Positions 1-64,000 of a stretch of DNA of 64,000 nucleotides are shown here, piece by piece; the stretch's first letter is position 1; every line of letters begins with the position of its first letter. The translations under genes and the position numbers were made by a program. Below the pieces are notes generated by a model. It saw nothing but the letters and a program-made list of their open reading frames with translations, was not told the origin of the DNA and searched no databases. The stretch lies in the NCBI RefSeq assembly GCF_041886205.1, contig NZ_CP169029.1; one strand, written 5' to 3'. Origin of the DNA: Escherichia coli (GTDB lineage Bacteria; Pseudomonadota; Gammaproteobacteria; Enterobacterales; Enterobacteriaceae).

Positions 1-434
1 TCGAGGAACTCAGTCGCGGTTGGAACGCCTAGCTCATTTACCTGTAAAAGTAATTTGCGCGCCAGCTCCAGACCGTGATTTACCCGATAGCTACCGTTTA
101 AATCCGGATCGGAGATTAGTCCTTTCCAGCCGACAACAGTTCGTGGTTTTTCAAAATAGGTGCGCATTACGATTTCCAGCCGTGACTGGTACTGGTTGCG
201 CAGCGACTGCAGACGGGTGGCGTACTCCATTGCAGCGGTAAGATCGTGGATCGAGCAGGGGCCAATAATGACCAACAGTCGCTTATCTTCACCATTGAGT
301 ATTTTTTCAATTCTGCGGCGGGAGTCGGTGACATGGGTGGCGACGCCAGGCGTTACGGGATACCGTAGCGCGAGTTCGGCGGGCGTTACCAGGCTCTCAA
401 TACGCGCAGTACGGAGTTCGTCAGTTCTGTTCAT
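1..434 (-). CDS. aroH: DAHP synthase, Trp-sensitive (5' part; 3' end lies beyond the window start)
   Basis: Minus-strand reading frame from ATG at ~434 translates MNRTDELRTARIESLVTPAELALRYPVTPGV..., recognised as AroH N-terminus; no stop before window edge. Confidence 0.85.
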   Translation of the reverse strand, partial: MNRTDELRTARIESLVTPAELALRYPVTPGVATHVTDSRRRIEKILNGEDKRLLVIIGPCSIHDLTAAMEYATRLQSLRNQYQSRLEIVMRTYFEKPRTVVGWKGLISDPDLNGSYRVNHGLELARKLLLQVNELGVPTATEFL

Positions 435-590
435 TACAAGTCTCAGAAATTTGTTGCTTCTACGGCAGGACTGCCGGGAAGTGATGCGCATCACGATAAA
501 CCAATCGCTGCTGATTTCAAGTGCGAGGTGTGTCACACCTCGCAGGGTGGTTAGCATGATAACAAAAAAATAAGCTAATGCACTAGTTCT

Positions 591-1424
591 CTAGTACATT
601 CGGCGACTAAGGCCCATGATATCGAGGATCTTGGTGGCAATCTCTTCTACCGAATAATTGGTACTGTTAATCCACGGGATCTGATTTTTACGGTACAACG
701 CTTCCACTTCCGCGACTTCCATCCTGCACTGACGAAGCGAGGCATAGCGACTGTTCTCCCGACGCTCTTCACGAATCGCCGCCAGACGTTCCGGGTCGAT
801 AGTCAGGCCGAACAATTTATGCTGAAGCGGTTTGAGCGACGCGGGTAGCACCAGATTGTCCATATCGTCGGCAATAAAGGGGTAGTTTGCCGCGCGGATA
901 CCAAACTGCATTGCCAGATACAGACTGGTGGGGGTTTTACCACAGCGAGAAACACCGAGCAGGATCACCTGAGCCTGATCCAGATTGCGCAACGAAATGC
1001 CGTCATCGTGGGCGAGGGTGTAATCAATCGCCGCAATGCGCGCATCATATTTATTGAGATTATTAGGGTTAAGGCCATGGGTACGATGAGCAATCGGCGT
1101 TGGATCCAGTTTCATCTCTTGTTGTAGCGGGGCAACCAGCGCCTGAACGATATCCTGGCAAAAGCCTTCACTTTGCAAGATGATGGCGCGAATCTCCGGC
1201 AACACGATGGAGTAGAAGACCAGCGGGCGCACGCCTGTCTGGTGATAAATTGCGTCAATCTGATCCTTCACTGCCCGTGCACGGCTCTCATTTTCGACAA
1301 ACGGCAGCGTAATGCTGCTGATAGTGACGGGAAATTGTGACATTACTGCGTGTCCTAATACCTCCGCAGTTATTGCCGTACCATCAGAAATATAAAAAAC
1401 GTGGCGATCAACAGCATTATCCAT
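591..1424 (-). CDS. ppsR: PEP synthase regulatory protein (bifunctional kinase/pyrophosphorylase)
   Basis: 277-aa ORF in track; sequence recognised as PpsR (YdiA); divergent from ppsA as in K-12. Confidence 0.93.
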
Positions 1425-1755
1425 TTTGTTCTTCCCGTGATGCAGACATAATTCTATGAAAGCATAAATTAAAAACGCACAGAAGCGTAGAACGTTATGT
1501 CTGGTTTATAAAATGAACCTTCAATTTTATTTTTTATGAAAACAGCATTTCATTTTTACGGTTTCGTTTATACCGATGGTTTATGTGGAAATTGTCGAAG
1601 AGAGCAGATTTGCGCAACGCTGGGATCAGTCTTAAAAAGTAAAAAATATATTTGCTTGAACGATTCACCGTTTTTTTCATCCGGTTAAATATGCAAAGAT
1701 AAATGCGCAGAAATGTGTTTCTCAAACCGTTCATTTATCACAAAAGGATTGTTCG

Positions 1756-4134
1756 ATGTCCAACAATGGCTCGTCACCGCTGGTGCTTTGGTATAACCAA
1801 CTCGGCATGAATGATGTAGACAGGGTTGGGGGCAAAAATGCCTCCCTGGGTGAAATGATTACTAACCTTTCCGGAATGGGTGTTTCCGTTCCGAATGGTT
1901 TCGCCACAACCGCCGACGCGTTTAACCAGTTTCTGGACCAAAGCGGCGTAAACCAGCGCATTTATGAACTGCTGGATAAAACGGATATTGACGATGTTAC
2001 CCAGCTTGCGAAAGCGGGCGCGCAAATCCGCCAGTGGATTATCGACACTCCCTTCCAGCCTGAGCTGGAAAATGCCATCCGCGAAGCTTATGCACAGCTT
2101 TCCGCCGATGACGAAAACGCCTCTTTTGCGGTGCGCTCTTCCGCTACTGCAGAAGATATGCCGGACGCTTCCTTTGCCGGTCAGCAGGAAACCTTCCTCA
2201 ACGTTCAGGGTTTTGACGCCGTTCTCGTGGCAGTGAAACATGTATTTGCTTCTCTGTTTAACGATCGCGCCATCTCATATCGTGTGCACCAGGGTTACGA
2301 TCACCGTGGTGTGGCGCTCTCCGCCGGTGTTCAACGGATGGTGCGCTCTGACCTCGCATCATCTGGCGTGATGTTCTCCATTGATACCGAATCCGGCTTT
2401 GACCAGGTGGTGTTTATCACTTCCGCATGGGGCCTTGGTGAGATGGTCGTGCAGGGGGCGGTTAACCCGGATGAGTTTTACGTCCATAAACCGACACTTG
2501 CAGCGAATCGCCCGGCTATCGTGCGTCGCACCATGGGGTCGAAAAAAATCCGCATGGTTTACGCGCCGACCCAGGAGCACGGCAAGCAGGTTAAAATCGA
2601 AGACGTACCGCAGGAACAGCGTGACATCTTCTCGCTGACCAACGAAGAAGTGCAGGAACTGGCAAAACAGGCCGTACAAATTGAGAAACACTACGGTCGC
2701 CCGATGGATATTGAGTGGGCGAAAGATGGCCACACCGGCAAACTGTTCATTGTGCAGGCGCGTCCGGAAACCGTGCGCTCACGCGGTCAGGTCATGGAGC
2801 GTTATACACTGCATTCACAGGGTAAGATTATCGCCGAAGGCCGTGCTATCGGTCATCGCATCGGCGCGGGACCGGTGAAAGTCATCCATGACATCAGCGA
2901 AATGAACCGCATCGAACCTGGCGACGTGCTGGTTACTGACATGACCGACCCGGACTGGGAACCGATCATGAAGAAAGCATCTGCCATCGTCACCAACCGT
3001 GGCGGTCGTACCTGTCACGCGGCGATCATCGCTCGTGAACTGGGCATTCCGGCGGTAGTGGGCTGTGGTGATGCAACAGAACGGATGAAAGACGGTGAGA
3101 ACGTCACTGTTTCTTGTGCCGAAGGTGATACCGGTTACGTCTATGCGGAGTTGCTGGAATTTAGCGTGAAAAGCTCCAGCGTAGAAACGATGCCGGATCT
3201 GCCGTTGAAAGTGATGATGAACGTCGGTAACCCGGACCGAGCTTTCGACTTCGCCTGTCTGCCGAACGAAGGCGTGGGCCTTGCGCGTCTGGAATTTATC
3301 ATCAACCGTATGATTGGCGTCCACCCACGCGCACTGCTTGAGTTTGACGATCAGGAACCGCAGTTGCAAAACGAAATCCGCGAGATGATGAAAGGTTTTG
3401 ATTCTCCGCGTGAATTTTACGTTGGTCGTCTGACTGAAGGGATCGCGACGCTGGGTGCCGCGTTTTATCCGAAGCGCGTCATTGTCCGTCTCTCTGATTT
3501 TAAATCGAACGAATATGCCAACCTGGTCGGTGGTGAGCGTTATGAGCCAGATGAAGAGAACCCGATGCTCGGCTTCCGTGGCGCGGGCCGCTATGTTTCC
3601 GACAGCTTCCGCGACTGTTTCGCGCTGGAGTGTGAAGCAGTGAAACGTGTGCGCAACGACATGGGGCTGACCAACGTTGAGATCATGATCCCGTTCGTGC
3701 GTACCGTAGATCAGGCGAAAGCGGTGGTTGAGGAACTGGCGCGTCAGGGGCTGAAGCGTGGTGAGAACGGGCTGAAAATCATCATGATGTGTGAAATCCC
3801 GTCCAACGCCTTGCTGGCCGAGCAGTTCCTCGAATATTTCGACGGCTTCTCAATTGGCTCAAACGATATGACGCAGCTGGCGCTCGGTCTGGACCGTGAC
3901 TCCGGCGTGGTGTCTGAATTGTTCGATGAGCGCAACGATGCGGTGAAAGCACTGCTGTCGATGGCTATCCGTGCCGCTAAGAAACAGGGCAAATATGTCG
4001 GGATTTGCGGTCAGGGGCCGTCCGACCACGAAGACTTTGCCGCATGGTTGATGGAAGAGGGGATCGATAGCCTGTCTCTGAACCCGGATACTGTGGTGCA
4101 AACCTGGTTAAGCCTGGCTGAACTGAAGAAATAA
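1756..4134 (+). CDS. ppsA: phosphoenolpyruvate synthase
   Basis: 792-aa ORF; PEP-utilising enzyme motifs ([13 protein letters not shown]); full-length match to PpsA. Confidence 0.96.
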
Positions 4135-4143
4135 AATAAATAC

Positions 4144-4172
4144 CCGGCGGCGTTTTGTCGCCGGGTTTATGT
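4144..4172. terminator. GC-rich hairpin (CCCGGCGGCG...CGCCGGG) flanked by A/T runs between convergent ppsA and fadK
   Basis: Inverted repeat seen directly in sequence, A-rich before and T-rich after; likely bidirectional. Confidence 0.6.
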
Positions 4173-4190
4173 GATCCCCAAAGATGAAAC

Positions 4191-5837
4191 TTATTCAATC
4201 TCTTCACAGACATCCTGAGTTAACCGCCGCATAATATCTTTTCTTAACAAAAACCTTTGTATTTTACCTGAGGCAGTGCGCGGTAGTTTTTCGATTACCA
4301 CGATATGTTCAGGATATTTATATTTTGCGACCCGTTTACGGCTAAAAAAAGCCACCACCTCTTCCAGCGATAATGAATGATGCGGCGCTTTCAGCACGAC
4401 ATAAGCGCATGATCGTTCACCTAAACGTTCATCGGGCATTGCAACCACACAGGCATCGTGAATTTTAGGATGCTGCAATAAAATATCTTCCACTTCAAGG
4501 CTGCTAATATTTTCGCCGCCGCGGACAATAATATCTTTTTTGCGTCCGGTAATTTTTATATAGCCAGCCTCATCCATACGGCAGAGATCGCCGCTGTAAT
4601 ACCAGCCTTCTTCATCCAGCGCACGGGCGGTTAATTCAGGTTCATCAAAATATCCCATAAACACATTGGGGCCACGCGAGGCTTCTTCACCTTCGCAACC
4701 TGGCGGTAAGGTCTTGCGTGCGTCATCGACCACTTTAATCTCTACACCTGCGGCAGCGTAACCATCGGTGTGCATAAAGCGCGACAAAGGATCATCGAGA
4801 TTCACCACCGCATGCGGCGAACTTTCTGTGGAACCATAAACACTTAATAATTTAATGCTGCGCTGCTGGCATTCACGCGCCACTTTTTTGGGGATTGTGG
4901 TGCCACCGCAAAGAAAGAAGCGCAGCGCTGAAAGGTCTGCGGGCTGTTTCTCTAGCAAATTCAAAAGATCATAGACAAACGGCGTTGCGCCGAGCATACA
5001 GGTGCAACGCTGCTGCTCAAGCAGCGCGAGACACGCATCAGGAGTGAAAATATCTAACAACACGCTGCGAGCACCAATCAAAAATGGTGCTGTTACGCCA
5101 TGCAGAAAGCCCGTTGCGTGGCCGAGTGGCGCAGGCATCATAAAGACATCCTGCCAGGTCAGATTCAGCCGCGTGCAATAAGCCCGCTCACTGGCGAGAA
5201 TATTGTTATGCGTTAGCATCACGCCCTTTGGCAGACCCTCGGTTCCGGAGGTAAACAGCACCGCAGCTAATTCATCGCCGTGGGTCGTTATCGCCGTGGT
5301 CAGTGGGGTATTGTCGGCGATAATCTGACTTAATGAGAGGGAAGAGGTGGCGGGAGCCAGTTTGTCCACGCCGACAATTTGTTGTAGTTGTGGAAGCTGA
5401 TTTTGCAGCGGCAGGATTAAATCTACCGGGCGCGTTTGTTTAAACAACGTCGGTGCAAAGAACATTTTTGCCTGACACTTATTGAGCACCCACACCAGTT
5501 CTGCTTCCCGCCAGGAAGGCAACAGCGGCACGGAAACCGCACCGATTTTCAGGCAGGCAAGATAGATAACGGTAAATTCACACCAGCCAGGCAGTTGAAA
5601 TGCGATGCGATCGCCTGATTCAATACCCTTCGCTAACATCCAGTTTGCCAGACAGCTCGCGGCGTGATCGAGCGCGCTATAGGTGTACGATGCACCATGA
5701 TTATCGACCACGGCAATTTTGTCTGGCATCGCACGAGCGGTCTGCTGCCAGTAATCGGCCAGCGAAGCATCGCCCCATAGCCCTTGCTGACGATACGCCG
5801 CACGACGTTGTTCGTTGAACGTTAATGTCACTTTCAT
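4191..5837 (-). CDS. fadK: short-chain acyl-CoA synthetase (anaerobic)
   Basis: ORF 4191..5891; start chosen at internal Met (MKVTLTFNEQ...) giving 548 aa; AMP-binding motifs (FTSGTEGLPKGV). Confidence 0.88.
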   Translation of the reverse strand: MKVTLTFNEQRRAAYRQQGLWGDASLADYWQQTARAMPDKIAVVDNHGASYTYSALDHAASCLANWMLAKGIESGDRIAFQLPGWCEFTVIYLACLKIGAVSVPLLPSWREAELVWVLNKCQAKMFFAPTLFKQTRPVDLILPLQNQLPQLQQIVGVDKLAPATSSLSLSQIIADNTPLTTAITTHGDELAAVLFTSGTEGLPKGVMLTHNNILASERAYCTRLNLTWQDVFMMPAPLGHATGFLHGVTAPFLIGARSVLLDIFTPDACLALLEQQRCTCMLGATPFVYDLLNLLEKQPADLSALRFFLCGGTTIPKKVARECQQRSIKLLSVYGSTESSPHAVVNLDDPLSRFMHTDGYAAAGVEIKVVDDARKTLPPGCEGEEASRGPNVFMGYFDEPELTARALDEEGWYYSGDLCRMDEAGYIKITGRKKDIIVRGGENISSLEVEDILLQHPKIHDACVVAMPDERLGERSCAYVVLKAPHHSLSLEEVVAFFSRKRVAKYKYPEHIVVIEKLPRTASGKIQRFLLRKDIMRRLTQDVCEEIE

Positions 5838-5893
5838 GTTGGACTCTCGAAACAGAACATCAGGCCCGAGATGCGGGCCTGTGGGATGCATGA

Positions 5894-6187
5894 TTAGCCG
5901 TAGCGAAAATCAATACCGAAGGTGCCTGCGGGATATTGCCACTGTTCGAGAATAGTGTTACCGCACAGCACCCGACAGGTGCCGCACTCCAGACAACCGG
6001 CAGAATCAAAATGAATGTTGCCGGCGTCATCCTGCTTATAAAGTCCGGCAGGGCAGGCTTTCATTAATTTACGGAATTCATTGATATCGGGATTTGCCGC
6101 CAGAATGATATGCGGGTGGCCCTCATCAACATGGAATTTATTGACGCCTAATTTGATGTCGACGTTAACCGTAGCGTTCTGGCTCAT
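5894..6187 (-). CDS. ydiT: ferredoxin-like protein (FixX family)
   Basis: 97-aa ORF with Cys-rich 4Fe-4S motif; position downstream of ydiS. Confidence 0.88.
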   Translation of the reverse strand: MSQNATVNVDIKLGVNKFHVDEGHPHIILAANPDINEFRKLMKACPAGLYKQDDAGNIHFDSAGCLECGTCRVLCGNTILEQWQYPAGTFGIDFRYG

Positions 6188-7473
6188 AGCGCGGTTGCTC
6201 CCTTAATGCCATCTTTCAGCAAGTTGATCAGCCCAATTTTCTTCGCATGTCCCATGATCATTTTTCGTACCGGCTGGTTTGGTTTGCCGTCAATGGTGAA
6301 CATCTCGTTCATGATGTCGGCGACCATGCGCGGATACTGACTAAACAGGCGCGGGTTTTCCATCAGCGCCGGGATCTTGCGAAAATGCTGCATATCACGC
6401 ATGACGCAGCTTTGTTCCAGCTCACGTTTGTATTGCGCCAGACCGCTGGCGGAGAAATCCTCGCGTTTTTTGGCGGCGATCACCGTTGTGGCGGCAGCCT
6501 GAGCCGATGCAATGGCTAAATCCATGCCGCGGACCGTAAAACCCAAATTCAGGCAGAAGCCTGCGGCGTCACCAACGATCATCACGCCCTCGTTAACCAG
6601 TTGCGGCACCATTGCCAGACCGCCTTCCGGCACCATATGTGCGGAATATTCAAGCAGTTTGCCGCCGCTAATCAGCGGGCGAATGGCGGGGTGTTGTTTA
6701 AAATCTTCCAGCATTTGCGGCACGCTTTTTTGCGCATGGGCGATATCACCCAATCCACAAACCAGCCCCAAGGATATGGAATCCTTGTTGGTATAGAGAA
6801 ATCCCCCGCCCATCAGGCCGTCAGAAGGGGAACCGGCAAACAGCCAGGCGGCACCTTCCTCGCCCGTAATATTAAAGCGATCGTTGATCTGTTCTGGTGT
6901 GAGGCCAATAACCTCTTTAACACCAACAGCGTAATGATGCGGATCGGAAGCGGGAACCATTCCCAGCGAGCGGCCAAGCATCGAGTTAACGCCATCAGCC
7001 AGAATCACCACATTCGCTTCGAGAATATCATCCCCAGCCTGGACGCCAGTGACCTTGTTTCCTTCACGAACCAGCGCATCGACGCGAACGCCCGGGATAA
7101 ACTGTGCGCCCGCCTGCTCGGCTTGTTCCATCAACCACGGGTCCAGACGATTACGCAATACGGTATAAGACGCGTGTTGCGGAACATCTGGTTGCTCGCG
7201 GTGAAAGTCGAGGGTAACGGCGCTTTCTTCGGTTAAGAAGGAGATTTTCTCGCGTGTGACCTTGCGTTCTACCGGCGCTGATACTGCAAAGCCTGGAATG
7301 ATTGCTTCAAGTGTGTGGGCATAAAGACGCCCGCCGGTCATGTTTTTACATCCGGCACTGTCGCCGCGTTCTATCACCAGGACATCCAGCCCGGCTCGCG
7401 CCATGACCAGTGCGGCAACGCTACCAGCAACGCCCGCACCGACCACAATGGCATCAAATTTGTCATCCGACAT
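6184..7473 (-). CDS. ydiS: FAD-dependent oxidoreductase (FixC/ETF-QO-like)
   Basis: 429-aa ORF; N-terminal GxGxxG FAD motif (VVGAGVAGS); stop overlaps ydiT start. Confidence 0.9.
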   Translation of the reverse strand: MSDDKFDAIVVGAGVAGSVAALVMARAGLDVLVIERGDSAGCKNMTGGRLYAHTLEAIIPGFAVSAPVERKVTREKISFLTEESAVTLDFHREQPDVPQHASYTVLRNRLDPWLMEQAEQAGAQFIPGVRVDALVREGNKVTGVQAGDDILEANVVILADGVNSMLGRSLGMVPASDPHHYAVGVKEVIGLTPEQINDRFNITGEEGAAWLFAGSPSDGLMGGGFLYTNKDSISLGLVCGLGDIAHAQKSVPQMLEDFKQHPAIRPLISGGKLLEYSAHMVPEGGLAMVPQLVNEGVMIVGDAAGFCLNLGFTVRGMDLAIASAQAAATTVIAAKKREDFSASGLAQYKRELEQSCVMRDMQHFRKIPALMENPRLFSQYPRMVADIMNEMFTIDGKPNQPVRKMIMGHAKKIGLINLLKDGIKGATAL

Positions 7474-7528
7474 GCGTTATGCTCCCTTCCCGCTGCGTTT
7501 ACAGCGGGAGATGTGGTTGAAAGGGGAA

Positions 7529-8467
7529 TTAGCGGCTCAACTGGCTAATCAGGGCAGGGACGACTTTGTAGATATCGCCCACCAGACCGTAGTCGGCATA
7601 GTTGAAGATTGGCGCATTTTTATCTTTATTGATGGCGACAATCACTTTTGCGCCGTTGCCGCCAACCATATGCTGGATCTGCCCGGAGATCCCCAGCGTC
7701 AGGTAGAGATCGGATTTCAGTAACACGCCGGAGACACCGATATAACGTTCACGCTCCATCCAGTTCTCGCCTTCGGCAATTGGACGTGAACAGCCGACTT
7801 CAGCATTCAGAACCGCCGCCAGTTCGTGGACCATTTTCAGGTCATCCTGCGCTGCCAGACCACGACCGACGCCAACCACACGTTTTGCTTTGCTCAGGTC
7901 CACGCTGCTTGCCGCTTTCGCACGGCGCTCGCGACAGAGAATTTCATGACGCGGAGCAACATAAGGTACCGTTTCTGTCGGGCATTGATGAGAGTTATCA
8001 CTGGCGCACGGTTCCTGTACACCGGGTGCAAGGGTAATGATCGCCAGCGGGCTGTTGATCTTTTCCTGAGCGAACGCTAACCCGCCATACATCCGGTGTT
8101 CGGCGCAAATGTGATCATCGACAATATCCACCGCCGTGGCATCGTTCACCAGCGCCGCATTCAGTTGCACACTTAACCGTGCTGCCAGAGCTTTACTACG
8201 TTTCGTCGCGGCCAACAGCAACATAGCGGGGTGTTTATCTTTCAGCAGGGCAGCAATGCTTTCGGCGTAATTTTCAGTACGTTGCAGCGCGTCGTTTTGC
8301 GCAAGAACATAAATACATTTTGGACCATAAGGCATAACTGCCTGCGCCTGGTCGGTATTTTGTACAATGGCATACACCTGTTGGCCCCATTGCTGCGCGC
8401 CGCCAAACAGTTCAGCATAACGTTCAGGATTATCGCTAAAGACCCAGACGCTGTTTAATTGACTCAT
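7529..8467 (-). CDS. ydiR: electron transfer flavoprotein alpha subunit-like
   Basis: 312-aa ORF recognised as EtfA/FixB homolog. Confidence 0.9.
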   Translation of the reverse strand: MSQLNSVWVFSDNPERYAELFGGAQQWGQQVYAIVQNTDQAQAVMPYGPKCIYVLAQNDALQRTENYAESIAALLKDKHPAMLLLAATKRSKALAARLSVQLNAALVNDATAVDIVDDHICAEHRMYGGLAFAQEKINSPLAIITLAPGVQEPCASDNSHQCPTETVPYVAPRHEILCRERRAKAASSVDLSKAKRVVGVGRGLAAQDDLKMVHELAAVLNAEVGCSRPIAEGENWMERERYIGVSGVLLKSDLYLTLGISGQIQHMVGGNGAKVIVAINKDKNAPIFNYADYGLVGDIYKVVPALISQLSR

Positions 8468-8486
8468 CGTTTCTTCTCCGTAGGCT

Positions 8487-9251
8487 TCAGTTCAGGGCTT
8501 TCTTCAGATGTTCCGCCAGCTCGGCAATGGCCTCCGGCGAATCGTTATCGAGAATGATGTGCTTACGTTCTGTTTGCGGCGGTACGCGAATGCCGACCAG
8601 TTCAGCAAGTGGCGCGCTCTGGCTCCAGCCAATATCACTTGCCTGCCACTGATTTACCGGTTTTTTACCCGCGCCAAGAATGGCTTTCATCGAAGGAATG
8701 CGTGGCACGTTAATATCGGAGGTGACGCAGAGCACGGCTGGAACAGAGAGTTCAATAACTTCAACATCATCTTCAAGCGTGCGTTCAATCACCAGTGTAT
8801 TGCCCTGACGCTGAATAGCACTCACTGCATTAATCACCGGAAGTTGCAGAATTTCTCCGACCAGCAAGCCAACCTGCTGGGCATAAAGGTCGCCGGAACC
8901 TTCACCAAAGATCAGTAAATCGAAGCCGATCTTTTCAACTGCTGCCGCCAGTGCTTTTGCGGTATCGAGAGGCAGTGCATGTTCAAGTTGCGCATCCTGC
9001 ACCAAATACAGGCTGTGCGGCCCGCGGGATAGCACGTCTTTGCGCACTTTCGAGTTCTGCAACAATGAGCCGCCAACGGTCAGCGCGGCTATCTCATCGT
9101 CATCTGTTGCAAGCTGGCTTGCAGCTTCAATGGCATTGAGATCGAACTGGCTGATTTTGGCGTCGGCATTATCGAAATTCAGGGTGTATTCTGGAGTGAC
9201 AACAATGTCCTGTTCTTCAGGCACCAGCTTAAAGCAGGTTATTATTTTCAT
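8487..9251 (-). CDS. ydiQ: electron transfer flavoprotein beta subunit-like
   Basis: ORF 8487..9350; start chosen at MKIITCFKLV with AGGAGA RBS upstream, giving 254 aa. Confidence 0.88.
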   Translation of the reverse strand: MKIITCFKLVPEEQDIVVTPEYTLNFDNADAKISQFDLNAIEAASQLATDDDEIAALTVGGSLLQNSKVRKDVLSRGPHSLYLVQDAQLEHALPLDTAKALAAAVEKIGFDLLIFGEGSGDLYAQQVGLLVGEILQLPVINAVSAIQRQGNTLVIERTLEDDVEVIELSVPAVLCVTSDINVPRIPSMKAILGAGKKPVNQWQASDIGWSQSAPLAELVGIRVPPQTERKHIILDNDSPEAIAELAEHLKKALN

Positions 9252-9566
9252 GATTTCTCCTGTGAGTCGCATACGGAACCATCTCCGATGGAAGGTAAAA
9301 ATGGCCTGAAAATAGTGTGCGATAGCGGTGCGGGGTTTTCGACGGAGCAAGCTGTTTTCCTTGCCAACAATCTTGCAAAAAAAATGCGATCGCTAAAACA
9401 AAAGTGCAATTTGCGGCAATATAGTTATTCCATGACCGTACAATCTTGCATTCAGTGTAAATAATCTTGTTTAGCTCTCGCTAAACGCGGTTGTATAACC
9501 GCAATACACGCCGTATTTTATCCGGCATATATTGTTTTTGCTTGCTCATGGAATAGGGAGGTTGTC

Positions 9567-10478
9567 ATGTATCAACGCTGTTTTGATAATGCCAGTGAAA
9601 CGCTGTTTGTCGCCGGTAAAATGCCACGGCTTTCACGTTTTGCATTTAGCGATGATCCAAAATGGGAGTCTGGACATCACGTTCATGACAATGAAACCGA
9701 GCTGATTTACGTCAAGAAAGGGGTGGCAAGGTTTACCATCGATTCTTCATTATATGTCGCGCATGCAGATGATATAGTGGTGATAGAACGCGGCAGGTTG
9801 CATGCGGTGGCCTCTGACGTTAACGATCCGGCAACGACGTGTACTTGTGCGCTGTATGGCTTTCAGTTTCAGGGGGCTGAGGAAAATCAGCTACTGCAAC
9901 CGCATTCTTGTCCGGTAATTGCCGCGGGGCAGGGAAAAGAAGTCATAAAAACCTTATTTAATGAGCTAAGTGTGATTTTGCCGCAAAGTAAAAATAGCCA
10001 AACATCTTCGTTATGGGATGCATTTGCCTATACATTAGCAATTCTTTACTACGAAAACTTTAAAAATGCTTATCGTTCGGAGCAGGGGTATATTAAAAAA
10101 GATGTTCTGATAAAAGATATTCTTTTTTATCTGAATAATAATTATCGCGAAAAAATCACTTTAGAACAGTTATCGAAAAAATTTCGTGCCAGCGTCAGTT
10201 ATATTTGCCATGAATTTACCAAAGAGTATCGTATTTCCCCTATTAACTATGTTATTCAACGGCGTATGACGGAAGCAAAATGGTCACTCACTAATACTGA
10301 ATTATCACAGGCAGAGATCTCCTGGCGTGTGGGTTATGAAAATGTCGATCACTTTGCCAAACTGTTTTTGCGCCATGTCGGTTGTTCGCCCAGCGATTAC
10401 CGTAGGCAATTTAAAAATTGTTTTGCGGAACAAGAAATCTTATCTGAATTTCCTCAACCGGTAAGTCTTGTTGGATAA
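9567..10478 (+). CDS. ydiP: AraC-family transcriptional regulator
   Basis: 303-aa ORF with C-terminal AraC-type HTH; divergent from ydiQRST-fadK. Confidence 0.88.
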   Translation: MYQRCFDNASETLFVAGKMPRLSRFAFSDDPKWESGHHVHDNETELIYVKKGVARFTIDSSLYVAHADDIVVIERGRLHAVASDVNDPATTCTCALYGFQFQGAEENQLLQPHSCPVIAAGQGKEVIKTLFNELSVILPQSKNSQTSSLWDAFAYTLAILYYENFKNAYRSEQGYIKKDVLIKDILFYLNNNYREKITLEQLSKKFRASVSYICHEFTKEYRISPINYVIQRRMTEAKWSLTNTELSQAEISWRVGYENVDHFAKLFLRHVGCSPSDYRRQFKNCFAEQEILSEFPQPVSLVG

Positions 10479-10520
10479 ATCTGGCGGCGCACTTTGTTAG
10501 GAAGCTGCGCCGCCTGCAGA

Positions 10521-11672
10521 TTATTTGTTCTGATAATCTTTCAGGATCTGCCGACCTGCTACGTAAATCATAATTTCGTCTGTACCGCCGCCGATACGTT
10601 CACAACGGACATCACGCCAGAAGCGGGAGACGCGCGCCTCATCGGTATAGCCCAGACCGCCCATGATTTGAATCGCATCATCAATGACTTCCATTGCGGT
10701 ACGTGCACAGTACAGTTTTGCCAGCGCCGCGCTGGTGCGCAGTGATTGATGCTGATCGGCTTGCCATGCCACTTTCAGCACCATGTTGCGCATGTTGTCG
10801 ATCTTAATCGCCATCAGCGCCAGTTTTTCCTGGATCATCTGGTTATGCCCAATGGGTTTACCAAAAGCGATACGCTGGTTGGCATAGCGAGCGGCATCTT
10901 CAAAGGCACACTCGGCAAAGCCGGTGCTGCGCGCGGCGTTGATCAGGCGCTCCATCTCAAAGTTGTACATCACATTGAGGAAACCCATTCCTTCTTCGCC
11001 CACCATGTCGCTCTCTTCAACTTCCACGTTGTCGAGATAGACTTCGCAGGTGCTGAGCATATGCCAGCCGATTTTATGCAGCGGGTTAATCTTAATGCCG
11101 GGCTTACTGGAGTCGACCCACCACAGGGTGAAGGCCTTTTTCGGATCATTCGGTTCAGGATCGCGCGCCAGCACCAGCATATATGGGTACTCTTTCGCAC
11201 CGGTAATAAAGGTTTTCTGTCCGTTGATGTAAACCTTGCCGTTTTTACGCGTGTAAGTGGTGGTGGCACTGTTGTTGTCTGAGCCTGCGCCTGGCTCCGT
11301 CAACGCCAGGGCATAGGCGGGATCACCCGTTTCCAGGGTGCTTTCTGCCGTTTTACGTAGCTGCTCTGCAGAACCGAAACGGCGCATACTGTGAATACAT
11401 TGACCGTTGGTGATCAAAAATGCCGGAGCACCGCATTTTGACACTTCCATCAGCGCCAGCATCTGGGTGACGTAATCCGCAGGGATACCACCAAATTCTT
11501 CCGGCACGCCAAGCATGGAAATACCGTTATCCGCCAGTGCCCGCATAAATTCACGCGGGTATGTCCCGTTTTGATCGCAGGTGCGGAAATACTCTTCCGG
11601 AAAGTTAGTCGTAATCAGTTCGCGAATACTGGCCAGCAGCAGTTCTTGTTCTTCAGTTAAAGAAAAATCCAT
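10521..11672 (-). CDS. ydiO: acyl-CoA dehydrogenase (CaiA-like)
   Basis: ORF 10521..11726; start chosen at MDFSLTEEQELL giving 383 aa; acyl-CoA dehydrogenase family. Confidence 0.88.
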   Translation of the reverse strand: MDFSLTEEQELLLASIRELITTNFPEEYFRTCDQNGTYPREFMRALADNGISMLGVPEEFGGIPADYVTQMLALMEVSKCGAPAFLITNGQCIHSMRRFGSAEQLRKTAESTLETGDPAYALALTEPGAGSDNNSATTTYTRKNGKVYINGQKTFITGAKEYPYMLVLARDPEPNDPKKAFTLWWVDSSKPGIKINPLHKIGWHMLSTCEVYLDNVEVEESDMVGEEGMGFLNVMYNFEMERLINAARSTGFAECAFEDAARYANQRIAFGKPIGHNQMIQEKLALMAIKIDNMRNMVLKVAWQADQHQSLRTSAALAKLYCARTAMEVIDDAIQIMGGLGYTDEARVSRFWRDVRCERIGGGTDEIMIYVAGRQILKDYQNK

Positions 11673-13280
11673 CGTGATACTCCTGTTAATGAGCCGCTTC
11701 AGGCAGGACAAAACCCATCGCCGCATCGATAAATAATCTTTCGTCCATCAGTTTGAGTTCTGGCGAAATCACTGGGGTGAAATCCATTTTGTCGAGAATA
11801 TCTTTTTGTAAATCGACGCCAGGGGCGATTTCGATTAAATGCAGTCCGTCTTCTTTCAGCGTGAATACTGCGCGCTCAGTGATATAACGAACATCCAGCC
11901 CTCGCTCGAGAGCGATTTTTCCGCTAAAAGTAATTTCCGGTAGTTCCCGAATAAATTTATTTACCCGTCCTTCCTGGACGATATTCAATTTGCCGTCGGT
12001 AATTTCTGTTTTTAAACTGCCCGCAGTTAATGTGCCGCAGAAAACGATTTTCTTCGAAGTGGCACTGATATCAATAAATCCACCGGTGCCCATGATTTTA
12101 CCATTGAATTTATGCACGCCGACGTTACCGTGCTGGTCGACTTCAGCAAAACTCAAATAACAAACATCCAGACCGCCACCGTGATAAAAATCAAACTGGG
12201 ACGTCATATCCAGAATGGCGCGGGTATTCACGTTCGCGCCAAAGGCGATCCCCTGTGAAGTAATTCCGCCAATCGGACCTGTTTCTACCGTCAGAATAAA
12301 GTCATCAGCACAACCTTCTTCTCGGGCGACCAGGCCAATGCCGTCAGCAATACCGACGCCGACATTCCCCACCGCGCCTTTACGCATTTCGAATAATGCG
12401 CGCCGCGCAACTAATTTACGTTGGTTTAGGGGCAGGCTAAGTTTGGTACTGTCATCAAGGGTGAAGTCACCAGAAATAAAGCGGTTAACCGGTGCACCGC
12501 CATACAGTTGGGTTTGATCCGGATCGACCACCACAATATCCACCAGATAACCCGGAATACGGACAGATTTAGGATGCAGCGTGGCTTTCTTAACCATTTT
12601 CTGCACCTGCATCATCACAATACCGCCGTTATTGTGCACCGCCTGGGCAATAACCAATGCGTCGAGATACATCACCTCATCTTCAAAAGTGGCGTAGCCT
12701 TCGCTGTCGCAGGTGGTAGCGCGAATGAAGGCGATATCTGGCGCAATCGCTTTGTAATAGAGATATTCTTTGTTATCAAACTCGACCAGTTTAATCAGGT
12801 CTTCTTTAGTGACTTCATTCAGTTTGCCGCCTTGCTGGCGTGGATCGACAAATGTCCCGATGCCAATATCACTAATAATACCAGGCTGGTGGGCTGCGGC
12901 GGCGCGTAAGGTTTGTGTAAGTACACCTTGTGGATAGTTATAAGCAATAATTTTATTTTGTTCTGCGAGATCAGAAATACGCGGCGATTGTCCCCAGTGA
13001 CCGCATAATGCCCATTTCACCAGACCTTCTTGCGCCAGCGGACTAATACCGCGATCGGCGCGATCGCCAAGCCCTGTTGGACTAATAATCGATAAATTAC
13101 GTGGCGTTTGAGTCTGTTTATATTTATCAGCAAGAGCAGTAATTAACGTGGTGGCTTCCAGAATACCGCCGCCAGCGCCTAACACACAAAGTGTTGCTTC
13201 GTCGGGAATATAATTCACCGCTTCCGGTGATGCTGCCAACTTACTGATTTAGTGTATGATGGTGTTTTTGAGGTGCTCCA

Positions 13281-13556
13281 GTGGCTTCTGTTTCTATCAG
13301 CTGTCCCTCCTGTTCAGCTACTGACGGGGTGGTGCGTAACGGCAAAAGCACCGCCGGACATCAGCGCTATCTCTGCTCTCACTGCCGTAAAACATGGCAA
13401 CTGCAGTTCACTTACACCGCTTCTCAACCCGGTACGCACCAGAAAATCATTGATATGGCCATGAATGGCGTTGGATGCCGGGCAACCGCCCGCATTATGG
13501 GCGTTGGCCTCAACACGATTTTCCGCCATTTAAAAAACTCAGGCCGCAGTCGGTAA
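13281..13556 (+). CDS. insA: IS1 InsA (transposition inhibitor / N-terminal part of transposase)
   Basis: 91-aa [25 protein letters not shown]...; A6C frameshift motif (TTAAAAAACTC) near its 3' end. Confidence 0.9.
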
Positions 13557-13978
13557 CCTCGCGCATACAGCCGGGCAGTGACGTCATCGTCTGCGCGGAA
13601 ATGGACGAACAGTGGGGCTATGTCGGGGCTAAATCGCGCCAGCGCTGGCTGTTTTACGCGTATGACAGGCTCCGGAAGACGGTTGTTGCGCACGTATTCG
13701 GTGAACGCACTATGGCGACGCTGGGGCGTCTTATGAGCCTGCTGTCACCCTTTGACGTGGTGATATGGATGACGGATGGCTGGCCGCTGTATGAATCCCG
13801 CCTGAAGGGAAAGCTGCACGTAATCAGCAAGCGATATACGCAGCGAATTGAGCGGCATAACCTGAATCTGAGACAGCACCTGGCACGGCTGGGACGGAAG
13901 TCGCTGTCGTTCTCAAAATCGGTGGAGCTGCATGACAAAGTCATCGGGCATTATCTGAACATAAAACACTATCAATAA
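13475..13978 (+). CDS. insB: IS1 InsB reading frame (expressed as InsAB' transposase by -1 frameshift)
   Basis: 167-aa ORF recognised as IS1 InsB. Confidence 0.88.
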
Positions 13979-14202
13979 GTTGGAGTCATTACCCCGCTTC
14001 CTGTGCCGACAGGACCGGCACTCGTCCATTAATACGAGGTGGTTTTACAGGTTTCATTGTTAATTCCTGATTCAGGTGTGATTTTCCCTACGCCAGATGG
14101 AGAATTAGCGCACAGAGACTCACGAAATATTTTTATTAAATACGGTTAACTATATTTTTTTTAGTTCGGCGGGGGAGGGTATTCCCGCCGAAATATTATT
14201 GC

Positions 14203-14961
14203 TTATGCCTGATGTAAAATAGTTAATACAGTGCGCAAATCATTTACCGAGATTTGCCCTGGTGCAGAGGCTTTTTTTACCGCACCAAAAGTTGCCGCCG
14301 AGCCAAATACTTCACCAGCCAGACGAGAAATTACGCCAGTTTTTGCCATCGACATCGTGATGATTGGACGATCGGCATACTGCTCCTGCATCTCCAGGGT
14401 CGCGGCAAGCAACGTCAGCACATCGCTGGTACTTTGCGGCATCAGCGCAATCTTAGGAATATCGGCGTCGAAGGACTGCATTTTGCGCAGACGGGCAATG
14501 ATTTCTTCGGCTTCCGGCGTTTTATGGAAGTCATGGTTGGACATGACAACTTTCACATCATGCGCGTGGGCGTAGGCGACGGTTTCTTTAACCTGATCAT
14601 CGCCGGTAAATAACTCCAGATCGATCATATCAACCAGGCCGCTGTCGATGGCTGCACGATTGAGAGCAATATAAGCCTCGGTGGAAATCGCCTGCTCGCC
14701 GCCTTCTTTGGCACTGCGGAAGGTAAACAGCAGCGGTTTTTCTGGCATGGTTTCACGGAGAATTTTTGCCGCCGCCATGACAGACTCCACATTGGAGAGG
14801 TCGGCAAAGTGGTCCACACGCCATTCCAGAATATCAAAGTCCGCTTCACGATAGGCGAGAGCTTCGGATTTCACGCGGGCGATATCTTTCGCCATCAGCG
14901 AGACGATGATTTTAGGTGCGCCCGTACCAATGACGAGATCTTTTACAGTTACGGTTTTCAT
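14203..14961 (-). CDS. aroD: 3-dehydroquinate dehydratase (type I)
   Basis: 252-aa ORF recognised as AroD. Confidence 0.93.
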
Positions 14962-14991
14962 TTTTTACCCTTTCTGCACGCGGTCAGCCTG

Positions 14992-15858
14992 TCAGGCACC
15001 GAACCCCATGACCTGTTTAACATATTCCAGAGGGAAATCTTTGCCAGTCCATAACGTGAACTGTTCAGCCCCTTGCCACAACAACATGCCGTATCCATCA
15101 ATCGTTTTGCAACCAGCTTGTTGCGCCTGCTGCAATAACTTCGTCATATGCGGGTTATACACGCATTCAGTGACCAGAAGTCCCGGATGTAACAGACTGA
15201 TATCATTAACTAATGATTCATTCTCAAGGGGTTTCATACCCACTTTTGTGCCATTGGTTAAAATGTCGGCGGAAGCCAGGGCTTCAGCAAAGGCTTGCTG
15301 ATCGGCGAGATCGGTAACCGTGACGACACAATCGGTGTTTTCGTTAACCCGCTGCGCGAAGGCGAGGGCTTTATCGAAGAACTCATCCCGACGGTTAAAG
15401 AGTTTAATTTCTTTTAAACCTTCAATTGCCCCCTGCGCGCCAATCGCCGTTGAGGCACCTCCGGCCCCTAACAGCACCATTGTTTTGCCTTTGATATCAA
15501 AACCGCTCTCTTTAATGGCGCGAATATGGCCCGTGCCATCGGTGTTATAGCCGCGCAGGTAGCCATCATCATTAACGATGGTGTTGATGGCACCCACCAG
15601 TTTGGCTGCCGGCGTTAATTCATCAACATATTCACACGCCAGTTGTTTGTTCGGCATTGATACACCAGTTCCGCGCATTTTTAGAGCTTTTAATCCTTCA
15701 ATTGCTCCGGGAAAGCTATCGTTATCCACTTCGAAGGCCATATAGGTAAATGGCAATCCCGCTTTTTCTAAGGCTTTATTCTGCATTTCAGGCGATAAAC
15801 TGTGGCGGATAGGATAAGCCATCAACCCAATCAATTCGTATTTTGCGGTAACATCCAT
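14992..15858 (-). CDS. ydiB: quinate/shikimate dehydrogenase
   Basis: 288-aa ORF recognised as YdiB (AroE paralog). Confidence 0.92.
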
Positions 15859-15869
15859 AATTAACTCCT

Positions 15870-17141
15870 TTAACCTCTATGCTTAATTGTGTTTAACCGG
15901 GTGCTAAATTTGCGCTCGCCAAACCGCACATCATTCTCAGGAATAATAAAAACGCGGTAATAGCGGATAAAAACAATAATTGCGGTAATCAGGGCCAGCA
16001 GCGCGAAAGTAAAATCGAGAACAATGATATATTGCAGGCCGATGTTCGACAGATAACCGGTAATCAGCGGAATAACAAAGTTAGCCAGTCCACCCATCAT
16101 CATATAAATACTGGTGACTTTGGCTTTGCTTTTTGGGAAAAACTCTGACATGACCGAAACACCGAGCTGTAAAATGCCGCCAGCTGCTGAGAAACCGATA
16201 ACAAAGGCGCCGGCATTACACACCAGTGGAGAAGGGTACAGGTAGATAATGGCTGCTGTTATTGTTGCCAGTGCAGAGTTAAATACATTAGCCCAGATGG
16301 GCCGGACCATTTTTTTCAGTAGTGCGGCAAAAATAAAGACACAGACCAACGAGCCCATACTGTAATAAGAGATGGTTTTTAATGCCTCAGCTTCTGACAT
16401 ACCAGCAAAAGCCATCGCATATTTGGGCATCCACACCACAATCACATAAAAGGTCGAGAATGCGGCTACACCGAACAGTACCGATGAAACACCTTCCAGC
16501 CAGACTAACGGTTTGCTGTTCATTTGCGGTAATTCATTAGCTACGCTGGCGTCCACCAACTGGCTGGGGAATTTGCTTTTCAACAGCATCAGCGTGATCA
16601 GTACAAACAGAATACCCGGAATAATCAGCCCATAGCCGTACCAGATATTATTGAGCAACATATAGCTCACCAGCATTGGGTAGAACATTTGCCCGAATGA
16701 CACCATCGCTTTAACCAGTATGACCGCCGAACCAGAGGCTTTCGGAAAGCATTCCATGAGCGCGGGGTAGCCACCCGTATCCAGCGCTGAGTTAGCGATA
16801 CCTACGCACACTGCCAGACCGTAGGCGAGAGTTAAATTCGGGCAAGCGGGAATACCAAAGAAGAATAGCAGATACATTATTACTGCCATTAATATCACCG
16901 CCCGACGACCAAACTTATCGGAGATCACACCGAAGAATAAAATACTGATCAATCGCCCCAAACCGATACCGGAAATTAAGTAGGCAATGCCCGCGTTGTC
17001 AGTGGAAAACTTTTCCGCCAGAGATGACATATTTTGGGCAAGCGTAATAACACTAATGCCGTGCAGGAAGTAGCTGAAGTAAATACAAAGAACAGCCAGG
17101 ATAAATGGTGTGCTGAAAGCCTTATTTTGAGACATTTTCAC
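15870..17141 (-). CDS. ydiN: MFS transporter
   Basis: 423-aa hydrophobic ORF; true start may be 1–2 codons downstream. Confidence 0.85.
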
Positions 17142-17361
17142 AGCTCCTTGCTGAAAGATTATTTCGTTACCGTACGTATTGTTCTCCGACGGTTTACATA
17201 ATTACTATACTGAAGATGATTATCCCTGGGTATATGGCATAAAGTTTATGTTTCCAGGAATATTGCATGTCATAGTTTGTTTTTGATCGCGATTTTCCTT
17301 AGTTAGCGCAGAAAGAGTTATTTATCCGTAAGATCTTGCATGACATGAAAAGAATATTGCA

Positions 17362-18576
17362 TTACCCACCCGAAGCGACATTTTCCTTTAGCGAGTGATG
17401 CCGCGTTTTTTTGCGGCTGCGTAAGCCGATAAACAGTGCCAGTAAAAAACCGATGGCAGCGATGGCGGTATCGAACCACATAATATCGGCAATACTTCTT
17501 TGGGACAGATGAGCCGTAATCAACGGAATAGTAAAGGTCGCAATACTGCCCGCACTGTAATAGATCCCTGTAGCTTTACCTTTAGCGTAAGGGAAACGTT
17601 CAGCCATTAACGTCAAGCCAATTTGCACAACACCTCCAGCAGAGGTAAAACCAATGACAAAAGCAAATATTATCACCACATAAAATGTGGGATGCAGGCA
17701 GACGGTAAACAGACCAATAAATGAGATAAAGGTGTACAGCATCAGTAATGTTGTTGGGCGAACGGTATTACGAATGAGTGGAGCGGTAATAAATACACAA
17801 AGCAGCGAACCCACGGTGTAGATACTGAGTAGTTTGATCGACATAGTGTATGACATGCCTGTAACAAATTGTCCGTACTGTGCCAGCCACTGGCTAACCA
17901 GATAAAACGTTGCCATTGAGATATAGCCATATAAGGTATAACTGGCTAAATCGATAATTGAACAGCGATGTTCCGTAGAGCTGGTGGTTTTCTTTATGAC
18001 AGGTAAGCGACGACCCGGATGGGGTGGGAACGTACAACGGTATAAAAACAGAGCGTTAATAAACATAATGCCTGCAGCAATCATAAAAGACCAACCGAAC
18101 CACAGTTCAGCCCACACTAACAGGCTAATGATTAGCGGTAATAAAAATTGTCCGCTGGAAACAAATGCTTTAATTAAAATATTGGCTGTCCCAGGTGAGC
18201 GTGGAAAAGCTTCCATCAAACTGGGATAAGTGCCTGCATCGAGAAAACTGTTTGCCATTCCCGCCAGAAAGCCAAAAACATAAGCGATAATGATGTTATT
18301 GGTCTGCAGGATGCCAAAAAAGAAGGCCATATAGCAGCACATCCCGAGCATGATAAAAGGGCGGCGACCAAAGCGATCGGATAATAATCCTGCAAAAAGC
18401 AAGACACTTAATCGACCAATGCCCAGCGATGAGATAACTATCGAGACGCCCGCGGCATTAGTCTGCCAAAGTGTCTCCAGCGAGGCCATATTCAGGCTCA
18501 TCAAAATGACGCCCATACCATGCACCAGGTAATTAAAATACAACCCAAGTGCGGTAGGGTAATAGGGATTTTTCAT
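17362..18576 (-). CDS. ydiM: MFS transporter
   Basis: 404-aa hydrophobic ORF. Confidence 0.85.
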   Translation of the reverse strand: MKNPYYPTALGLYFNYLVHGMGVILMSLNMASLETLWQTNAAGVSIVISSLGIGRLSVLLFAGLLSDRFGRRPFIMLGMCCYMAFFFGILQTNNIIIAYVFGFLAGMANSFLDAGTYPSLMEAFPRSPGTANILIKAFVSSGQFLLPLIISLLVWAELWFGWSFMIAAGIMFINALFLYRCTFPPHPGRRLPVIKKTTSSTEHRCSIIDLASYTLYGYISMATFYLVSQWLAQYGQFVTGMSYTMSIKLLSIYTVGSLLCVFITAPLIRNTVRPTTLLMLYTFISFIGLFTVCLHPTFYVVIIFAFVIGFTSAGGVVQIGLTLMAERFPYAKGKATGIYYSAGSIATFTIPLITAHLSQRSIADIMWFDTAIAAIGFLLALFIGLRSRKKTRHHSLKENVASGG

Positions 18577-18675
18577 AGGTTCTACTTAGCAAAGGTGCTT
18601 TAAAAAGTGTAGCGATGTTGTGTCAGTATCCATTCATTATTGTTGTAACAACGACAATTCCTTTCTGTGGAAAAA

Positions 18676-19032
18676 TTAACAAAGCCGCTCCAGATCGTGT
18701 GCATATAATTCAGCGGCTACCGATTGATAGATCTTCCAGTCAATAAAATTGCCATCAGGGTAGACTCGTTGAAATGCGGTTAAGTCGGGGAAAAAACGCA
18801 TGGTGTTGTTGCCGATGCGGTTATTTATTTTCTCTATGATGGCATGAAGATGTTTTTTTCTTTGCTGACGCATAGCCAACAGTTGCTCGACTACACGATC
18901 AGGAATGGCACACTTGCCATTTTCCCATTGACGCCAGCTTTCACTGTCACCGGTCTGGGCAATCCAGGTCGCGCATTCATCAATAGTCATGGCAAAAATA
19001 TGGCGGAGTGCCTGGAGTTCATAAGCGTTCAT
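18676..19032 (-). CDS. ydiL: DUF1870-family small protein
   Basis: ORF 18676..19059; start chosen at MNAYELQALRH giving 118 aa. Confidence 0.8.
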   Translation of the reverse strand: MNAYELQALRHIFAMTIDECATWIAQTGDSESWRQWENGKCAIPDRVVEQLLAMRQQRKKHLHAIIEKINNRIGNNTMRFFPDLTAFQRVYPDGNFIDWKIYQSVAAELYAHDLERLC

Positions 19033-19170
19033 CGTGTAATGGCTGCATGAAATAAACAATAAAATATAAATAACATTATCAGCCTGCTGACGGCTTGAAG
19101 AGAGTCACAGTATCTTGTGCAACATTATTGGAAAGAGTGAGGGGCGAGGTAGCGAAGTGGAAAAATGTTA

Positions 19171-19275
19171 AAAAAAAGCCCATCGTGGGAGATGGGCAAA
19201 GACTACACACAGCAATTCGTTGTTTCACTCAGGGGATTTCCATGCTTATAAATCAATATGTTGATTTATAACCGT
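19171..19275 (-). ncRNA. rprA: RprA small regulatory RNA (RpoS translational activator)
   Basis: Reverse complement matches the RprA sequence I recall (ACGGTTATAAATCAACATATTGATTTATAAGCATGG...CCCACGATGGGCTTTTTTT), including intrinsic terminator; coordinates +/-2 nt. Confidence 0.85.
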
Positions 19276-19460
19276 GAGCTAATAGTAGGCATACGGACTT
19301 TTTGCGTCGATCAGATTCGTCTCATTAGTTTAAAAACTGTAAAGAATTTGCGACAGGTACTACCAGCTGAATGGCGGTAAGCAGGAAAATATGGGGAAGA
19401 GCAAGCAAATATCAATTAGCGGGGGTTAACAATCAGGCGGCAGAGCCGCCTGATGAGAAA

Positions 19461-20573
19461 TTACTTATTCGGTTTCTCGATTTCGCCAAGTTCTTCGAGA
19501 ATTTCTTCCGGTTGGTCCGTCGGCGGCGGGACTTCTTCCACCCACGCGGCAAACAGACGCCAGGAAACGGCTAACAGAACCGGACCAATAAACAGACCGA
19601 TCATCCCGAAAGCAATCAAACCACCAATAACACCAGAGAGGATCAGGATCAGCGGTAAATCGGCACCCATGCGAATTAACATTGGGCGGATGACGTTATC
19701 CAGCGTGCCAACCACACCGCTCCACACTAACAATACCGTTCCCCAGGTGGTATCGCCAGTCCAGTAGAGCCAGATAATCGCCGGAATCAGTACCGGCAAC
19801 GGGCCAAGCTGGACAAGGCAGGAGAGGATCATTAACACCGTTAGCAACGTTGCATAAGGTACGCCGGATACGGCGAGGCCGATACCGCCAAGCACTGCCT
19901 GTACTAACGCCGTCACCACCACACCCAGCGCCACCGCGCGGATAGCCTGTGCCGCCAGCAGCACGGCGGCATCTCCGCGAACGCCTGCCAGACGGGTTGC
20001 AAAATGGCGAATGCCTTGTGCCACCTGTTCACCGCGCCAGTACAGCAGGGCACTGAAGAGAAGCATCAGCGCACAATGCACCATAAAGCGCCCGATATGC
20101 GCCGCCTGCCCAACGAACCAGGTGGTGGTGGTGCCAATATAAGGGCGGACTTTCGCCATGATCGCCGTCCCCCCCATATCCAGCAAGTTGTGCCAGCCTG
20201 CATACAGCTTCGCGCCAATCACCGGAATGGTATTAAGCCACGCCAGATCGGGTAACGTCATGTCACCGCTGGAAATGGCTTTAATTAGCGGGCCGCTGCC
20301 GTCGACGATACTGTTAACCAGCAAAGCAATAGGGATGATAAACACCATCACTAATAACAGCGTCATCACCAGAACGGCGAGAGAGCGGCGACCAAACATG
20401 ATCTTTTGCAAACGTAACAATACCGGCCAGGTGGCGATAACCACCGTACCGGCCCATGCAAAGCCGAGAATAAAGGGTTGAACAATCCACAGACATGCCA
20501 CAATCATGATGGCTAAAAACAGCACCGAAAGCAGAATTTGTGCGACATCCCTGGGCTGACGAACATTTACCAT
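19461..20573 (-). CDS. ydiK: AI-2E family (UPF0118) inner-membrane transporter
   Basis: 370-aa polytopic ORF recognised as YdiK. Confidence 0.88.
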   Translation of the reverse strand: MVNVRQPRDVAQILLSVLFLAIMIVACLWIVQPFILGFAWAGTVVIATWPVLLRLQKIMFGRRSLAVLVMTLLLVMVFIIPIALLVNSIVDGSGPLIKAISSGDMTLPDLAWLNTIPVIGAKLYAGWHNLLDMGGTAIMAKVRPYIGTTTTWFVGQAAHIGRFMVHCALMLLFSALLYWRGEQVAQGIRHFATRLAGVRGDAAVLLAAQAIRAVALGVVVTALVQAVLGGIGLAVSGVPYATLLTVLMILSCLVQLGPLPVLIPAIIWLYWTGDTTWGTVLLVWSGVVGTLDNVIRPMLIRMGADLPLILILSGVIGGLIAFGMIGLFIGPVLLAVSWRLFAAWVEEVPPPTDQPEEILEELGEIEKPNK

Positions 20574-20961
20574 AACTACTTTTCACCTTTTTTGTGCGTC
20601 AAATCGTCGACGCGACGTGAACACGCGAAACTCACCTGCATAATGATGAGCAATTTCAGCGGTTTTTAACAGGCCGATTCTGCCCTTAATTCTGATGGGC
20701 GTGTTAGAAAAAAATGTGGTACAACAACTCAGGCAACACGCAAACGATTTACTCGTCGTATTTCAAGTTGCATGTGCTGCGGCTACGTTCGTTCACCCCA
20801 GTCACTTACTATTGTAAGCTCCTGGAGTTCACTCGCTTGCCGCCTTCCTGCAACACGAAATCCATAGAGTAAACAAACATCACCTTTCAGTGCGCTATTG
20901 CAGCAGCCTGAAAGAATAGTGTATCGACCTACATCACAGACCGCAGGAAAGGGTCAATATA

Positions 20962-23900
20962 ATGATTCCACAGATTTCCCAGGCACCCGGCGTCGTTCAA
21001 CTGGTGCTTAATTTTTTGCAAGAGCTGGAGCAACAAGGTTTTACCGGCGATACGGCGACAAGTTATGCCGATCGTCTGACAATGTCGACCGACAACAGTA
21101 TTTACCAACTTCTCCCCGATGCGGTGGTATTTCCGCGTTCAACCGCAGATGTGGCGCTGATCGCCCGTCTTGCCGCGCAGGAACGCTATTCATCGCTGAT
21201 CTTTACCCCCCGCGGCGGCGGCACCGGCACTAACGGTCAGGCGCTCAACCAGGGGATTATTGTTGATATGTCCCGCCATATGAACCGCATCATCGAAATT
21301 AACCCTGAAGAGGGCTGGGTGCGCGTTGAGGCCGGGGTGATAAAAGATCAACTCAATCAGTACCTGAAACCGTTCGGCTACTTTTTTGCGCCGGAACTTT
21401 CGACCAGCAACCGGGCAACGCTCGGTGGGATGATCAATACCGATGCATCCGGTCAGGGATCGCTGGTCTATGGCAAAACGTCAGATCACGTACTTGGCGT
21501 ACGCGCGGTGTTGTTGGGGGGCGATATTCTCGATACGCAACCTTTACCCGTCGAATTGGCGGAAACGCTGGGTAAATCCAATACCACAATCGGGCGAATT
21601 TATAACACGGTTTATCAACGTTGCCGTCAGCAACGCCAGTTAATTATCGACAACTTCCCCAAACTTAACCGCTTTCTTACCGGTTACGATCTGCGTCATG
21701 TCTTTAACGATGAGATGACCGAGTTCGACCTGACGCGCATTCTGACGGGTTCAGAAGGGACGCTGGCCTTTATTACCGAAGCGCGGCTGGATATTACACG
21801 CTTGCCTAAAGTGCGCCGTCTGGTGAACGTCAAATATGACTCTTTTGACTCTGCGCTGCGTAACGCGCCGTTTATGGTTGAGGCGCGGGCGCTTTCGGTA
21901 GAGACGGTGGACTCAAAAGTGCTGAATCTGGCGCGGGAAGATATTGTCTGGCATTCCGTCAGCGAGTTGATTACCGATGTGCCTGACCAAGAGATGCTCG
22001 GGCTGAACATTGTGGAATTTGCTGGTGATGATGAGGCGCTGATTGATGAGCGGGTAAATGCACTCTGTGCGCGGTTGGATGAGCTGATCGCCAGTCATCA
22101 AGCAGGTGTCATCGGCTGGCAGGTGTGCCGTGAGCTGGCGGGGGTTGAACGTATCTATGCAATGCGCAAAAAAGCCGTTGGTCTGCTTGGCAATGCCAAA
22201 GGTGCCGCTAAGCCAATTCCGTTTGCTGAGGATACCTGCGTACCGCCGGAACACCTGGCGGATTATATTGCTGAATTTCGCGCGCTGCTCGACAGCCACG
22301 GCTTAAGCTACGGTATGTTCGGTCACGTCGACGCAGGTGTCTTGCACGTCCGTCCAGCGCTGGATATGTGCGATCCTCAACAAGAGATTTTGATGAAGCA
22401 AATCTCTGATGACGTGGTGGCGCTGACTGCGAAATACGGTGGTTTGTTGTGGGGCGAGCACGGCAAAGGTTTTCGCGCTGAATACAGCCCGGCGTTTTTC
22501 GGTGAGGAACTTTTTGCAGAACTGCGCAAAGTGAAAGCGGCATTTGACCCGCATAACCGACTCAACCCAGGGAAGATTTGCCCGCCAGAAGGTCTCGATG
22601 CGCCGATGATGAAAGTGGACGCGGTGAAGCGCGGTACATTCGATCGGCAGATCCCCATTGCGGTACGCCAGCAGTGGCGCGGTGCGATGGAGTGTAACGG
22701 CAACGGTTTATGCTTCAACTTTGATGCCCGTAGTCCGATGTGTCCGTCGATGAAGATCACCCAGAACCGGATTCATTCACCGAAAGGGCGCGCAACGCTG
22801 GTGCGTGAATGGCTGCGTTTGTTGGCGGATCGCGGCGTTGATCCACTCAAACTGGAACAAGAACTGCCTGAATCCGGCGTCAGTTTGCGGACGTTAATTG
22901 CCCGCACGCGCAATAGCTGGCATGCGAATAAAGGCGAATATGACTTCTCACACGAAGTCAAAGAGGCGATGTCGGGCTGTCTGGCCTGTAAAGCGTGTTC
23001 GACCCAGTGCCCCATCAAAATTGATGTGCCGGAGTTTCGCTCTCGTTTTCTGCAGCTCTATCACACCCGTTATTTACGCCCGCTGCGCGACCACCTCGTC
23101 GCTACGGTCGAGAGCTACGCGCCGCTGATGGCACGCGCGCCGAAAACCTTTAACTTCTTCATTAACCAGCCGCTGGTGCGCAAACTCTCGGAAAAACATA
23201 TCGGCATGGTTGATTTGCCGCTGCTGTCGGTCCCCTCGCTACAACAACAAATGGTGGGGCATCGCTCGGCAAACATGACGCTGGAACAGCTTGAATCTCT
23301 CAATGCAGAGCAGAAAGCGCGCACAGTGTTGGTGGTGCAGGACCCCTTTACCAGCTATTACGATGCGCAAGTGGTGGCGGATTTTGTCCGTCTGGTCGAA
23401 AAATTAGGTTTCCAGCCTGTGTTACTGCCATTTTCGCCAAATGGCAAAGCCCAGCATATTAAAGGTTTTCTTAATCGTTTTGCGAAGACGGCGAAAAAGA
23501 CGGCGGATTTCCTCAACCGTATGGCGAAGCTGGGTATGCCAATGGTGGGCGTCGATCCGGCGCTGGTACTTTGTTATCGCGATGAATATAAACTGGCGCT
23601 GGGCGAGGAGCGTGGCGAGTTTAACGTCTTACTGGCGAATGAATGGCTGGCAAGCGCACTTGAGTCACAGCCAGTGGCTACAGTCAGCGGTGAATCATGG
23701 TATTTCTTTGGTCACTGTACCGAAGTTACCGCCTTGCCGGGTGCGCCAGCACAATGGGCCGCGATATTTGCCCGTTTTGGCGCGAAACTGGAAAATGTCA
23801 GCGTGGGTTGCTGCGGCATGGCAGGGACTTACGGACATGAAGCGAAAAACCATGAAAATTCGCTCGGGATCTATGAGTTATCCTGGCATCAGGCTATGCA

Positions 23901-24018
23901 GCGACTGCCGCGTAACCGCTGTCTGGCGACCGGATATTCCTGCCGTAGCCAGGTAAAACGGGTTGAAGGCACGGGGGTACGCCATCCTGTGCAGGCTTTA
24001 CTGGAGATTATTAAATGA
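20962..24018 (+). CDS. ydiJ: FAD-linked oxidoreductase with C-terminal Fe-S / CCG domains (reported D-2-hydroxyglutarate dehydrogenase)
   Basis: 1018-aa ORF; FAD-binding PCMH domain N-terminal, Cys clusters C-terminal. Confidence 0.9.
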   Translation: MIPQISQAPGVVQLVLNFLQELEQQGFTGDTATSYADRLTMSTDNSIYQLLPDAVVFPRSTADVALIARLAAQERYSSLIFTPRGGGTGTNGQALNQGIIVDMSRHMNRIIEINPEEGWVRVEAGVIKDQLNQYLKPFGYFFAPELSTSNRATLGGMINTDASGQGSLVYGKTSDHVLGVRAVLLGGDILDTQPLPVELAETLGKSNTTIGRIYNTVYQRCRQQRQLIIDNFPKLNRFLTGYDLRHVFNDEMTEFDLTRILTGSEGTLAFITEARLDITRLPKVRRLVNVKYDSFDSALRNAPFMVEARALSVETVDSKVLNLAREDIVWHSVSELITDVPDQEMLGLNIVEFAGDDEALIDERVNALCARLDELIASHQAGVIGWQVCRELAGVERIYAMRKKAVGLLGNAKGAAKPIPFAEDTCVPPEHLADYIAEFRALLDSHGLSYGMFGHVDAGVLHVRPALDMCDPQQEILMKQISDDVVALTAKYGGLLWGEHGKGFRAEYSPAFFGEELFAELRKVKAAFDPHNRLNPGKICPPEGLDAPMMKVDAVKRGTFDRQIPIAVRQQWRGAMECNGNGLCFNFDARSPMCPSMKITQNRIHSPKGRATLVREWLRLLADRGVDPLKLEQELPESGVSLRTLIARTRNSWHANKGEYDFSHEVKEAMSGCLACKACSTQCPIKIDVPEFRSRFLQLYHTRYLRPLRDHLVATVESYAPLMARAPKTFNFFINQPLVRKLSEKHIGMVDLPLLSVPSLQQQMVGHRSANMTLEQLESLNAEQKARTVLVVQDPFTSYYDAQVVADFVRLVEKLGFQPVLLPFSPNGKAQHIKGFLNRFAKTAKKTADFLNRMAKLGMPMVGVDPALVLCYRDEYKLALGEERGEFNVLLANEWLASALESQPVATVSGESWYFFGHCTEVTALPGAPAQWAAIFARFGAKLENVSVGCCGMAGTYGHEAKNHENSLGIYELSWHQAMQRLPRNRCLATGYSCRSQVKRVEGTGVRHPVQALLEIIK

Positions 24019-24425
24019 TATGGAAACGGAAAATCACCCTGGAAGCACTGAATGCTATGGGTGAAGGAAACATGGTGGGGTTCCTGGATATTCGCTTTGA
24101 ACATATTGGTGATGACACCCTTGAAGCGACAATGCCAGTAGACTCGCGGACAAAGCAGCCTTTCGGGTTGCTGCATGGAGGAGCATCCGTGGTACTGGCC
24201 GAAAGTATCGGTTCCGTTGCCGGTTATTTATGTACCGAAGGTGAGCAAAAAGTGGTTGGTCTGGAAATCAATGCTAACCACGTCCGCTCGGCACGAGAAG
24301 GGCGGGTGCGCGGCGTATGCAAACCGTTGCATCTCGGTTCGCGTCACCAGGTCTGGCAGATTGAAATCTTCGATGAGAAAGGGCGTTTGTGCTGTTCGTC
24401 ACGATTGACGACCGCCATTTTGTGA
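24015..24425 (+). CDS. menI: 1,4-dihydroxy-2-naphthoyl-CoA hydrolase (hotdog-fold thioesterase)
   Basis: 136-aa ORF recognised as YdiI/MenI; start overlaps ydiJ stop. Confidence 0.9.
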   Translation: MIWKRKITLEALNAMGEGNMVGFLDIRFEHIGDDTLEATMPVDSRTKQPFGLLHGGASVVLAESIGSVAGYLCTEGEQKVVGLEINANHVRSAREGRVRGVCKPLHLGSRHQVWQIEIFDEKGRLCCSSRLTTAIL

Positions 24426-24524
24426 CGTTGTCACCAGAAAAGTGTGACGCATATTGCTTTTGGTCATTATCTGCACAGTAAACGGTGGTATACTGTGCAG
24501 GTCTTGTCTAAAAGCGAGGATGCT

Positions 24525-24713
24525 ATGTCTACTCAACTTGATCCCACCCAGCTGGCCATTGAATTTTTACGCCGTGACCAGAGCAATCTTTCACCTGCCC
24601 AATATCTCAAACGTCTGAAACAACTAGAACTTGAATTTGCTGACCTGCTTACTCTCTCTTCTGCTGAATTAAAAGAAGAAATCTACTTTGCCTGGCGTCT
24701 GGGCGTGCATTGA
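24525..24713 (+). CDS. ydiH: small protein YdiH
   Basis: ORF 24444..24713; start chosen at MSTQLDPTQLAIEF giving 62 aa. Confidence 0.7.
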   Translation: MSTQLDPTQLAIEFLRRDQSNLSPAQYLKRLKQLELEFADLLTLSSAELKEEIYFAWRLGVH

Positions 24714-24937
24714 TCCTGACTTAATGCCGCAAGTTCGCCAAATCGACCTGGATTAACCTCCGTCCAGGTTCGATGACCTTCTTAATACTGCTTATCTACC
24801 GCCTGATATTGTTCAAAAATAATACTAATCGCAGTTTGTGTTAAAACGGCGGGTTAGCTTTATGAGATTATTCTTATCGCCCCTTCAAGAGCTAAGCCAC
24901 TGAGAGTGCCGGAGATAAGCGCCGGATGGGGTAGAAA

Positions 24938-24980
24938 CCCTTAAGCCTGTGTCGCACAGACTTAAGGGTTTTCTTATTTC
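24938..24980 (+). terminator. strong intrinsic terminator hairpin (CCCTTAAGCCTGTG…CACAGACTTAAGGG) followed by TTTTCTTATTT; possible 3' end of sRNA RydB
   Basis: Perfect inverted repeat plus U-tract seen in sequence, about 225 nt downstream of the ydiH stop. Confidence 0.6.
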
Positions 24981-25200
24981 TGAACGCTGCACTTTTTTAC
25001 CTATCTCTTAAATAGTCATTTTCAATACAACTTTTTCTTTTTCATCACAGCCTTAATGCTCCTTAGATAATAACCATTATCTAACAATGAGATACCTAAT
25101 TCTTAGCGTGCCTGTTAACCCACACATCAGGGTCTATGCTTATTAAAAGCAGGCAAAAAGCATGTTTTACGGTAAAGCCCCTGCGTTTGCTGGGTTGAAC

Positions 25201-25219
25201 TGATAATCATTATCACTAA
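25201..25219. promoter_or_regulatory. Fur box (TGATAATCATTATCA) in the sufA promoter
   Basis: Near-consensus Fur operator about 45 bp upstream of the sufA start; suf operon is known to be Fur-repressed. Confidence 0.7.
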
Positions 25220-25260
25220 CATGCTGTTATACGCTGAAAGCGATGAAGTGAGGTAAATCG

Positions 25261-25629
25261 ATGGACATGCATTCAGGAACCTTTAACCCACAAGATTTCG
25301 CCTGGCAAGGCTTAACGCTGACACCCGCAGCGGCGATACACATCCGTGAGCTGGTGGCAAAGCAGCCGGGTATGGTCGGCGTGCGCTTAGGCGTGAAGCA
25401 AACGGGCTGCGCGGGCTTTGGCTATGTGCTCGACAGTGTTAGCGAGCCGGACAAAGACGATCTGCTGTTTGAACACGACGGCGCGAAGCTGTTTGTCCCG
25501 CTGCAAGCGATGCCGTTTATTGATGGCACGGAAGTCGATTTCGTTCGTGAAGGACTTAATCAGATATTCAAATTTCACAACCCTAAAGCCCAGAATGAAT
25601 GTGGCTGTGGCGAAAGCTTTGGGGTATAG
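25261..25629 (+). CDS. sufA: Fe-S cluster A-type carrier
   Basis: 122-aa ORF with C-terminal CGCGESF motif. Confidence 0.95.
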
Positions 25630-25637
25630 GCGGTACT

Positions 25638-27125
25638 ATGTCTCGTAATACTGAAGCAACTGACGATGTCAAAACCTGGACCGGCGGCCCGCTGAATTAT
25701 AAAGAAGGATTCTTCACCCAGTTAGCCACCGATGAGCTGGCAAAGGGGATAAACGAAGAGGTGGTGCGCGCAATTTCGGCGAAGCGTAATGAGCCGGAGT
25801 GGATGCTGGAGTTTCGTCTAAACGCCTATCGCGCATGGCTGGAGATGGAAGAACCGCACTGGTTGAAAGCGCACTACGACAAGCTGAATTATCAGGATTA
25901 CAGCTACTACTCAGCACCATTGTGCGGTAATTGTGACGACACTTGCGCGTCTGAACCTGGCGCGGTGCAGCAAACTGGCGCGAACGCCTTTTTAAGTAAA
26001 GAGGTGGAGGCGGCGTTTGAGCAGTTGGGCGTTCCCGTGCGGGAAGGCAAAGAGGTGGCGGTGGATGCCATTTTCGACTCAGTTTCGGTTGCCACTACTT
26101 ATCGCGAAAAACTGGCGGAGCAGGGAATTATTTTCTGTTCCTTTGGTGAGGCGATCCACGATCACCCGGAACTGGTGCGTAAATATCTCGGCACCGTGGT
26201 GCCGGGGAATGACAACTTCTTTGCCGCGCTTAATGCGGCGGTAGCCTCTGACGGTACGTTTATTTATGTGCCTAAAGGCGTGCGCTGCCCGATGGAACTT
26301 TCCACCTATTTTCGCATTAACGCAGAAAAAACCGGGCAGTTTGAGCGCACCATTCTGGTGGCCGACGAAGACAGCTACGTCAGCTACATTGAAGGCTGTT
26401 CCGCTCCGGTGCGTGACAGCTATCAGTTACACGCGGCAGTGGTGGAAGTCATCATCCATAAAAACGCCGAGGTGAAATATTCCACGGTACAAAACTGGTT
26501 TCCTGGCGATAACAACACCGGCGGTATTCTCAACTTCGTCACCAAGCGTGCTTTGTGCGAAGGCGAAAACAGCAAAATGTCATGGACGCAATCAGAAACC
26601 GGGTCAGCGATTACGTGGAAATATCCCAGCTGCATTTTGCGCGGCGATAACTCCATTGGTGAGTTTTACTCAGTGGCGCTGACCAGCGGTCATCAGCAAG
26701 CGGATACCGGCACCAAGATGATCCACATCGGTAAAAACACCAAATCGACCATTATCTCGAAAGGGATCTCTGCCGGACATAGTCAGAACAGTTATCGCGG
26801 CTTAGTGAAAATCATGCCGACGGCAACCAATGCGCGCAATTTCACTCAGTGCGACTCAATGCTGATTGGCGCTAATTGTGGGGCGCATACCTTCCCGTAT
26901 GTCGAATGTCGCAATAACAGTGCACAACTGGAGCACGAGGCAACGACATCACGTATTGGTGAAGATCAACTGTTTTACTGCCTGCAACGCGGGATCAGCG
27001 AAGAAGACGCCATCTCGATGATTGTTAACGGTTTCTGCAAAGACGTGTTCTCAGAACTGCCGCTGGAATTTGCCGTTGAAGCACAAAAACTCCTCGCCAT
27101 CAGTCTTGAACACAGCGTCGGATAA
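25638..27125 (+). CDS. sufB: Fe-S cluster assembly scaffold SufB
   Basis: ORF 25599..27125; start chosen at [10 protein letters not shown] giving 495 aa. Confidence 0.93.
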
Positions 27126-27134
27126 GGAATAAAT

Positions 27135-27881
27135 ATGTTAAGTATTAAAGATTTACACGTTAGCGTGGAAGATAAAGCTATCCTGCGCGGATTAAGCCTC
27201 GACGTTCGTCCCGGCGAAGTTCACGCCATTATGGGGCCAAACGGTTCGGGCAAAAGTACCTTATCGGCAACGCTTGCCGGGCGCGAAGATTATGAAGTGA
27301 CGGGCGGCACGGTTGAGTTCAAAGGCAAAGATTTGCTTGCACTGTCGCCGGAAGATCGTGCAGGCGAAGGCATCTTTATGGCCTTCCAGTATCCGGTGGA
27401 GATTCCAGGTGTCAGTAACCAGTTTTTCCTGCAAACGGCACTTAATGCGGTGCGCAGCTATCGCGGCCAGGAAACGCTCGACCGCTTTGATTTTCAGGAT
27501 TTGATGGAAGAGAAAATCGCTCTCCTGAAGATGCCGGAAGATTTATTAACCCGTTCGGTAAACGTTGGTTTTTCCGGCGGCGAGAAAAAGCGCAACGATA
27601 TTTTGCAAATGGCGGTGCTGGAACCGGAGTTATGCATTCTTGATGAGTCGGACTCCGGGCTGGATATTGACGCATTAAAAGTGGTCGCCGATGGCGTGAA
27701 CTCGCTGCGTGATGGCAAGCGCTCATTCATCATTGTTACGCACTACCAACGCATTCTCGACTACATCAAGCCTGATTACGTTCATGTGCTATATCAGGGA
27801 CGAATTGTGAAATCCGGCGATTTCACGTTGGTCAAACAACTGGAGGAGCAGGGTTATGGCTGGCTTACCGAACAGCAGTAA
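27135..27881 (+). CDS. sufC: Fe-S cluster assembly ATPase SufC
   Basis: 248-aa ORF with Walker A GPNGSGKST. Confidence 0.95.
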   Translation: MLSIKDLHVSVEDKAILRGLSLDVRPGEVHAIMGPNGSGKSTLSATLAGREDYEVTGGTVEFKGKDLLALSPEDRAGEGIFMAFQYPVEIPGVSNQFFLQTALNAVRSYRGQETLDRFDFQDLMEEKIALLKMPEDLLTRSVNVGFSGGEKKRNDILQMAVLEPELCILDESDSGLDIDALKVVADGVNSLRDGKRSFIIVTHYQRILDYIKPDYVHVLYQGRIVKSGDFTLVKQLEEQGYGWLTEQQ

Positions 27882-29127
27882 CGCGCTGCAACAGTGGCAT
27901 CACTTGTTTGAAGCTGAAGGGACAAAACGCTCCCCGCAAGCACAGCAGCATTTACAACAATTGCTGCGTACCGGACTGCCGACACGTAAACATGAAAACT
28001 GGAAATATACGCCGCTGGAAGGGCTGATCAATAGCCAGTTTGTCAGCATTGCGGGAGAGATATCCCCACAGCAGCGTGATGCCTTAGCGTTAACGTTAGA
28101 CTCCGTGCGGCTGGTGTTTGTCGATGGGCGTTACGTGCCCGCACTGAGCGATGCAACTGAAGGCAGCGGATATGAAGTGAGCATTAACGACGACCGTCAG
28201 GGTTTACCCGACGCTATTCAGGCGGAAGTGTTTCTGCATTTGACGGAAAGCCTGGCACAAAGCGTGACGCATATCGCCGTGAAGCGCGGTCAACGGCCGG
28301 CAAAGCCATTGCTGTTAATGCATATCACCCAGGGCGTGGCAGGTGAAGAGGTGAACACTGCCCATTACCGACATCATCTGGATCTGGCGGAAGGTGCCGA
28401 AGCAACGGTGATCGAACATTTTGTCAGCCTGAATGATGCTCGTCATTTTACCGGGGCACGGTTCACTATCAACGTCGCAGCGAATGCCCACTTGCAGCAT
28501 ATCAAGCTGGCGTTTGAAAACCCGCTCAGTCACCACTTTGCTCATAACGATTTGTTGCTGGCTGAGGATGCCACCGCATTTAGCCACAGTTTCCTGCTGG
28601 GTGGCGCAGTGTTACGACACAACACCAGTACGCAACTCAATGGCGAAAACAGCACGCTGCGGATCAATAGCCTGGCGATGCCGGTGAAAAACGAGGTGTG
28701 TGATACCCGTACCTGGCTGGAACACAATAAAGGTTTTTGTAACAGCCGACAGTTGCACAAAACTATCGTCAGCGACAAAGGCCGCGCGGTATTTAACGGT
28801 TTGATCAACGTCGCGCAGCACGCCATCAAAACGGATGGTCAGATGACCAACAACAATCTGCTGATGGGCAAACTGGCGGAAGTGGATACGAAACCGCAGC
28901 TGGAAATCTATGCAGATGATGTGAAATGCAGCCACGGCGCGACGGTGGGGCGTATTGATGATGAACAGATATTCTATCTGCGCTCGCGCGGGATCAATCA
29001 GCAGGATGCCCAGCAGATGATCATTTACGCCTTCGCTGCCGAACTGACGGAAGCACTGCGTGATGAGGGGCTTAAACAGCAGGTGCTGGCCCGAATCGGT
29101 CAACGGCTGCCAGGAGGTGCAAGATGA
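27856..29127 (+). CDS. sufD: Fe-S cluster assembly protein SufD
   Basis: 423-aa ORF; start overlaps sufC 3' end. Confidence 0.93.
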
Positions 29128-30344
29128 TTTTTTCCGTCGACAAAGTGCGGGCCGACTTTCCGGTGCTTTCGCGTGAGGTAAACGGTTTGCCGCTGGCTTA
29201 TCTCGACAGCGCCGCCAGTGCGCAGAAACCGAGCCAGGTGATTGACGCCGAGGCCGAGTTTTATCGTCATGGCTACGCGGCGGTGCATCGTGGTATTCAT
29301 ACCTTAAGCGCCCAGGCGACCGAGAAAATGGAGAACGTGCGCAAGCGGGCATCGCTGTTTATTAATGCCCGTTCGGCGGAAGAGCTGGTGTTCGTCCGCG
29401 GCACGACGGAAGGGATCAATCTGGTCGCCAATAGCTGGGGCAACAGCAACGTGCGGGCGGGCGATAACATCATCATCAGTCAGATGGAGCACCACGCTAA
29501 CATTGTTCCCTGGCAGATGCTTTGCGCACGCGTTGGCGCAGAGCTGCGTGTGATCCCGCTCAATCCCGATGGTACGTTGCAACTGGAGACGCTGCCTACG
29601 CTGTTTGATGAGAAAACTCGCCTGCTGGCAATTACTCATGTCTCCAACGTGCTTGGCACAGAAAATCCACTGGCGGAAATGATCACGCTTGCGCACCAGC
29701 ATGGCGCAAAAGTGCTGGTGGATGGCGCTCAGGCGGTGATGCATCATCCGGTGGATGTTCAGGCGCTGGATTGCGACTTTTACGTGTTCTCCGGGCATAA
29801 ACTGTATGGCCCCACCGGAATTGGCATTCTTTATGTGAAAGAAGCCTTGTTGCAGGAGATGCCGCCGTGGGAAGGGGGCGGTTCTATGATCGCCACCGTC
29901 AGCCTGAGTGAAGGCACTACCTGGACCAAAGCACCATGGCGGTTTGAAGCCGGTACACCCAATACCGGGGGCATCATTGGTCTTGGCGCGGCGCTGGAGT
30001 ATGTTTCGGCGCTGGGGCTTAATAACATAGCCGAGTATGAACAGAATCTGATGCATTACGCGCTATCACAGCTGGAATCTGTACCGGATCTCACTCTCTA
30101 TGGCCCACAAAACAGGCTTGGCGTTATTGCTTTTAATCTCGGTAAACACCACGCCTATGATGTTGGCAGTTTTCTCGATAATTACGGCATTGCTGTGCGT
30201 ACCGGACATCACTGCGCTATGCCATTAATGGCCTATTACAACGTCCCTGCGATGTGTCGGGCGTCGCTGGCCATGTATAACACCCATGAAGAAGTGGATC
30301 GTCTGGTGACCGGATTGCAACGTATTCACCGTCTGCTGGGATAA
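29124..30344 (+). CDS. sufS: cysteine desulfurase SufS
   Basis: 406-aa ORF, class-V aminotransferase fold; start overlaps sufD stop. Confidence 0.95.
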
Positions 30345-30356
30345 CAGGGAGGCACT

Positions 30357-30773
30357 ATGGCTGTATTGCCGGATAAAGAAAAATTGCTGCGTAATTTTTT
30401 ACGCTGCGCCAACTGGGAAGAGAAATATCTCTACATTATTGAGCTGGGCCAGCGTCTGCCAGAATTACGCGACGAAGACCGAAGCCCACAAAATAGCATT
30501 CAGGGCTGCCAGAGTCAGGTGTGGATTGTCATGCGCCAGAATGCGCAGGGAATTATTGAATTGCAGGGCGACAGCGATGCGGCGATTGTGAAAGGGCTTA
30601 TTGCGGTCGTCTTTATTCTCTACGATCAGATGACGCCGCAGGATATTGTCAATTTCGATGTGCGTCCGTGGTTTGAAAAAATGGCGCTCACCCAACATCT
30701 CACCCCATCTCGTTCACAAGGTCTGGAAGCGATGATTCGCGCAATTCGCGCCAAAGCCGCTGCACTTAGCTAA
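30357..30773 (+). CDS. sufE: sulfur acceptor SufE
   Basis: 138-aa ORF recognised as SufE. Confidence 0.95.
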
Positions 30774-30921
30774 ACTAAAGGGACAGCTTTCATCCGGTTG
30801 GCTCACATTGCCGGATGGTCAATGTTTACACTGACCTGCACAGGAGTGTTTTGGTTTCAGGTGAACATAAGCGCCATCCGACGTTTCAGCGTGAGTCTCC
30901 GGCAAATACAGGAGGTTTACA

Positions 30922-31926
30922 ATGAAACGCGCGTCTTTGCTTACACTCACGCTTATCGGCGCTTTTAGCGCCATCCAGGCTGCCTGGGCGGTTGATTATC
31001 CGCTACCACCAACCGGAAGCCGACTGGTTGGGCAAAATCAAACGTATACGGTGCAAGAAGGGGATAAAAACCTTCAGGCTATTGCCCGACGTTTTGATAC
31101 TGCGGCAATGTTGATCCTTGAAGCCAATAACACTATCGCCCCGGTGCCAAAGCCCGGTACGACGATAACTATTCCTTCGCAACTGTTATTACCTGATGCG
31201 CCGCGTCAGGGGATTATCGTTAACCTTGCAGAGCTGCGCCTTTATTATTATCCGCCGGGAGAAAATATCGTGCAGGTTTATCCGATAGGTATTGGCTTGC
31301 AGGGGCTGGAAACGCCGGTGATGGAAACGCGTGTGGGGCAGAAAATCCCTAACCCAACCTGGACGCCTACGGCAGGCATTCGTCAACGTTCGCTGGAGCG
31401 TGGCATTAAATTACCGCCAGTCGTTCCTGCCGGACCAAATAACCCGCTAGGACGTTACGCACTGCGCCTCGCGCATGGTAATGGCGAATACCTCATTCAT
31501 GGCACCAGTGCGCCGGACAGCGTTGGTTTGCGCGTCAGTTCAGGGTGTATTCGCATGAATGCACCGGATATTAAAGCCTTGTTCTCCAGCGTGCGGACGG
31601 GAACGCCGGTGAAAGTGATCAACGAACCGGTGAAATATTCCGTGGAACCTAACGGGATGCGTTATGTTGAAGTACATCGACCACTATCAGCAGAAGAACA
31701 GCAAAACGTTCAGACAATGCCATACACACTGCCAGCAGGCTTTACGCAATTTAAAGACAATAAGGCTGTAGATCAGAAGTTAGTCGATAAAGCGTTGTAT
31801 CGTCGGGCAGGGTATCCGGTTTCGGTGAGCAGTGGAGCAACTCCCGCAGCCAGCAATGCGCCTTCAGTAGAGTCAGCGCAGAATGGTGAACCAGAGCAAG
31901 GGAATATGTTACGCGCGACGCAGTAG
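30922..31926 (+). CDS. ldtE: L,D-transpeptidase (LysM + YkuD domains)
   Basis: 334-aa ORF with signal peptide and catalytic SSGCIRM motif. Confidence 0.9.
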
Positions 31927-31941
31927 CGGTAAACGGCAAAC

Positions 31942-31974
31942 AAAAAAAATGGCGCACAATGTGCGCCATTTTTC
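31942..31974. terminator. hairpin AATGGCGCACAATGTGCGCCATT flanked by A-run and T-run (lpp terminator, probably bidirectional)
   Basis: Perfect inverted repeat between convergent ldtE and lpp. Confidence 0.75.
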
Positions 31975-31989
31975 ACTTCACAGGTACTA

Positions 31990-32238
<249 letters not shown>

Positions 32239-32480
32239 CTAGATTGAGTTAATCTCCATGTAGCGTTACAAGTATTACACAAAGTTTTTTATGTTGAGAA
32301 TATTTTTTTGATGGGAAGGCACTTATTTTTGATCGTTCGCTCAAAGAAGCATCGAACGCTGGGTTTTAGATAAAAAAATTGAGAGAAAACAGGATGCTTC
32401 CATCGGATTCATCTTAGATAAAGTGAGATTATATAGTGAAATCCGATTTGATTTTTTATTGCTTCTGGTTATCGATTAAA

Positions 32481-32506
32481 TAAAAAAAGCGCCCATCAGG
32501 GCGCTT
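32481..32506 (-). terminator. intrinsic terminator downstream of pykF (GCGCCCTGATGGGCGC + U-run on minus strand)
   Basis: Inverted repeat and A-run on plus strand immediately 3' of pykF. Confidence 0.7.
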
Positions 32507-32536
32507 CGATATACAAATTAATTCACAAAAGCAATA

Positions 32537-33949
32537 TTACAGGACGTGAACAGATGCGGTGTTAGTAGTGCCGCTCGGTACCAGTGCACCAGAAACCATA
32601 ACTACAACGTCACCTTTGTGTGCCAGACCGCTCTGCAGAGCCAGTTCTTTACCCAGACGGTAGAAATCATCAGTAGAAGTGATCTCTTTAACCAGCTGCG
32701 GCACAACGCCTTTGCTCAGTACCAACTGATGAGCCGTTTTTTCGTTGGTGGTCAGTGCCAGGATGGTGGCATCCGGGAAGTATTTACGTACTGCGCGAGC
32801 AGATTTACCGCCCTGAGTAGCAACCACGATCAGCGGAGCATCCAGTTTTTCAGCAGTTTCAACGGCACCACGGCATACCGCTTCGGTAATGCGCAGTTTA
32901 CGGTTGTCATTGTTGAACTCGAGACGGCTGTTCATCACGCGGTCGGTACGTTCGCAGATGGTCGCCATGATAGAAACCGCTTCCAGCGGGTATTTACCTT
33001 TTGCGGATTCACCAGACAGCATCACTGCGTCAGTACCGTCGAGGATGGCGTTTGCAACGTCACCGGCTTCTGCGCGAGTCGGGCGTGGGTTTTTGATCAT
33101 GGAATCCAGCATCTGGGTCGCAGTGATAACGACTTTACGTGCACGGATACATTTTTCGATCATCATCTTCTGGGCGAAGATAACTTCTTCTACCGGGATT
33201 TCTACACCCAGGTCGCCACGCGCAACCATGATGCCGTCAGAGGCTTCGAGGATTTCGTCGAAGTTGTTGAGGCCTTCCTGGTTTTCGATTTTGGAGATGA
33301 TGTGGATGTTTTCGCCGCCGTGCGCTTTCAGGTGCTCACGGATTTCGATAACGTCAGAACGCTTACGAATAAAGGAAGCAGCAACAAAGTCTACGCCTTG
33401 TTCGCAACCAAAGATCAGGTCCTGTTTGTCTTTTTCAGCCAGTGCTGGCAGAGCAATGGAAACGCCAGGCAGGTTCACACCTTTGTTTTCGCCCAGGTCA
33501 CCGTTGTTCAGCACTTTACAGATAACTTTGTTACCTTCAATGGCGGTAACTTCCATACCGATCAGACCATCGTCAACCAGTACGGTGTTGCCAACAGACA
33601 GGTCAGTAGTGAAACCTTCATACGTTACCGCAACCATTTCGCTGTTGCCGATAACAGATTTATCAGTGGTGAAAGTAAAGGTCTGACCAGCTTTCAGAGA
33701 AACGTCGTTACCGCCTTCCAGTTTCATGGTGCGGATTTCCGGACCTTTGGTATCAAGCAGGATAGCGGCGGTTTTACCAGTTTTGCTCATCACGTTGCGC
33801 AGATTCTGAATGCGCTGACCGTGTTCTGCATAGTCACCATGAGAGAAGTTCAGACGCATAACGTTCATGCCAGCGTCCAGCATTTTAGCTAACATCTCTT
33901 CAGATTCGGTTTTCGGTCCGATGGTGCAAACAATTTTGGTCTTTTTCAT
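32537..33949 (-). CDS. pykF: pyruvate kinase I
   Basis: ORF 32537..34165; start chosen at [19 protein letters not shown] giving 470 aa. Confidence 0.95.
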
Positions 33950-34505
33950 GACAGTCTTAGTCTTTAAGTTGAGAAGGATGGGAGAAACTTGCTTTCTGGG
34001 CGCACTGCCGGAAAGCGAATCCGGTATTACGAAAGTGGTGGTGCCTCGCTCTAAGGATAGGTGACATCGAAAAAGCGTGCAGAGGAATGTGTGCTTGTGT
34101 CTCAGCCCAACGTGAGTGCCTGTTTTTGAGTCGTTGAGTTCTACAGTCCAAAGTGCTGAAACCATTCAAGAGTCAATTGGCGCGCATTATACGCTGAAAT
34201 TAATCCAAAAGGAAAACAAAAACAGCGTTTCAAAAAATATACAACTTGTTAGACAATAAATTGTTATCAAAGATTTAACGTTCCAGGGAAAAGGTTACGC
34301 AAAAACTTCACTGTTTGCGCAACGTCTGGTGCCGAAGTTGTCAGTGTGAGGATAAGTGAAAGTTCATCCGGTGTATAAATATATCATCGCTCAATTGCTA
34401 CAGTTAAAATAATTTATCGCGTTATTTGTCTGATTTTGTTTGATTTTTGTTTAATTGGTTAGATTGATATATGCTGATAGTTGGCATGATAAATAGGTAT
34501 AAAGA

Positions 34506-34715
34506 ATGGGAAATCGGACAAAAGAGGATGAACTGTACCGAGAAATGTGCAGAGTTGTCGGTAAAGTTGTGCTGGAAATGCGCGATCTGGGGCAGGAACC
34601 AAAGCATATTGTTATCGCAGGCGTATTACGTACAGCATTAGCCAATAAACGCATTCAGCGCAGTGAGCTGGAAAAGCAGGCGATGGAAACCGTCATTAAC
34701 GCACTGGTAAAATGA
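34506..34715 (+). CDS. fumD: small fumarase D (YdhZ)
   Basis: 69-aa ORF MGNRTKEDELYREMCRVVGKV... Confidence 0.8.
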   Translation: MGNRTKEDELYREMCRVVGKVVLEMRDLGQEPKHIVIAGVLRTALANKRIQRSELEKQAMETVINALVK

Positions 34716-35170
34716 CCATTCAGGATGAGGCGGTAAGCTTCATCCTGATATTCTTGCTTCAGTTGCGGTCCAGTTAATCATTCTAAATAACAACTGCTGA
34801 AATTATACGAATTGCGGTATGTATTTTAATTTATAACGATAATATTATTTTTATTTTCTGCAATGAACGTCACAAATAATTGTCGCTTAAGTTAAATTTA
34901 TTTTAAATGATAATAAATATCAGTTCACTTATAATTTCTTGCTTTGTAATTTTAATTGATAACGATCAATGTTAAGGGTTCAGAATAATTACATTATTTT
35001 TTCTCCTAACCATAAAGGATTAGTTTATCGGCGTTAAATCTTTTCTCATACACTATCGGGTTAGGGAAAATATCTGGTGTTGGGGACAGAGTCAGCAGCG
35101 TATTAGTTGAATGCTTAATATCAGGCTGCTGAATTGTCAGCACTGTGTTTGCGAAGAGGATGCGAAATAA

Positions 35171-37920
<2,750 letters not shown>

Positions 37921-37923
37921 GGA

Positions 37924-38571
37924 ATGGGTAAGATGAACCATCAGGATGAATTGCCGTTAGCGAAAGTCAGCGAAGTTGACGAGGCGAAGCGGCAATGGTT
38001 GCAGGGGATGCGTCACCCCGTTGATACGGTAACCGAACCAGAACCTGCTGAAATCCTGGCTGAGTTCATTCGCCAGCATTCTGCGGCTGGGCAGCTGGTG
38101 GCGCGCGCCGTGTTTCTCTCGCCACCCTATTTGGTTGCAGAAGAGGAACTGTCAGTTTTGCTGGAAAGCATTAAGCAGAACGGAGACTACGCGGATATCG
38201 CTTGTTTGACGGGAAGCAAGGATGATTACTATTACTCAACGCAGGCCATGAGTGAAAACTACGCGGCGATGTCTTTGCAAGTTGTGGAGCAGGACATTTG
38301 TCGCGCCATTGCACACGCCGTTCGTTTTGAGTGCCAGACGTATCCTCGTCCTTACAAAGTCGCCATGCTGATGCAAGCGCCATATTACTTCCAGGAAGCG
38401 CAGATTGAAGCCGCGATCGCCGCGATGGATGTTGCACCTGAATATGCCGATATACGGCAGGTGGAGTCATCGACGGCGGTGTTGTACTTGTTTAGCGAGC
38501 GATTTATGACCTATGGCAAGGCTTATGGCTTATGCGAATGGTTCGAGGTAGAGCAGTTTCAGAACCCCTGA
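37924..38571 (+). CDS. ydhW: uncharacterised protein YdhW
   Basis: 215-aa ORF in operon position between ydhV and ydhX. Confidence 0.82.
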   Translation: MGKMNHQDELPLAKVSEVDEAKRQWLQGMRHPVDTVTEPEPAEILAEFIRQHSAAGQLVARAVFLSPPYLVAEEELSVLLESIKQNGDYADIACLTGSKDDYYYSTQAMSENYAAMSLQVVEQDICRAIAHAVRFECQTYPRPYKVAMLMQAPYYFQEAQIEAAIAAMDVAPEYADIRQVESSTAVLYLFSERFMTYGKAYGLCEWFEVEQFQNP

Positions 38572-38634
38572 AATTTCAGGGAGATGTCATGGATAGGGTG
38601 GACAGTTGCAGCCACTGCATTAGGGGATAATCAG

Positions 38635-39303
38635 ATGTCCTTCACTCGACGCAAATTTGTTCTGGGGATGGGAACAGTAATCTTTTTTACTGGTTCTGCG
38701 TCTTCTCTGTTAGCGAACACGAGGCAAGAAAAGGAAGTTCGGTATGCCATGATTCATGACGAGTCACGGTGCAATGGCTGTAATATTTGCGCCCGCGCAT
38801 GCCGTAAAACTAACCACGTCCCCGCTCAGGGAAGCCGTTTATCGATAGCACACATTCCAGTCACCGATAACGACAACGAAACGCAGTATCACTTTTTTCG
38901 CCAGTCATGTCAGCACTGCGAAGATGCTCCGTGCATCGACGTTTGCCCGACGGGGGCATCGTGGCGTGATGAGCAGGGGATCGTGCGGGTAGAAAAATCG
39001 CAGTGCATCGGCTGCAGTTATTGCATTGGCGCTTGTCCGTACCAGGTTCGCTACCTTAACCCTGTCACTAAAGTGGCAGATAAATGTGATTTCTGCGCTG
39101 AGTCCCGGCTGGCAAAAGGCTTTCCGCCCATTTGCGTCAGCGCTTGTCCGGAACACGCATTGATCTTTGGTCGCGAAGATAGCCCAGAAATTCAGGCGTG
39201 GTTGCAGGAAAATAAATACTATCAATATCAGCTACCTGGTGCCGGGAAACCGCATCTGTATCGCCGGTTCGGTCAACATTTGATTAAAAAGGAAAATGTA
39301 TGA
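38635..39303 (+). CDS. ydhX: 4Fe-4S ferredoxin-like protein (Tat signal)
   Basis: ORF 38584..39303; start chosen at MSFTRRKFVLGMGT giving 222 aa; four Cys clusters. Confidence 0.85.
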   Translation: MSFTRRKFVLGMGTVIFFTGSASSLLANTRQEKEVRYAMIHDESRCNGCNICARACRKTNHVPAQGSRLSIAHIPVTDNDNETQYHFFRQSCQHCEDAPCIDVCPTGASWRDEQGIVRVEKSQCIGCSYCIGACPYQVRYLNPVTKVADKCDFCAESRLAKGFPPICVSACPEHALIFGREDSPEIQAWLQENKYYQYQLPGAGKPHLYRRFGQHLIKKENV

Positions 39304-40085
39304 ACCCGTCGCAACATGCTGAACAGTTTCAGAGCCAGTTAGCGAACTATGTGCCACAGTTCACTCCCGAATTTTGGCCGGTGTGGTTGATCATTGCCGG
39401 AGTATTGCTGGTTGGGATGTGGTTGGTGCTGGGGCTGCACGCCTTGCTTCGTGCTCGTGGCGTGAAGAAATCAGCCACCGATCATGGTGAGAAGATTTAT
39501 CTTTACAGCAAAGCGGTCAGATTATGGCACTGGTCGAATGCGTTACTCTTTGTATTGTTGCTGGCAAGTGGGCTGATAAATCACTTTGCGCTGGTGGGCG
39601 CAACTGCGGTCAAAAGTCTGGTTGCGTTGCATGAAGTTTGCGGATTTTTGTTACTCGCATGCTGGCTCGGCTTTGTGCTGATCAATGCTGTTGGGGGTAA
39701 TGGTCACCACTATCGCATTCGTCGTCAGGGGTGGCTGGAACGAGCGGCAAAACAAACGCGATTTTATTTGTTTGGCATTATGCAGGGGGAAGAACATCCT
39801 TTCCCGGCAACAACCCAGTCTAAATTTAATCCCTTACAGCAGGTCGCCTATGTTGGTGTCATGTATGGATTGCTGCCGTTGTTACTATTGACGGGGCTGC
39901 TGTGTCTCTATCCGCAAGCCGTGGGAGATGTGTTTCCTGGCGTAAGATACTGGTTATTGCAGGCGCATTTTGCTCTGGCATTTATAAGCCTCTTTTTTAT
40001 CTTCGGTCATCTTTATCTTTGCACCACGGGGCGTACGCCACACGAAACCTTTAAAAGCATGGTCGATGGCTATCACCGGCACTAA
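39300..40085 (+). CDS. ydhU: cytochrome b-type membrane subunit (PhsC/NrfD-like)
   Basis: 261-aa polytopic ORF; start overlaps ydhX stop. Confidence 0.85.
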   Translation: MNPSQHAEQFQSQLANYVPQFTPEFWPVWLIIAGVLLVGMWLVLGLHALLRARGVKKSATDHGEKIYLYSKAVRLWHWSNALLFVLLLASGLINHFALVGATAVKSLVALHEVCGFLLLACWLGFVLINAVGGNGHHYRIRRQGWLERAAKQTRFYLFGIMQGEEHPFPATTQSKFNPLQQVAYVGVMYGLLPLLLLTGLLCLYPQAVGDVFPGVRYWLLQAHFALAFISLFFIFGHLYLCTTGRTPHETFKSMVDGYHRH

Positions 40086-40088
40086 CGA

Positions 40089-40901
40089 ATGATCATTACA
40101 CGAGCAGACCTGCGAGAATGGCGTATCGGAGCGGTGATGTATCGCTGGTTCCTGCGCCATTTCCCACGCGGCGGTAGTTATGCCGATATTCATCATGCAC
40201 TGATTGAGGAAGGATATACGGACTGGGCGGAGAGTCTGGTTGAGTATGCGTGGAAAAAATGGCTGGCGGATGAAAACTTCGCGCATCAGGAAGTTTCCTC
40301 TATGCAAAAACTGGCCACAGACCCCGGAGAGATACCATTTTGCAGTCAGTTTGCCCGCAGCGACGATCATGCTCGCATCGGCTGTTGTGAGGATAACGCC
40401 CGAATCGCAACCGCTGGGTATGCCGCGCAAATTGCCAGTATGGGTTATAGCGTGCGGATTGGAAGTGTCGGCTTTAACAGTCACATTGGCAGCTCCGGTG
40501 AACGCGCACGGGTTGCTGTAACCGGTAATTCTTCGCGGATAAGCAGCGCTGGAGATAGTAGTCGGATTGCGAACACCGGAATGCGAGTACGCGTTTGTAC
40601 ATTGGGTGAACGGTGTCATGTCGCCAGTAATGGTGACCTGGCGCAAATCGCCAGCTTTGGCGCAAACGCCAGAATTGCCAACAGCGGCGACAATGTACAC
40701 ATCATTGCCAGCGGTGAAAATTCAACGGTTGTGAGCACGGGCGTGGTCGACTCAATTATTCTCGGGCCAGGGGGAAGCGCCGCACTGGCATATCATGACG
40801 GCGAAAGAGTTCGCTTCGCCGTCGCCATTGAAGGTGAAAACAATATTCGAGCCGGAGTCCGCTATCGTCTTAATGAACAGCATCAGTTTGTTGAGTGCTG
40901 A
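40089..40901 (+). CDS. ydhT: uncharacterised protein with about 13 tandem 9-residue repeats
   Basis: 270-aa ORF; repeats with the pattern xRIxxxGxx visible in the translation. Confidence 0.85.
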   Translation: MIITRADLREWRIGAVMYRWFLRHFPRGGSYADIHHALIEEGYTDWAESLVEYAWKKWLADENFAHQEVSSMQKLATDPGEIPFCSQFARSDDHARIGCCEDNARIATAGYAAQIASMGYSVRIGSVGFNSHIGSSGERARVAVTGNSSRISSAGDSSRIANTGMRVRVCTLGERCHVASNGDLAQIASFGANARIANSGDNVHIIASGENSTVVSTGVVDSIILGPGGSAALAYHDGERVRFAVAIEGENNIRAGVRYRLNEQHQFVEC

Positions 40902-40912
40902 TAGCTTTACCT

Positions 40913-42517
40913 TTAATCAAACGAAAGACGCCGACGTGCACGGGATGCAGGTTTTACGACCGCCCGAGCCATCGCCTCACCAATTTCTGCACATGCCGTA
41001 AGTCCCTGAACGAAAGGCTGGTCGTGCATCAACCAGGGCAACGCGCCGAACGCTACGCGTCCACGAATATCTTCGGGTTGCTGTAACGTATAATCTTCGC
41101 CAACATCAGGGATTTCATCCCCTGTTTTCTGTAATTGCTCGCGTAGCCCAGGGAAAGGAATATCTTTCACTTTAAGCGGACGCTGTCCGCGGGCATCAAT
41201 AAAAACGTCAAACGAGTAGCTGTTGTCTTCCGTTTTCAGGACGGTGCGCGACTCATTAATTTCCATTTCGTAGTCTTCACCGAGGGCGAGAATATGAATG
41301 ATCCCCGCTTCACGTAAGGCCAGCAGCCGACGAATAGACTCTGAAGGGATTGCCGCATAATTATCGATAAAAACCCGGGTAAGGCCTTTACTGAACCGTT
41401 TATGGTCGTGTTCATTCAGATGTGGAACAATTTCCTGTACGGCTTCATGCAGGCGCAGAATGACATAACGCCAGGGAACAGTATGTTTTTCTCGTTTATT
41501 GCGTTCGACTTCCTGGAGATTTTTTTCTGCCCAGTCAAATGGGTCGCGTTGTTTGCGCTCGGCAAACCAGGCTTGAGCAAAGGAATCGACATTCAGGCTC
41601 TCTAAGGCTATGCGTTGGCTCCAGTCTGGATCAGCAAACTTGATTTCCTCTACTATCAATCTAAATACCCGATCCAAAAGGCCCTCTTCGCCTTTTTGAA
41701 TCTCAGCATTTAATGCCTGATCGGTGACAATGTGTAAGGACTCGTAGGGAATAGGGCAATAGAAATCGGCTTCGGGTAAAATACCCGTGCGCGACATCAA
41801 CGTGATATTTAGCTTTTCACTTGCGTTATCGCGGTGAAAAACGACGTGTTGTTTATCATCTTCAATGAACGAACCATGCTGAATAGCCACTGCCATTGCC
41901 GCATCCAGTCCGCTCAAGGATGTTCCCATAATACCCACGTTACACGCATCGACCTTTGCTTCCATCAGGCCTGACCACGGGCTGGGAAAATACGTTCGGG
42001 TTGCTTCTTCTTCATCAGGCCAGACGTGACCCGTGGCAATCACCGCTAAATCAAACGTCTCGCTGGGTAAACCCTGATTTGTAGCGAGCATGACGCCAGC
42101 ATTTGTAATTTGCAGATCGGTAACCTGGCATGATTCATAAACAGCCACTGCAAATTTTTGCTTTCGTGCCTGGTCTACTAATCGTAAAAATTGATCGCGG
42201 AAATATTCGCCCAGCAGAATTCGCGGTAAAAACTGACGATCGTGCAAGGTTTCTTTTTTAACGCCATAACGCTGGAGATGGCTGGCTTCTTGCTTTTGTA
42301 GCCATTCGAGATACGTACAATTAATCGGCGGTATTTCAATACTGGCAATATTTGCCAGCATCATTTTTGAGTTTTCCTCATCACTGTATGGCATCCCGAC
42401 ACCGGCCTCGTCAGCCTGCTCGAAGATAGAAATAGAAAGTGGAGTTTGTTGCTGTAGAAGCGAGAATAAGGTGTAGATCCCCGTAGGCCCGGCACCCACA
42501 ATAGCAATTTTTTTCAT
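40913..42517 (-). CDS. ydhS: FAD/NAD(P)-binding protein
   Basis: 534-aa ORF with N-terminal GAGPTG dinucleotide-binding motif. Confidence 0.88.
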   Translation of the reverse strand: MKKIAIVGAGPTGIYTLFSLLQQQTPLSISIFEQADEAGVGMPYSDEENSKMMLANIASIEIPPINCTYLEWLQKQEASHLQRYGVKKETLHDRQFLPRILLGEYFRDQFLRLVDQARKQKFAVAVYESCQVTDLQITNAGVMLATNQGLPSETFDLAVIATGHVWPDEEEATRTYFPSPWSGLMEAKVDACNVGIMGTSLSGLDAAMAVAIQHGSFIEDDKQHVVFHRDNASEKLNITLMSRTGILPEADFYCPIPYESLHIVTDQALNAEIQKGEEGLLDRVFRLIVEEIKFADPDWSQRIALESLNVDSFAQAWFAERKQRDPFDWAEKNLQEVERNKREKHTVPWRYVILRLHEAVQEIVPHLNEHDHKRFSKGLTRVFIDNYAAIPSESIRRLLALREAGIIHILALGEDYEMEINESRTVLKTEDNSYSFDVFIDARGQRPLKVKDIPFPGLREQLQKTGDEIPDVGEDYTLQQPEDIRGRVAFGALPWLMHDQPFVQGLTACAEIGEAMARAVVKPASRARRRLSFD

Positions 42518-42903
42518 TGTTACTTACCTGTACGCATTCTTTCGAATTTAGTGTTATCAGATAAGTTTGGTTGAGATTTTTAGAATTTGAGAAATTTCAG
42601 ACAGGGATGAAAAGGGCGCTAACCGCCCTTGATTAAATTCTGTCAGGCGAGTTTTGCCTGATTGATTTGACTCAGTGGCTCATTGACATCGAAAACTTTG
42701 GCGACAACTTCCTCAACGCCGAGATTTTTAAGTCGGGCAGTATGTTTTTCCAGATAGGCAAGGGCGCTTTTTTCATCAGTAAAAAGATAGATCCCACCGG
42801 CTTCGTGGTTCTTTTCACTTTCTGTCCATACCTTCCACAGAAAACCAGGTTCCTGATTAATTGAACCGCCCCGGGTTTCCTGGAGAGTGTTTTATCTGTG
42901 AAC

Positions 42904-43794
42904 TCAGGCTGCCAGATCATCGTTTCCGATGGAAGCATAATAAGCTTTTTCTGCTTCTGCCGGAGGAGTATGGCCCAGCCTTTCCAGCAATCGTCGATTG
43001 TTATACCAGTCCACCCACGTGAGTGTGGCCAGTTCCACTTCTGCACGGTTTTTCCAGCTCTTACGGTGTATTACCTCCGCTTTGTAAAGACCATTGATGC
43101 TCTCCGCCATCGCGTTGTCATACGAGTCGCCTGTACTTCCTGTTGATGCCAGTAATCCGGCTTCCTTAAGCCGCTGTGTGTAGGCCAGCGATACATACTG
43201 AGAACCTTTATCACTGTGATGGACCGTGCCGGACGGTCGACGGGCCCATAACGCCTGCTCCAGTGCATCCAGCACGAATGTCGTTTCCATGGACGATGAG
43301 ACCCGCCACCCCACGATGTATCCGGCAAACACATCAATGATGAACGCCACATAGACGAAGCCCCGCCATGTGCTGACGTAAGTAAAATCAGCCACCCACA
43401 GCTGGTCAGGTCGTTCTGCCACGAACTGACGGTTTACGCGGTCGCCTGCGGCAACGGCTTTCCGGCTGATGGTCGTACGGACCTTTTTACCCCGGAGAAC
43501 ACCGGCAAGTCCCATAACCGCCATGAGACGTGCCACAGTGCATCTGGCCACTCTGATACCTTCCCGTAACAACTGACGCCAGACTTTACGCACACCGTAT
43601 ACCTTGTGATTTTCATCGTATACGCGCTGTATCTCTTTCTTCAGCCAGTCATCGCGCTGCGCACGGGCACTGCGTTTATCCGGATGATGTCGCTGTTGCT
43701 GACAGTGGTAATACGTTGACGGGGCAATATGCAGTTCGCTGCATAGCGGTCCGACCCCGTACTGCTCACGCAGCTTATCCAGCAGTGGCATCAT
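42904..43794 (-). CDS. IS3-family transposase OrfB (DDE integrase core)
   Basis: 296-aa ORF; overlaps orfA 3' end at an A-run consistent with -1 frameshifting. Confidence 0.88.
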
Positions 43795-44117
43795 TTTTTC
43801 CAGAGGCGGTCGAACTCCGCCTTCGCAAAATAAGCGGAAGCCTGGCGAAGGATATCGTTACTGCGGCGCAGTTCACGATTTTCACGTTCCAGCTCTTTCA
43901 GACGCTGACGTTCAGCGGTGGTGAGCCCTCCATCACCGCCCCCGGTATCCCGCTCATGCTGGCGAACCCAGACACGCAGAGTCTCCGGCGTACAGCCAAT
44001 CTTTGGAGCAATGGAACAAATTGTCGCCCATTGTGAGTCATATTCGCTCTGACTTTCCAGAACCATACGGACTGCCCGTTGACGGACTTCGGGGGAAAAA
44101 CGAGTATTTTTAGTCAT
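43791..44117 (-). CDS. IS3-family transposase OrfA (HTH)
   Basis: 108-aa [26 protein letters not shown]... Confidence 0.88.
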
Positions 44118-44368
44118 CCTGTTTACCTCTTTCTCAGGAAGTTTAGTCTCCAGGATTCCCGGGGCGGTTCAAATCGACTCAGCAAGCGGTTTAAGCTGCT
44201 CAGCCATTGCGTCGCCAAATGGGCCATTAAAAGCAAAATGAAGTTGTAACAAAGTTGCCATAGCGATTCTCCTTCTGATAACGCATACGAAGACAGTGTA
44301 AATCTTTTAACGTATTGGATACAGAGAAGAAACAGAGGGAAAAAGGAGAAGACCAGATTAAGAAAATC

Positions 44369-44445
44369 TGGTGCGTCCGAGTGGACTCGAACCACCGACC
44401 CCCACCATGTCAAGGTGGTGCTCTAACCAACTGAGCTACGGACGC
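44369..44445 (-). tRNA. valW: tRNA-Val (GAC anticodon)
   Basis: Reverse complement reads GCGTCCGTAGCTCAGTTGGTTAGAGCACCACCTTGACATGGTGGGGGTCGGTGGTTCGAGTCCACTCGGACGCACCA; valV/valW assignment by position; +/-1 nt. Confidence 0.9.
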
Positions 44446-44449
44446 AGGA

Positions 44450-44526
44450 TGGTGCGTTCAATTGGACTCGAACCAACGACCCCCACCATGTCAAGGTGGT
44501 GCTCTAACCAACTGAGCTATGAACGC
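44450..44526 (-). tRNA. valV: tRNA-Val (GAC anticodon)
   Basis: Reverse complement reads GCGTTCATAGCTCAGTTGGTTAGAGCACCACCTTGACATGGTGGGGGTCGTTGGTTCGAGTCCAATTGAACGCACCA; +/-1 nt. Confidence 0.9.
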
Positions 44527-44833
44527 AACGTTGTAGGTGACAACGGGGACGAATATTAGCGGCAGAGTGGGAAGGTGGCAAGAGGCAAAACGTAATTTTC
44601 TGCGCTATTTCGACCGTTTGCAGAGCTTTTAAGCAAATTGGCTATATTTTGTTGATTTGCAAGGGCGATTTTTATTCAGGATCGCATTTACATCTGATAC
44701 AACCCAATAATTCGTGTATCAGAGTTTAAACAGAGTTGTTTGCCACCATCTCAAATCTGTCGTGGATAAATCCTCCGTAGCCTTTACACTTAGGTAGCAA
44801 TAAAGGCACACAGATGCAGCAAAGGAATAAATC

Positions 44834-46090
44834 ATGGGATCTGATGCGAAAAACTTGATGAGCGACGGGAATGTGCAAATTGTTAAGACCGGCGAGGTCA
44901 TTGGCGCGACGCAACTTACTGAAGGCGAGTTGATTGTTGAAGCTGGCGGAAGAGCCGAAAATACCGTGGTCACGGGGGCTGGCTGGTTGAAAGTGGCAAC
45001 CGGTGGGATCGCCAAATGTACACAGTACGGTAACAATGGCACGCTATCGGTCAGCGACGGTGCCATTGCCACAGATATTGTTCAGTCCGAGGGAGGCGCA
45101 ATTAGTCTCTCTACGCTCGCTACGGTTAATGGCCGCCATCCCGAAGGTGAATTCAGCGTTGATCAGGGTTATGCCTGCGGTTTGTTGCTGGAAAATGGCG
45201 GTAACCTGCGTGTACTGGAAGGACATCGCGCGGAAAAAATCATTCTCGATCAAGAGGGCGGCCTGTTGGTTAATGGGACAACCTCAGCGGTCGTGGTAGA
45301 TGAAGGTGGTGAATTGTTGGTGTATCCAAGTGGGGAAGCCAGCAATTGTGAGATTAATCAGGGCGGCGTTTTTATGCTGGCCGGGAAAGCCAGTGATACG
45401 TTGCTTGCTGGTGGCACCATGAATAATCTCGGTGGTGAAGACTCTGACACTATTGTTGAGAATGGATCCATTTATCGTCTGGGGACGGATGGCCTTCAGC
45501 TCTACAGTTCCGGTAAGACGCAAAACCTGTCCGTGAATGTGGGTGGTCGGGCTGAAGTGCATGCCGGTACGCTGGAAAATGCGGTAATACAAGGTGGGAC
45601 AGTGATCCTGTTGTCACCCACCAGCGCGGACGAAAATTTTGTCGTAGAGGAAGATCGCGCACCGGTTGAACTGACCGGGAGTGTTGCATTACTGGACGGC
45701 GCTTCAATGATTATTGGCTATGGCGCAGATCTGCAACAATCAACGATTACTGTACAGCAGGGCGGTGTATTGATTCTCGACGGCAGTACGGTAAAAGGTG
45801 ACAGTGTCACTTTAAATGTTGGTAACATCAATCTAAATGGCGGAAAACTGTGGCTAATCACTGGTGCGGCAACGCATGTGCAACTGAAAGTGAAACGCCT
45901 GCGCGGAGAGGGAGCGATTTGCCTGCAAACCAGTGCGAAAGAAATTTCACCTGACTTCATCAATGTGAAAGGGGAAGTTACCGGTGATATACACGTTGAG
46001 ATAACAGATGCCAGTCGGCAAACTCTGTGTAACGCACTGAAACTACAGCCAGACGAAGACGGGATTGGCGCAACGCTCCAGCCTGCGTAA
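44834..46090 (+). CDS. ydhQ: autotransporter-passenger-like (AIDA-type repeat) protein without evident beta-barrel
   Basis: 418-aa ORF, Gly/Thr/Val-rich degenerate repeats. Confidence 0.85.
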   Translation: MGSDAKNLMSDGNVQIVKTGEVIGATQLTEGELIVEAGGRAENTVVTGAGWLKVATGGIAKCTQYGNNGTLSVSDGAIATDIVQSEGGAISLSTLATVNGRHPEGEFSVDQGYACGLLLENGGNLRVLEGHRAEKIILDQEGGLLVNGTTSAVVVDEGGELLVYPSGEASNCEINQGGVFMLAGKASDTLLAGGTMNNLGGEDSDTIVENGSIYRLGTDGLQLYSSGKTQNLSVNVGGRAEVHAGTLENAVIQGGTVILLSPTSADENFVVEEDRAPVELTGSVALLDGASMIIGYGADLQQSTITVQQGGVLILDGSTVKGDSVTLNVGNINLNGGKLWLITGAATHVQLKVKRLRGEGAICLQTSAKEISPDFINVKGEVTGDIHVEITDASRQTLCNALKLQPDEDGIGATLQPA

Positions 46091-46130
46091 AAACACAGGC
46101 GCAACCCGTGAAGGTTGCGCCTTGTCTTTA

Positions 46131-47525
<1,395 letters not shown>

Positions 47526-47718
47526 TTATATGAGAGACTAAAAAGCCGCCTGAATGGGCAGCAAAAAGAAGAAGCAGGGGAAATTCAGTCTATTGTAGCG
47601 AGGATTTATTAATTCTCCAGTGAAAAAATAGTCATTCTTACCCCTTCACTGGTAAGGGCGTTTGCCACCTGCTATTGTGCTGAACAGAATGTCTTAACTG
47701 ATTTCAGGAGTTGTAAGT

Positions 47719-48360
47719 ATGTTTACGGGGATTGTACAGGGCACCGCAAAACTGGTGTCGATTGACGAGAAACCAAATTTTCGCACACATGTGGTGGAGT
47801 TACCCGACCACATGCTGGACGGTCTGGAAACCGGTGCTTCCGTGGCGCATAACGGTTGCTGCCTGACCGTGACGGAAATTAACGGCAACCATGTCAGTTT
47901 TGACCTGATGAAAGAAACGTTGCGCATTACCAATCTTGGCGATTTAAAAGTGGGGGATTGGGTAAACGTTGAGCGTGCGGCGAAATTCAGTGATGAAATT
48001 GGCGGACACTTAATGTCAGGTCATATTATGACTACCGCTGAAGTAGCGAAAATATTAACCTCGGAAAATAATCGCCAGATCTGGTTTAAAGTCCAGGATA
48101 GTCAGTTGATGAAATATATTCTGTACAAAGGATTTATTGGCATCGACGGTATTAGCCTGACCGTCGGCGAAGTCACGCCAACGCGTTTTTGCGTCCATTT
48201 AATTCCGGAAACACTGGAACGCACGACTCTTGGGAAGAAAAAACTTGGCGCACGCGTCAACATTGAAATCGATCCACAAACTCAGGCAGTGGTAGATACG
48301 GTAGAACGTGTGCTGGCGGCACGAGAAAATGCCATGAATCAACCAGGTACAGAAGCCTGA
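47719..48360 (+). CDS. ribC: riboflavin synthase
   Basis: 213-aa [24 protein letters not shown]... Confidence 0.93.
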
Positions 48361-48399
48361 TCTGAAATCGCCCCCGGAGAGGGGGCGATAGAATAGCCT

Positions 48400-49548
48400 T
48401 TAGCGAGCCACTCGAAGGCCGTTTTCAACACCGCGTGAGAACACGACCTGCCAGAGCTGAATATCACGGGCGCGGAAAGCACCTGCACAGGCATTCAGAT
48501 AATAGGTAAACATTCGTTTAAAGCGTTCACTGTAGTTATCCGCAATTTCTGGCCATGCGGCGAGGAATCGTTCATACCACGCCATCAACGTAGTATCGTA
48601 ATCAGCACCGAAGTTATGCCAGTCTTCCATCACAAAGTGGGGTTCGCTGGATTGAGCAATCTGGCGTACAGAGGGCAGGCAACCGTTCGGAAAAATATAT
48701 TTATTAATCCAGGGATCAACATTCAGATCGGTTTTTTTCGAACCGATAGTATGGAGCAGGAATATACCTTCCGGTTTCAAATTACGATCCACCACCGCAA
48801 AATAGGTATCGTAATTTTTCGGTCCGACGTGCTCGAACATCCCCACAGAAACAATACGATCAAACTGGTCGTTCAGGTCACGATAATCTTGCAGCAAAAT
48901 GGTGACATCCAGGCCTTCACAGCGTTCCTGAGCCATTTTTTGCTGTTCGGCAGAAATGGTGACGCCGACCACGCTTACGTCATAGTTAGATGCCATGTAG
49001 TGCGCCAGTCCGCCCCAGCCGCAGCCAATATCCAGTACGCGCATCCCTGGTTTTAACTGCAATTTTTCACAAATCATTTTGAGCTTCGCCTGCTGGGCAG
49101 ATTCCAGATTATCGGCATCTTTCCAGTAAGCGCAGGAATATTGCATGAAGGGATCAAGCATGCGGCTGAACAAGTCATTACCCAAATCGTAATGCTCCTT
49201 GCCGACTATCCAGGCACGTTTTTTACTCTGCAGATTGAAGAGACGAGCGCCGGCAATACGCAGCGTGTCTTTGAAATGATGGGGGAGTTGGTTCTCGAGA
49301 CCTGCGCGTAAGACTTTGCTAAAAAACATATCCAGTCGGTCACATTCCCACCAGCCATCCATATAACTTTCGCCTAACCCCAAAGAGCCTTCTTGCAGAA
49401 CGCGTTTAAAAAAATCGGGGTTTTTCACACGAATATCCGCCGGGGCAGAACCGTTAATGGCTATACCGGCACGGCTAAGTAATTCGTTGGCGATACGGTA
49501 CCAGTTGTCATCCGGTACACTGACTTCTTCTATACACGATGAACTCAT
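48400..49548 (-). CDS. cfa: cyclopropane-fatty-acyl-phospholipid synthase
   Basis: 382-aa ORF with SAM-binding motif (VLDIGCGWGG). Confidence 0.95.
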   Translation of the reverse strand: MSSSCIEEVSVPDDNWYRIANELLSRAGIAINGSAPADIRVKNPDFFKRVLQEGSLGLGESYMDGWWECDRLDMFFSKVLRAGLENQLPHHFKDTLRIAGARLFNLQSKKRAWIVGKEHYDLGNDLFSRMLDPFMQYSCAYWKDADNLESAQQAKLKMICEKLQLKPGMRVLDIGCGWGGLAHYMASNYDVSVVGVTISAEQQKMAQERCEGLDVTILLQDYRDLNDQFDRIVSVGMFEHVGPKNYDTYFAVVDRNLKPEGIFLLHTIGSKKTDLNVDPWINKYIFPNGCLPSVRQIAQSSEPHFVMEDWHNFGADYDTTLMAWYERFLAAWPEIADNYSERFKRMFTYYLNACAGAFRARDIQLWQVVFSRGVENGLRVAR

Positions 49549-49838
49549 AGTTTCTCCATCACTGGTCGGTGATCAGAACCTTAAAACAGCGTAGACGCTT
49601 TTTGGGCTTTGTGAGAAATCTCGCAGAAAAAACCGCGAGTCTATAATCCGACGTAGAACAGAGGGAAAGGAGGAACCCTTGCCGAAATGACCATCCATAG
49701 TGAGTCGGGAACGATCCTGTCCCCGTAAAAACATAATATTTATCGTAGCTTTAACAACTCGAAATTAGTATAGGCCGCTAATTTCAATCATACAACAAAA
49801 TTTTGTTAGCAGCCTAAGTATAAGTATATCGATATAGA

Positions 49839-51050
49839 TCAGTGTGATTCGCTATGAGCGACTTCGGCATTGCCATGATTCTGGCAGCCAACTTCTTCAC
49901 AACGTTGCATCATGTAACCCAGCGCGACCAGCACTACTGTTGATAACATCACGCTGGTGGTGGTGAGCAATGGCGTGCTGATACTGATCAGCCAGGAAAC
50001 TACCAGACTTGCGAGGAAGCACAGACCCAGTTGTAGAGTGTTCTGCAACGCTGCGGCGCGACCAGTTGCGTGTGGGAAGGGACGCAGCGCCTGGGCGACA
50101 ACAATAGGGTAGATCGCGCCATTGGCAATCGCCATCACACAGAATGGGATCAGAATTTCGACCAGCGACACATGGCTAATGAAGCCCGCAGCCCAGGTCG
50201 CAATGACGCTGACAGCAAACAGCACCAGCAACCACGGTAATAACTGCTTGCCTTGCCATTTCTGCAGCGCGGCGCGACAGCCATAACCACCAATCAGAAA
50301 CGCGATAGTTTGCGGGACATAACTTAAACCAATAACTGCCGGGCTGTAGCCCATTTCACTAAGGATGAACGGTGAACCGGTCAGCCATGCAAAAAAACTG
50401 GCTGAACAGGCCGCGTATATCAGCACGTTGCCGCGATAGGTTTTAGAACGTAGCAGGTCGGTAAAGGTCAGACCATCCTGACTATTGTTACGGGCCTTCG
50501 TCGTGGGTTTGAGCCAGAAAATAGGCAGAATCAGCACCACGGTAATGGCAAACAGGGTGGCGAAAATCGCTTGCCAGGAAAAATGGACCAGCAGCCAGCT
50601 TCCTAACAGAGGAGCCAGGGCCGGAGATAGACCCACCAGCGGCATGATGGTCGCAAAAATTCGGTTAACTTTCTGTGAAGGATAATAATCCGTCACTAAC
50701 GCTTGCCAGATAACCGCCGCGGCGCAGACACCCACAGCCTGTACAAAACGCAATACCAGCAGCGTAGCGGCGTTTTCTACCCACAGCATCCCCAGACTAC
50801 CTAACGCAAAAATTGTCAGGCCGATTAATAATACCGGTTTACGACCATAACGGTCGGAGAGCGGCCCCCACAGAAGCTGGGCTGCGGCAAAACCGGCAAG
50901 GAACAGACTAAGGCTGGCACTGACAGCAGACGCAGGCGTTTGCAGGTCGGCCTGTATGGCGGCGAAAGCAGGCAGATACATATCGGTTGCCAGAAAACCG
51001 AGTACGCTCAAACCCGCCAGCCAGACTAAAAATCTTTTCCCAGGTTGCAT
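49839..51050 (-). CDS. punC: MFS transporter (purine nucleoside / drug exporter family)
   Basis: 403-aa ORF recognised as YdhC/PunC. Confidence 0.88.
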
Positions 51051-51162
51051 GTATATTCTCTAAATCTCTCAATTAAACACCGCCGCAAAGTGTAGGGAGT
51101 GAAATTAGTGTTGTGAAACGGTAATATTTGATGACTGGTTTCAAAAATTTTGCAGGCAGACT

Positions 51163-52095
51163 ATGTGGTCAGAATATTCACTCGAAGTTGTTGATGCGGT
51201 AGCGCGTAATGGTAGTTTTAGCGCTGCGGCACAGGAGCTGCATCGCGTTCCTTCTGCGGTCAGCTATACCGTGCGTCAGCTGGAAGAGTGGCTGGCGGTG
51301 CCGCTCTTTGAAAGACGGCACCGTGATGTGGAACTGACCGCTGCCGGGGCGTGGTTTCTCAAAGAAGGGCGCTCTGTTGTCAAAAAAATGCAGATCACCC
51401 GCCAGCAATGTCAGCAGATAGCGAACGGCTGGCGCGGTCAGTTAGCTATCGCAGTGGATAATATTGTCAGGCCAGAACGTACACGGCAGATGATCGTTGA
51501 TTTTTATCGCCATTTTGACGACGTCGAACTTCTGGTCTTTCAGGAAGTGTTTAACGGTGTCTGGGATGCGCTTTCCGATGGGCGCGTGGAACTGGCGATT
51601 GGCGCAACACGCGCGATTCCGGTAGGCGGTCGTTATGCCTTCCGGGATATGGGGATGCTAAGCTGGAGTTGCGTTGTTGCCAGCCACCACCCGCTGGCGT
51701 TGATGGATGGCCCGTTCAGCGATGATACGTTGCGCAACTGGCCGTCGTTGGTGCGCGAAGACACCTCGCGAACGCTACCTAAACGTATTACCTGGTTGCT
51801 GGATAACCAAAAAAGAGTTGTCGTGCCTGACTGGGAATCATCGGCAACCTGTATCTCGGCAGGATTATGCATAGGGATGGTGCCAACACATTTCGCCAAA
51901 CCGTGGCTTAATGAGGGGAAGTGGGTAGCACTTGAATTGGAGAACCCCTTCCCGGATTCGGCATGTTGTCTGACATGGCAGCAAAATGATATGTCGCCTG
52001 CGTTAACCTGGCTGCTTGAGTATCTCGGCGATAGTGAGACGCTGAATAAGGAGTGGCTGCGGGAGCCGGAAGAGACTCCCGCAACGGGTGATTAA
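51163..52095 (+). CDS. punR: LysR-family transcriptional regulator
   Basis: 310-aa ORF with N-terminal HTH; divergent from punC. Confidence 0.88.
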
Positions 52096-53117
52096 CGACG
52101 ATAGTCGCGGAACGGGCCGTCAGCCACGGAGCGGCGTTCAATCAAACGCGGATGCACTTCAATGGACTGCGGTTCTTCACGTTTGTTGACGATACGATCC
52201 AACAGCATGTTGAACGCTGTTTCACCCAGCGAATCTTTTGGCTGATGGATCGTGGTCAGCGCCGGCGTAAAATAGCGCGCGTTGCGCACGTTATCATAAC
52301 CGATCAGCGAAACATCCTGCGGGACGCGCAGGCCCATTTCATCAGCAGCACAAAGTGCGCCCATTGCCATGATATCGCCACCACAGAAGACGGCAGTAGG
52401 GCGATGCGGCTGCGACAGGATTTGCTGCATGGCGCGATAACCAGATTCGGGTTCAAAGTCACCCTGCACAATCCAGCTTTCCGGCACCTTTATCATCGCT
52501 TCTTCCATCGCCTTCATAAAACCGGCAAGGCGGCCTGCGCCGGTGTTACGTTCCAGCGGGCCGGGGATGACGCCGATTTCGCGGTGGCCGCGTTCAATCA
52601 GATAACGCCCGGCCATGTAGCCGCCTTCGAACGCGTTATCAATGACCGCATCGGTGAAGTCAGCTTTTGCTTCACCCCAGTCCATGACCACCATTGGGAT
52701 ATGGCGATACTCTTCCAGCATCGCCAGCAACGGCTCTGGGTACTCAGAACACATCACCAGCAGACCATCGACGCGTTTTTGCGCCATCATCGACAGATAA
52801 GCCCGCTGTTTCTCAAGATTGTTCCACGCATTACCCAGAATCAGGGTGTAACCTTTCTGGAAGCAATTTTTTTCAACCGCTTCAATGATCTCGGCAAAAT
52901 AGGCCGCTTCGCTGCTGGTCGCCAGCAAACCGATAGACTTGGTGTGGTTAACCTTCAGGCTACGCGCCACCGCGCTAGGGGAGTAGTGTAATTCTTTAAT
53001 CGCTGCCCACACGGCGTTGCGCGTTTCTTCAGCGACGAAACGTGTTTTGTTGATCACGTGTGACACAGTTGTAGTGGAAACGTTTGCTCGTTTCGCTACA
53101 TCTTTTATTGTTGCCAT
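52092..53117 (-). CDS. purR: purine repressor (LacI family)
   Basis: 341-aa [36 protein letters not shown]... Confidence 0.96.
53075..53090. promoter_or_regulatory. PurR operator-like palindrome (CGAGCAAACGTTTCCA) inside the 5' end of purR
   Basis: Match to PurR box core GCAAACGTTT; purR is known to be autoregulated through downstream operators. Confidence 0.6.
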
Positions 53118-53161
53118 TCCATTTCACTCCAGACCCTAACTTCAGCTCCTGCAAAATCGCA

Positions 53162-53177
53162 AGGTAAACGTTTGCCT
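53162..53177. promoter_or_regulatory. PurR operator-like palindrome (AGGCAAACGTTTACCT) in the purR leader
   Basis: Match to PurR box core about 45 bp upstream of the purR start codon. Confidence 0.6.
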
Positions 53178-53415
53178 TTACACACCTTACGCACAACAAA
53201 AGTGTTGCGGTACGCCGGAAAAACGACACGGAGCGTCAGGAAGGGGTCAATGGCCAGTACGCAAATAGTGTAAGCGTGGAATTTTGGCCGATCTTGACGA
53301 AAAGGGGAAGTGGTAAAAACACTTATCATTATAAATGACGGGAGATTTTTTCATCACAGTGTGTAAAAATGCGTAATATCACTTTTTGTGTGGTAATAAA
53401 AAAGGAGAAAACTTG

Positions 53416-53505
53416 ATGAGCACCGACCTTAAATTTTCACTGGTAACAACGATTATCGTCCTCGGTTTGATCGTGGCCGTGGGTTTGACTGCCGCGCTGC
53501 ACTGA
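53416..53505 (+). CDS. ynhF: 29-aa single-TM small protein
   Basis: ATG preceded by AAAGGAGAAA RBS; translation MSTDLKFSLVTTIIVLGLIVAVGLTAALH; below the ORF-track length cutoff; +/-1 nt. Confidence 0.7.
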   Translation: MSTDLKFSLVTTIIVLGLIVAVGLTAALH

Positions 53506-53670
53506 TTTCCTCTCGAGGGAGCGCGTTCTCCCTCGCATCTCCTTCCTGTTTGTTAGCAAAATGGCAAAAGTGTTTTCTCTTTTTGTTATTTTCATTTTTT
53601 TGTGATTGCTGTCATGCTTTCGCCACTTTAATGAATATCGCGTAATGACGCGAAGAGGTGGAGATAAGGC

Positions 53671-54840
53671 ATGAAAATTAACTATCCGTTGCTGGCGCTG
53701 GCGATTGGCGCGTTTGGTATCGGGACAACGGAGTTCTCGCCAATGGGCTTATTGCCCGTCATTGCGCGCGGTGTGGATGTCTCGATTCCCGCTGCCGGAA
53801 TGTTAATCAGTGCCTATGCAGTTGGCGTAATGGTGGGCGCGCCGCTGATGACGCTTCTACTTTCTCATCGTGCCCGCCGCAGTGCGTTGATTTTCCTGAT
53901 GGCGATTTTCACGCTCGGCAACGTACTTTCCGCCATCGCGCCGGATTATATGACTCTCATGCTTTCACGCATTTTGACCAGCCTGAATCACGGAGCATTT
54001 TTTGGTTTGGGTTCAGTTGTGGCCGCAAGCGTGGTGCCAAAACATAAACAGGCCAGCGCAGTTGCCACTATGTTTATGGGGTTAACCCTGGCAAATATCG
54101 GTGGCGTGCCGGCGGCGACCTGGTTGGGTGAAACCATCGGCTGGCGGATGTCATTTCTGGCAACGGCGGGGCTGGGCGTGATTTCAATGGTAAGTCTGTT
54201 CTTCTCATTACCTAAAGGTGGTGCAGGGGCACGACCTGAAGTGAAAAAAGAGCTGGCGGTATTAATGCGTCCGCAGGTGCTGTCTGCATTGCTGACGACG
54301 GTACTGGGAGCTGGTGCAATGTTTACCCTCTACACCTATATCTCTCCGGTACTGCAAAGTATTGCCCACGCAACACCGGTGTTCGTCACGGCAATGCTGG
54401 TGCTGATTGGTGTCGGATTCTCTATCGGTAACTATCTCGGCGGCAAACTGGCAGATCGTTCAGTTAACGGCACGTTGAAAGGCTTTTTGTTGTTGTTGAT
54501 GGTGATTATGCTGGCAATCCCGTTCCTGGCCCGCAATGAGTTCGGCGCAGCTATTAGCATGGTGGTGTGGGGCGCAGCAACCTTTGCGGTCGTACCGCCG
54601 TTACAGATGCGCGTGATGCGTGTCGCCAGTGAAGCGCCAGGTCTGTCTTCATCAGTCAATATTGGTGCCTTTAATCTTGGAAATGCGCTGGGAGCAGCGG
54701 CTGGTGGTGCGGTAATTTCCGCTGGGCTGGGATACAGCTTTGTGCCGGTGATGGGGGCGATTGTCGCGGGACTGGCATTATTGCTGGTGTTTATGTCAGC
54801 CAGAAAACAACCTGAAACAGTTTGCGTTGCTAACAGCTAA
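53671..54840 (+). CDS. ydhP: MFS transporter
   Basis: 389-aa 12-TM ORF. Confidence 0.88.
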   Translation: MKINYPLLALAIGAFGIGTTEFSPMGLLPVIARGVDVSIPAAGMLISAYAVGVMVGAPLMTLLLSHRARRSALIFLMAIFTLGNVLSAIAPDYMTLMLSRILTSLNHGAFFGLGSVVAASVVPKHKQASAVATMFMGLTLANIGGVPAATWLGETIGWRMSFLATAGLGVISMVSLFFSLPKGGAGARPEVKKELAVLMRPQVLSALLTTVLGAGAMFTLYTYISPVLQSIAHATPVFVTAMLVLIGVGFSIGNYLGGKLADRSVNGTLKGFLLLLMVIMLAIPFLARNEFGAAISMVVWGAATFAVVPPLQMRVMRVASEAPGLSSSVNIGAFNLGNALGAAAGGAVISAGLGYSFVPVMGAIVAGLALLLVFMSARKQPETVCVANS

Positions 54841-54842
54841 TT

Positions 54843-54875
54843 AAACAAAAACGCAGAAGGATAACCTTCTGCGTT
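54843..54875 (-). terminator. intrinsic terminator of sodB (AACGCAGAAGG…CCTTCTGCGTT + U-run on minus strand)
   Basis: Inverted repeat between convergent ydhP and sodB. Confidence 0.7.
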
Positions 54876-54985
54876 ACAGTTGCTGACAACGTGCGATTTA
54901 TCTTGCCGAATGCGCTGTTAACGCCTCATCCGCGTTGGCATGGTAAGCGAAGCGCATTAGGCAATACTGCATTTGCCATCAGTTA

Positions 54986-55567
54986 TTATGCAGCGAGATT
55001 TTTCGCTACGAATTCCCAGTTCACCAGCGCCCAGAAGTGCTCCAGATAGCCAGGACGTGCATTGCGATAGTCGATGTAATAAGCGTGTTCCCAGACATCA
55101 ACGGTCAGCAGCGGAGTCGCATCGGTGGTCAGCGGAGTACCCGCGTTAGAGGTTGAAACGATAGCCAGTTTGCCATCGCTGTTTTTCACCAGCCAGGTCC
55201 AGCCAGAACCAAAGTTTTTGATCGCTGCATCAGTAAACTGCGCTTTGAAATCGGCAAAGCTGCCAAAAGATACGGCGATAGCTTCAGCGACTTTTCCAGT
55301 CGGTTCGCCACCGGCGTTCGGTGCCAGGCAGTTCCAGTAGAAAGTATGGTTCCAGACCTGAGCTGCGTTGTTGAATACGCCACCTTCAGAGCTGCGAATA
55401 ATCTCTTCCAGTGATTTACCTTCAAACGCGGTACCTTTAATCAGGTTGTTCAGGTTAGTGACATAAGTCTGATGGTGCTTGCCGTAGTGATACTCGATGG
55501 TTTCCGCAGAAATGTGCGGTGCCAGAGCATCTTTAGCATATGGTAGTGCAGGTAATTCGAATGACAT
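54986..55567 (-). CDS. sodB: superoxide dismutase [Fe]
   Basis: 193-aa [35 protein letters not shown]... Confidence 0.97.
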
Positions 55568-55694
55568 TGCTACTCTCCTTTATTATTAATTTGCATACGT
55601 ACAATAGCCTTATTGTGCGTATGGATAGGGTAGCAAATTAAAAGGTGAGACAAAAGATGAACTTACCCTGTTGCCGTAACAACAGGGTAAAGTT

Positions 55695-56510
55695 TTAGCG
55701 AAGTGTTTTTGGGGTCATTACCCGACGAGCGCCAACATAGTGGCGCTGCCAGTAGTCTTCACTGAGAGAAGTGATTTGAATTTCCTGACCTGTGCGCGGT
55801 GACTGAATAAATTTGCCGTTGCCGACATACACGCCGACATGATCGGCTGTGCCGCGTCCCTGAGTACGGAAAAAGACCAGGTCGCCGTTTTTCAGTTCAC
55901 TACGTTCGATTGGCGCTGCATCACGCAGGTGATACATTTCATTCGCCGTACGCGGAATACGAATTTTCACCAAATCTTTATAAGCGTAATAAACCAGGCC
56001 GCTGCAATCAAAACCGGTACGCGGTGAGCTGCCACCCCAACGATATGGCTTACCAATTTGCTGCATCAGTTTATTCATTGCCACTTTCGTAGCTTTTTGC
56101 ACCTTCGCTTTGTGCGCGTCGGCAAGAGTTCCTGACGCGGCATTTTTGACTTTCACACAATGCGATTTATAGCCCTTACGTTTGGTACACTTTTCGGTAA
56201 AGCTGGCTGAGGCCGTTTTATTGACGGCGTGTTTGCTGCGAGTTTTGGCGTTTTTAGAAGCGGTAATGGAAGATTTTTTAACGGAAGAAGCGGTTTTGCT
56301 TTTGGTCGTACTTTTACTGGCGGCTTTTTTCGCTGTTTTCTGGGTCTTTTTGGTGGTTGCCGTGCTTTTCTTTTTATCTGCTTTTTTGGTGATATGAGTG
56401 GTAGCAGAACTCTCCCTGGCTTGCTTTGAAGCATGGGCCATAGGCGTTAAAGGCAGGGTGGTAAAAAGTAAAGCACAGAGCGTGATCGAAATACGGTTTA
56501 TCCGCGCCAC
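55695..56510 (-). CDS. mepH: NlpC/P60 peptidoglycan DD-endopeptidase with Lys/Thr/Ser-rich low-complexity linker
   Basis: 271-aa ORF with signal peptide; C-terminal NlpC/P60 domain (DCSGLVYYAY). Confidence 0.88.
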   Translation of the reverse strand: MARINRISITLCALLFTTLPLTPMAHASKQARESSATTHITKKADKKKSTATTKKTQKTAKKAASKSTTKSKTASSVKKSSITASKNAKTRSKHAVNKTASASFTEKCTKRKGYKSHCVKVKNAASGTLADAHKAKVQKATKVAMNKLMQQIGKPYRWGGSSPRTGFDCSGLVYYAYKDLVKIRIPRTANEMYHLRDAAPIERSELKNGDLVFFRTQGRGTADHVGVYVGNGKFIQSPRTGQEIQITSLSEDYWQRHYVGARRVMTPKTLR

Positions 56511-56843
56511 TGAGCGTCCCTCTGTTAAGGCAGGTCTATCATGCCTGCGTCTGATTTACAAAACTTGATGATTCTAATGCATAGAAGAAGAGAAAGTTAA
56601 TAGCTTTTATTGTTAAAAAATACGTTTCGTTGGCGAGCGCAAAAAAATGCAGCAGTGAAAGCTAAAAATGGTTATAAATACGCCAGTTTGCCGGCATCAG
56701 AGAAGAAACGAATATTTGAAATGCAACAAATAGAGCAAAGGGATAAAATAGCAAAAGCGTGATGAAAATGTTATTTTCCGATGCCGCACTGACCCGCTAC
56801 AATGTCAGATTACTGCCGTAAAGAAGTTTGAGGAAGCAAGACA

Positions 56844-57191
56844 ATGAGCACCACTATCGAAAAAATCCAACGCCAGATTGCTGAAAACCCGATCCTGCTG
56901 TACATGAAAGGTTCACCGAAACTGCCGAGCTGCGGTTTCTCTGCCCAGGCAGTCCAGGCGCTTGCCGCATGTGGCGAACGTTTTGCCTATGTTGATATTC
57001 TGCAGAATCCGGACATTCGTGCGGAACTGCCGAAATATGCTAACTGGCCGACCTTCCCGCAACTGTGGGTTGACGGCGAGCTGGTAGGCGGTTGTGATAT
57101 CGTGATCGAAATGTATCAGCGTGGCGAATTGCAGCAGCTGATCAAAGAAACTGCCGCTAAATACAAGTCTGAAGAGCCGGACGCGGAATAA
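56844..57191 (+). CDS. grxD: monothiol glutaredoxin Grx4
   Basis: 115-aa ORF with CGFS active site. Confidence 0.96.
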   Translation: MSTTIEKIQRQIAENPILLYMKGSPKLPSCGFSAQAVQALAACGERFAYVDILQNPDIRAELPKYANWPTFPQLWVDGELVGGCDIVIEMYQRGELQQLIKETAAKYKSEEPDAE

Positions 57192-57205
57192 TCCGTCTCG
57201 CAATA

Positions 57206-57240
57206 CTGACGGATGCGAACGGGCATCCGTCAGTCCTTTC
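57206..57240 (+). terminator. intrinsic terminator after grxD (CTGACGGATGC…GCATCCGTCAG + T-rich tail)
   Basis: Perfect 11-bp inverted repeat seen in sequence. Confidence 0.7.
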
Positions 57241-57241
57241 T

Positions 57242-60200
57242 CTATCCCCAATCTAGCCCTTGTGGCGAACTTGAAAATCCCGCCTCACGCAGCAACGTAA
57301 ACATCGGCGTTTGCCGGACCGGTAGATCATTCACTTCTGTTAGCGTAAAGCGCAGCCGTGGTTCGCGACGCAGTGCGGTAGTCAGCGCGTGGAAAATCTC
57401 TGGGGCGAGTAATTCCTCTTTTTCCTGCCAGACCAGCATTTTTTTGCCGCCTTGCGCCAGATAGAGTAACAATTTGCCGCCAGAAACGACCACCAGCGCA
57501 CCCGCCCGACGCGTTGGAACCAGCGTTGCCGGATGTGCAGGCCAGGGCAGAAGATTTCCCCACACATTAGCCGGATCGTTGGCGGAGAGCGCCACTGGTG
57601 TATAGTGGCGCGTTTGCGCGGTTTGTGTCGCCAGGTCACGCAATCGATCAATAGTCAGACGTTCAGCGAATTGCGCGCCACCCAGACCTTCTACAAAACG
57701 ACCTCGCATAATTCGCCCGGAGTCTTCCATACTTCGACAAAGCGTTTGCATCGATGGAAACCCGCCAGGGATATTTTCGGCTATCACCGCCTGACGACTG
57801 ATGATGCCGTAGCGGTCGAGCATATTTTCCGCCAGCGCCAGCATCCTTTCGGTATCGTTTAGTGGCTCCACCTGCAATAACGACCAGCGTCCAGCCAGAT
57901 TTGGTGTGTTGTAAGATACCCGCGGCGAGACGGGTTGCGCATAGACAGGACGTCCACGACGAGCCCGGTGACTGCGGCGAGTTGAGGTGCGTGCGTTGGA
58001 ACTGCTGCGGGTGAGGGCGCGTAACGGTGCCCAAATGTCGCTGGTGATGACGCCTTGCCAGACCAGCGCCCATAACGCCTCTTGCAGGGCAGAGAGATCA
58101 ACCGATTCGCCGATTTTGTCGCGTATCCGTTGGCTGATTTGTTGTGCAAACCAGGCTCCTCCGTCAGCCAGAACAGCGACTATCGCTTGTTGCAGCGCCG
58201 AACGATTCGCCTGATCCGCTTCGGCGGGAGTGAACGATTCTGCAGCATATTCCTGTAGATGCAGTGCCACCAGGCCGTCATCTTCACCCAGTTTTTTTTG
58301 CCCCGACCAGATAACCGCACCGGTTGCCAGTAATTCATCGAGCATTTCTGACGAATAGTCGCGTACGCGGGCAGGCAGGATCTGGCTTTCCCAGAGTGAG
58401 GCGGGTAAACCGACTCCGGCAAGCTGTTCGATCACCCGCATCACGCCATCTACGCCCTCATAAACGCCTGGCGATGTTGAGGCAAAGAGCGCCGGGCTAC
58501 CATCGGTGGCGGGTAATACGCCCTGACGTTCCAGCAGCAATCGCGCATAGGTCGTGGCTGCAACGGGACGCGTCGCTTCTCTGGCAGCTTGCAGCGAGCG
58601 CAAACGCAGACGACGAAATACTTCATCGCTCACCCAGATGTCTTGTTGCAGATTCATCACCAGACCCTGTTCACGCAGTTGCTGAAGCTGCTCTTCGACA
58701 ATGGCAATACCGAGACTAAACTCATGAGCCAGTTGTTCAGCCGTGACCAGAGCATGAGCCCGGAGATAGCGCAGAAAGAGGTCGCGAAGCGGGTAACTGA
58801 CTCTATGTAAATAAATCTCTGGCAATGACTCTGGTAGTCGTACGCCGAGGGCATCACGCAGCCTGGCGGCATCATCCATACAGGCAAGACGCTCCTGTCC
58901 GCTAATCATCGCCGGGAAGATTCGTTTTACTGCAAGAAGATTTTCCAGATACGACGCAACCTCTTCACTGCTGCCTGTATGCCGTTGCGCCAGGTCTTCA
59001 ACGGTCATTGGCCCCAGTTCGCGCAGCAGGTCGAACAATCCTTCTTCACCTTTCGCTCTTCTGCCAGGAGCCAGTCGTTGCAACTCTTCTTCCACCTGGC
59101 GAATGACCTGCGGGTCGAGTAATTCCCCCGGATCGACCTGTCCGAGTAGATTGCGCAGTAACTCGCTGTCCAGCGACAGTACGGATGCCCGGCGCTCTGC
59201 CAGCGGGGCGTCGCTCTGGTACATAAATTCCGCGACATAGCCGAACAATAAACTGGTGGCGAAAGGCGAGGGCGTAGTAGTCGTTACATCGGATATTTGA
59301 ATTTCGCCACCGTTCAGGCGAAGCATCAAACGTTCCAGTGCGGGAAGATCATAAACATCTTGCAGACATTCGCGTAGGGTTTCGAGAATGACCGGAAAAT
59401 CCGGATATCCCTGAGCGATTTCCAGCAACTGACTGGCGCGCAGCCGTTGTTGCCAAAGCGGGGTGCGATGGCCCGGCGTGCGGCCCGGCATTAATAATGC
59501 CCGCGCGGCGCATTCGCGAAAACGGGCGGCGAAAAGTGCCGAACTGCCTACCGCCTCGCGGACAATTTGCAGCAACTTTTCTGGTTCAAACAAAAAAATC
59601 GCGGCATCGGGCAATTTACCATCGGTGTCAGGAATACGTGCAACAATGCCGTCATCACTGGCGACCACCGACGCGTCAGCGCCCCATAGGGCATGTATTC
59701 GCCCGGCAATCGCCAGCGCCCAGGGTTCATGCACCCGTCTTCCATAGGGAGAGTGCAAAATAATACGCCAGTCACCAATTTCATCACGGCACCGTTCGAG
59801 GACCAGATGGCGACTCCCCGGAACGATGCCCGTCGCGTTGCGCTGCTCCTCAATCAACCCCTGAATATTGGCGATCGTATTTTCTTCTGCCAGCCACGGG
59901 GGAATAGTCCCGGAAAAGAACGCGCCATCCGCCAGCAAATGAAGAAAATCGCCGATCATCTCGCCTAATTCAGCCGGACGTCCGTTACCTTCACCACGCC
60001 AGAAGGGGAGCCGGGCAGAACGACCCGGAGCAGGAGTCACAATCACCTGATCGCGGGTGATTTGCTGGATCCGCCATGAGGTAGCGCCGAGAGTGATAAT
60101 GTCGTTCACCCGCGACTCATATACCATCTCCTCATCCAGTTCACCCACCCGCCGCGAACCGGCCTTTTCTTCACCTTCGGGTAATAACACGCTATACATG

Positions 60201-61567
60201 CCACGATCCGGAATGGTGCCGCCGCTGGTAACCGCCAACAATTGAGCGCCAGGTCGGGCGGTCAATATCCCGGTCTCCCTGTTCCAGACCAGTTTGGGGC
60301 GAAAAGCAGAAAAATCGCCAGAGGGATAGCGCCCGGAAAGCATATCCAGCGTGGCGTCAAAAACACGTCTTGGCAGATCTTTCCACGGTGCGGCACGGCG
60401 TACGCGGGAGTACCATTCGTCTACCTGTAATGCATCCATCGCCGCGGCGGCAACGGTTTGCTGCGCAAGGACGTCGAGAGGATTATGCGGTGGTGTCAGG
60501 TTTTCCAGCCTGCCTGCGAACATACACTCTACAATGACTGTGGAATCGACTAAATCACGCCGGGTACGGGGGAAAAACAGCCCTTTAGATACACCGCCAA
60601 CCTGATGTCCGGCGCGACCAATGCGTTGTAACCCACTGGCAACAGAAAGCGGCGTTGCCACCTGAATCACCAGATCCACCGCGCCCATATCAATCCCCAG
60701 TTCAAGACTGGAGGTTGCGACCACGCAGCGTAATTCACCCGATTTCAGCGCCTGTTCGGTGATTGCTCGTTGTTCTTTAGAGACGGAGCCGTGGTGTGAG
60801 CGGGCAATAAAAACGTCGCTACTTTGTACACGGTTAGAGGTTGCGCCGGAGGTCGACTCGAAATGGGCCGCATCAACGGCGATAGACGGGGAACGCTGTA
60901 AGCGTGCGGCGTAAAGCTCATTTAATCGTGCCGTCAGTTTTTCCGCCAGCCCCCGCGAATTAGTAAAGACAATGGTCGAGCGATGGCGCAACACTTCATC
61001 AAGGATGCCCGTTTCAATATATGGCCAGATGGAGCCTTCCCGGCCGGCATGGCTGTCTTCGCCAGTGCCGCTGGCGACCGATGAGACATCATCCATATTG
61101 GCGACCGGTACGACAATCCGTATCTGCGGATGACGCATTGCGGGCGGGTTGACTACCGTAACCGGGCGATCGCCACCAAGAAATGCTGCCACATCGCTGG
61201 CTGAGCGCACAGTGGCAGAAAGGCCAATTCGCTGTGCTGAGGTGTGGAGCAGCGCATCGAGCCGCTCCAGACTTAACGCCAGATGCGCACCACGTTTACT
61301 GCCCGCTACCGCGTGGACTTCATCAATAATTACCGTTTCGACGCCGCGTAGCGTTTCGCGCGCGCGGGAGGTCAGCATCAGATAGAGTGATTCGGGTGTG
61401 GTGATCAGAATATCCGGCGGATTACGGGTGAGTTTGCTGCGTTCCTGTGCAGGCGTATCGCCAGTACGGATCCCTACGCGAAGATTGACTTCCGTTTCGC
61501 CGCGCCGCTGAAAAGCGGCGCACGAAAAACGCGAAAGCGTTTCACGATAAATGCGAAAACAACTGTT
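57242..61567 (-). pseudogene. lhr: ATP-dependent helicase Lhr, 5'-truncated (lacks N-terminal region with helicase motif I)
   Basis: Track ORF 57242..61378 (1378 aa) begins just before motif II (IIDEVHAV); frame stays open upstream to a stop at ~61568 with no ATG/GTG/TTG; Lhr in K-12 is about 1538 aa; yniB starts at 61690. Confidence 0.8.
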
Positions 61568-61689
61568 TCACGGAAAGGCATAATGGTTAAACACCCGGTT
61601 CTGGCGCATATAACTGAACGAAGTACACGACAAAAAAATATGTCACAGGTAAACTAAGTGAAACGACGCGTCTTAATCAAGGAGAACTC

Positions 61690-62226
61690 ATGACGTATCA
61701 ACAAGCTGGACGCATTGCTGTTTTGAAAAGGATTTTGGGTTGGGTGATTTTTATACCTGCATTGATCTCTACATTGATTTCTTTGCTGAAATTTATGAAT
61801 ACCCGACAGGAAAACCAGGAAGGCATTAATGCGGTCATGCTCGACTTTACTCATGTCATGATCGATATGATGCAGGCGAATACGCCTTTTTTGAATCTGT
61901 TCTGGTATAACTCCCCGACGCCCAATTTTAATGGTGGCGTGAACGTTATGTTCTGGGTGATTTTCATCCTGATTTTTGTCGGACTGGCGTTCCAGGATTC
62001 CGGTGCCCGGATGAGTCGCCAGGCGCGCTTCTTGCGGGAAGGTGTTGAAGATCAACTCATTCTGGAAAAAGCCAAAGGGGAAGAGGGGCTAACGCGTGAA
62101 CAAATTGAGTCCCGTATTGTTGTTCCGCACCATACTATTTTCCTGCAGTTTTTCTCACTGTATATCCTGCCGGTTATTTGTATTGCTGCAGGTTATGTGT
62201 TCTTTTCTCTGCTTGGGTTTATTTAA
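61690..62226 (+). CDS. yniB: inner-membrane protein YniB
   Basis: 178-aa ORF with RBS AAGGAG; MTYQQAGRIAVLKRILGWVIF... Confidence 0.85.
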   Translation: MTYQQAGRIAVLKRILGWVIFIPALISTLISLLKFMNTRQENQEGINAVMLDFTHVMIDMMQANTPFLNLFWYNSPTPNFNGGVNVMFWVIFILIFVGLAFQDSGARMSRQARFLREGVEDQLILEKAKGEEGLTREQIESRIVVPHHTIFLQFFSLYILPVICIAAGYVFFSLLGFI

Positions 62227-62266
62227 TCAAAAGGCCGCACAGAGCGGCCATTATCTTCAACCCATA

Positions 62267-63127
62267 TCATGCTGCTAATAATCTATCCAGTGACTGCTGA
62301 GCAATAACCAAATGCTGACCGCCAAATAACCTTGCACGATTTAACAGCGTGTAGAGTTGGTAAACCGGTTGACGTTCAAGGAAATCGGCAGGTAGCGGGG
62401 ATACTGACTGATAGCCGTCATAGATTTGTGGCGGCTGTTCAGTATGCAGCGGTAACATCGCCAGGTCGCACTCTCGGTCACCCCAGTAGCAGGCCGGGTC
62501 GAAAATGTACGGGCCATCCGGACCCAGCGCACAGTTGCCGGACCATAAATCGCCGTGCAACAGAGAAGGCTGCGGTTGATGCGAGGCCAGACGCTGCTGA
62601 ATATGCTCGACGATGGCGTCGATATTGCCGAAAGCGATCCCTTTCTCTGCTGCCAGTTCCAACTGCCAGCCAATCCGTTGTTCAGCAAAAAACGTTGACC
62701 AGCGACGTTGCCAGGTGTTGGGCTGTGGAGTTGTGGAGAGCGAGTTATCAAAATCGAGGCCAAATTGTGGTTGGTCACTCCATTGATGTAAACGCGCAAT
62801 TTGCTGACCAAGAATAAATGCGCTATGCGCTTCCAGCGGACGAGGTGGGAGATAATCCATCACCAGAAAACTGTAGTCACGGTCAGCGCCTACTGCCCAA
62901 ACCTTAGGCACGGTGACGGTTTTACTACGCGACAGTAACTCCAGTTGGTCGGCTTCGGCGGTAAAACCGGGAAGCAGTTCCCTTTCATCACATTTGACGA
63001 AAAAGTCATGTCCTGCATAGCGCAAATGCCATGCGGCATGGACTTCTCCGCCAGGCAGTTCATTACGCAGTTCGATTTCGCCTTCGCCTAACTGCTCGCT
63101 CAAAAGACGACTGATTGCCTGCCACAT
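62267..63127 (-). CDS. yniA: fructosamine/ketosamine kinase-family protein
   Basis: 286-aa ORF recognised as YniA. Confidence 0.88.
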   Translation of the reverse strand: MWQAISRLLSEQLGEGEIELRNELPGGEVHAAWHLRYAGHDFFVKCDERELLPGFTAEADQLELLSRSKTVTVPKVWAVGADRDYSFLVMDYLPPRPLEAHSAFILGQQIARLHQWSDQPQFGLDFDNSLSTTPQPNTWQRRWSTFFAEQRIGWQLELAAEKGIAFGNIDAIVEHIQQRLASHQPQPSLLHGDLWSGNCALGPDGPYIFDPACYWGDRECDLAMLPLHTEQPPQIYDGYQSVSPLPADFLERQPVYQLYTLLNRARLFGGQHLVIAQQSLDRLLAA

Positions 63128-63232
63128 GATGTCTCTCCCATGTTGTCTGCCAGATCATAAGGTTAGCGCAAGAATGCGGTGTAAAAACACGAGCTAACGC
63201 ACACCACAGACTGATTATTGCCCAAAAACCAT

Positions 63233-63523
63233 TTATTTTCTGTTGCTATTCCATTCCTCCCAGGTCGTGATGGTGATTTCAGGATCTTTGCCGGTTGCAC
63301 TTTGGGTAAGCCCCGAAACCAGTTCTCTAATTTCTTCTTCACTTTGGGTACTGATAAGTCCAAAAGTGTTAGTCCCCAGCTCTTGGATATTTCCCTCATC
63401 ATCCGTCATGGTGAGCAAAAAACCGTCGCGAGTCAGGTAATTATTCAACTCGTTAATTTCAGTCAATGTATCCTCATGCAACATGACGGTTATGACATAA
63501 CGGACAAGATCGCCACTGGCCAT
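63233..63523 (-). CDS. ydiZ: uncharacterised protein YdiZ
   Basis: 96-aa ORF MASGDLVRYVITVMLHEDTL... Confidence 0.8.
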   Translation of the reverse strand: MASGDLVRYVITVMLHEDTLTEINELNNYLTRDGFLLTMTDDEGNIQELGTNTFGLISTQSEEEIRELVSGLTQSATGKDPEITITTWEEWNSNRK

Positions 63524-63623
63524 AGTTCACCCCTTTGTTATCACATGACTTTTGAGCATAGTCGGAGAAACGCGTTGCCGACAGGTTGGTGGTGATTCCC
63601 CCAATGCTGGGGGAATGTTTTTG

Positions 63624-64000
63624 TTAGCGGGAAAGGTAAGCGTAAATTTTTTGCGTATCGTCATGGGAGCACAGACGTGTTCCCTGATTGAGTGTGGCTG
63701 CACTCCCTGCAGCTACGCCAAAACGGACCATCTCTTCAAGAGAGGCATTTTCTGCCAGTTTCAGTGTCATCGCGCCGACCATGCTGTCACCAGCGCCAAC
63801 GGTACTCTGGCTTTTCACCGGTGGTGGCACCACCTGAATGCAGTTTTCACTATCAACACCCAGCGCTCCTTGTGGACCAAGGGAAACGACAACCCGTTTG
63901 GCCTTGCCGCTATTAACGATTTCCTGCGCGGCTTTGCGGACATCGTCTGGCTGGGTGAGTTCGCGATTCACCAGCGCACTGAGTTCTTTTTGGTTAGGCT
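63624..64000 (-). CDS. pfkB: 6-phosphofructokinase II (3' part; 5' end beyond window)
   Basis: Frame open to the window edge; C-terminal sequence ...GAGDSMVGAMTLKLAENASLEEMVRFGVAAGSAATLNQGTRLCSHDDTQKIYAYLSR. Confidence 0.85.
   Translation of the reverse strand, partial: PNQKELSALVNRELTQPDDVRKAAQEIVNSGKAKRVVVSLGPQGALGVDSENCIQVVPPPVKSQSTVGAGDSMVGAMTLKLAENASLEEMVRFGVAAGSAATLNQGTRLCSHDDTQKIYAYLSR

Follow-up and report, generated by a model that had tools for sequence, protein, structure and literature searches.

A lysine-rich, predicted disordered N-terminal tail of Escherichia coli MepH, variable in sequence and length and apparently constrained in composition

Within a 64,000 nt stretch of Escherichia coli contig NZ_CP169029.1 (the window, taken at its full length), a short segment of DNA has an odd look, raising the question of what it encodes and which of its properties, if any, are kept by selection. 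A sequence-only reading had described positions 56150–56440 as a low-complexity Lys/Thr/Ser/Ala-rich linker in MepH. The gene name is correct. The CDS at 55695..56510 (− strand; GTG start, 271 aa plus stop in the open reading frame listing) shows 100% DNA identity over 816 nt to RefSeq CDSs annotated 'peptidoglycan DD-endopeptidase MepH', and the gene order is sodB-mepH-grxD, with sodB downstream and grxD upstream. Identity and neighbourhood (sodB, grxD, lhr) both place it in the MepH/YdhO orthologous group. It does not differ from the E. coli MepH/YdhO (mepH, synonym ydhO) reference, having the same DNA, the same neighbours and the 271 aa length of the common allele, i.e., the commoner, short allele that is without the QKAS/QKTS codons. 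A mepH match was found in 5,425 of 5,426 complete E. coli genomes.

The product of the flagged DNA is the N-terminal tail (residues 28–100) of this periplasmic peptidoglycan DD-endopeptidase. MepH is an already known, characterised and redundant cell-wall enzyme that becomes essential in a ΔmepS ΔmepM background, and its low-complexity tail is an ordinary one; as indel-prone tails of this kind are commonplace, the locus is of little significance in itself. The explanation that we favour, with a probability of roughly three in four, is that the tail is disordered and cationic, that its length would be driven by slippage, and that selection would act on its bulk properties.

The rest of the protein is well ordered and conserved. 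A single Pfam domain in MepH passes its curated cut-off, NlpC/P60, with none before residue 153. The match (PF00877; E = 8.3e-37, 125.8 bits against a cut-off of 23) covers residues 153–263 and profile positions 1–105 of 105, the catalytic domain itself occupying residues 153–271 (55698..56054, −; pLDDT 94–98). The catalytic residues C169 (FDCSG motif) and H224 (DHVGVY motif) are nearly invariant across an alignment of 120 sequences and invariant in 23 orthologues and, with the profile match, assign the protein to the NlpC/P60 family (peptidase family C40). Upstream of the domain is a long, conserved helix (residues 123–152; 56055..56144, −; pairwise identity 0.65), predicted at 129–149 with pLDDT 95–98 from about residue 131. 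It is preceded by a conserved beta-hairpin (residues 101–122; 56145..56210, −; pairwise identity 0.58) that carries C108 and C118, both invariant in the 23 orthologues and inferred to form a disulfide. The AlphaFold run relied on here used the 120-sequence alignment; a run with only 23 aligned sequences lacked depth (mean pLDDT 47), modelled the domain poorly and left order and disorder inseparable. The hairpin strands (104–109 and 117–122) appear in both models, with pLDDT 72–81 in the deeper one.

At the other end of the protein, residues 1–27 (MARINRISITLCALLFTTLPLTPMAHA, followed by S) form a putative signal peptide (56430..56510, −), a hydrophobic N-terminus with a mean Kyte-Doolittle value of +1.11. 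Residues 25–28 read AHA then S, a putative A-x-A cleavage site by sequence, and both A27 and S28 are invariant in 23/23 orthologues. The MepH construct expressed by Voedts et al. comprised residues 28–271. By inspection, I-T-L-C at residues 9–12 does not match the lipobox consensus. The mature protein would begin with a moderately conserved segment, S-x-Q-A-R... to H39 (residues 28–40; 56391..56429, −), with a pairwise identity of 0.51 and 3% gaps among the 23 orthologues; A31, like S28, is invariant there, while Q30 and H39 are nearly so.

The core low-complexity tract follows (residues 41–100; 56211..56390, −). It is polycationic, consists of 85% K/T/S/A and is predicted to be disordered. 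It contains 20 K+R and a single D+E residue, for a net charge of +19, with no aromatic residues and only three of L/I/V/M; the peptide quoted in the sequence-only reading, KKADKKKSTATTKKTQKTAKKAASKSTTKSKTASS, corresponds to MepH residues 42–76. Over the wider range of residues 25–100, for which a K/T/S/A-rich composition had been proposed, these four residues make up 80%, compared with 24% of residues 141–271, and Shannon entropy in 25 aa windows falls to 2.1–2.4 bits in the tract against 3.5–3.9 bits in the catalytic domain. Low entropy together with depletion of hydrophobic and aromatic residues is the signature of a disordered low-complexity region. A disorder prediction, suggested in the same reading, points the same way: in the deeper model residues 1–100 have pLDDT 47–58 and no secondary structure. 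PDB homologues, MepS among them, begin to align only at about residues 122–150 and leave the tract uncovered, the one exception being an alignment to LytE. Residues 28–100 are therefore predicted to form an intrinsically disordered, strongly cationic, low-complexity tail. The range 56150–56440 proposed earlier corresponds to residues 24–121; it does include this tail but is wider than it (residues 28–100, 56211–56429) and also takes in the conserved two-cysteine hairpin. The term 'linker' is a misnomer, as the segment comes directly after the putative signal peptide and forms an N-terminal tail with a free end, not a connection between two domains. With no Pfam domain before residue 153 and no lipobox by inspection, there is nothing N-terminal for it to link.

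Related systems show similar designs with clear differences. In MepS (Spr), as in MepH, a disordered N-terminal segment and a helix come before the NlpC/P60 domain, and both proteins are NlpI-Prc substrates. MepS, however, is a lipoprotein whose tail measures about 36 aa and is not rich in lysine, whereas MepH has no lipobox by inspection, a polycationic tail of about 73 aa, and the two-cysteine hairpin. The Listeria monocytogenes p60 (Iap) is likewise an NlpC/P60 wall hydrolase with a low-complexity region, rich in hydroxy amino acids, outside the catalytic domain, and in both p60 (PMC3917698) and MepH the length of this region varies between strains by in-frame, 12 nt steps. In p60 this Thr-Asn repeat region is encoded by a genuine tandem array of a hexanucleotide, (ACAAAT)n, and is located between folded domains, while the MepH tract is non-periodic, lysine-rich and N-terminal. 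Across the latter the NCBIfam p60 model does align, but far below its cut-off, and the two regions are alike in kind without being homologous. A third parallel is the N-terminal linker of Pal, also a disordered envelope segment, for which length and bulk properties rather than sequence are proposed to matter (PMC12826056). Periplasmic tethers such as this one run from a lipid anchor to a folded domain, while in MepH the tail is free-ended and far more positive.

The proposal that tail length differs between strains was borne out, and the uniform length in all related genomes that would have refuted it is not seen. Among 5,426 complete E. coli genomes, the 816 nt allele is carried by about 65% (3,546) and an 828 nt allele, longer by four residues (QKAS or QKTS), by about 35% (1,876). 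Variability within the species is modest, with essentially two alleles, and the 12 nt indel is a simple two-allele strain marker. In alignments the indel maps to CCAGAAAAC (56335..56343, −), where the window has the short form. Long alleles read CCAGAAAGCCAG|CCAGAAAAC at this site, and strain 042 reads CCAGAAAACCAG|CCAGAAAAC, a perfect 9 nt repeat at 12 nt spacing; the indel thus sits at a direct repeat, CCAGAAA(AC), spaced 12 nt apart. Outgroups carry residues at this position, indicating that the long form is ancestral. A 12 nt deletion between the CCAGAAA(AC) repeats would then convert the ancestral 275 aa form to the K-12-type 271 aa allele. The short allele occurs on at least three SNP backgrounds, and the indel is the sole difference between the window allele and the O26 long allele.

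Larger, rare in-frame deletions of 9–61 aa were also seen within the N-terminal region of E. coli variants. Microhomology at these sites is 3–9 nt, against a null mean of 1.1. In variant P0008, a 30 nt (10 aa) deletion is flanked by the two copies of a 9 nt direct repeat, ACCGCTTCT, at 56286..56294 and 56256..56264 (both −). Short direct repeats and microhomologies in the biased tract sequence would favour in-frame slippage. The rare variants are singletons or uncommon, and some may be sequencing errors; a 75 nt probe lying in or spanning most of these deletions was covered in each of the 5,424 complete genomes with a match. Among 109 relatives, the length of the N-terminal region varies between 89 and 146 aa, while 103 of them share a C-terminal part of 117 aa.

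If the tail is variable, what is maintained? Across genera (23 orthologues), pairwise identity of the core tract is only 0.29 with 17% gaps, compared with 0.91 and no gaps for the NlpC/P60 domain. The same 23 tracts stay within a narrow band of composition, with 27–35% K+R, 0–5% D+E, a net charge of +15 to +23 and a length of 50–68 aa, and lysine-rich, acid-poor N-termini persist in distant relatives down to about 40–50% identity, their lengths being very different. Tract composition thus appears to be under selection. Judging by these comparisons, what is selected would be bulk properties, not sequence: about 50–68 aa with some 30% K+R, almost no acidic residues and a high content of S/T/A.

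The rival view that is hardest to set aside is that the tail is a neutral spacer, tolerated without function, in which composition reflects mutational or translational bias and length reflects drift. The low identity and frequent indels of the tract are what such a spacer would show, as is the raised nonsynonymous polymorphism within E. coli, where the ratio of nonsynonymous to synonymous variable codons is 7:9 in the N-terminal region against 1:14 in the domain (Fisher p = 0.037, a nominal significance based on 11 alleles); this contrast is also in line with selection for composition instead of sequence. Natural alleles miss up to 61 aa of the region and in one (assembly GCA_900448615.1, variant P0013) about 50 aa are read in another frame, suggesting that the protein may do without this exact sequence and perhaps without much of the length. 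Loss of mepH alone is moreover tolerated in the laboratory (PMC11789061). Free drift, however, should bring in acidic and hydrophobic residues and lead to loss of the tract, and the narrow band of charge and composition across genera, the persistence of lysine-rich, acid-poor N-termini in distant relatives, and the intact coverage of the 75 nt probe in 5,424/5,424 matching complete genomes are all contrary to this, making a functionless spacer rather unlikely.

Selection on the bulk properties of the tail, the reading we prefer, invites the question of its purpose. The tail follows the putative signal peptide and precedes a conserved module of two-cysteine hairpin, long helix and NlpC/P60 domain. 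MepH would be soluble, having neither lipid anchor nor LysM domain, and a positively charged tail would hold the enzyme near the anionic sacculus and membranes. It may also offer the Prc/NlpI proteolytic system an unstructured handle. This role, as a flexible polycationic tether with a possible second use in proteolysis, is plausible at somewhat under even odds. A literature search on MepH, MepS and NlpI-Prc for N-terminal, disordered or linker content returned no data on the MepH tail. A bolder version is tentative and somewhat doubtful: the tail would be a charge-selected module doing the job that the lipid anchor does in MepS, or the LysM domain in MepM, acting as an electrostatic hold and perhaps as a gate to turnover by Prc. 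If true, MepH dosage would be tuned from one E. coli lineage to another by the common 4 aa indel and the less frequent deletions. A charge that is kept while the sequence changes at least provides a testable idea of how a soluble endopeptidase stays at the sacculus or reaches Prc/NlpI.

It is quite unlikely that the tract is specifically an NlpI-binding or Prc-recognition degron, with the 271 and 275 aa alleles setting different half-lives. Prc/NlpI does degrade MepH (PMC8996183; PMC11789061), and the paralogue MepS binds NlpI by its disordered N-terminus, which is required for tight binding (PMC11211486). In the complex, however, the NlpI-bound MepS element becomes an extended helix adjoining the core (PMC11211486), and this is probably better matched by the conserved MepH helix 129–149 than by the hypervariable tract. 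A specific binding site should also be conserved in sequence, which the tract is not, and part of MepH proteolysis is NlpI-independent (PMC11789061).

At the DNA level, the odd look of the tract results from compositional bias and not from tandem repetition. It had been called purine-rich and repetitive, and neither description held up well. Purines make up 57.7% of the tract and 53% of the remainder of the gene, a weak difference, and the true bias is to A (40%) and C (27%) on the coding strand. No tandem repeats were present, nor any periodicity above codon shuffles: Tandem Repeats Finder (minimum score 30) reported nothing in the tract, autocorrelation at lags of 3–60 nt did not exceed that of codon-shuffled controls (top z 1.4), and the sole direct repeat found inside the tract by repeat search was a 20 nt pair with 75% identity. 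A VNTR of the Listeria iap type was rejected, as there are no head-to-tail units and the only trace of one is a degenerate 12 nt doublet at the indel site of long alleles. Four amino acids, encoded mostly by AAA, ACN, GCN, AGC and TCN, account for 80% of the tract, and this makes the coding strand A/C-rich with many A4–A6 runs. Runs of at least five A occur at 33 per kb in the tract compared with 4.3 per kb across the window; the 180 nt tract contains three A6 and three A5 runs, A6 being the longest.

Such a cluster of A-runs raises the thought of a contingency locus, in which frameshifts would switch MepH off and on by phase variation, and frameshifted alleles do occur at all three of the A6 runs. 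The run at codons 42–43 (56382..56387, −) has shortened to A5 in P0013 (GCA_900448615.1), the first of a compensating pair of indels there. Strain PK8276 likewise has A5 at codons 61–62 (56325..56330, −), and RefSeq labels its CDS 'frameshifted'; the run at codons 78–79 (56274..56279, −) is A7 in variant P0030, whose samples include ERR13763722 and which is found in 39 blocks of the public assembly collection, with the gene caller starting in an alternative frame. FCI5 is a further frameshifted assembly. These homopolymers are frameshift-prone. Known phase-variation switches, however, use tracts longer than the 5–6 nt found here. The A7 allele was present in 0 of 5,424 complete genomes (75 nt probe, identity bands); a 47 nt A7 probe gave no matches, for which low-complexity masking is a possible cause. 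Among the matches listed there were only two frameshifted records, both of which may be sequencing errors, and other variants (P0010 and others) show several one-base A-run losses in alignment, as is typical of homopolymer miscalls. Phase variation is therefore highly improbable, and was rejected on run length and population data.

The sequence-only reading had also noted spurious overlapping ORFs, and three were indeed found besides mepH: a 93 aa alternative-frame ORF beginning MLQSKPGRV (56153..56434, −) and two antisense ORFs of 71 aa (56182..56397, +), in a frame with only two stops in 96 codons, and 66 aa (56229..56429, +). All are by-products of composition, as the codon usage of the tract leaves two antisense frames and one sense frame nearly free of stops. 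The idea that one of them is a real gene is scarcely credible: although four ORFs of at least 60 aa (mepH counted) overlap the region, a number reached by 2.2% of same-sized windows in the 64 kb, and some database proteins (P0030, P0013) include the translated 93 aa frame, these proteins derive from mepH itself, as frameshift artefacts or as variants, the shortage of stops follows from the MepH codon pattern, the tract is rich in indels and shares only 29% identity across genera, and an Rfam scan of the mepH-sodB region gave only a sub-threshold SodB 5′-UTR match at the sodB leader, outside the tract. A genuine overlapping gene was rejected on this lack of conservation and on the origin of the database entries, the 93 aa frame joining an annotated protein only in the frameshifted alleles. 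For annotation, the tract is a source of spurious ORFs, and A-run frameshifts within it give rise to chimeric 'exported hydrolase' calls that start in the wrong frame.

The ORF at 55695-56510 on the minus strand encodes a 271-residue product. At the DNA level it matches, with 100% identity, many RefSeq coding sequences annotated 'peptidoglycan DD-endopeptidase MepH', so that the name given to the gene in the sequence-only reading is correct and the protein is the reference MepH itself. The gene adjoins sodB and grxD, the same as in other E. coli, and is matched in 5,425 of 5,426 complete E. coli genomes. A match is absent from one genome and plasmid-borne in another, and in the complete genome of strain TUM2805 (NZ_CP128950.1) mepH is reduced to its last 116 nt, beside grxD. 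In nature, then, mepH is lost or relocated, though very rarely.

The range 56150-56440, which had been flagged as a low-complexity linker encoded by repetitive, purine-rich DNA, corresponds to MepH residues 24-121, and the peptide quoted from it to residues 42-76. Low complexity is a solid observation at the protein level: Lys, Thr, Ser and Ala make up 80% of residues 25-100 and 85% of residues 41-100 (24% of residues 141-271), and the Shannon entropy of 25-residue windows is 2.1-2.4 bits in the tract compared with 3.5-3.9 bits in the catalytic domain. Of residues 41-100, 20 are Lys or Arg, one is acidic and none is aromatic. The description of the DNA did not hold. Tandem Repeats Finder reported no tandem repeats in the tract, even at a score of 30, and autocorrelation at lags of 3-60 nt never rose above codon-shuffled controls (highest z 1.4); a direct-repeat search returned a single pair (20 nt, 75% identity). 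Purine content is 57.7%, against 53% in the remainder of mepH. The tract is instead A/C-rich (coding strand A 40%, C 27%, G 17.5%, T 15.5%), with many short A-runs (33 runs of at least 5 nt per kb, against 4.3 per kb across the window). It is genuine, though an unremarkable part of a gene already known, and of low interest.

Spurious overlapping ORFs were indeed found over the tract, one of 93 aa in an alternative frame on the mepH strand and two antisense (71 and 66 aa). With mepH included, the region is overlapped by four ORFs of 60 aa or longer, a number reached by only 2.2% of equal-sized windows. Stop codons are unevenly distributed between frames (sense 0, 1 and 7; antisense 2, 2 and 7), indicating that the open frames are by-products of the codon pattern of the MepH frame and not of a general scarcity of stops.

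The only Pfam domain above its curated cut-off is NlpC/P60 (residues 153-263), and alignments to PDB relatives, including MepS, begin at about residue 122 or later, except for one LytE alignment that extends back to residue 51. An AlphaFold run using 23 close orthologues was uninformative (mean pLDDT 47). A second run, using an alignment of 120 relatives, gave no structure for residues 1-100 (pLDDT 47-58), a beta-hairpin within residues 101-130 (strands 104-109 and 117-122; pLDDT 72-81) and, from about residue 131 onward, pLDDT values of 95-98, with a helix at 129-149 followed by the catalytic domain. Residues 1-100 are thus predicted to be disordered. The term 'linker' does not apply, since the tract directly follows the putative signal peptide and no lipobox is evident by inspection, which makes it a free N-terminal tail and not a connection between two folded parts.

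Pairwise identity and gap fraction were scored by region across 23 orthologues from Escherichia, Citrobacter, Salmonella, Kosakonia, Leclercia, Enterobacter and other genera. The values are 0.56 and 0.26 for the signal peptide (residues 1-27), 0.51 and 0.03 for the start of the mature protein (28-40), 0.29 and 0.17 for the tract (41-100), 0.58 and 0.02 for the hairpin (101-122), 0.65 and 0.01 for the helix (123-152), and 0.91 and 0.00 for the NlpC/P60 domain (153-271). Residues 28-40 (56391-56429; S-x-Q-A-R..., H39) are far better conserved than the tract that follows, and might serve as a short motif for binding or recognition at the protein's free end. Two cysteines, C108 and C118 (56157-56189), are invariant in the 23 orthologues and sit 10 residues apart on the predicted hairpin, which separates the disordered tail from the catalytic module. 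A periplasmic disulfide between them is plausible; no description of one was found in the literature.

Within the tract, bulk properties are conserved while the sequence drifts. Among the same orthologues, its length is 50-68 aa, net charge +15 to +23, K+R 27-35%, D+E 0-5% and S+T+A 44-58%. Lysine-rich, acid-poor N-termini persist in relatives down to about 40-50% identity, some of them much longer. P0222, a distant relative, has an N-terminal region made up of true tandem AAKK(P/S/T)-type units, so in some lineages, in contrast to E. coli, real repeats form the cationic tail. Within E. coli, variable codons are 7 nonsynonymous and 9 synonymous in the N-terminal region compared with 1 and 14 in the domain (Fisher p = 0.037, 11 alleles).

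The suggestion that length varies between strains was borne out, both within E. coli and beyond. The span from the end of the signal peptide to the PYxWGG motif is 89-146 aa in 109 relatives, while the remainder, running from the motif to the C-terminus, measures 117 aa in 103. Two mepH lengths, 816 and 828 nt, occur among the 60 E. coli genomes listed, and differ by a 12-nt indel (QKAS/QKTS) placed after T56 by alignment. Junction-specific probes, each designed so that a single allele could seed a megablast match, detected the long allele in 1,876 complete E. coli genomes and the short allele in 3,546; both probes matched at least strain 042, so the split is stated as about 35% long and 65% short. 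The long allele reads CCAGAAAGCCAG|CCAGAAAAC at the indel. Strain 042 carries CCAGAAAACCAG|CCAGAAAAC, a perfect 9-nt direct repeat with 12-nt spacing, and dropping one repeat unit yields the window sequence exactly. Since residues occupy this position in E. albertii and other genera, the long form came first and the short, K-12-type form arose from it by deletion. At least three SNP backgrounds (window-type, 536-type and O157-type) carry the short allele, and the indel is the sole difference between the window allele and the long allele of O26:H11; such a distribution would fit recurrent slippage or gene conversion.

Rarer in-frame deletions of 9-61 aa, all singletons and all within residues 63-145, are present among E. 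coli database proteins. Their end points, rebuilt on DNA, share 1-9 nt of microhomology, including a perfect 9-nt repeat (ACCGCTTCT) in one and 5 nt in several others (random-deletion mean 1.1 nt; P = 0.04 for 5 nt or more). No deletion of codons 67-90 was seen in complete genomes, a 75-nt probe being covered in all 5,424 that matched. Frameshifts also occur at the A6 runs: in strain PK8276 one run is shortened to A5 and mepH is annotated 'frameshifted', and in the NCBI assembly GCA_900448615.1 two compensating indels leave about 50 aa of the tail read in an alternative frame rich in K, R and P. Database variants of the P0030 group have A7 at 56274-56279, and the gene caller starts in the 93-aa alternative frame; this allele was not found in complete genomes (75-nt probe, 5,424 matched). 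Some of these frameshifts may be homopolymer sequencing errors.

In kind, the tract is like the strain-variable Thr-Asn region of another NlpC/P60 hydrolase, Listeria p60 (PMC3917698). The p60 region lies between domains and consists of genuine (ACAAAT)n tandem repeats; the tract in MepH has no periodicity, is rich in lysine and is terminal. Disordered tethers of Pal and other envelope proteins are also similar, but the MepH tail lacks an anchor.

MepH would be soluble in the periplasm; its paralogue MepS has a lipid anchor, and MepM a LysM domain. The MepH tail, about 70 aa long and with a net charge near +20, would be attracted to the polyanionic sacculus and anionic membrane surfaces, and might also offer Prc an unstructured stretch. 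Prc controls MepH levels, partly via NlpI and BipP (PMC8996183; PMC11789061). Tight NlpI binding by MepS needs its disordered N-terminus, and the element that becomes ordered is a helix adjoining the core (PMC11211486). The MepH counterpart of this element would be the conserved helix 129-149, so a specific NlpI site within the hypervariable tract seems less likely. A tail selected for charge as a localisation or turnover module, with length alleles tuning MepH dosage, would be mildly novel, and is given a probability of about 0.3; no tests of the tail were found in the literature on MepH, MepS and NlpI-Prc.

Elsewhere in the window, lhr (57242-61627) is truncated to an ORF of 1,378 aa, against about 1,538 aa in K-12. 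Homology to lhr stops at 61508 and that to the yniB/yniA region begins only at 61628, a junction spanned in none of 5,426 complete E. coli genomes. Beyond it the genes run yniB, yniA, a ydiZ-like ORF and pfkB, an order expected of a duplication or rearrangement junction, or of an assembly chimera. The first ~55 nt past the break (61505-61560, TGAAAAGCGGCGCACGAAAAACGCGAAAGCGTTTCACGATAAATGCGAAAAC) match scattered, unrelated loci in 89 genomes, the laboratory strains S17-1 and BW2952 included (91-97% identity among the matches listed), and the next 67 nt (61561-61627) gave no match. The ~55-nt stretch resembles the right end of phage Mu, pointing to a possible Mu-type insertion or rearrangement in lhr. 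At the sodB leader (55538-55642, minus strand), the Rfam family RF02775, the SodB 5'-UTR thermometer, scores 31.4 bits (E = 0.0034), which is below its gathering score of 98.

Follow-up and report, generated by a model that had tools for sequence, protein, structure and literature searches.

When MuA transposase is used for tagmentation, the 5' end of the target DNA becomes attached to the CA-3' terminus of a Mu-end strand, so that a read from a rapid nanopore kit consists of leader, barcode, Mu end, and insert, in that order. The read-start adapter of the Oxford Nanopore (ONT) rapid-barcoding kits (SQK-RBK) is accordingly made up of the Rapid Adapter leader, GCTTGGGTGTTTAACC, a 24-nt barcode, and the 50-mer of the Mu R1-R2 region. 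The ONT rapid kits are MuA-transposase based, and the SQK-RBK114 MuA cargo carries GCTTGGGTGTTTAACC as its barcode-flanking sequence (bioRxiv 10.64898/2026.04.18.719403). The top strand of the ONT adapter, GGCGTCTGCTTGGGTGTTTAACCTTTTTTTTTTAATGTACTTCGTTCAGTTACGTATTGCT, contains the leader, and a run of ten T residues (T10) precedes AATGTACTTCG (PMC11533379). The sequence AATGTACTTCGTTCAGTTACGTATTGCT is printed in the literature as an ONT read-start adapter, and adapters in the middle of reads are described there as a recognized sign of chimeric nanopore reads.

The window analyzed here is a 64,000-nt stretch of Escherichia coli DNA in which a 5'-truncated lhr gene appears next to yniB. An initial annotation, based on the sequence alone, described lhr as fused to the region upstream of yniB, proposed a tandem duplication, a circularization, or a translocation as the origin of the join, and listed an assembly chimera as a further possibility. 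It is this last proposal that agrees with our results, because an ONT adapter sits in the join. We conclude with high confidence that the junction is an assembly artifact, and that positions 61509-61646 are an untrimmed ONT rapid-barcoding adapter marking a chimeric join. The observations that carry this conclusion are the adapter parts that were identified and their order, the position of the Mu CA directly against lhr, the perfect flanks, and the normal synteny of a strain whose flanks are identical to those of the window. The description of lhr as fused to yniB upstream DNA needs revision, since only the 43 bp at 61647-61689 belong to that region, and the 138 bp at 61509-61646, between lhr and the yniB side, are foreign. 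The features of the junction are listed in Table 1.

Table 1. Features at the junction of lhr and yniB, in window coordinates
Feature	Position	Strand	Remarks
lhr, codon 117 (third base) through stop codon	57242..61508	-	Up to 61508, full identity (100%) with many E. coli lhr genes
50-bp phage Mu right-end R1-R2 (MuA transposome transferred strand)	61509..61560	-	Identified by Mu identity
24-nt barcode slot, ATTATGCCTTTCCGTGAAACAGTT	61561..61584	-	The one block that varies in the alignment, with a conserved block on either side
ONT barcode-flanking core GGGTGTTTAACC, from GCTTGGGTGTTTAACC	61585..61596	-	Exact, unique in window
Garbled link between cargo and sequencing adapter	61597..61610	-	Expected ...CGTATTGCT+GCTT, observed TATGCGCCAGAACC
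ONT sequencing-adapter leader core TGTACTTCGTTCAGTTA	61611..61627	-	Exact, unique in window; part of AATGTACTTCGTTCAGTTACGTATTGCT
Noisy zone: adapter T-run (A7 on + strand) and badly called end of "read 1"	61628..61646	-	Several differences from 6EVA and K-12
yniB upstream DNA (43 bp, 61647-61689), yniB, yniA, ydiZ/ghoS, partial pfkB	61647..64000	+	Native

Local BLAST comparison with positions 1,725,001-1,815,000 of the E. coli K-12 genome aligned window positions 1-61508 with K-12 1,788,868 down to 1,729,437, two insertions breaking an otherwise colinear match, and window positions 61633-64000 with K-12 1,809,291 down to 1,806,923. The first cleanly native base on the yniB side is 61647, which corresponds to K-12 1,809,277. 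BLAST could therefore place the breakpoint, as the initial annotation had anticipated, with lhr ending at 61508 and native sequence resuming at 61647, but the microhomology for which it was also to be searched was absent. The blocks that flank the junction have the same mutual orientation as in K-12, and the layout originally read from the window, aroH to the truncated lhr followed by yniB to pfkB, is accurate, both segments sharing one orientation relative to K-12. In K-12, the lhr break (1,729,437) and the yniB-side point (~1,809,277-1,809,291) are ~79.85 kb apart by BLAST, with rnt as the upstream neighbor of lhr and hxpB as that of yniB. This distance and the position of rnt bear out the ~80 kb and the gene order that had been stated for K-12, and with such a separation lhr and yniB are not natural neighbors in that strain.

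The same arrangement is found in another strain. Strain 6EVA is identical to the window at 17,337 of 17,337 positions on the lhr side (44172-61508), and at 2,354 of 2,354 positions on the yniB side (61647-64000), where strain wlxctx60 is identical to the window as well. In 6EVA, the two break points are ~79.8 kb apart, and the rnt-lhr and hxpB-yniB neighborhoods are both intact; thus, a strain with flanks identical to those of the window keeps the ordinary arrangement. A 1.1-kb query spanning the junction splits in every E. coli genome, its lhr part matching at 100% up to 61508 and then ending, and the junction is missing from all 5,426 complete E. coli genomes, in the sense that no location covers at least 80% of this query. 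The insert at 61509-61646 has no counterpart at the locus in any E. coli genome searched. A natural allele of the yniB-hxpB spacer was also considered for this sequence and rejected, because no E. coli genome matches positions 61561-61632, and native sequence is present only from 61647.

On the lhr side, window position 61508 corresponds to nucleotide 351 of the gene. The missing part amounts to 116 codons plus two nucleotides, which falls within the ~100-160 codons estimated initially, and it includes motif I as had been supposed (GSGKT, residues 54-58); the DEVH motif at residue 179 is kept. The minus-strand open reading frame that remains, 57242..61378, starts at an internal ATG and encodes 1378 amino acids. 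Past the GCCGC at the break, native lhr reads CGCCGTTCATCGG and the window reads TGAAAAGCGG / TGAAAAGCGGCGCACG. Beyond this point, the open frame is closed by an in-frame TGA at 61570..61568, and it offers no start codon before that stop. The stop had been correctly noted at about 61568, and it is now seen to lie within the 24-nt barcode of the insert. On the other side, yniB is on the plus strand at 61690..62226, beginning exactly where it had been placed.

When the insert is read on the minus strand, its order is TGTACTTCGTTCAGTTA ... GGGTGTTTAACC, 24 nt, and GTTTTCGCATTTATCGTGAAACGCTTTCGCGTTTTTCGTGCGCCGCTT(TT)CA, with each block unique in the window. It agrees with the expected ONT composite at 115 of 128 positions. 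Like the SQK-RBK adapter, the insert has all four parts in the correct order and orientation, and its Mu CA borders the target DNA without a gap. Unlike that adapter, the window copy has two extra T residues in CGCTTCA, a garbled joint between leader and cargo, and one mismatch to the presumed rapid barcode 26, and errors are confined to these adapter positions. A further difference is that the adapter belongs at the start of a read, whereas the window copy is internal to assembled sequence, with 61.5 kb on one side of it and at least 2.35 kb to the right edge of the window on the other.

The Mu part is the most readily recognized. It finishes ...CGCTT(TT)CA directly on lhr, with a 2-nt homopolymer insertion, and its terminal TG/CA at 61509-61510 lies against lhr position 61508. 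Positions 61513-61560 are identical to the right end of phage Mu (AF083977 36715..36668) at 48 of 48 nucleotides, and a 31-mer of this Mu end gives an exact match that is unique in the window. The barcode slot, ATTATGCCTTTCCGTGAAACAGTT, matches 23 of the 24 nucleotides of ACTATGCCTTTCCGTGAAACAGTT, which we take to be ONT rapid barcode 26. No printed source for the window barcode was found in the literature searched with its forward, reverse-complement, and partial forms. A spacing of exactly 24 nt separates the core GGGTGTTTAACC from the Mu end, and the first four nucleotides of GCTTGGGTGTTTAACC are garbled. Streptomyces records described below are also garbled at the equivalent position between leader and cargo, and the garbled stretch at 61597..61610 may reflect the click-chemistry linkage of the two parts. 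The leader core is preceded by seven T residues (T7) in read orientation.

A search of a plasmid collection matched the whole insert, at 74-84% identity, with the very ends of records for linear Streptomyces plasmids. Six Streptomyces records were aligned with the reverse complement of the window. In this alignment, a conserved ...GTACTTCGTTCAGTTAT..GGGTGTTTAACC is followed by a record-specific 24-nt block, then by an invariant GTTTTCGCATTTATCGTGAAACGCTTTCGCGTTTTTCGTGCGCCGCTTCA, and then by unrelated DNA. The variable 24-mers of four Streptomyces records are the ONT barcodes BC06, BC07, BC10, and BC11, which have been tabulated as such (PMC9229804). The Mu block of the window is identical to the conserved block at the termini of these records. 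Termini with adapter remnants are found in public nanopore assemblies, for example in Streptomyces sp. NBC_01463 plasmid CP109469.1, in S. althioticus NZ_CP109216.1, and in contigs of S. thinghirensis HM3. The window and these termini share one composite, in which the flanks are conserved and the ONT barcode varies. In the Streptomyces records, the adapter is followed by a few bases from another molecule and is located tens of bases from the end of the record, where it merely lengthens the contig. In the window, by contrast, it makes synteny seem broken and a gene seem truncated.

When the adapter pattern was sought in the GTDB representative genomes, six Streptomyces contigs were identified, in four of which the adapter is no more than 30 bases from the start of the locus. 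Adapter remnants therefore exist as a class of artifact in public data, and an internal join of the kind seen here is less common. The barcode-specific form of the pattern had no match in JGI metagenomes.

The order of the parts suggests how the join would have arisen. A first library molecule, read on the minus strand, would have run through pfkB, ydiZ, yniA, and yniB, and would have finished in the yniB-hxpB spacer. Some 20 noisy bases would have come next, then a T-run, and then the complete start adapter of a second molecule, which would begin at lhr nucleotide 351, the presumed MuA cut site, and continue toward aroH. On this basis, window positions 61647-64000 are the 3' end of the first read, and lhr at 57242..61508 is the beginning of the second in read orientation. 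The two molecules presumably went through the same pore one after the other and were stored as a single read. A full sequencing-adapter leader in the middle argues for the concatenation of two separately adapted molecules rather than for their physical ligation. The assembler would then have joined loci ~79.8 kb apart by means of the chimeric read, and polishing would have mended the flanks and left the adapter as it was. Errors in the adapter probably escaped polishing because only the chimeric read or reads cover it. Perfect flanks around an error-bearing adapter are the signature of an unsplit chimeric read in a polished assembly, and we would expect the join to be supported by a single read, with no extra read depth.

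A genuine rearrangement, as favored by the initial annotation, would mean that the ~80-kb lhr-yniB segment had been duplicated in tandem, or had given rise to a circle by excision or amplification, through short homology or a hairpin. The geometry is that expected of such an event: the two segments share one K-12-relative orientation and are joined head to tail at points ~80 kb apart, as at tandem-duplication or circularization junctions in E. coli. Moreover, the join creates a perfect 8-bp inverted repeat, GCGCCGCT-GAAA-AGCGGCGC, at 61502-61521. Nevertheless, we regard a genuine rearrangement as very improbable. Between the two loci lie 138 bp of synthetic library adapter with its sample barcode and leader, which cannot be chromosomal, and a complete ONT adapter exists only in sequencing libraries; this applies equally to duplication, circularization, and translocation. 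Nor do the data support an origin by recombination, whether through short homology or at a local secondary structure, because the join is neither direct nor based on microhomology: none is present at the break between native lhr and the yniB spacer. An IS element, which had rightly been reported as missing from the junction, is not found there either. As for the inverted repeat, it is a product of the Mu end itself and the GC-rich lhr flank. Finally, a chromosomal junction of this kind has no representative among the 5,426 complete genomes.

The sequence at 61502-61521 resembles some natural Mu junctions. Two natural Mu prophage junctions show similar flanks, in which ...GCCGC is joined to TGAAGCGGC, and these hits were chosen for their flank-extended BLAST match. 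The likeness is probably a coincidence combined with the target preference of MuA. We rejected the idea that GC-rich flanks beside natural Mu ends are meaningful, because the BLAST ranking favored flank-extended matches and Mu prefers CSG-type targets.

Another explanation is that the two halves of the window come from different strains or samples, through cross-sample or contaminant chimerism. Comparison with strain LHM10-1 points in this direction, since the left flank is 99.96-100% identical to that strain and the yniB-pfkB flank is only ~99.4% identical outside the noisy zone. However, both flanks are 100% identical to 6EVA, so that one 6EVA-like genome accounts for both, and the contrast seen with LHM10-1 then fits ordinary recombinational mosaicism between lineages. 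A two-strain origin is therefore highly unlikely, and it would leave the join an artifact all the same.

The perfect Mu right end, with its TG exactly at the lhr break and a GC-rich target as in natural prophages, could also be taken to indicate that phage Mu, or a laboratory mini-Mu, inserted into lhr and that a Mu-mediated rearrangement then brought in yniB. Indeed, as at phage Mu attR (AF083977 36668-36717), 48 of the 50 terminal base pairs are present without a mismatch, and TG/CA abuts host DNA. This proposal is extremely improbable, however. Past bp 50, natural Mu prophages run on through TTTAGCTTTCGCG / TTTAGCTTTCGCGCTTCAAATG into mom/com, whereas the Mu homology of the window stops after 50 bp, and the sequence that adjoins it consists of the ONT barcode, the barcode-flanking sequence, and the ONT leader. 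In addition, and unlike attR in a prophage, the window has only one Mu end, with no Mu DNA beyond R1-R2 and no phage genes. It also lacks a 5-bp target duplication, the far side of the insert being the yniB upstream region and not the remainder of lhr. Also extremely improbable is a real ~80-kb duplication or circle whose junction the assembler happened to represent by an adapter-bearing chimeric read, because the adapter cannot be genomic and an unlikely coincidence of breakpoints would thus be needed.

If the junction is an untrimmed adapter, as we conclude, then the apparent fusion of lhr and yniB is present in the sequence but is not a feature of the organism. The junction is without biologic importance, and its value is as a data-quality flag for the record. 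The false features of this record are a synteny break and a 5'-truncated lhr, which could be called as a pseudogene or as a 1378-aa protein, and the record possibly also carries a false ~80-kb duplication or circular contig. More generally, when an assembly contains a perfect 50-bp match to Mu attR, an ONT rapid-kit adapter should be checked for before a Mu insertion is called. A screen for GGGTGTTTAACC-N24-GTTTTCGCATTTATCG detects adapter remnants in public genomes.

Several other observations were made in passing. In the Streptomyces "complete" linear plasmids of the NBC_ series and in the S. thinghirensis HM3 contigs, the ONT adapter at the ends is followed by bases of another read, and the annotated termini are therefore not true replicon ends. 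Two deposited phage genomes contain similar Mu-end stretches. Streptococcus phage 36L (PQ621707.1, bases 1-32) opens with 32 bp identical to Mu R1-R2 and the ONT adapter, and Proteus phage vB_PmiA_PM1 (PQ065999.1, 42009-42057) has 49 bp of Mu R1-R2 near its end, under a "hypothetical protein". These stretches may be adapter remnants as well.

The window also contains insertion sequences at a distance from the junction. One is an IS1 of 768 bp at 13226-13993, with ends GGTGATGCTGCCAACTTACTG ... GGAGTCATTACC and an 8-bp direct repeat, CCGCTTCC; it is located in the 5' end of ydiF (K-12 ~1,775,639-1,775,650) and is absent from K-12. The other is an IS3-family element of 1,310 bp at 42862-44171, whose ends (TGAACCGCCCCGGGTTTCC...) are of the IS629/IS1203 type and which is accompanied by a 3-bp duplication, AAT. 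It lies in ydhR (K-12 ~1,746,784-1,746,789) and is absent from K-12, 6EVA, and LHM10-1; in other strains, an "IS3-like element IS1203 family transposase" is annotated in the ydhR region.
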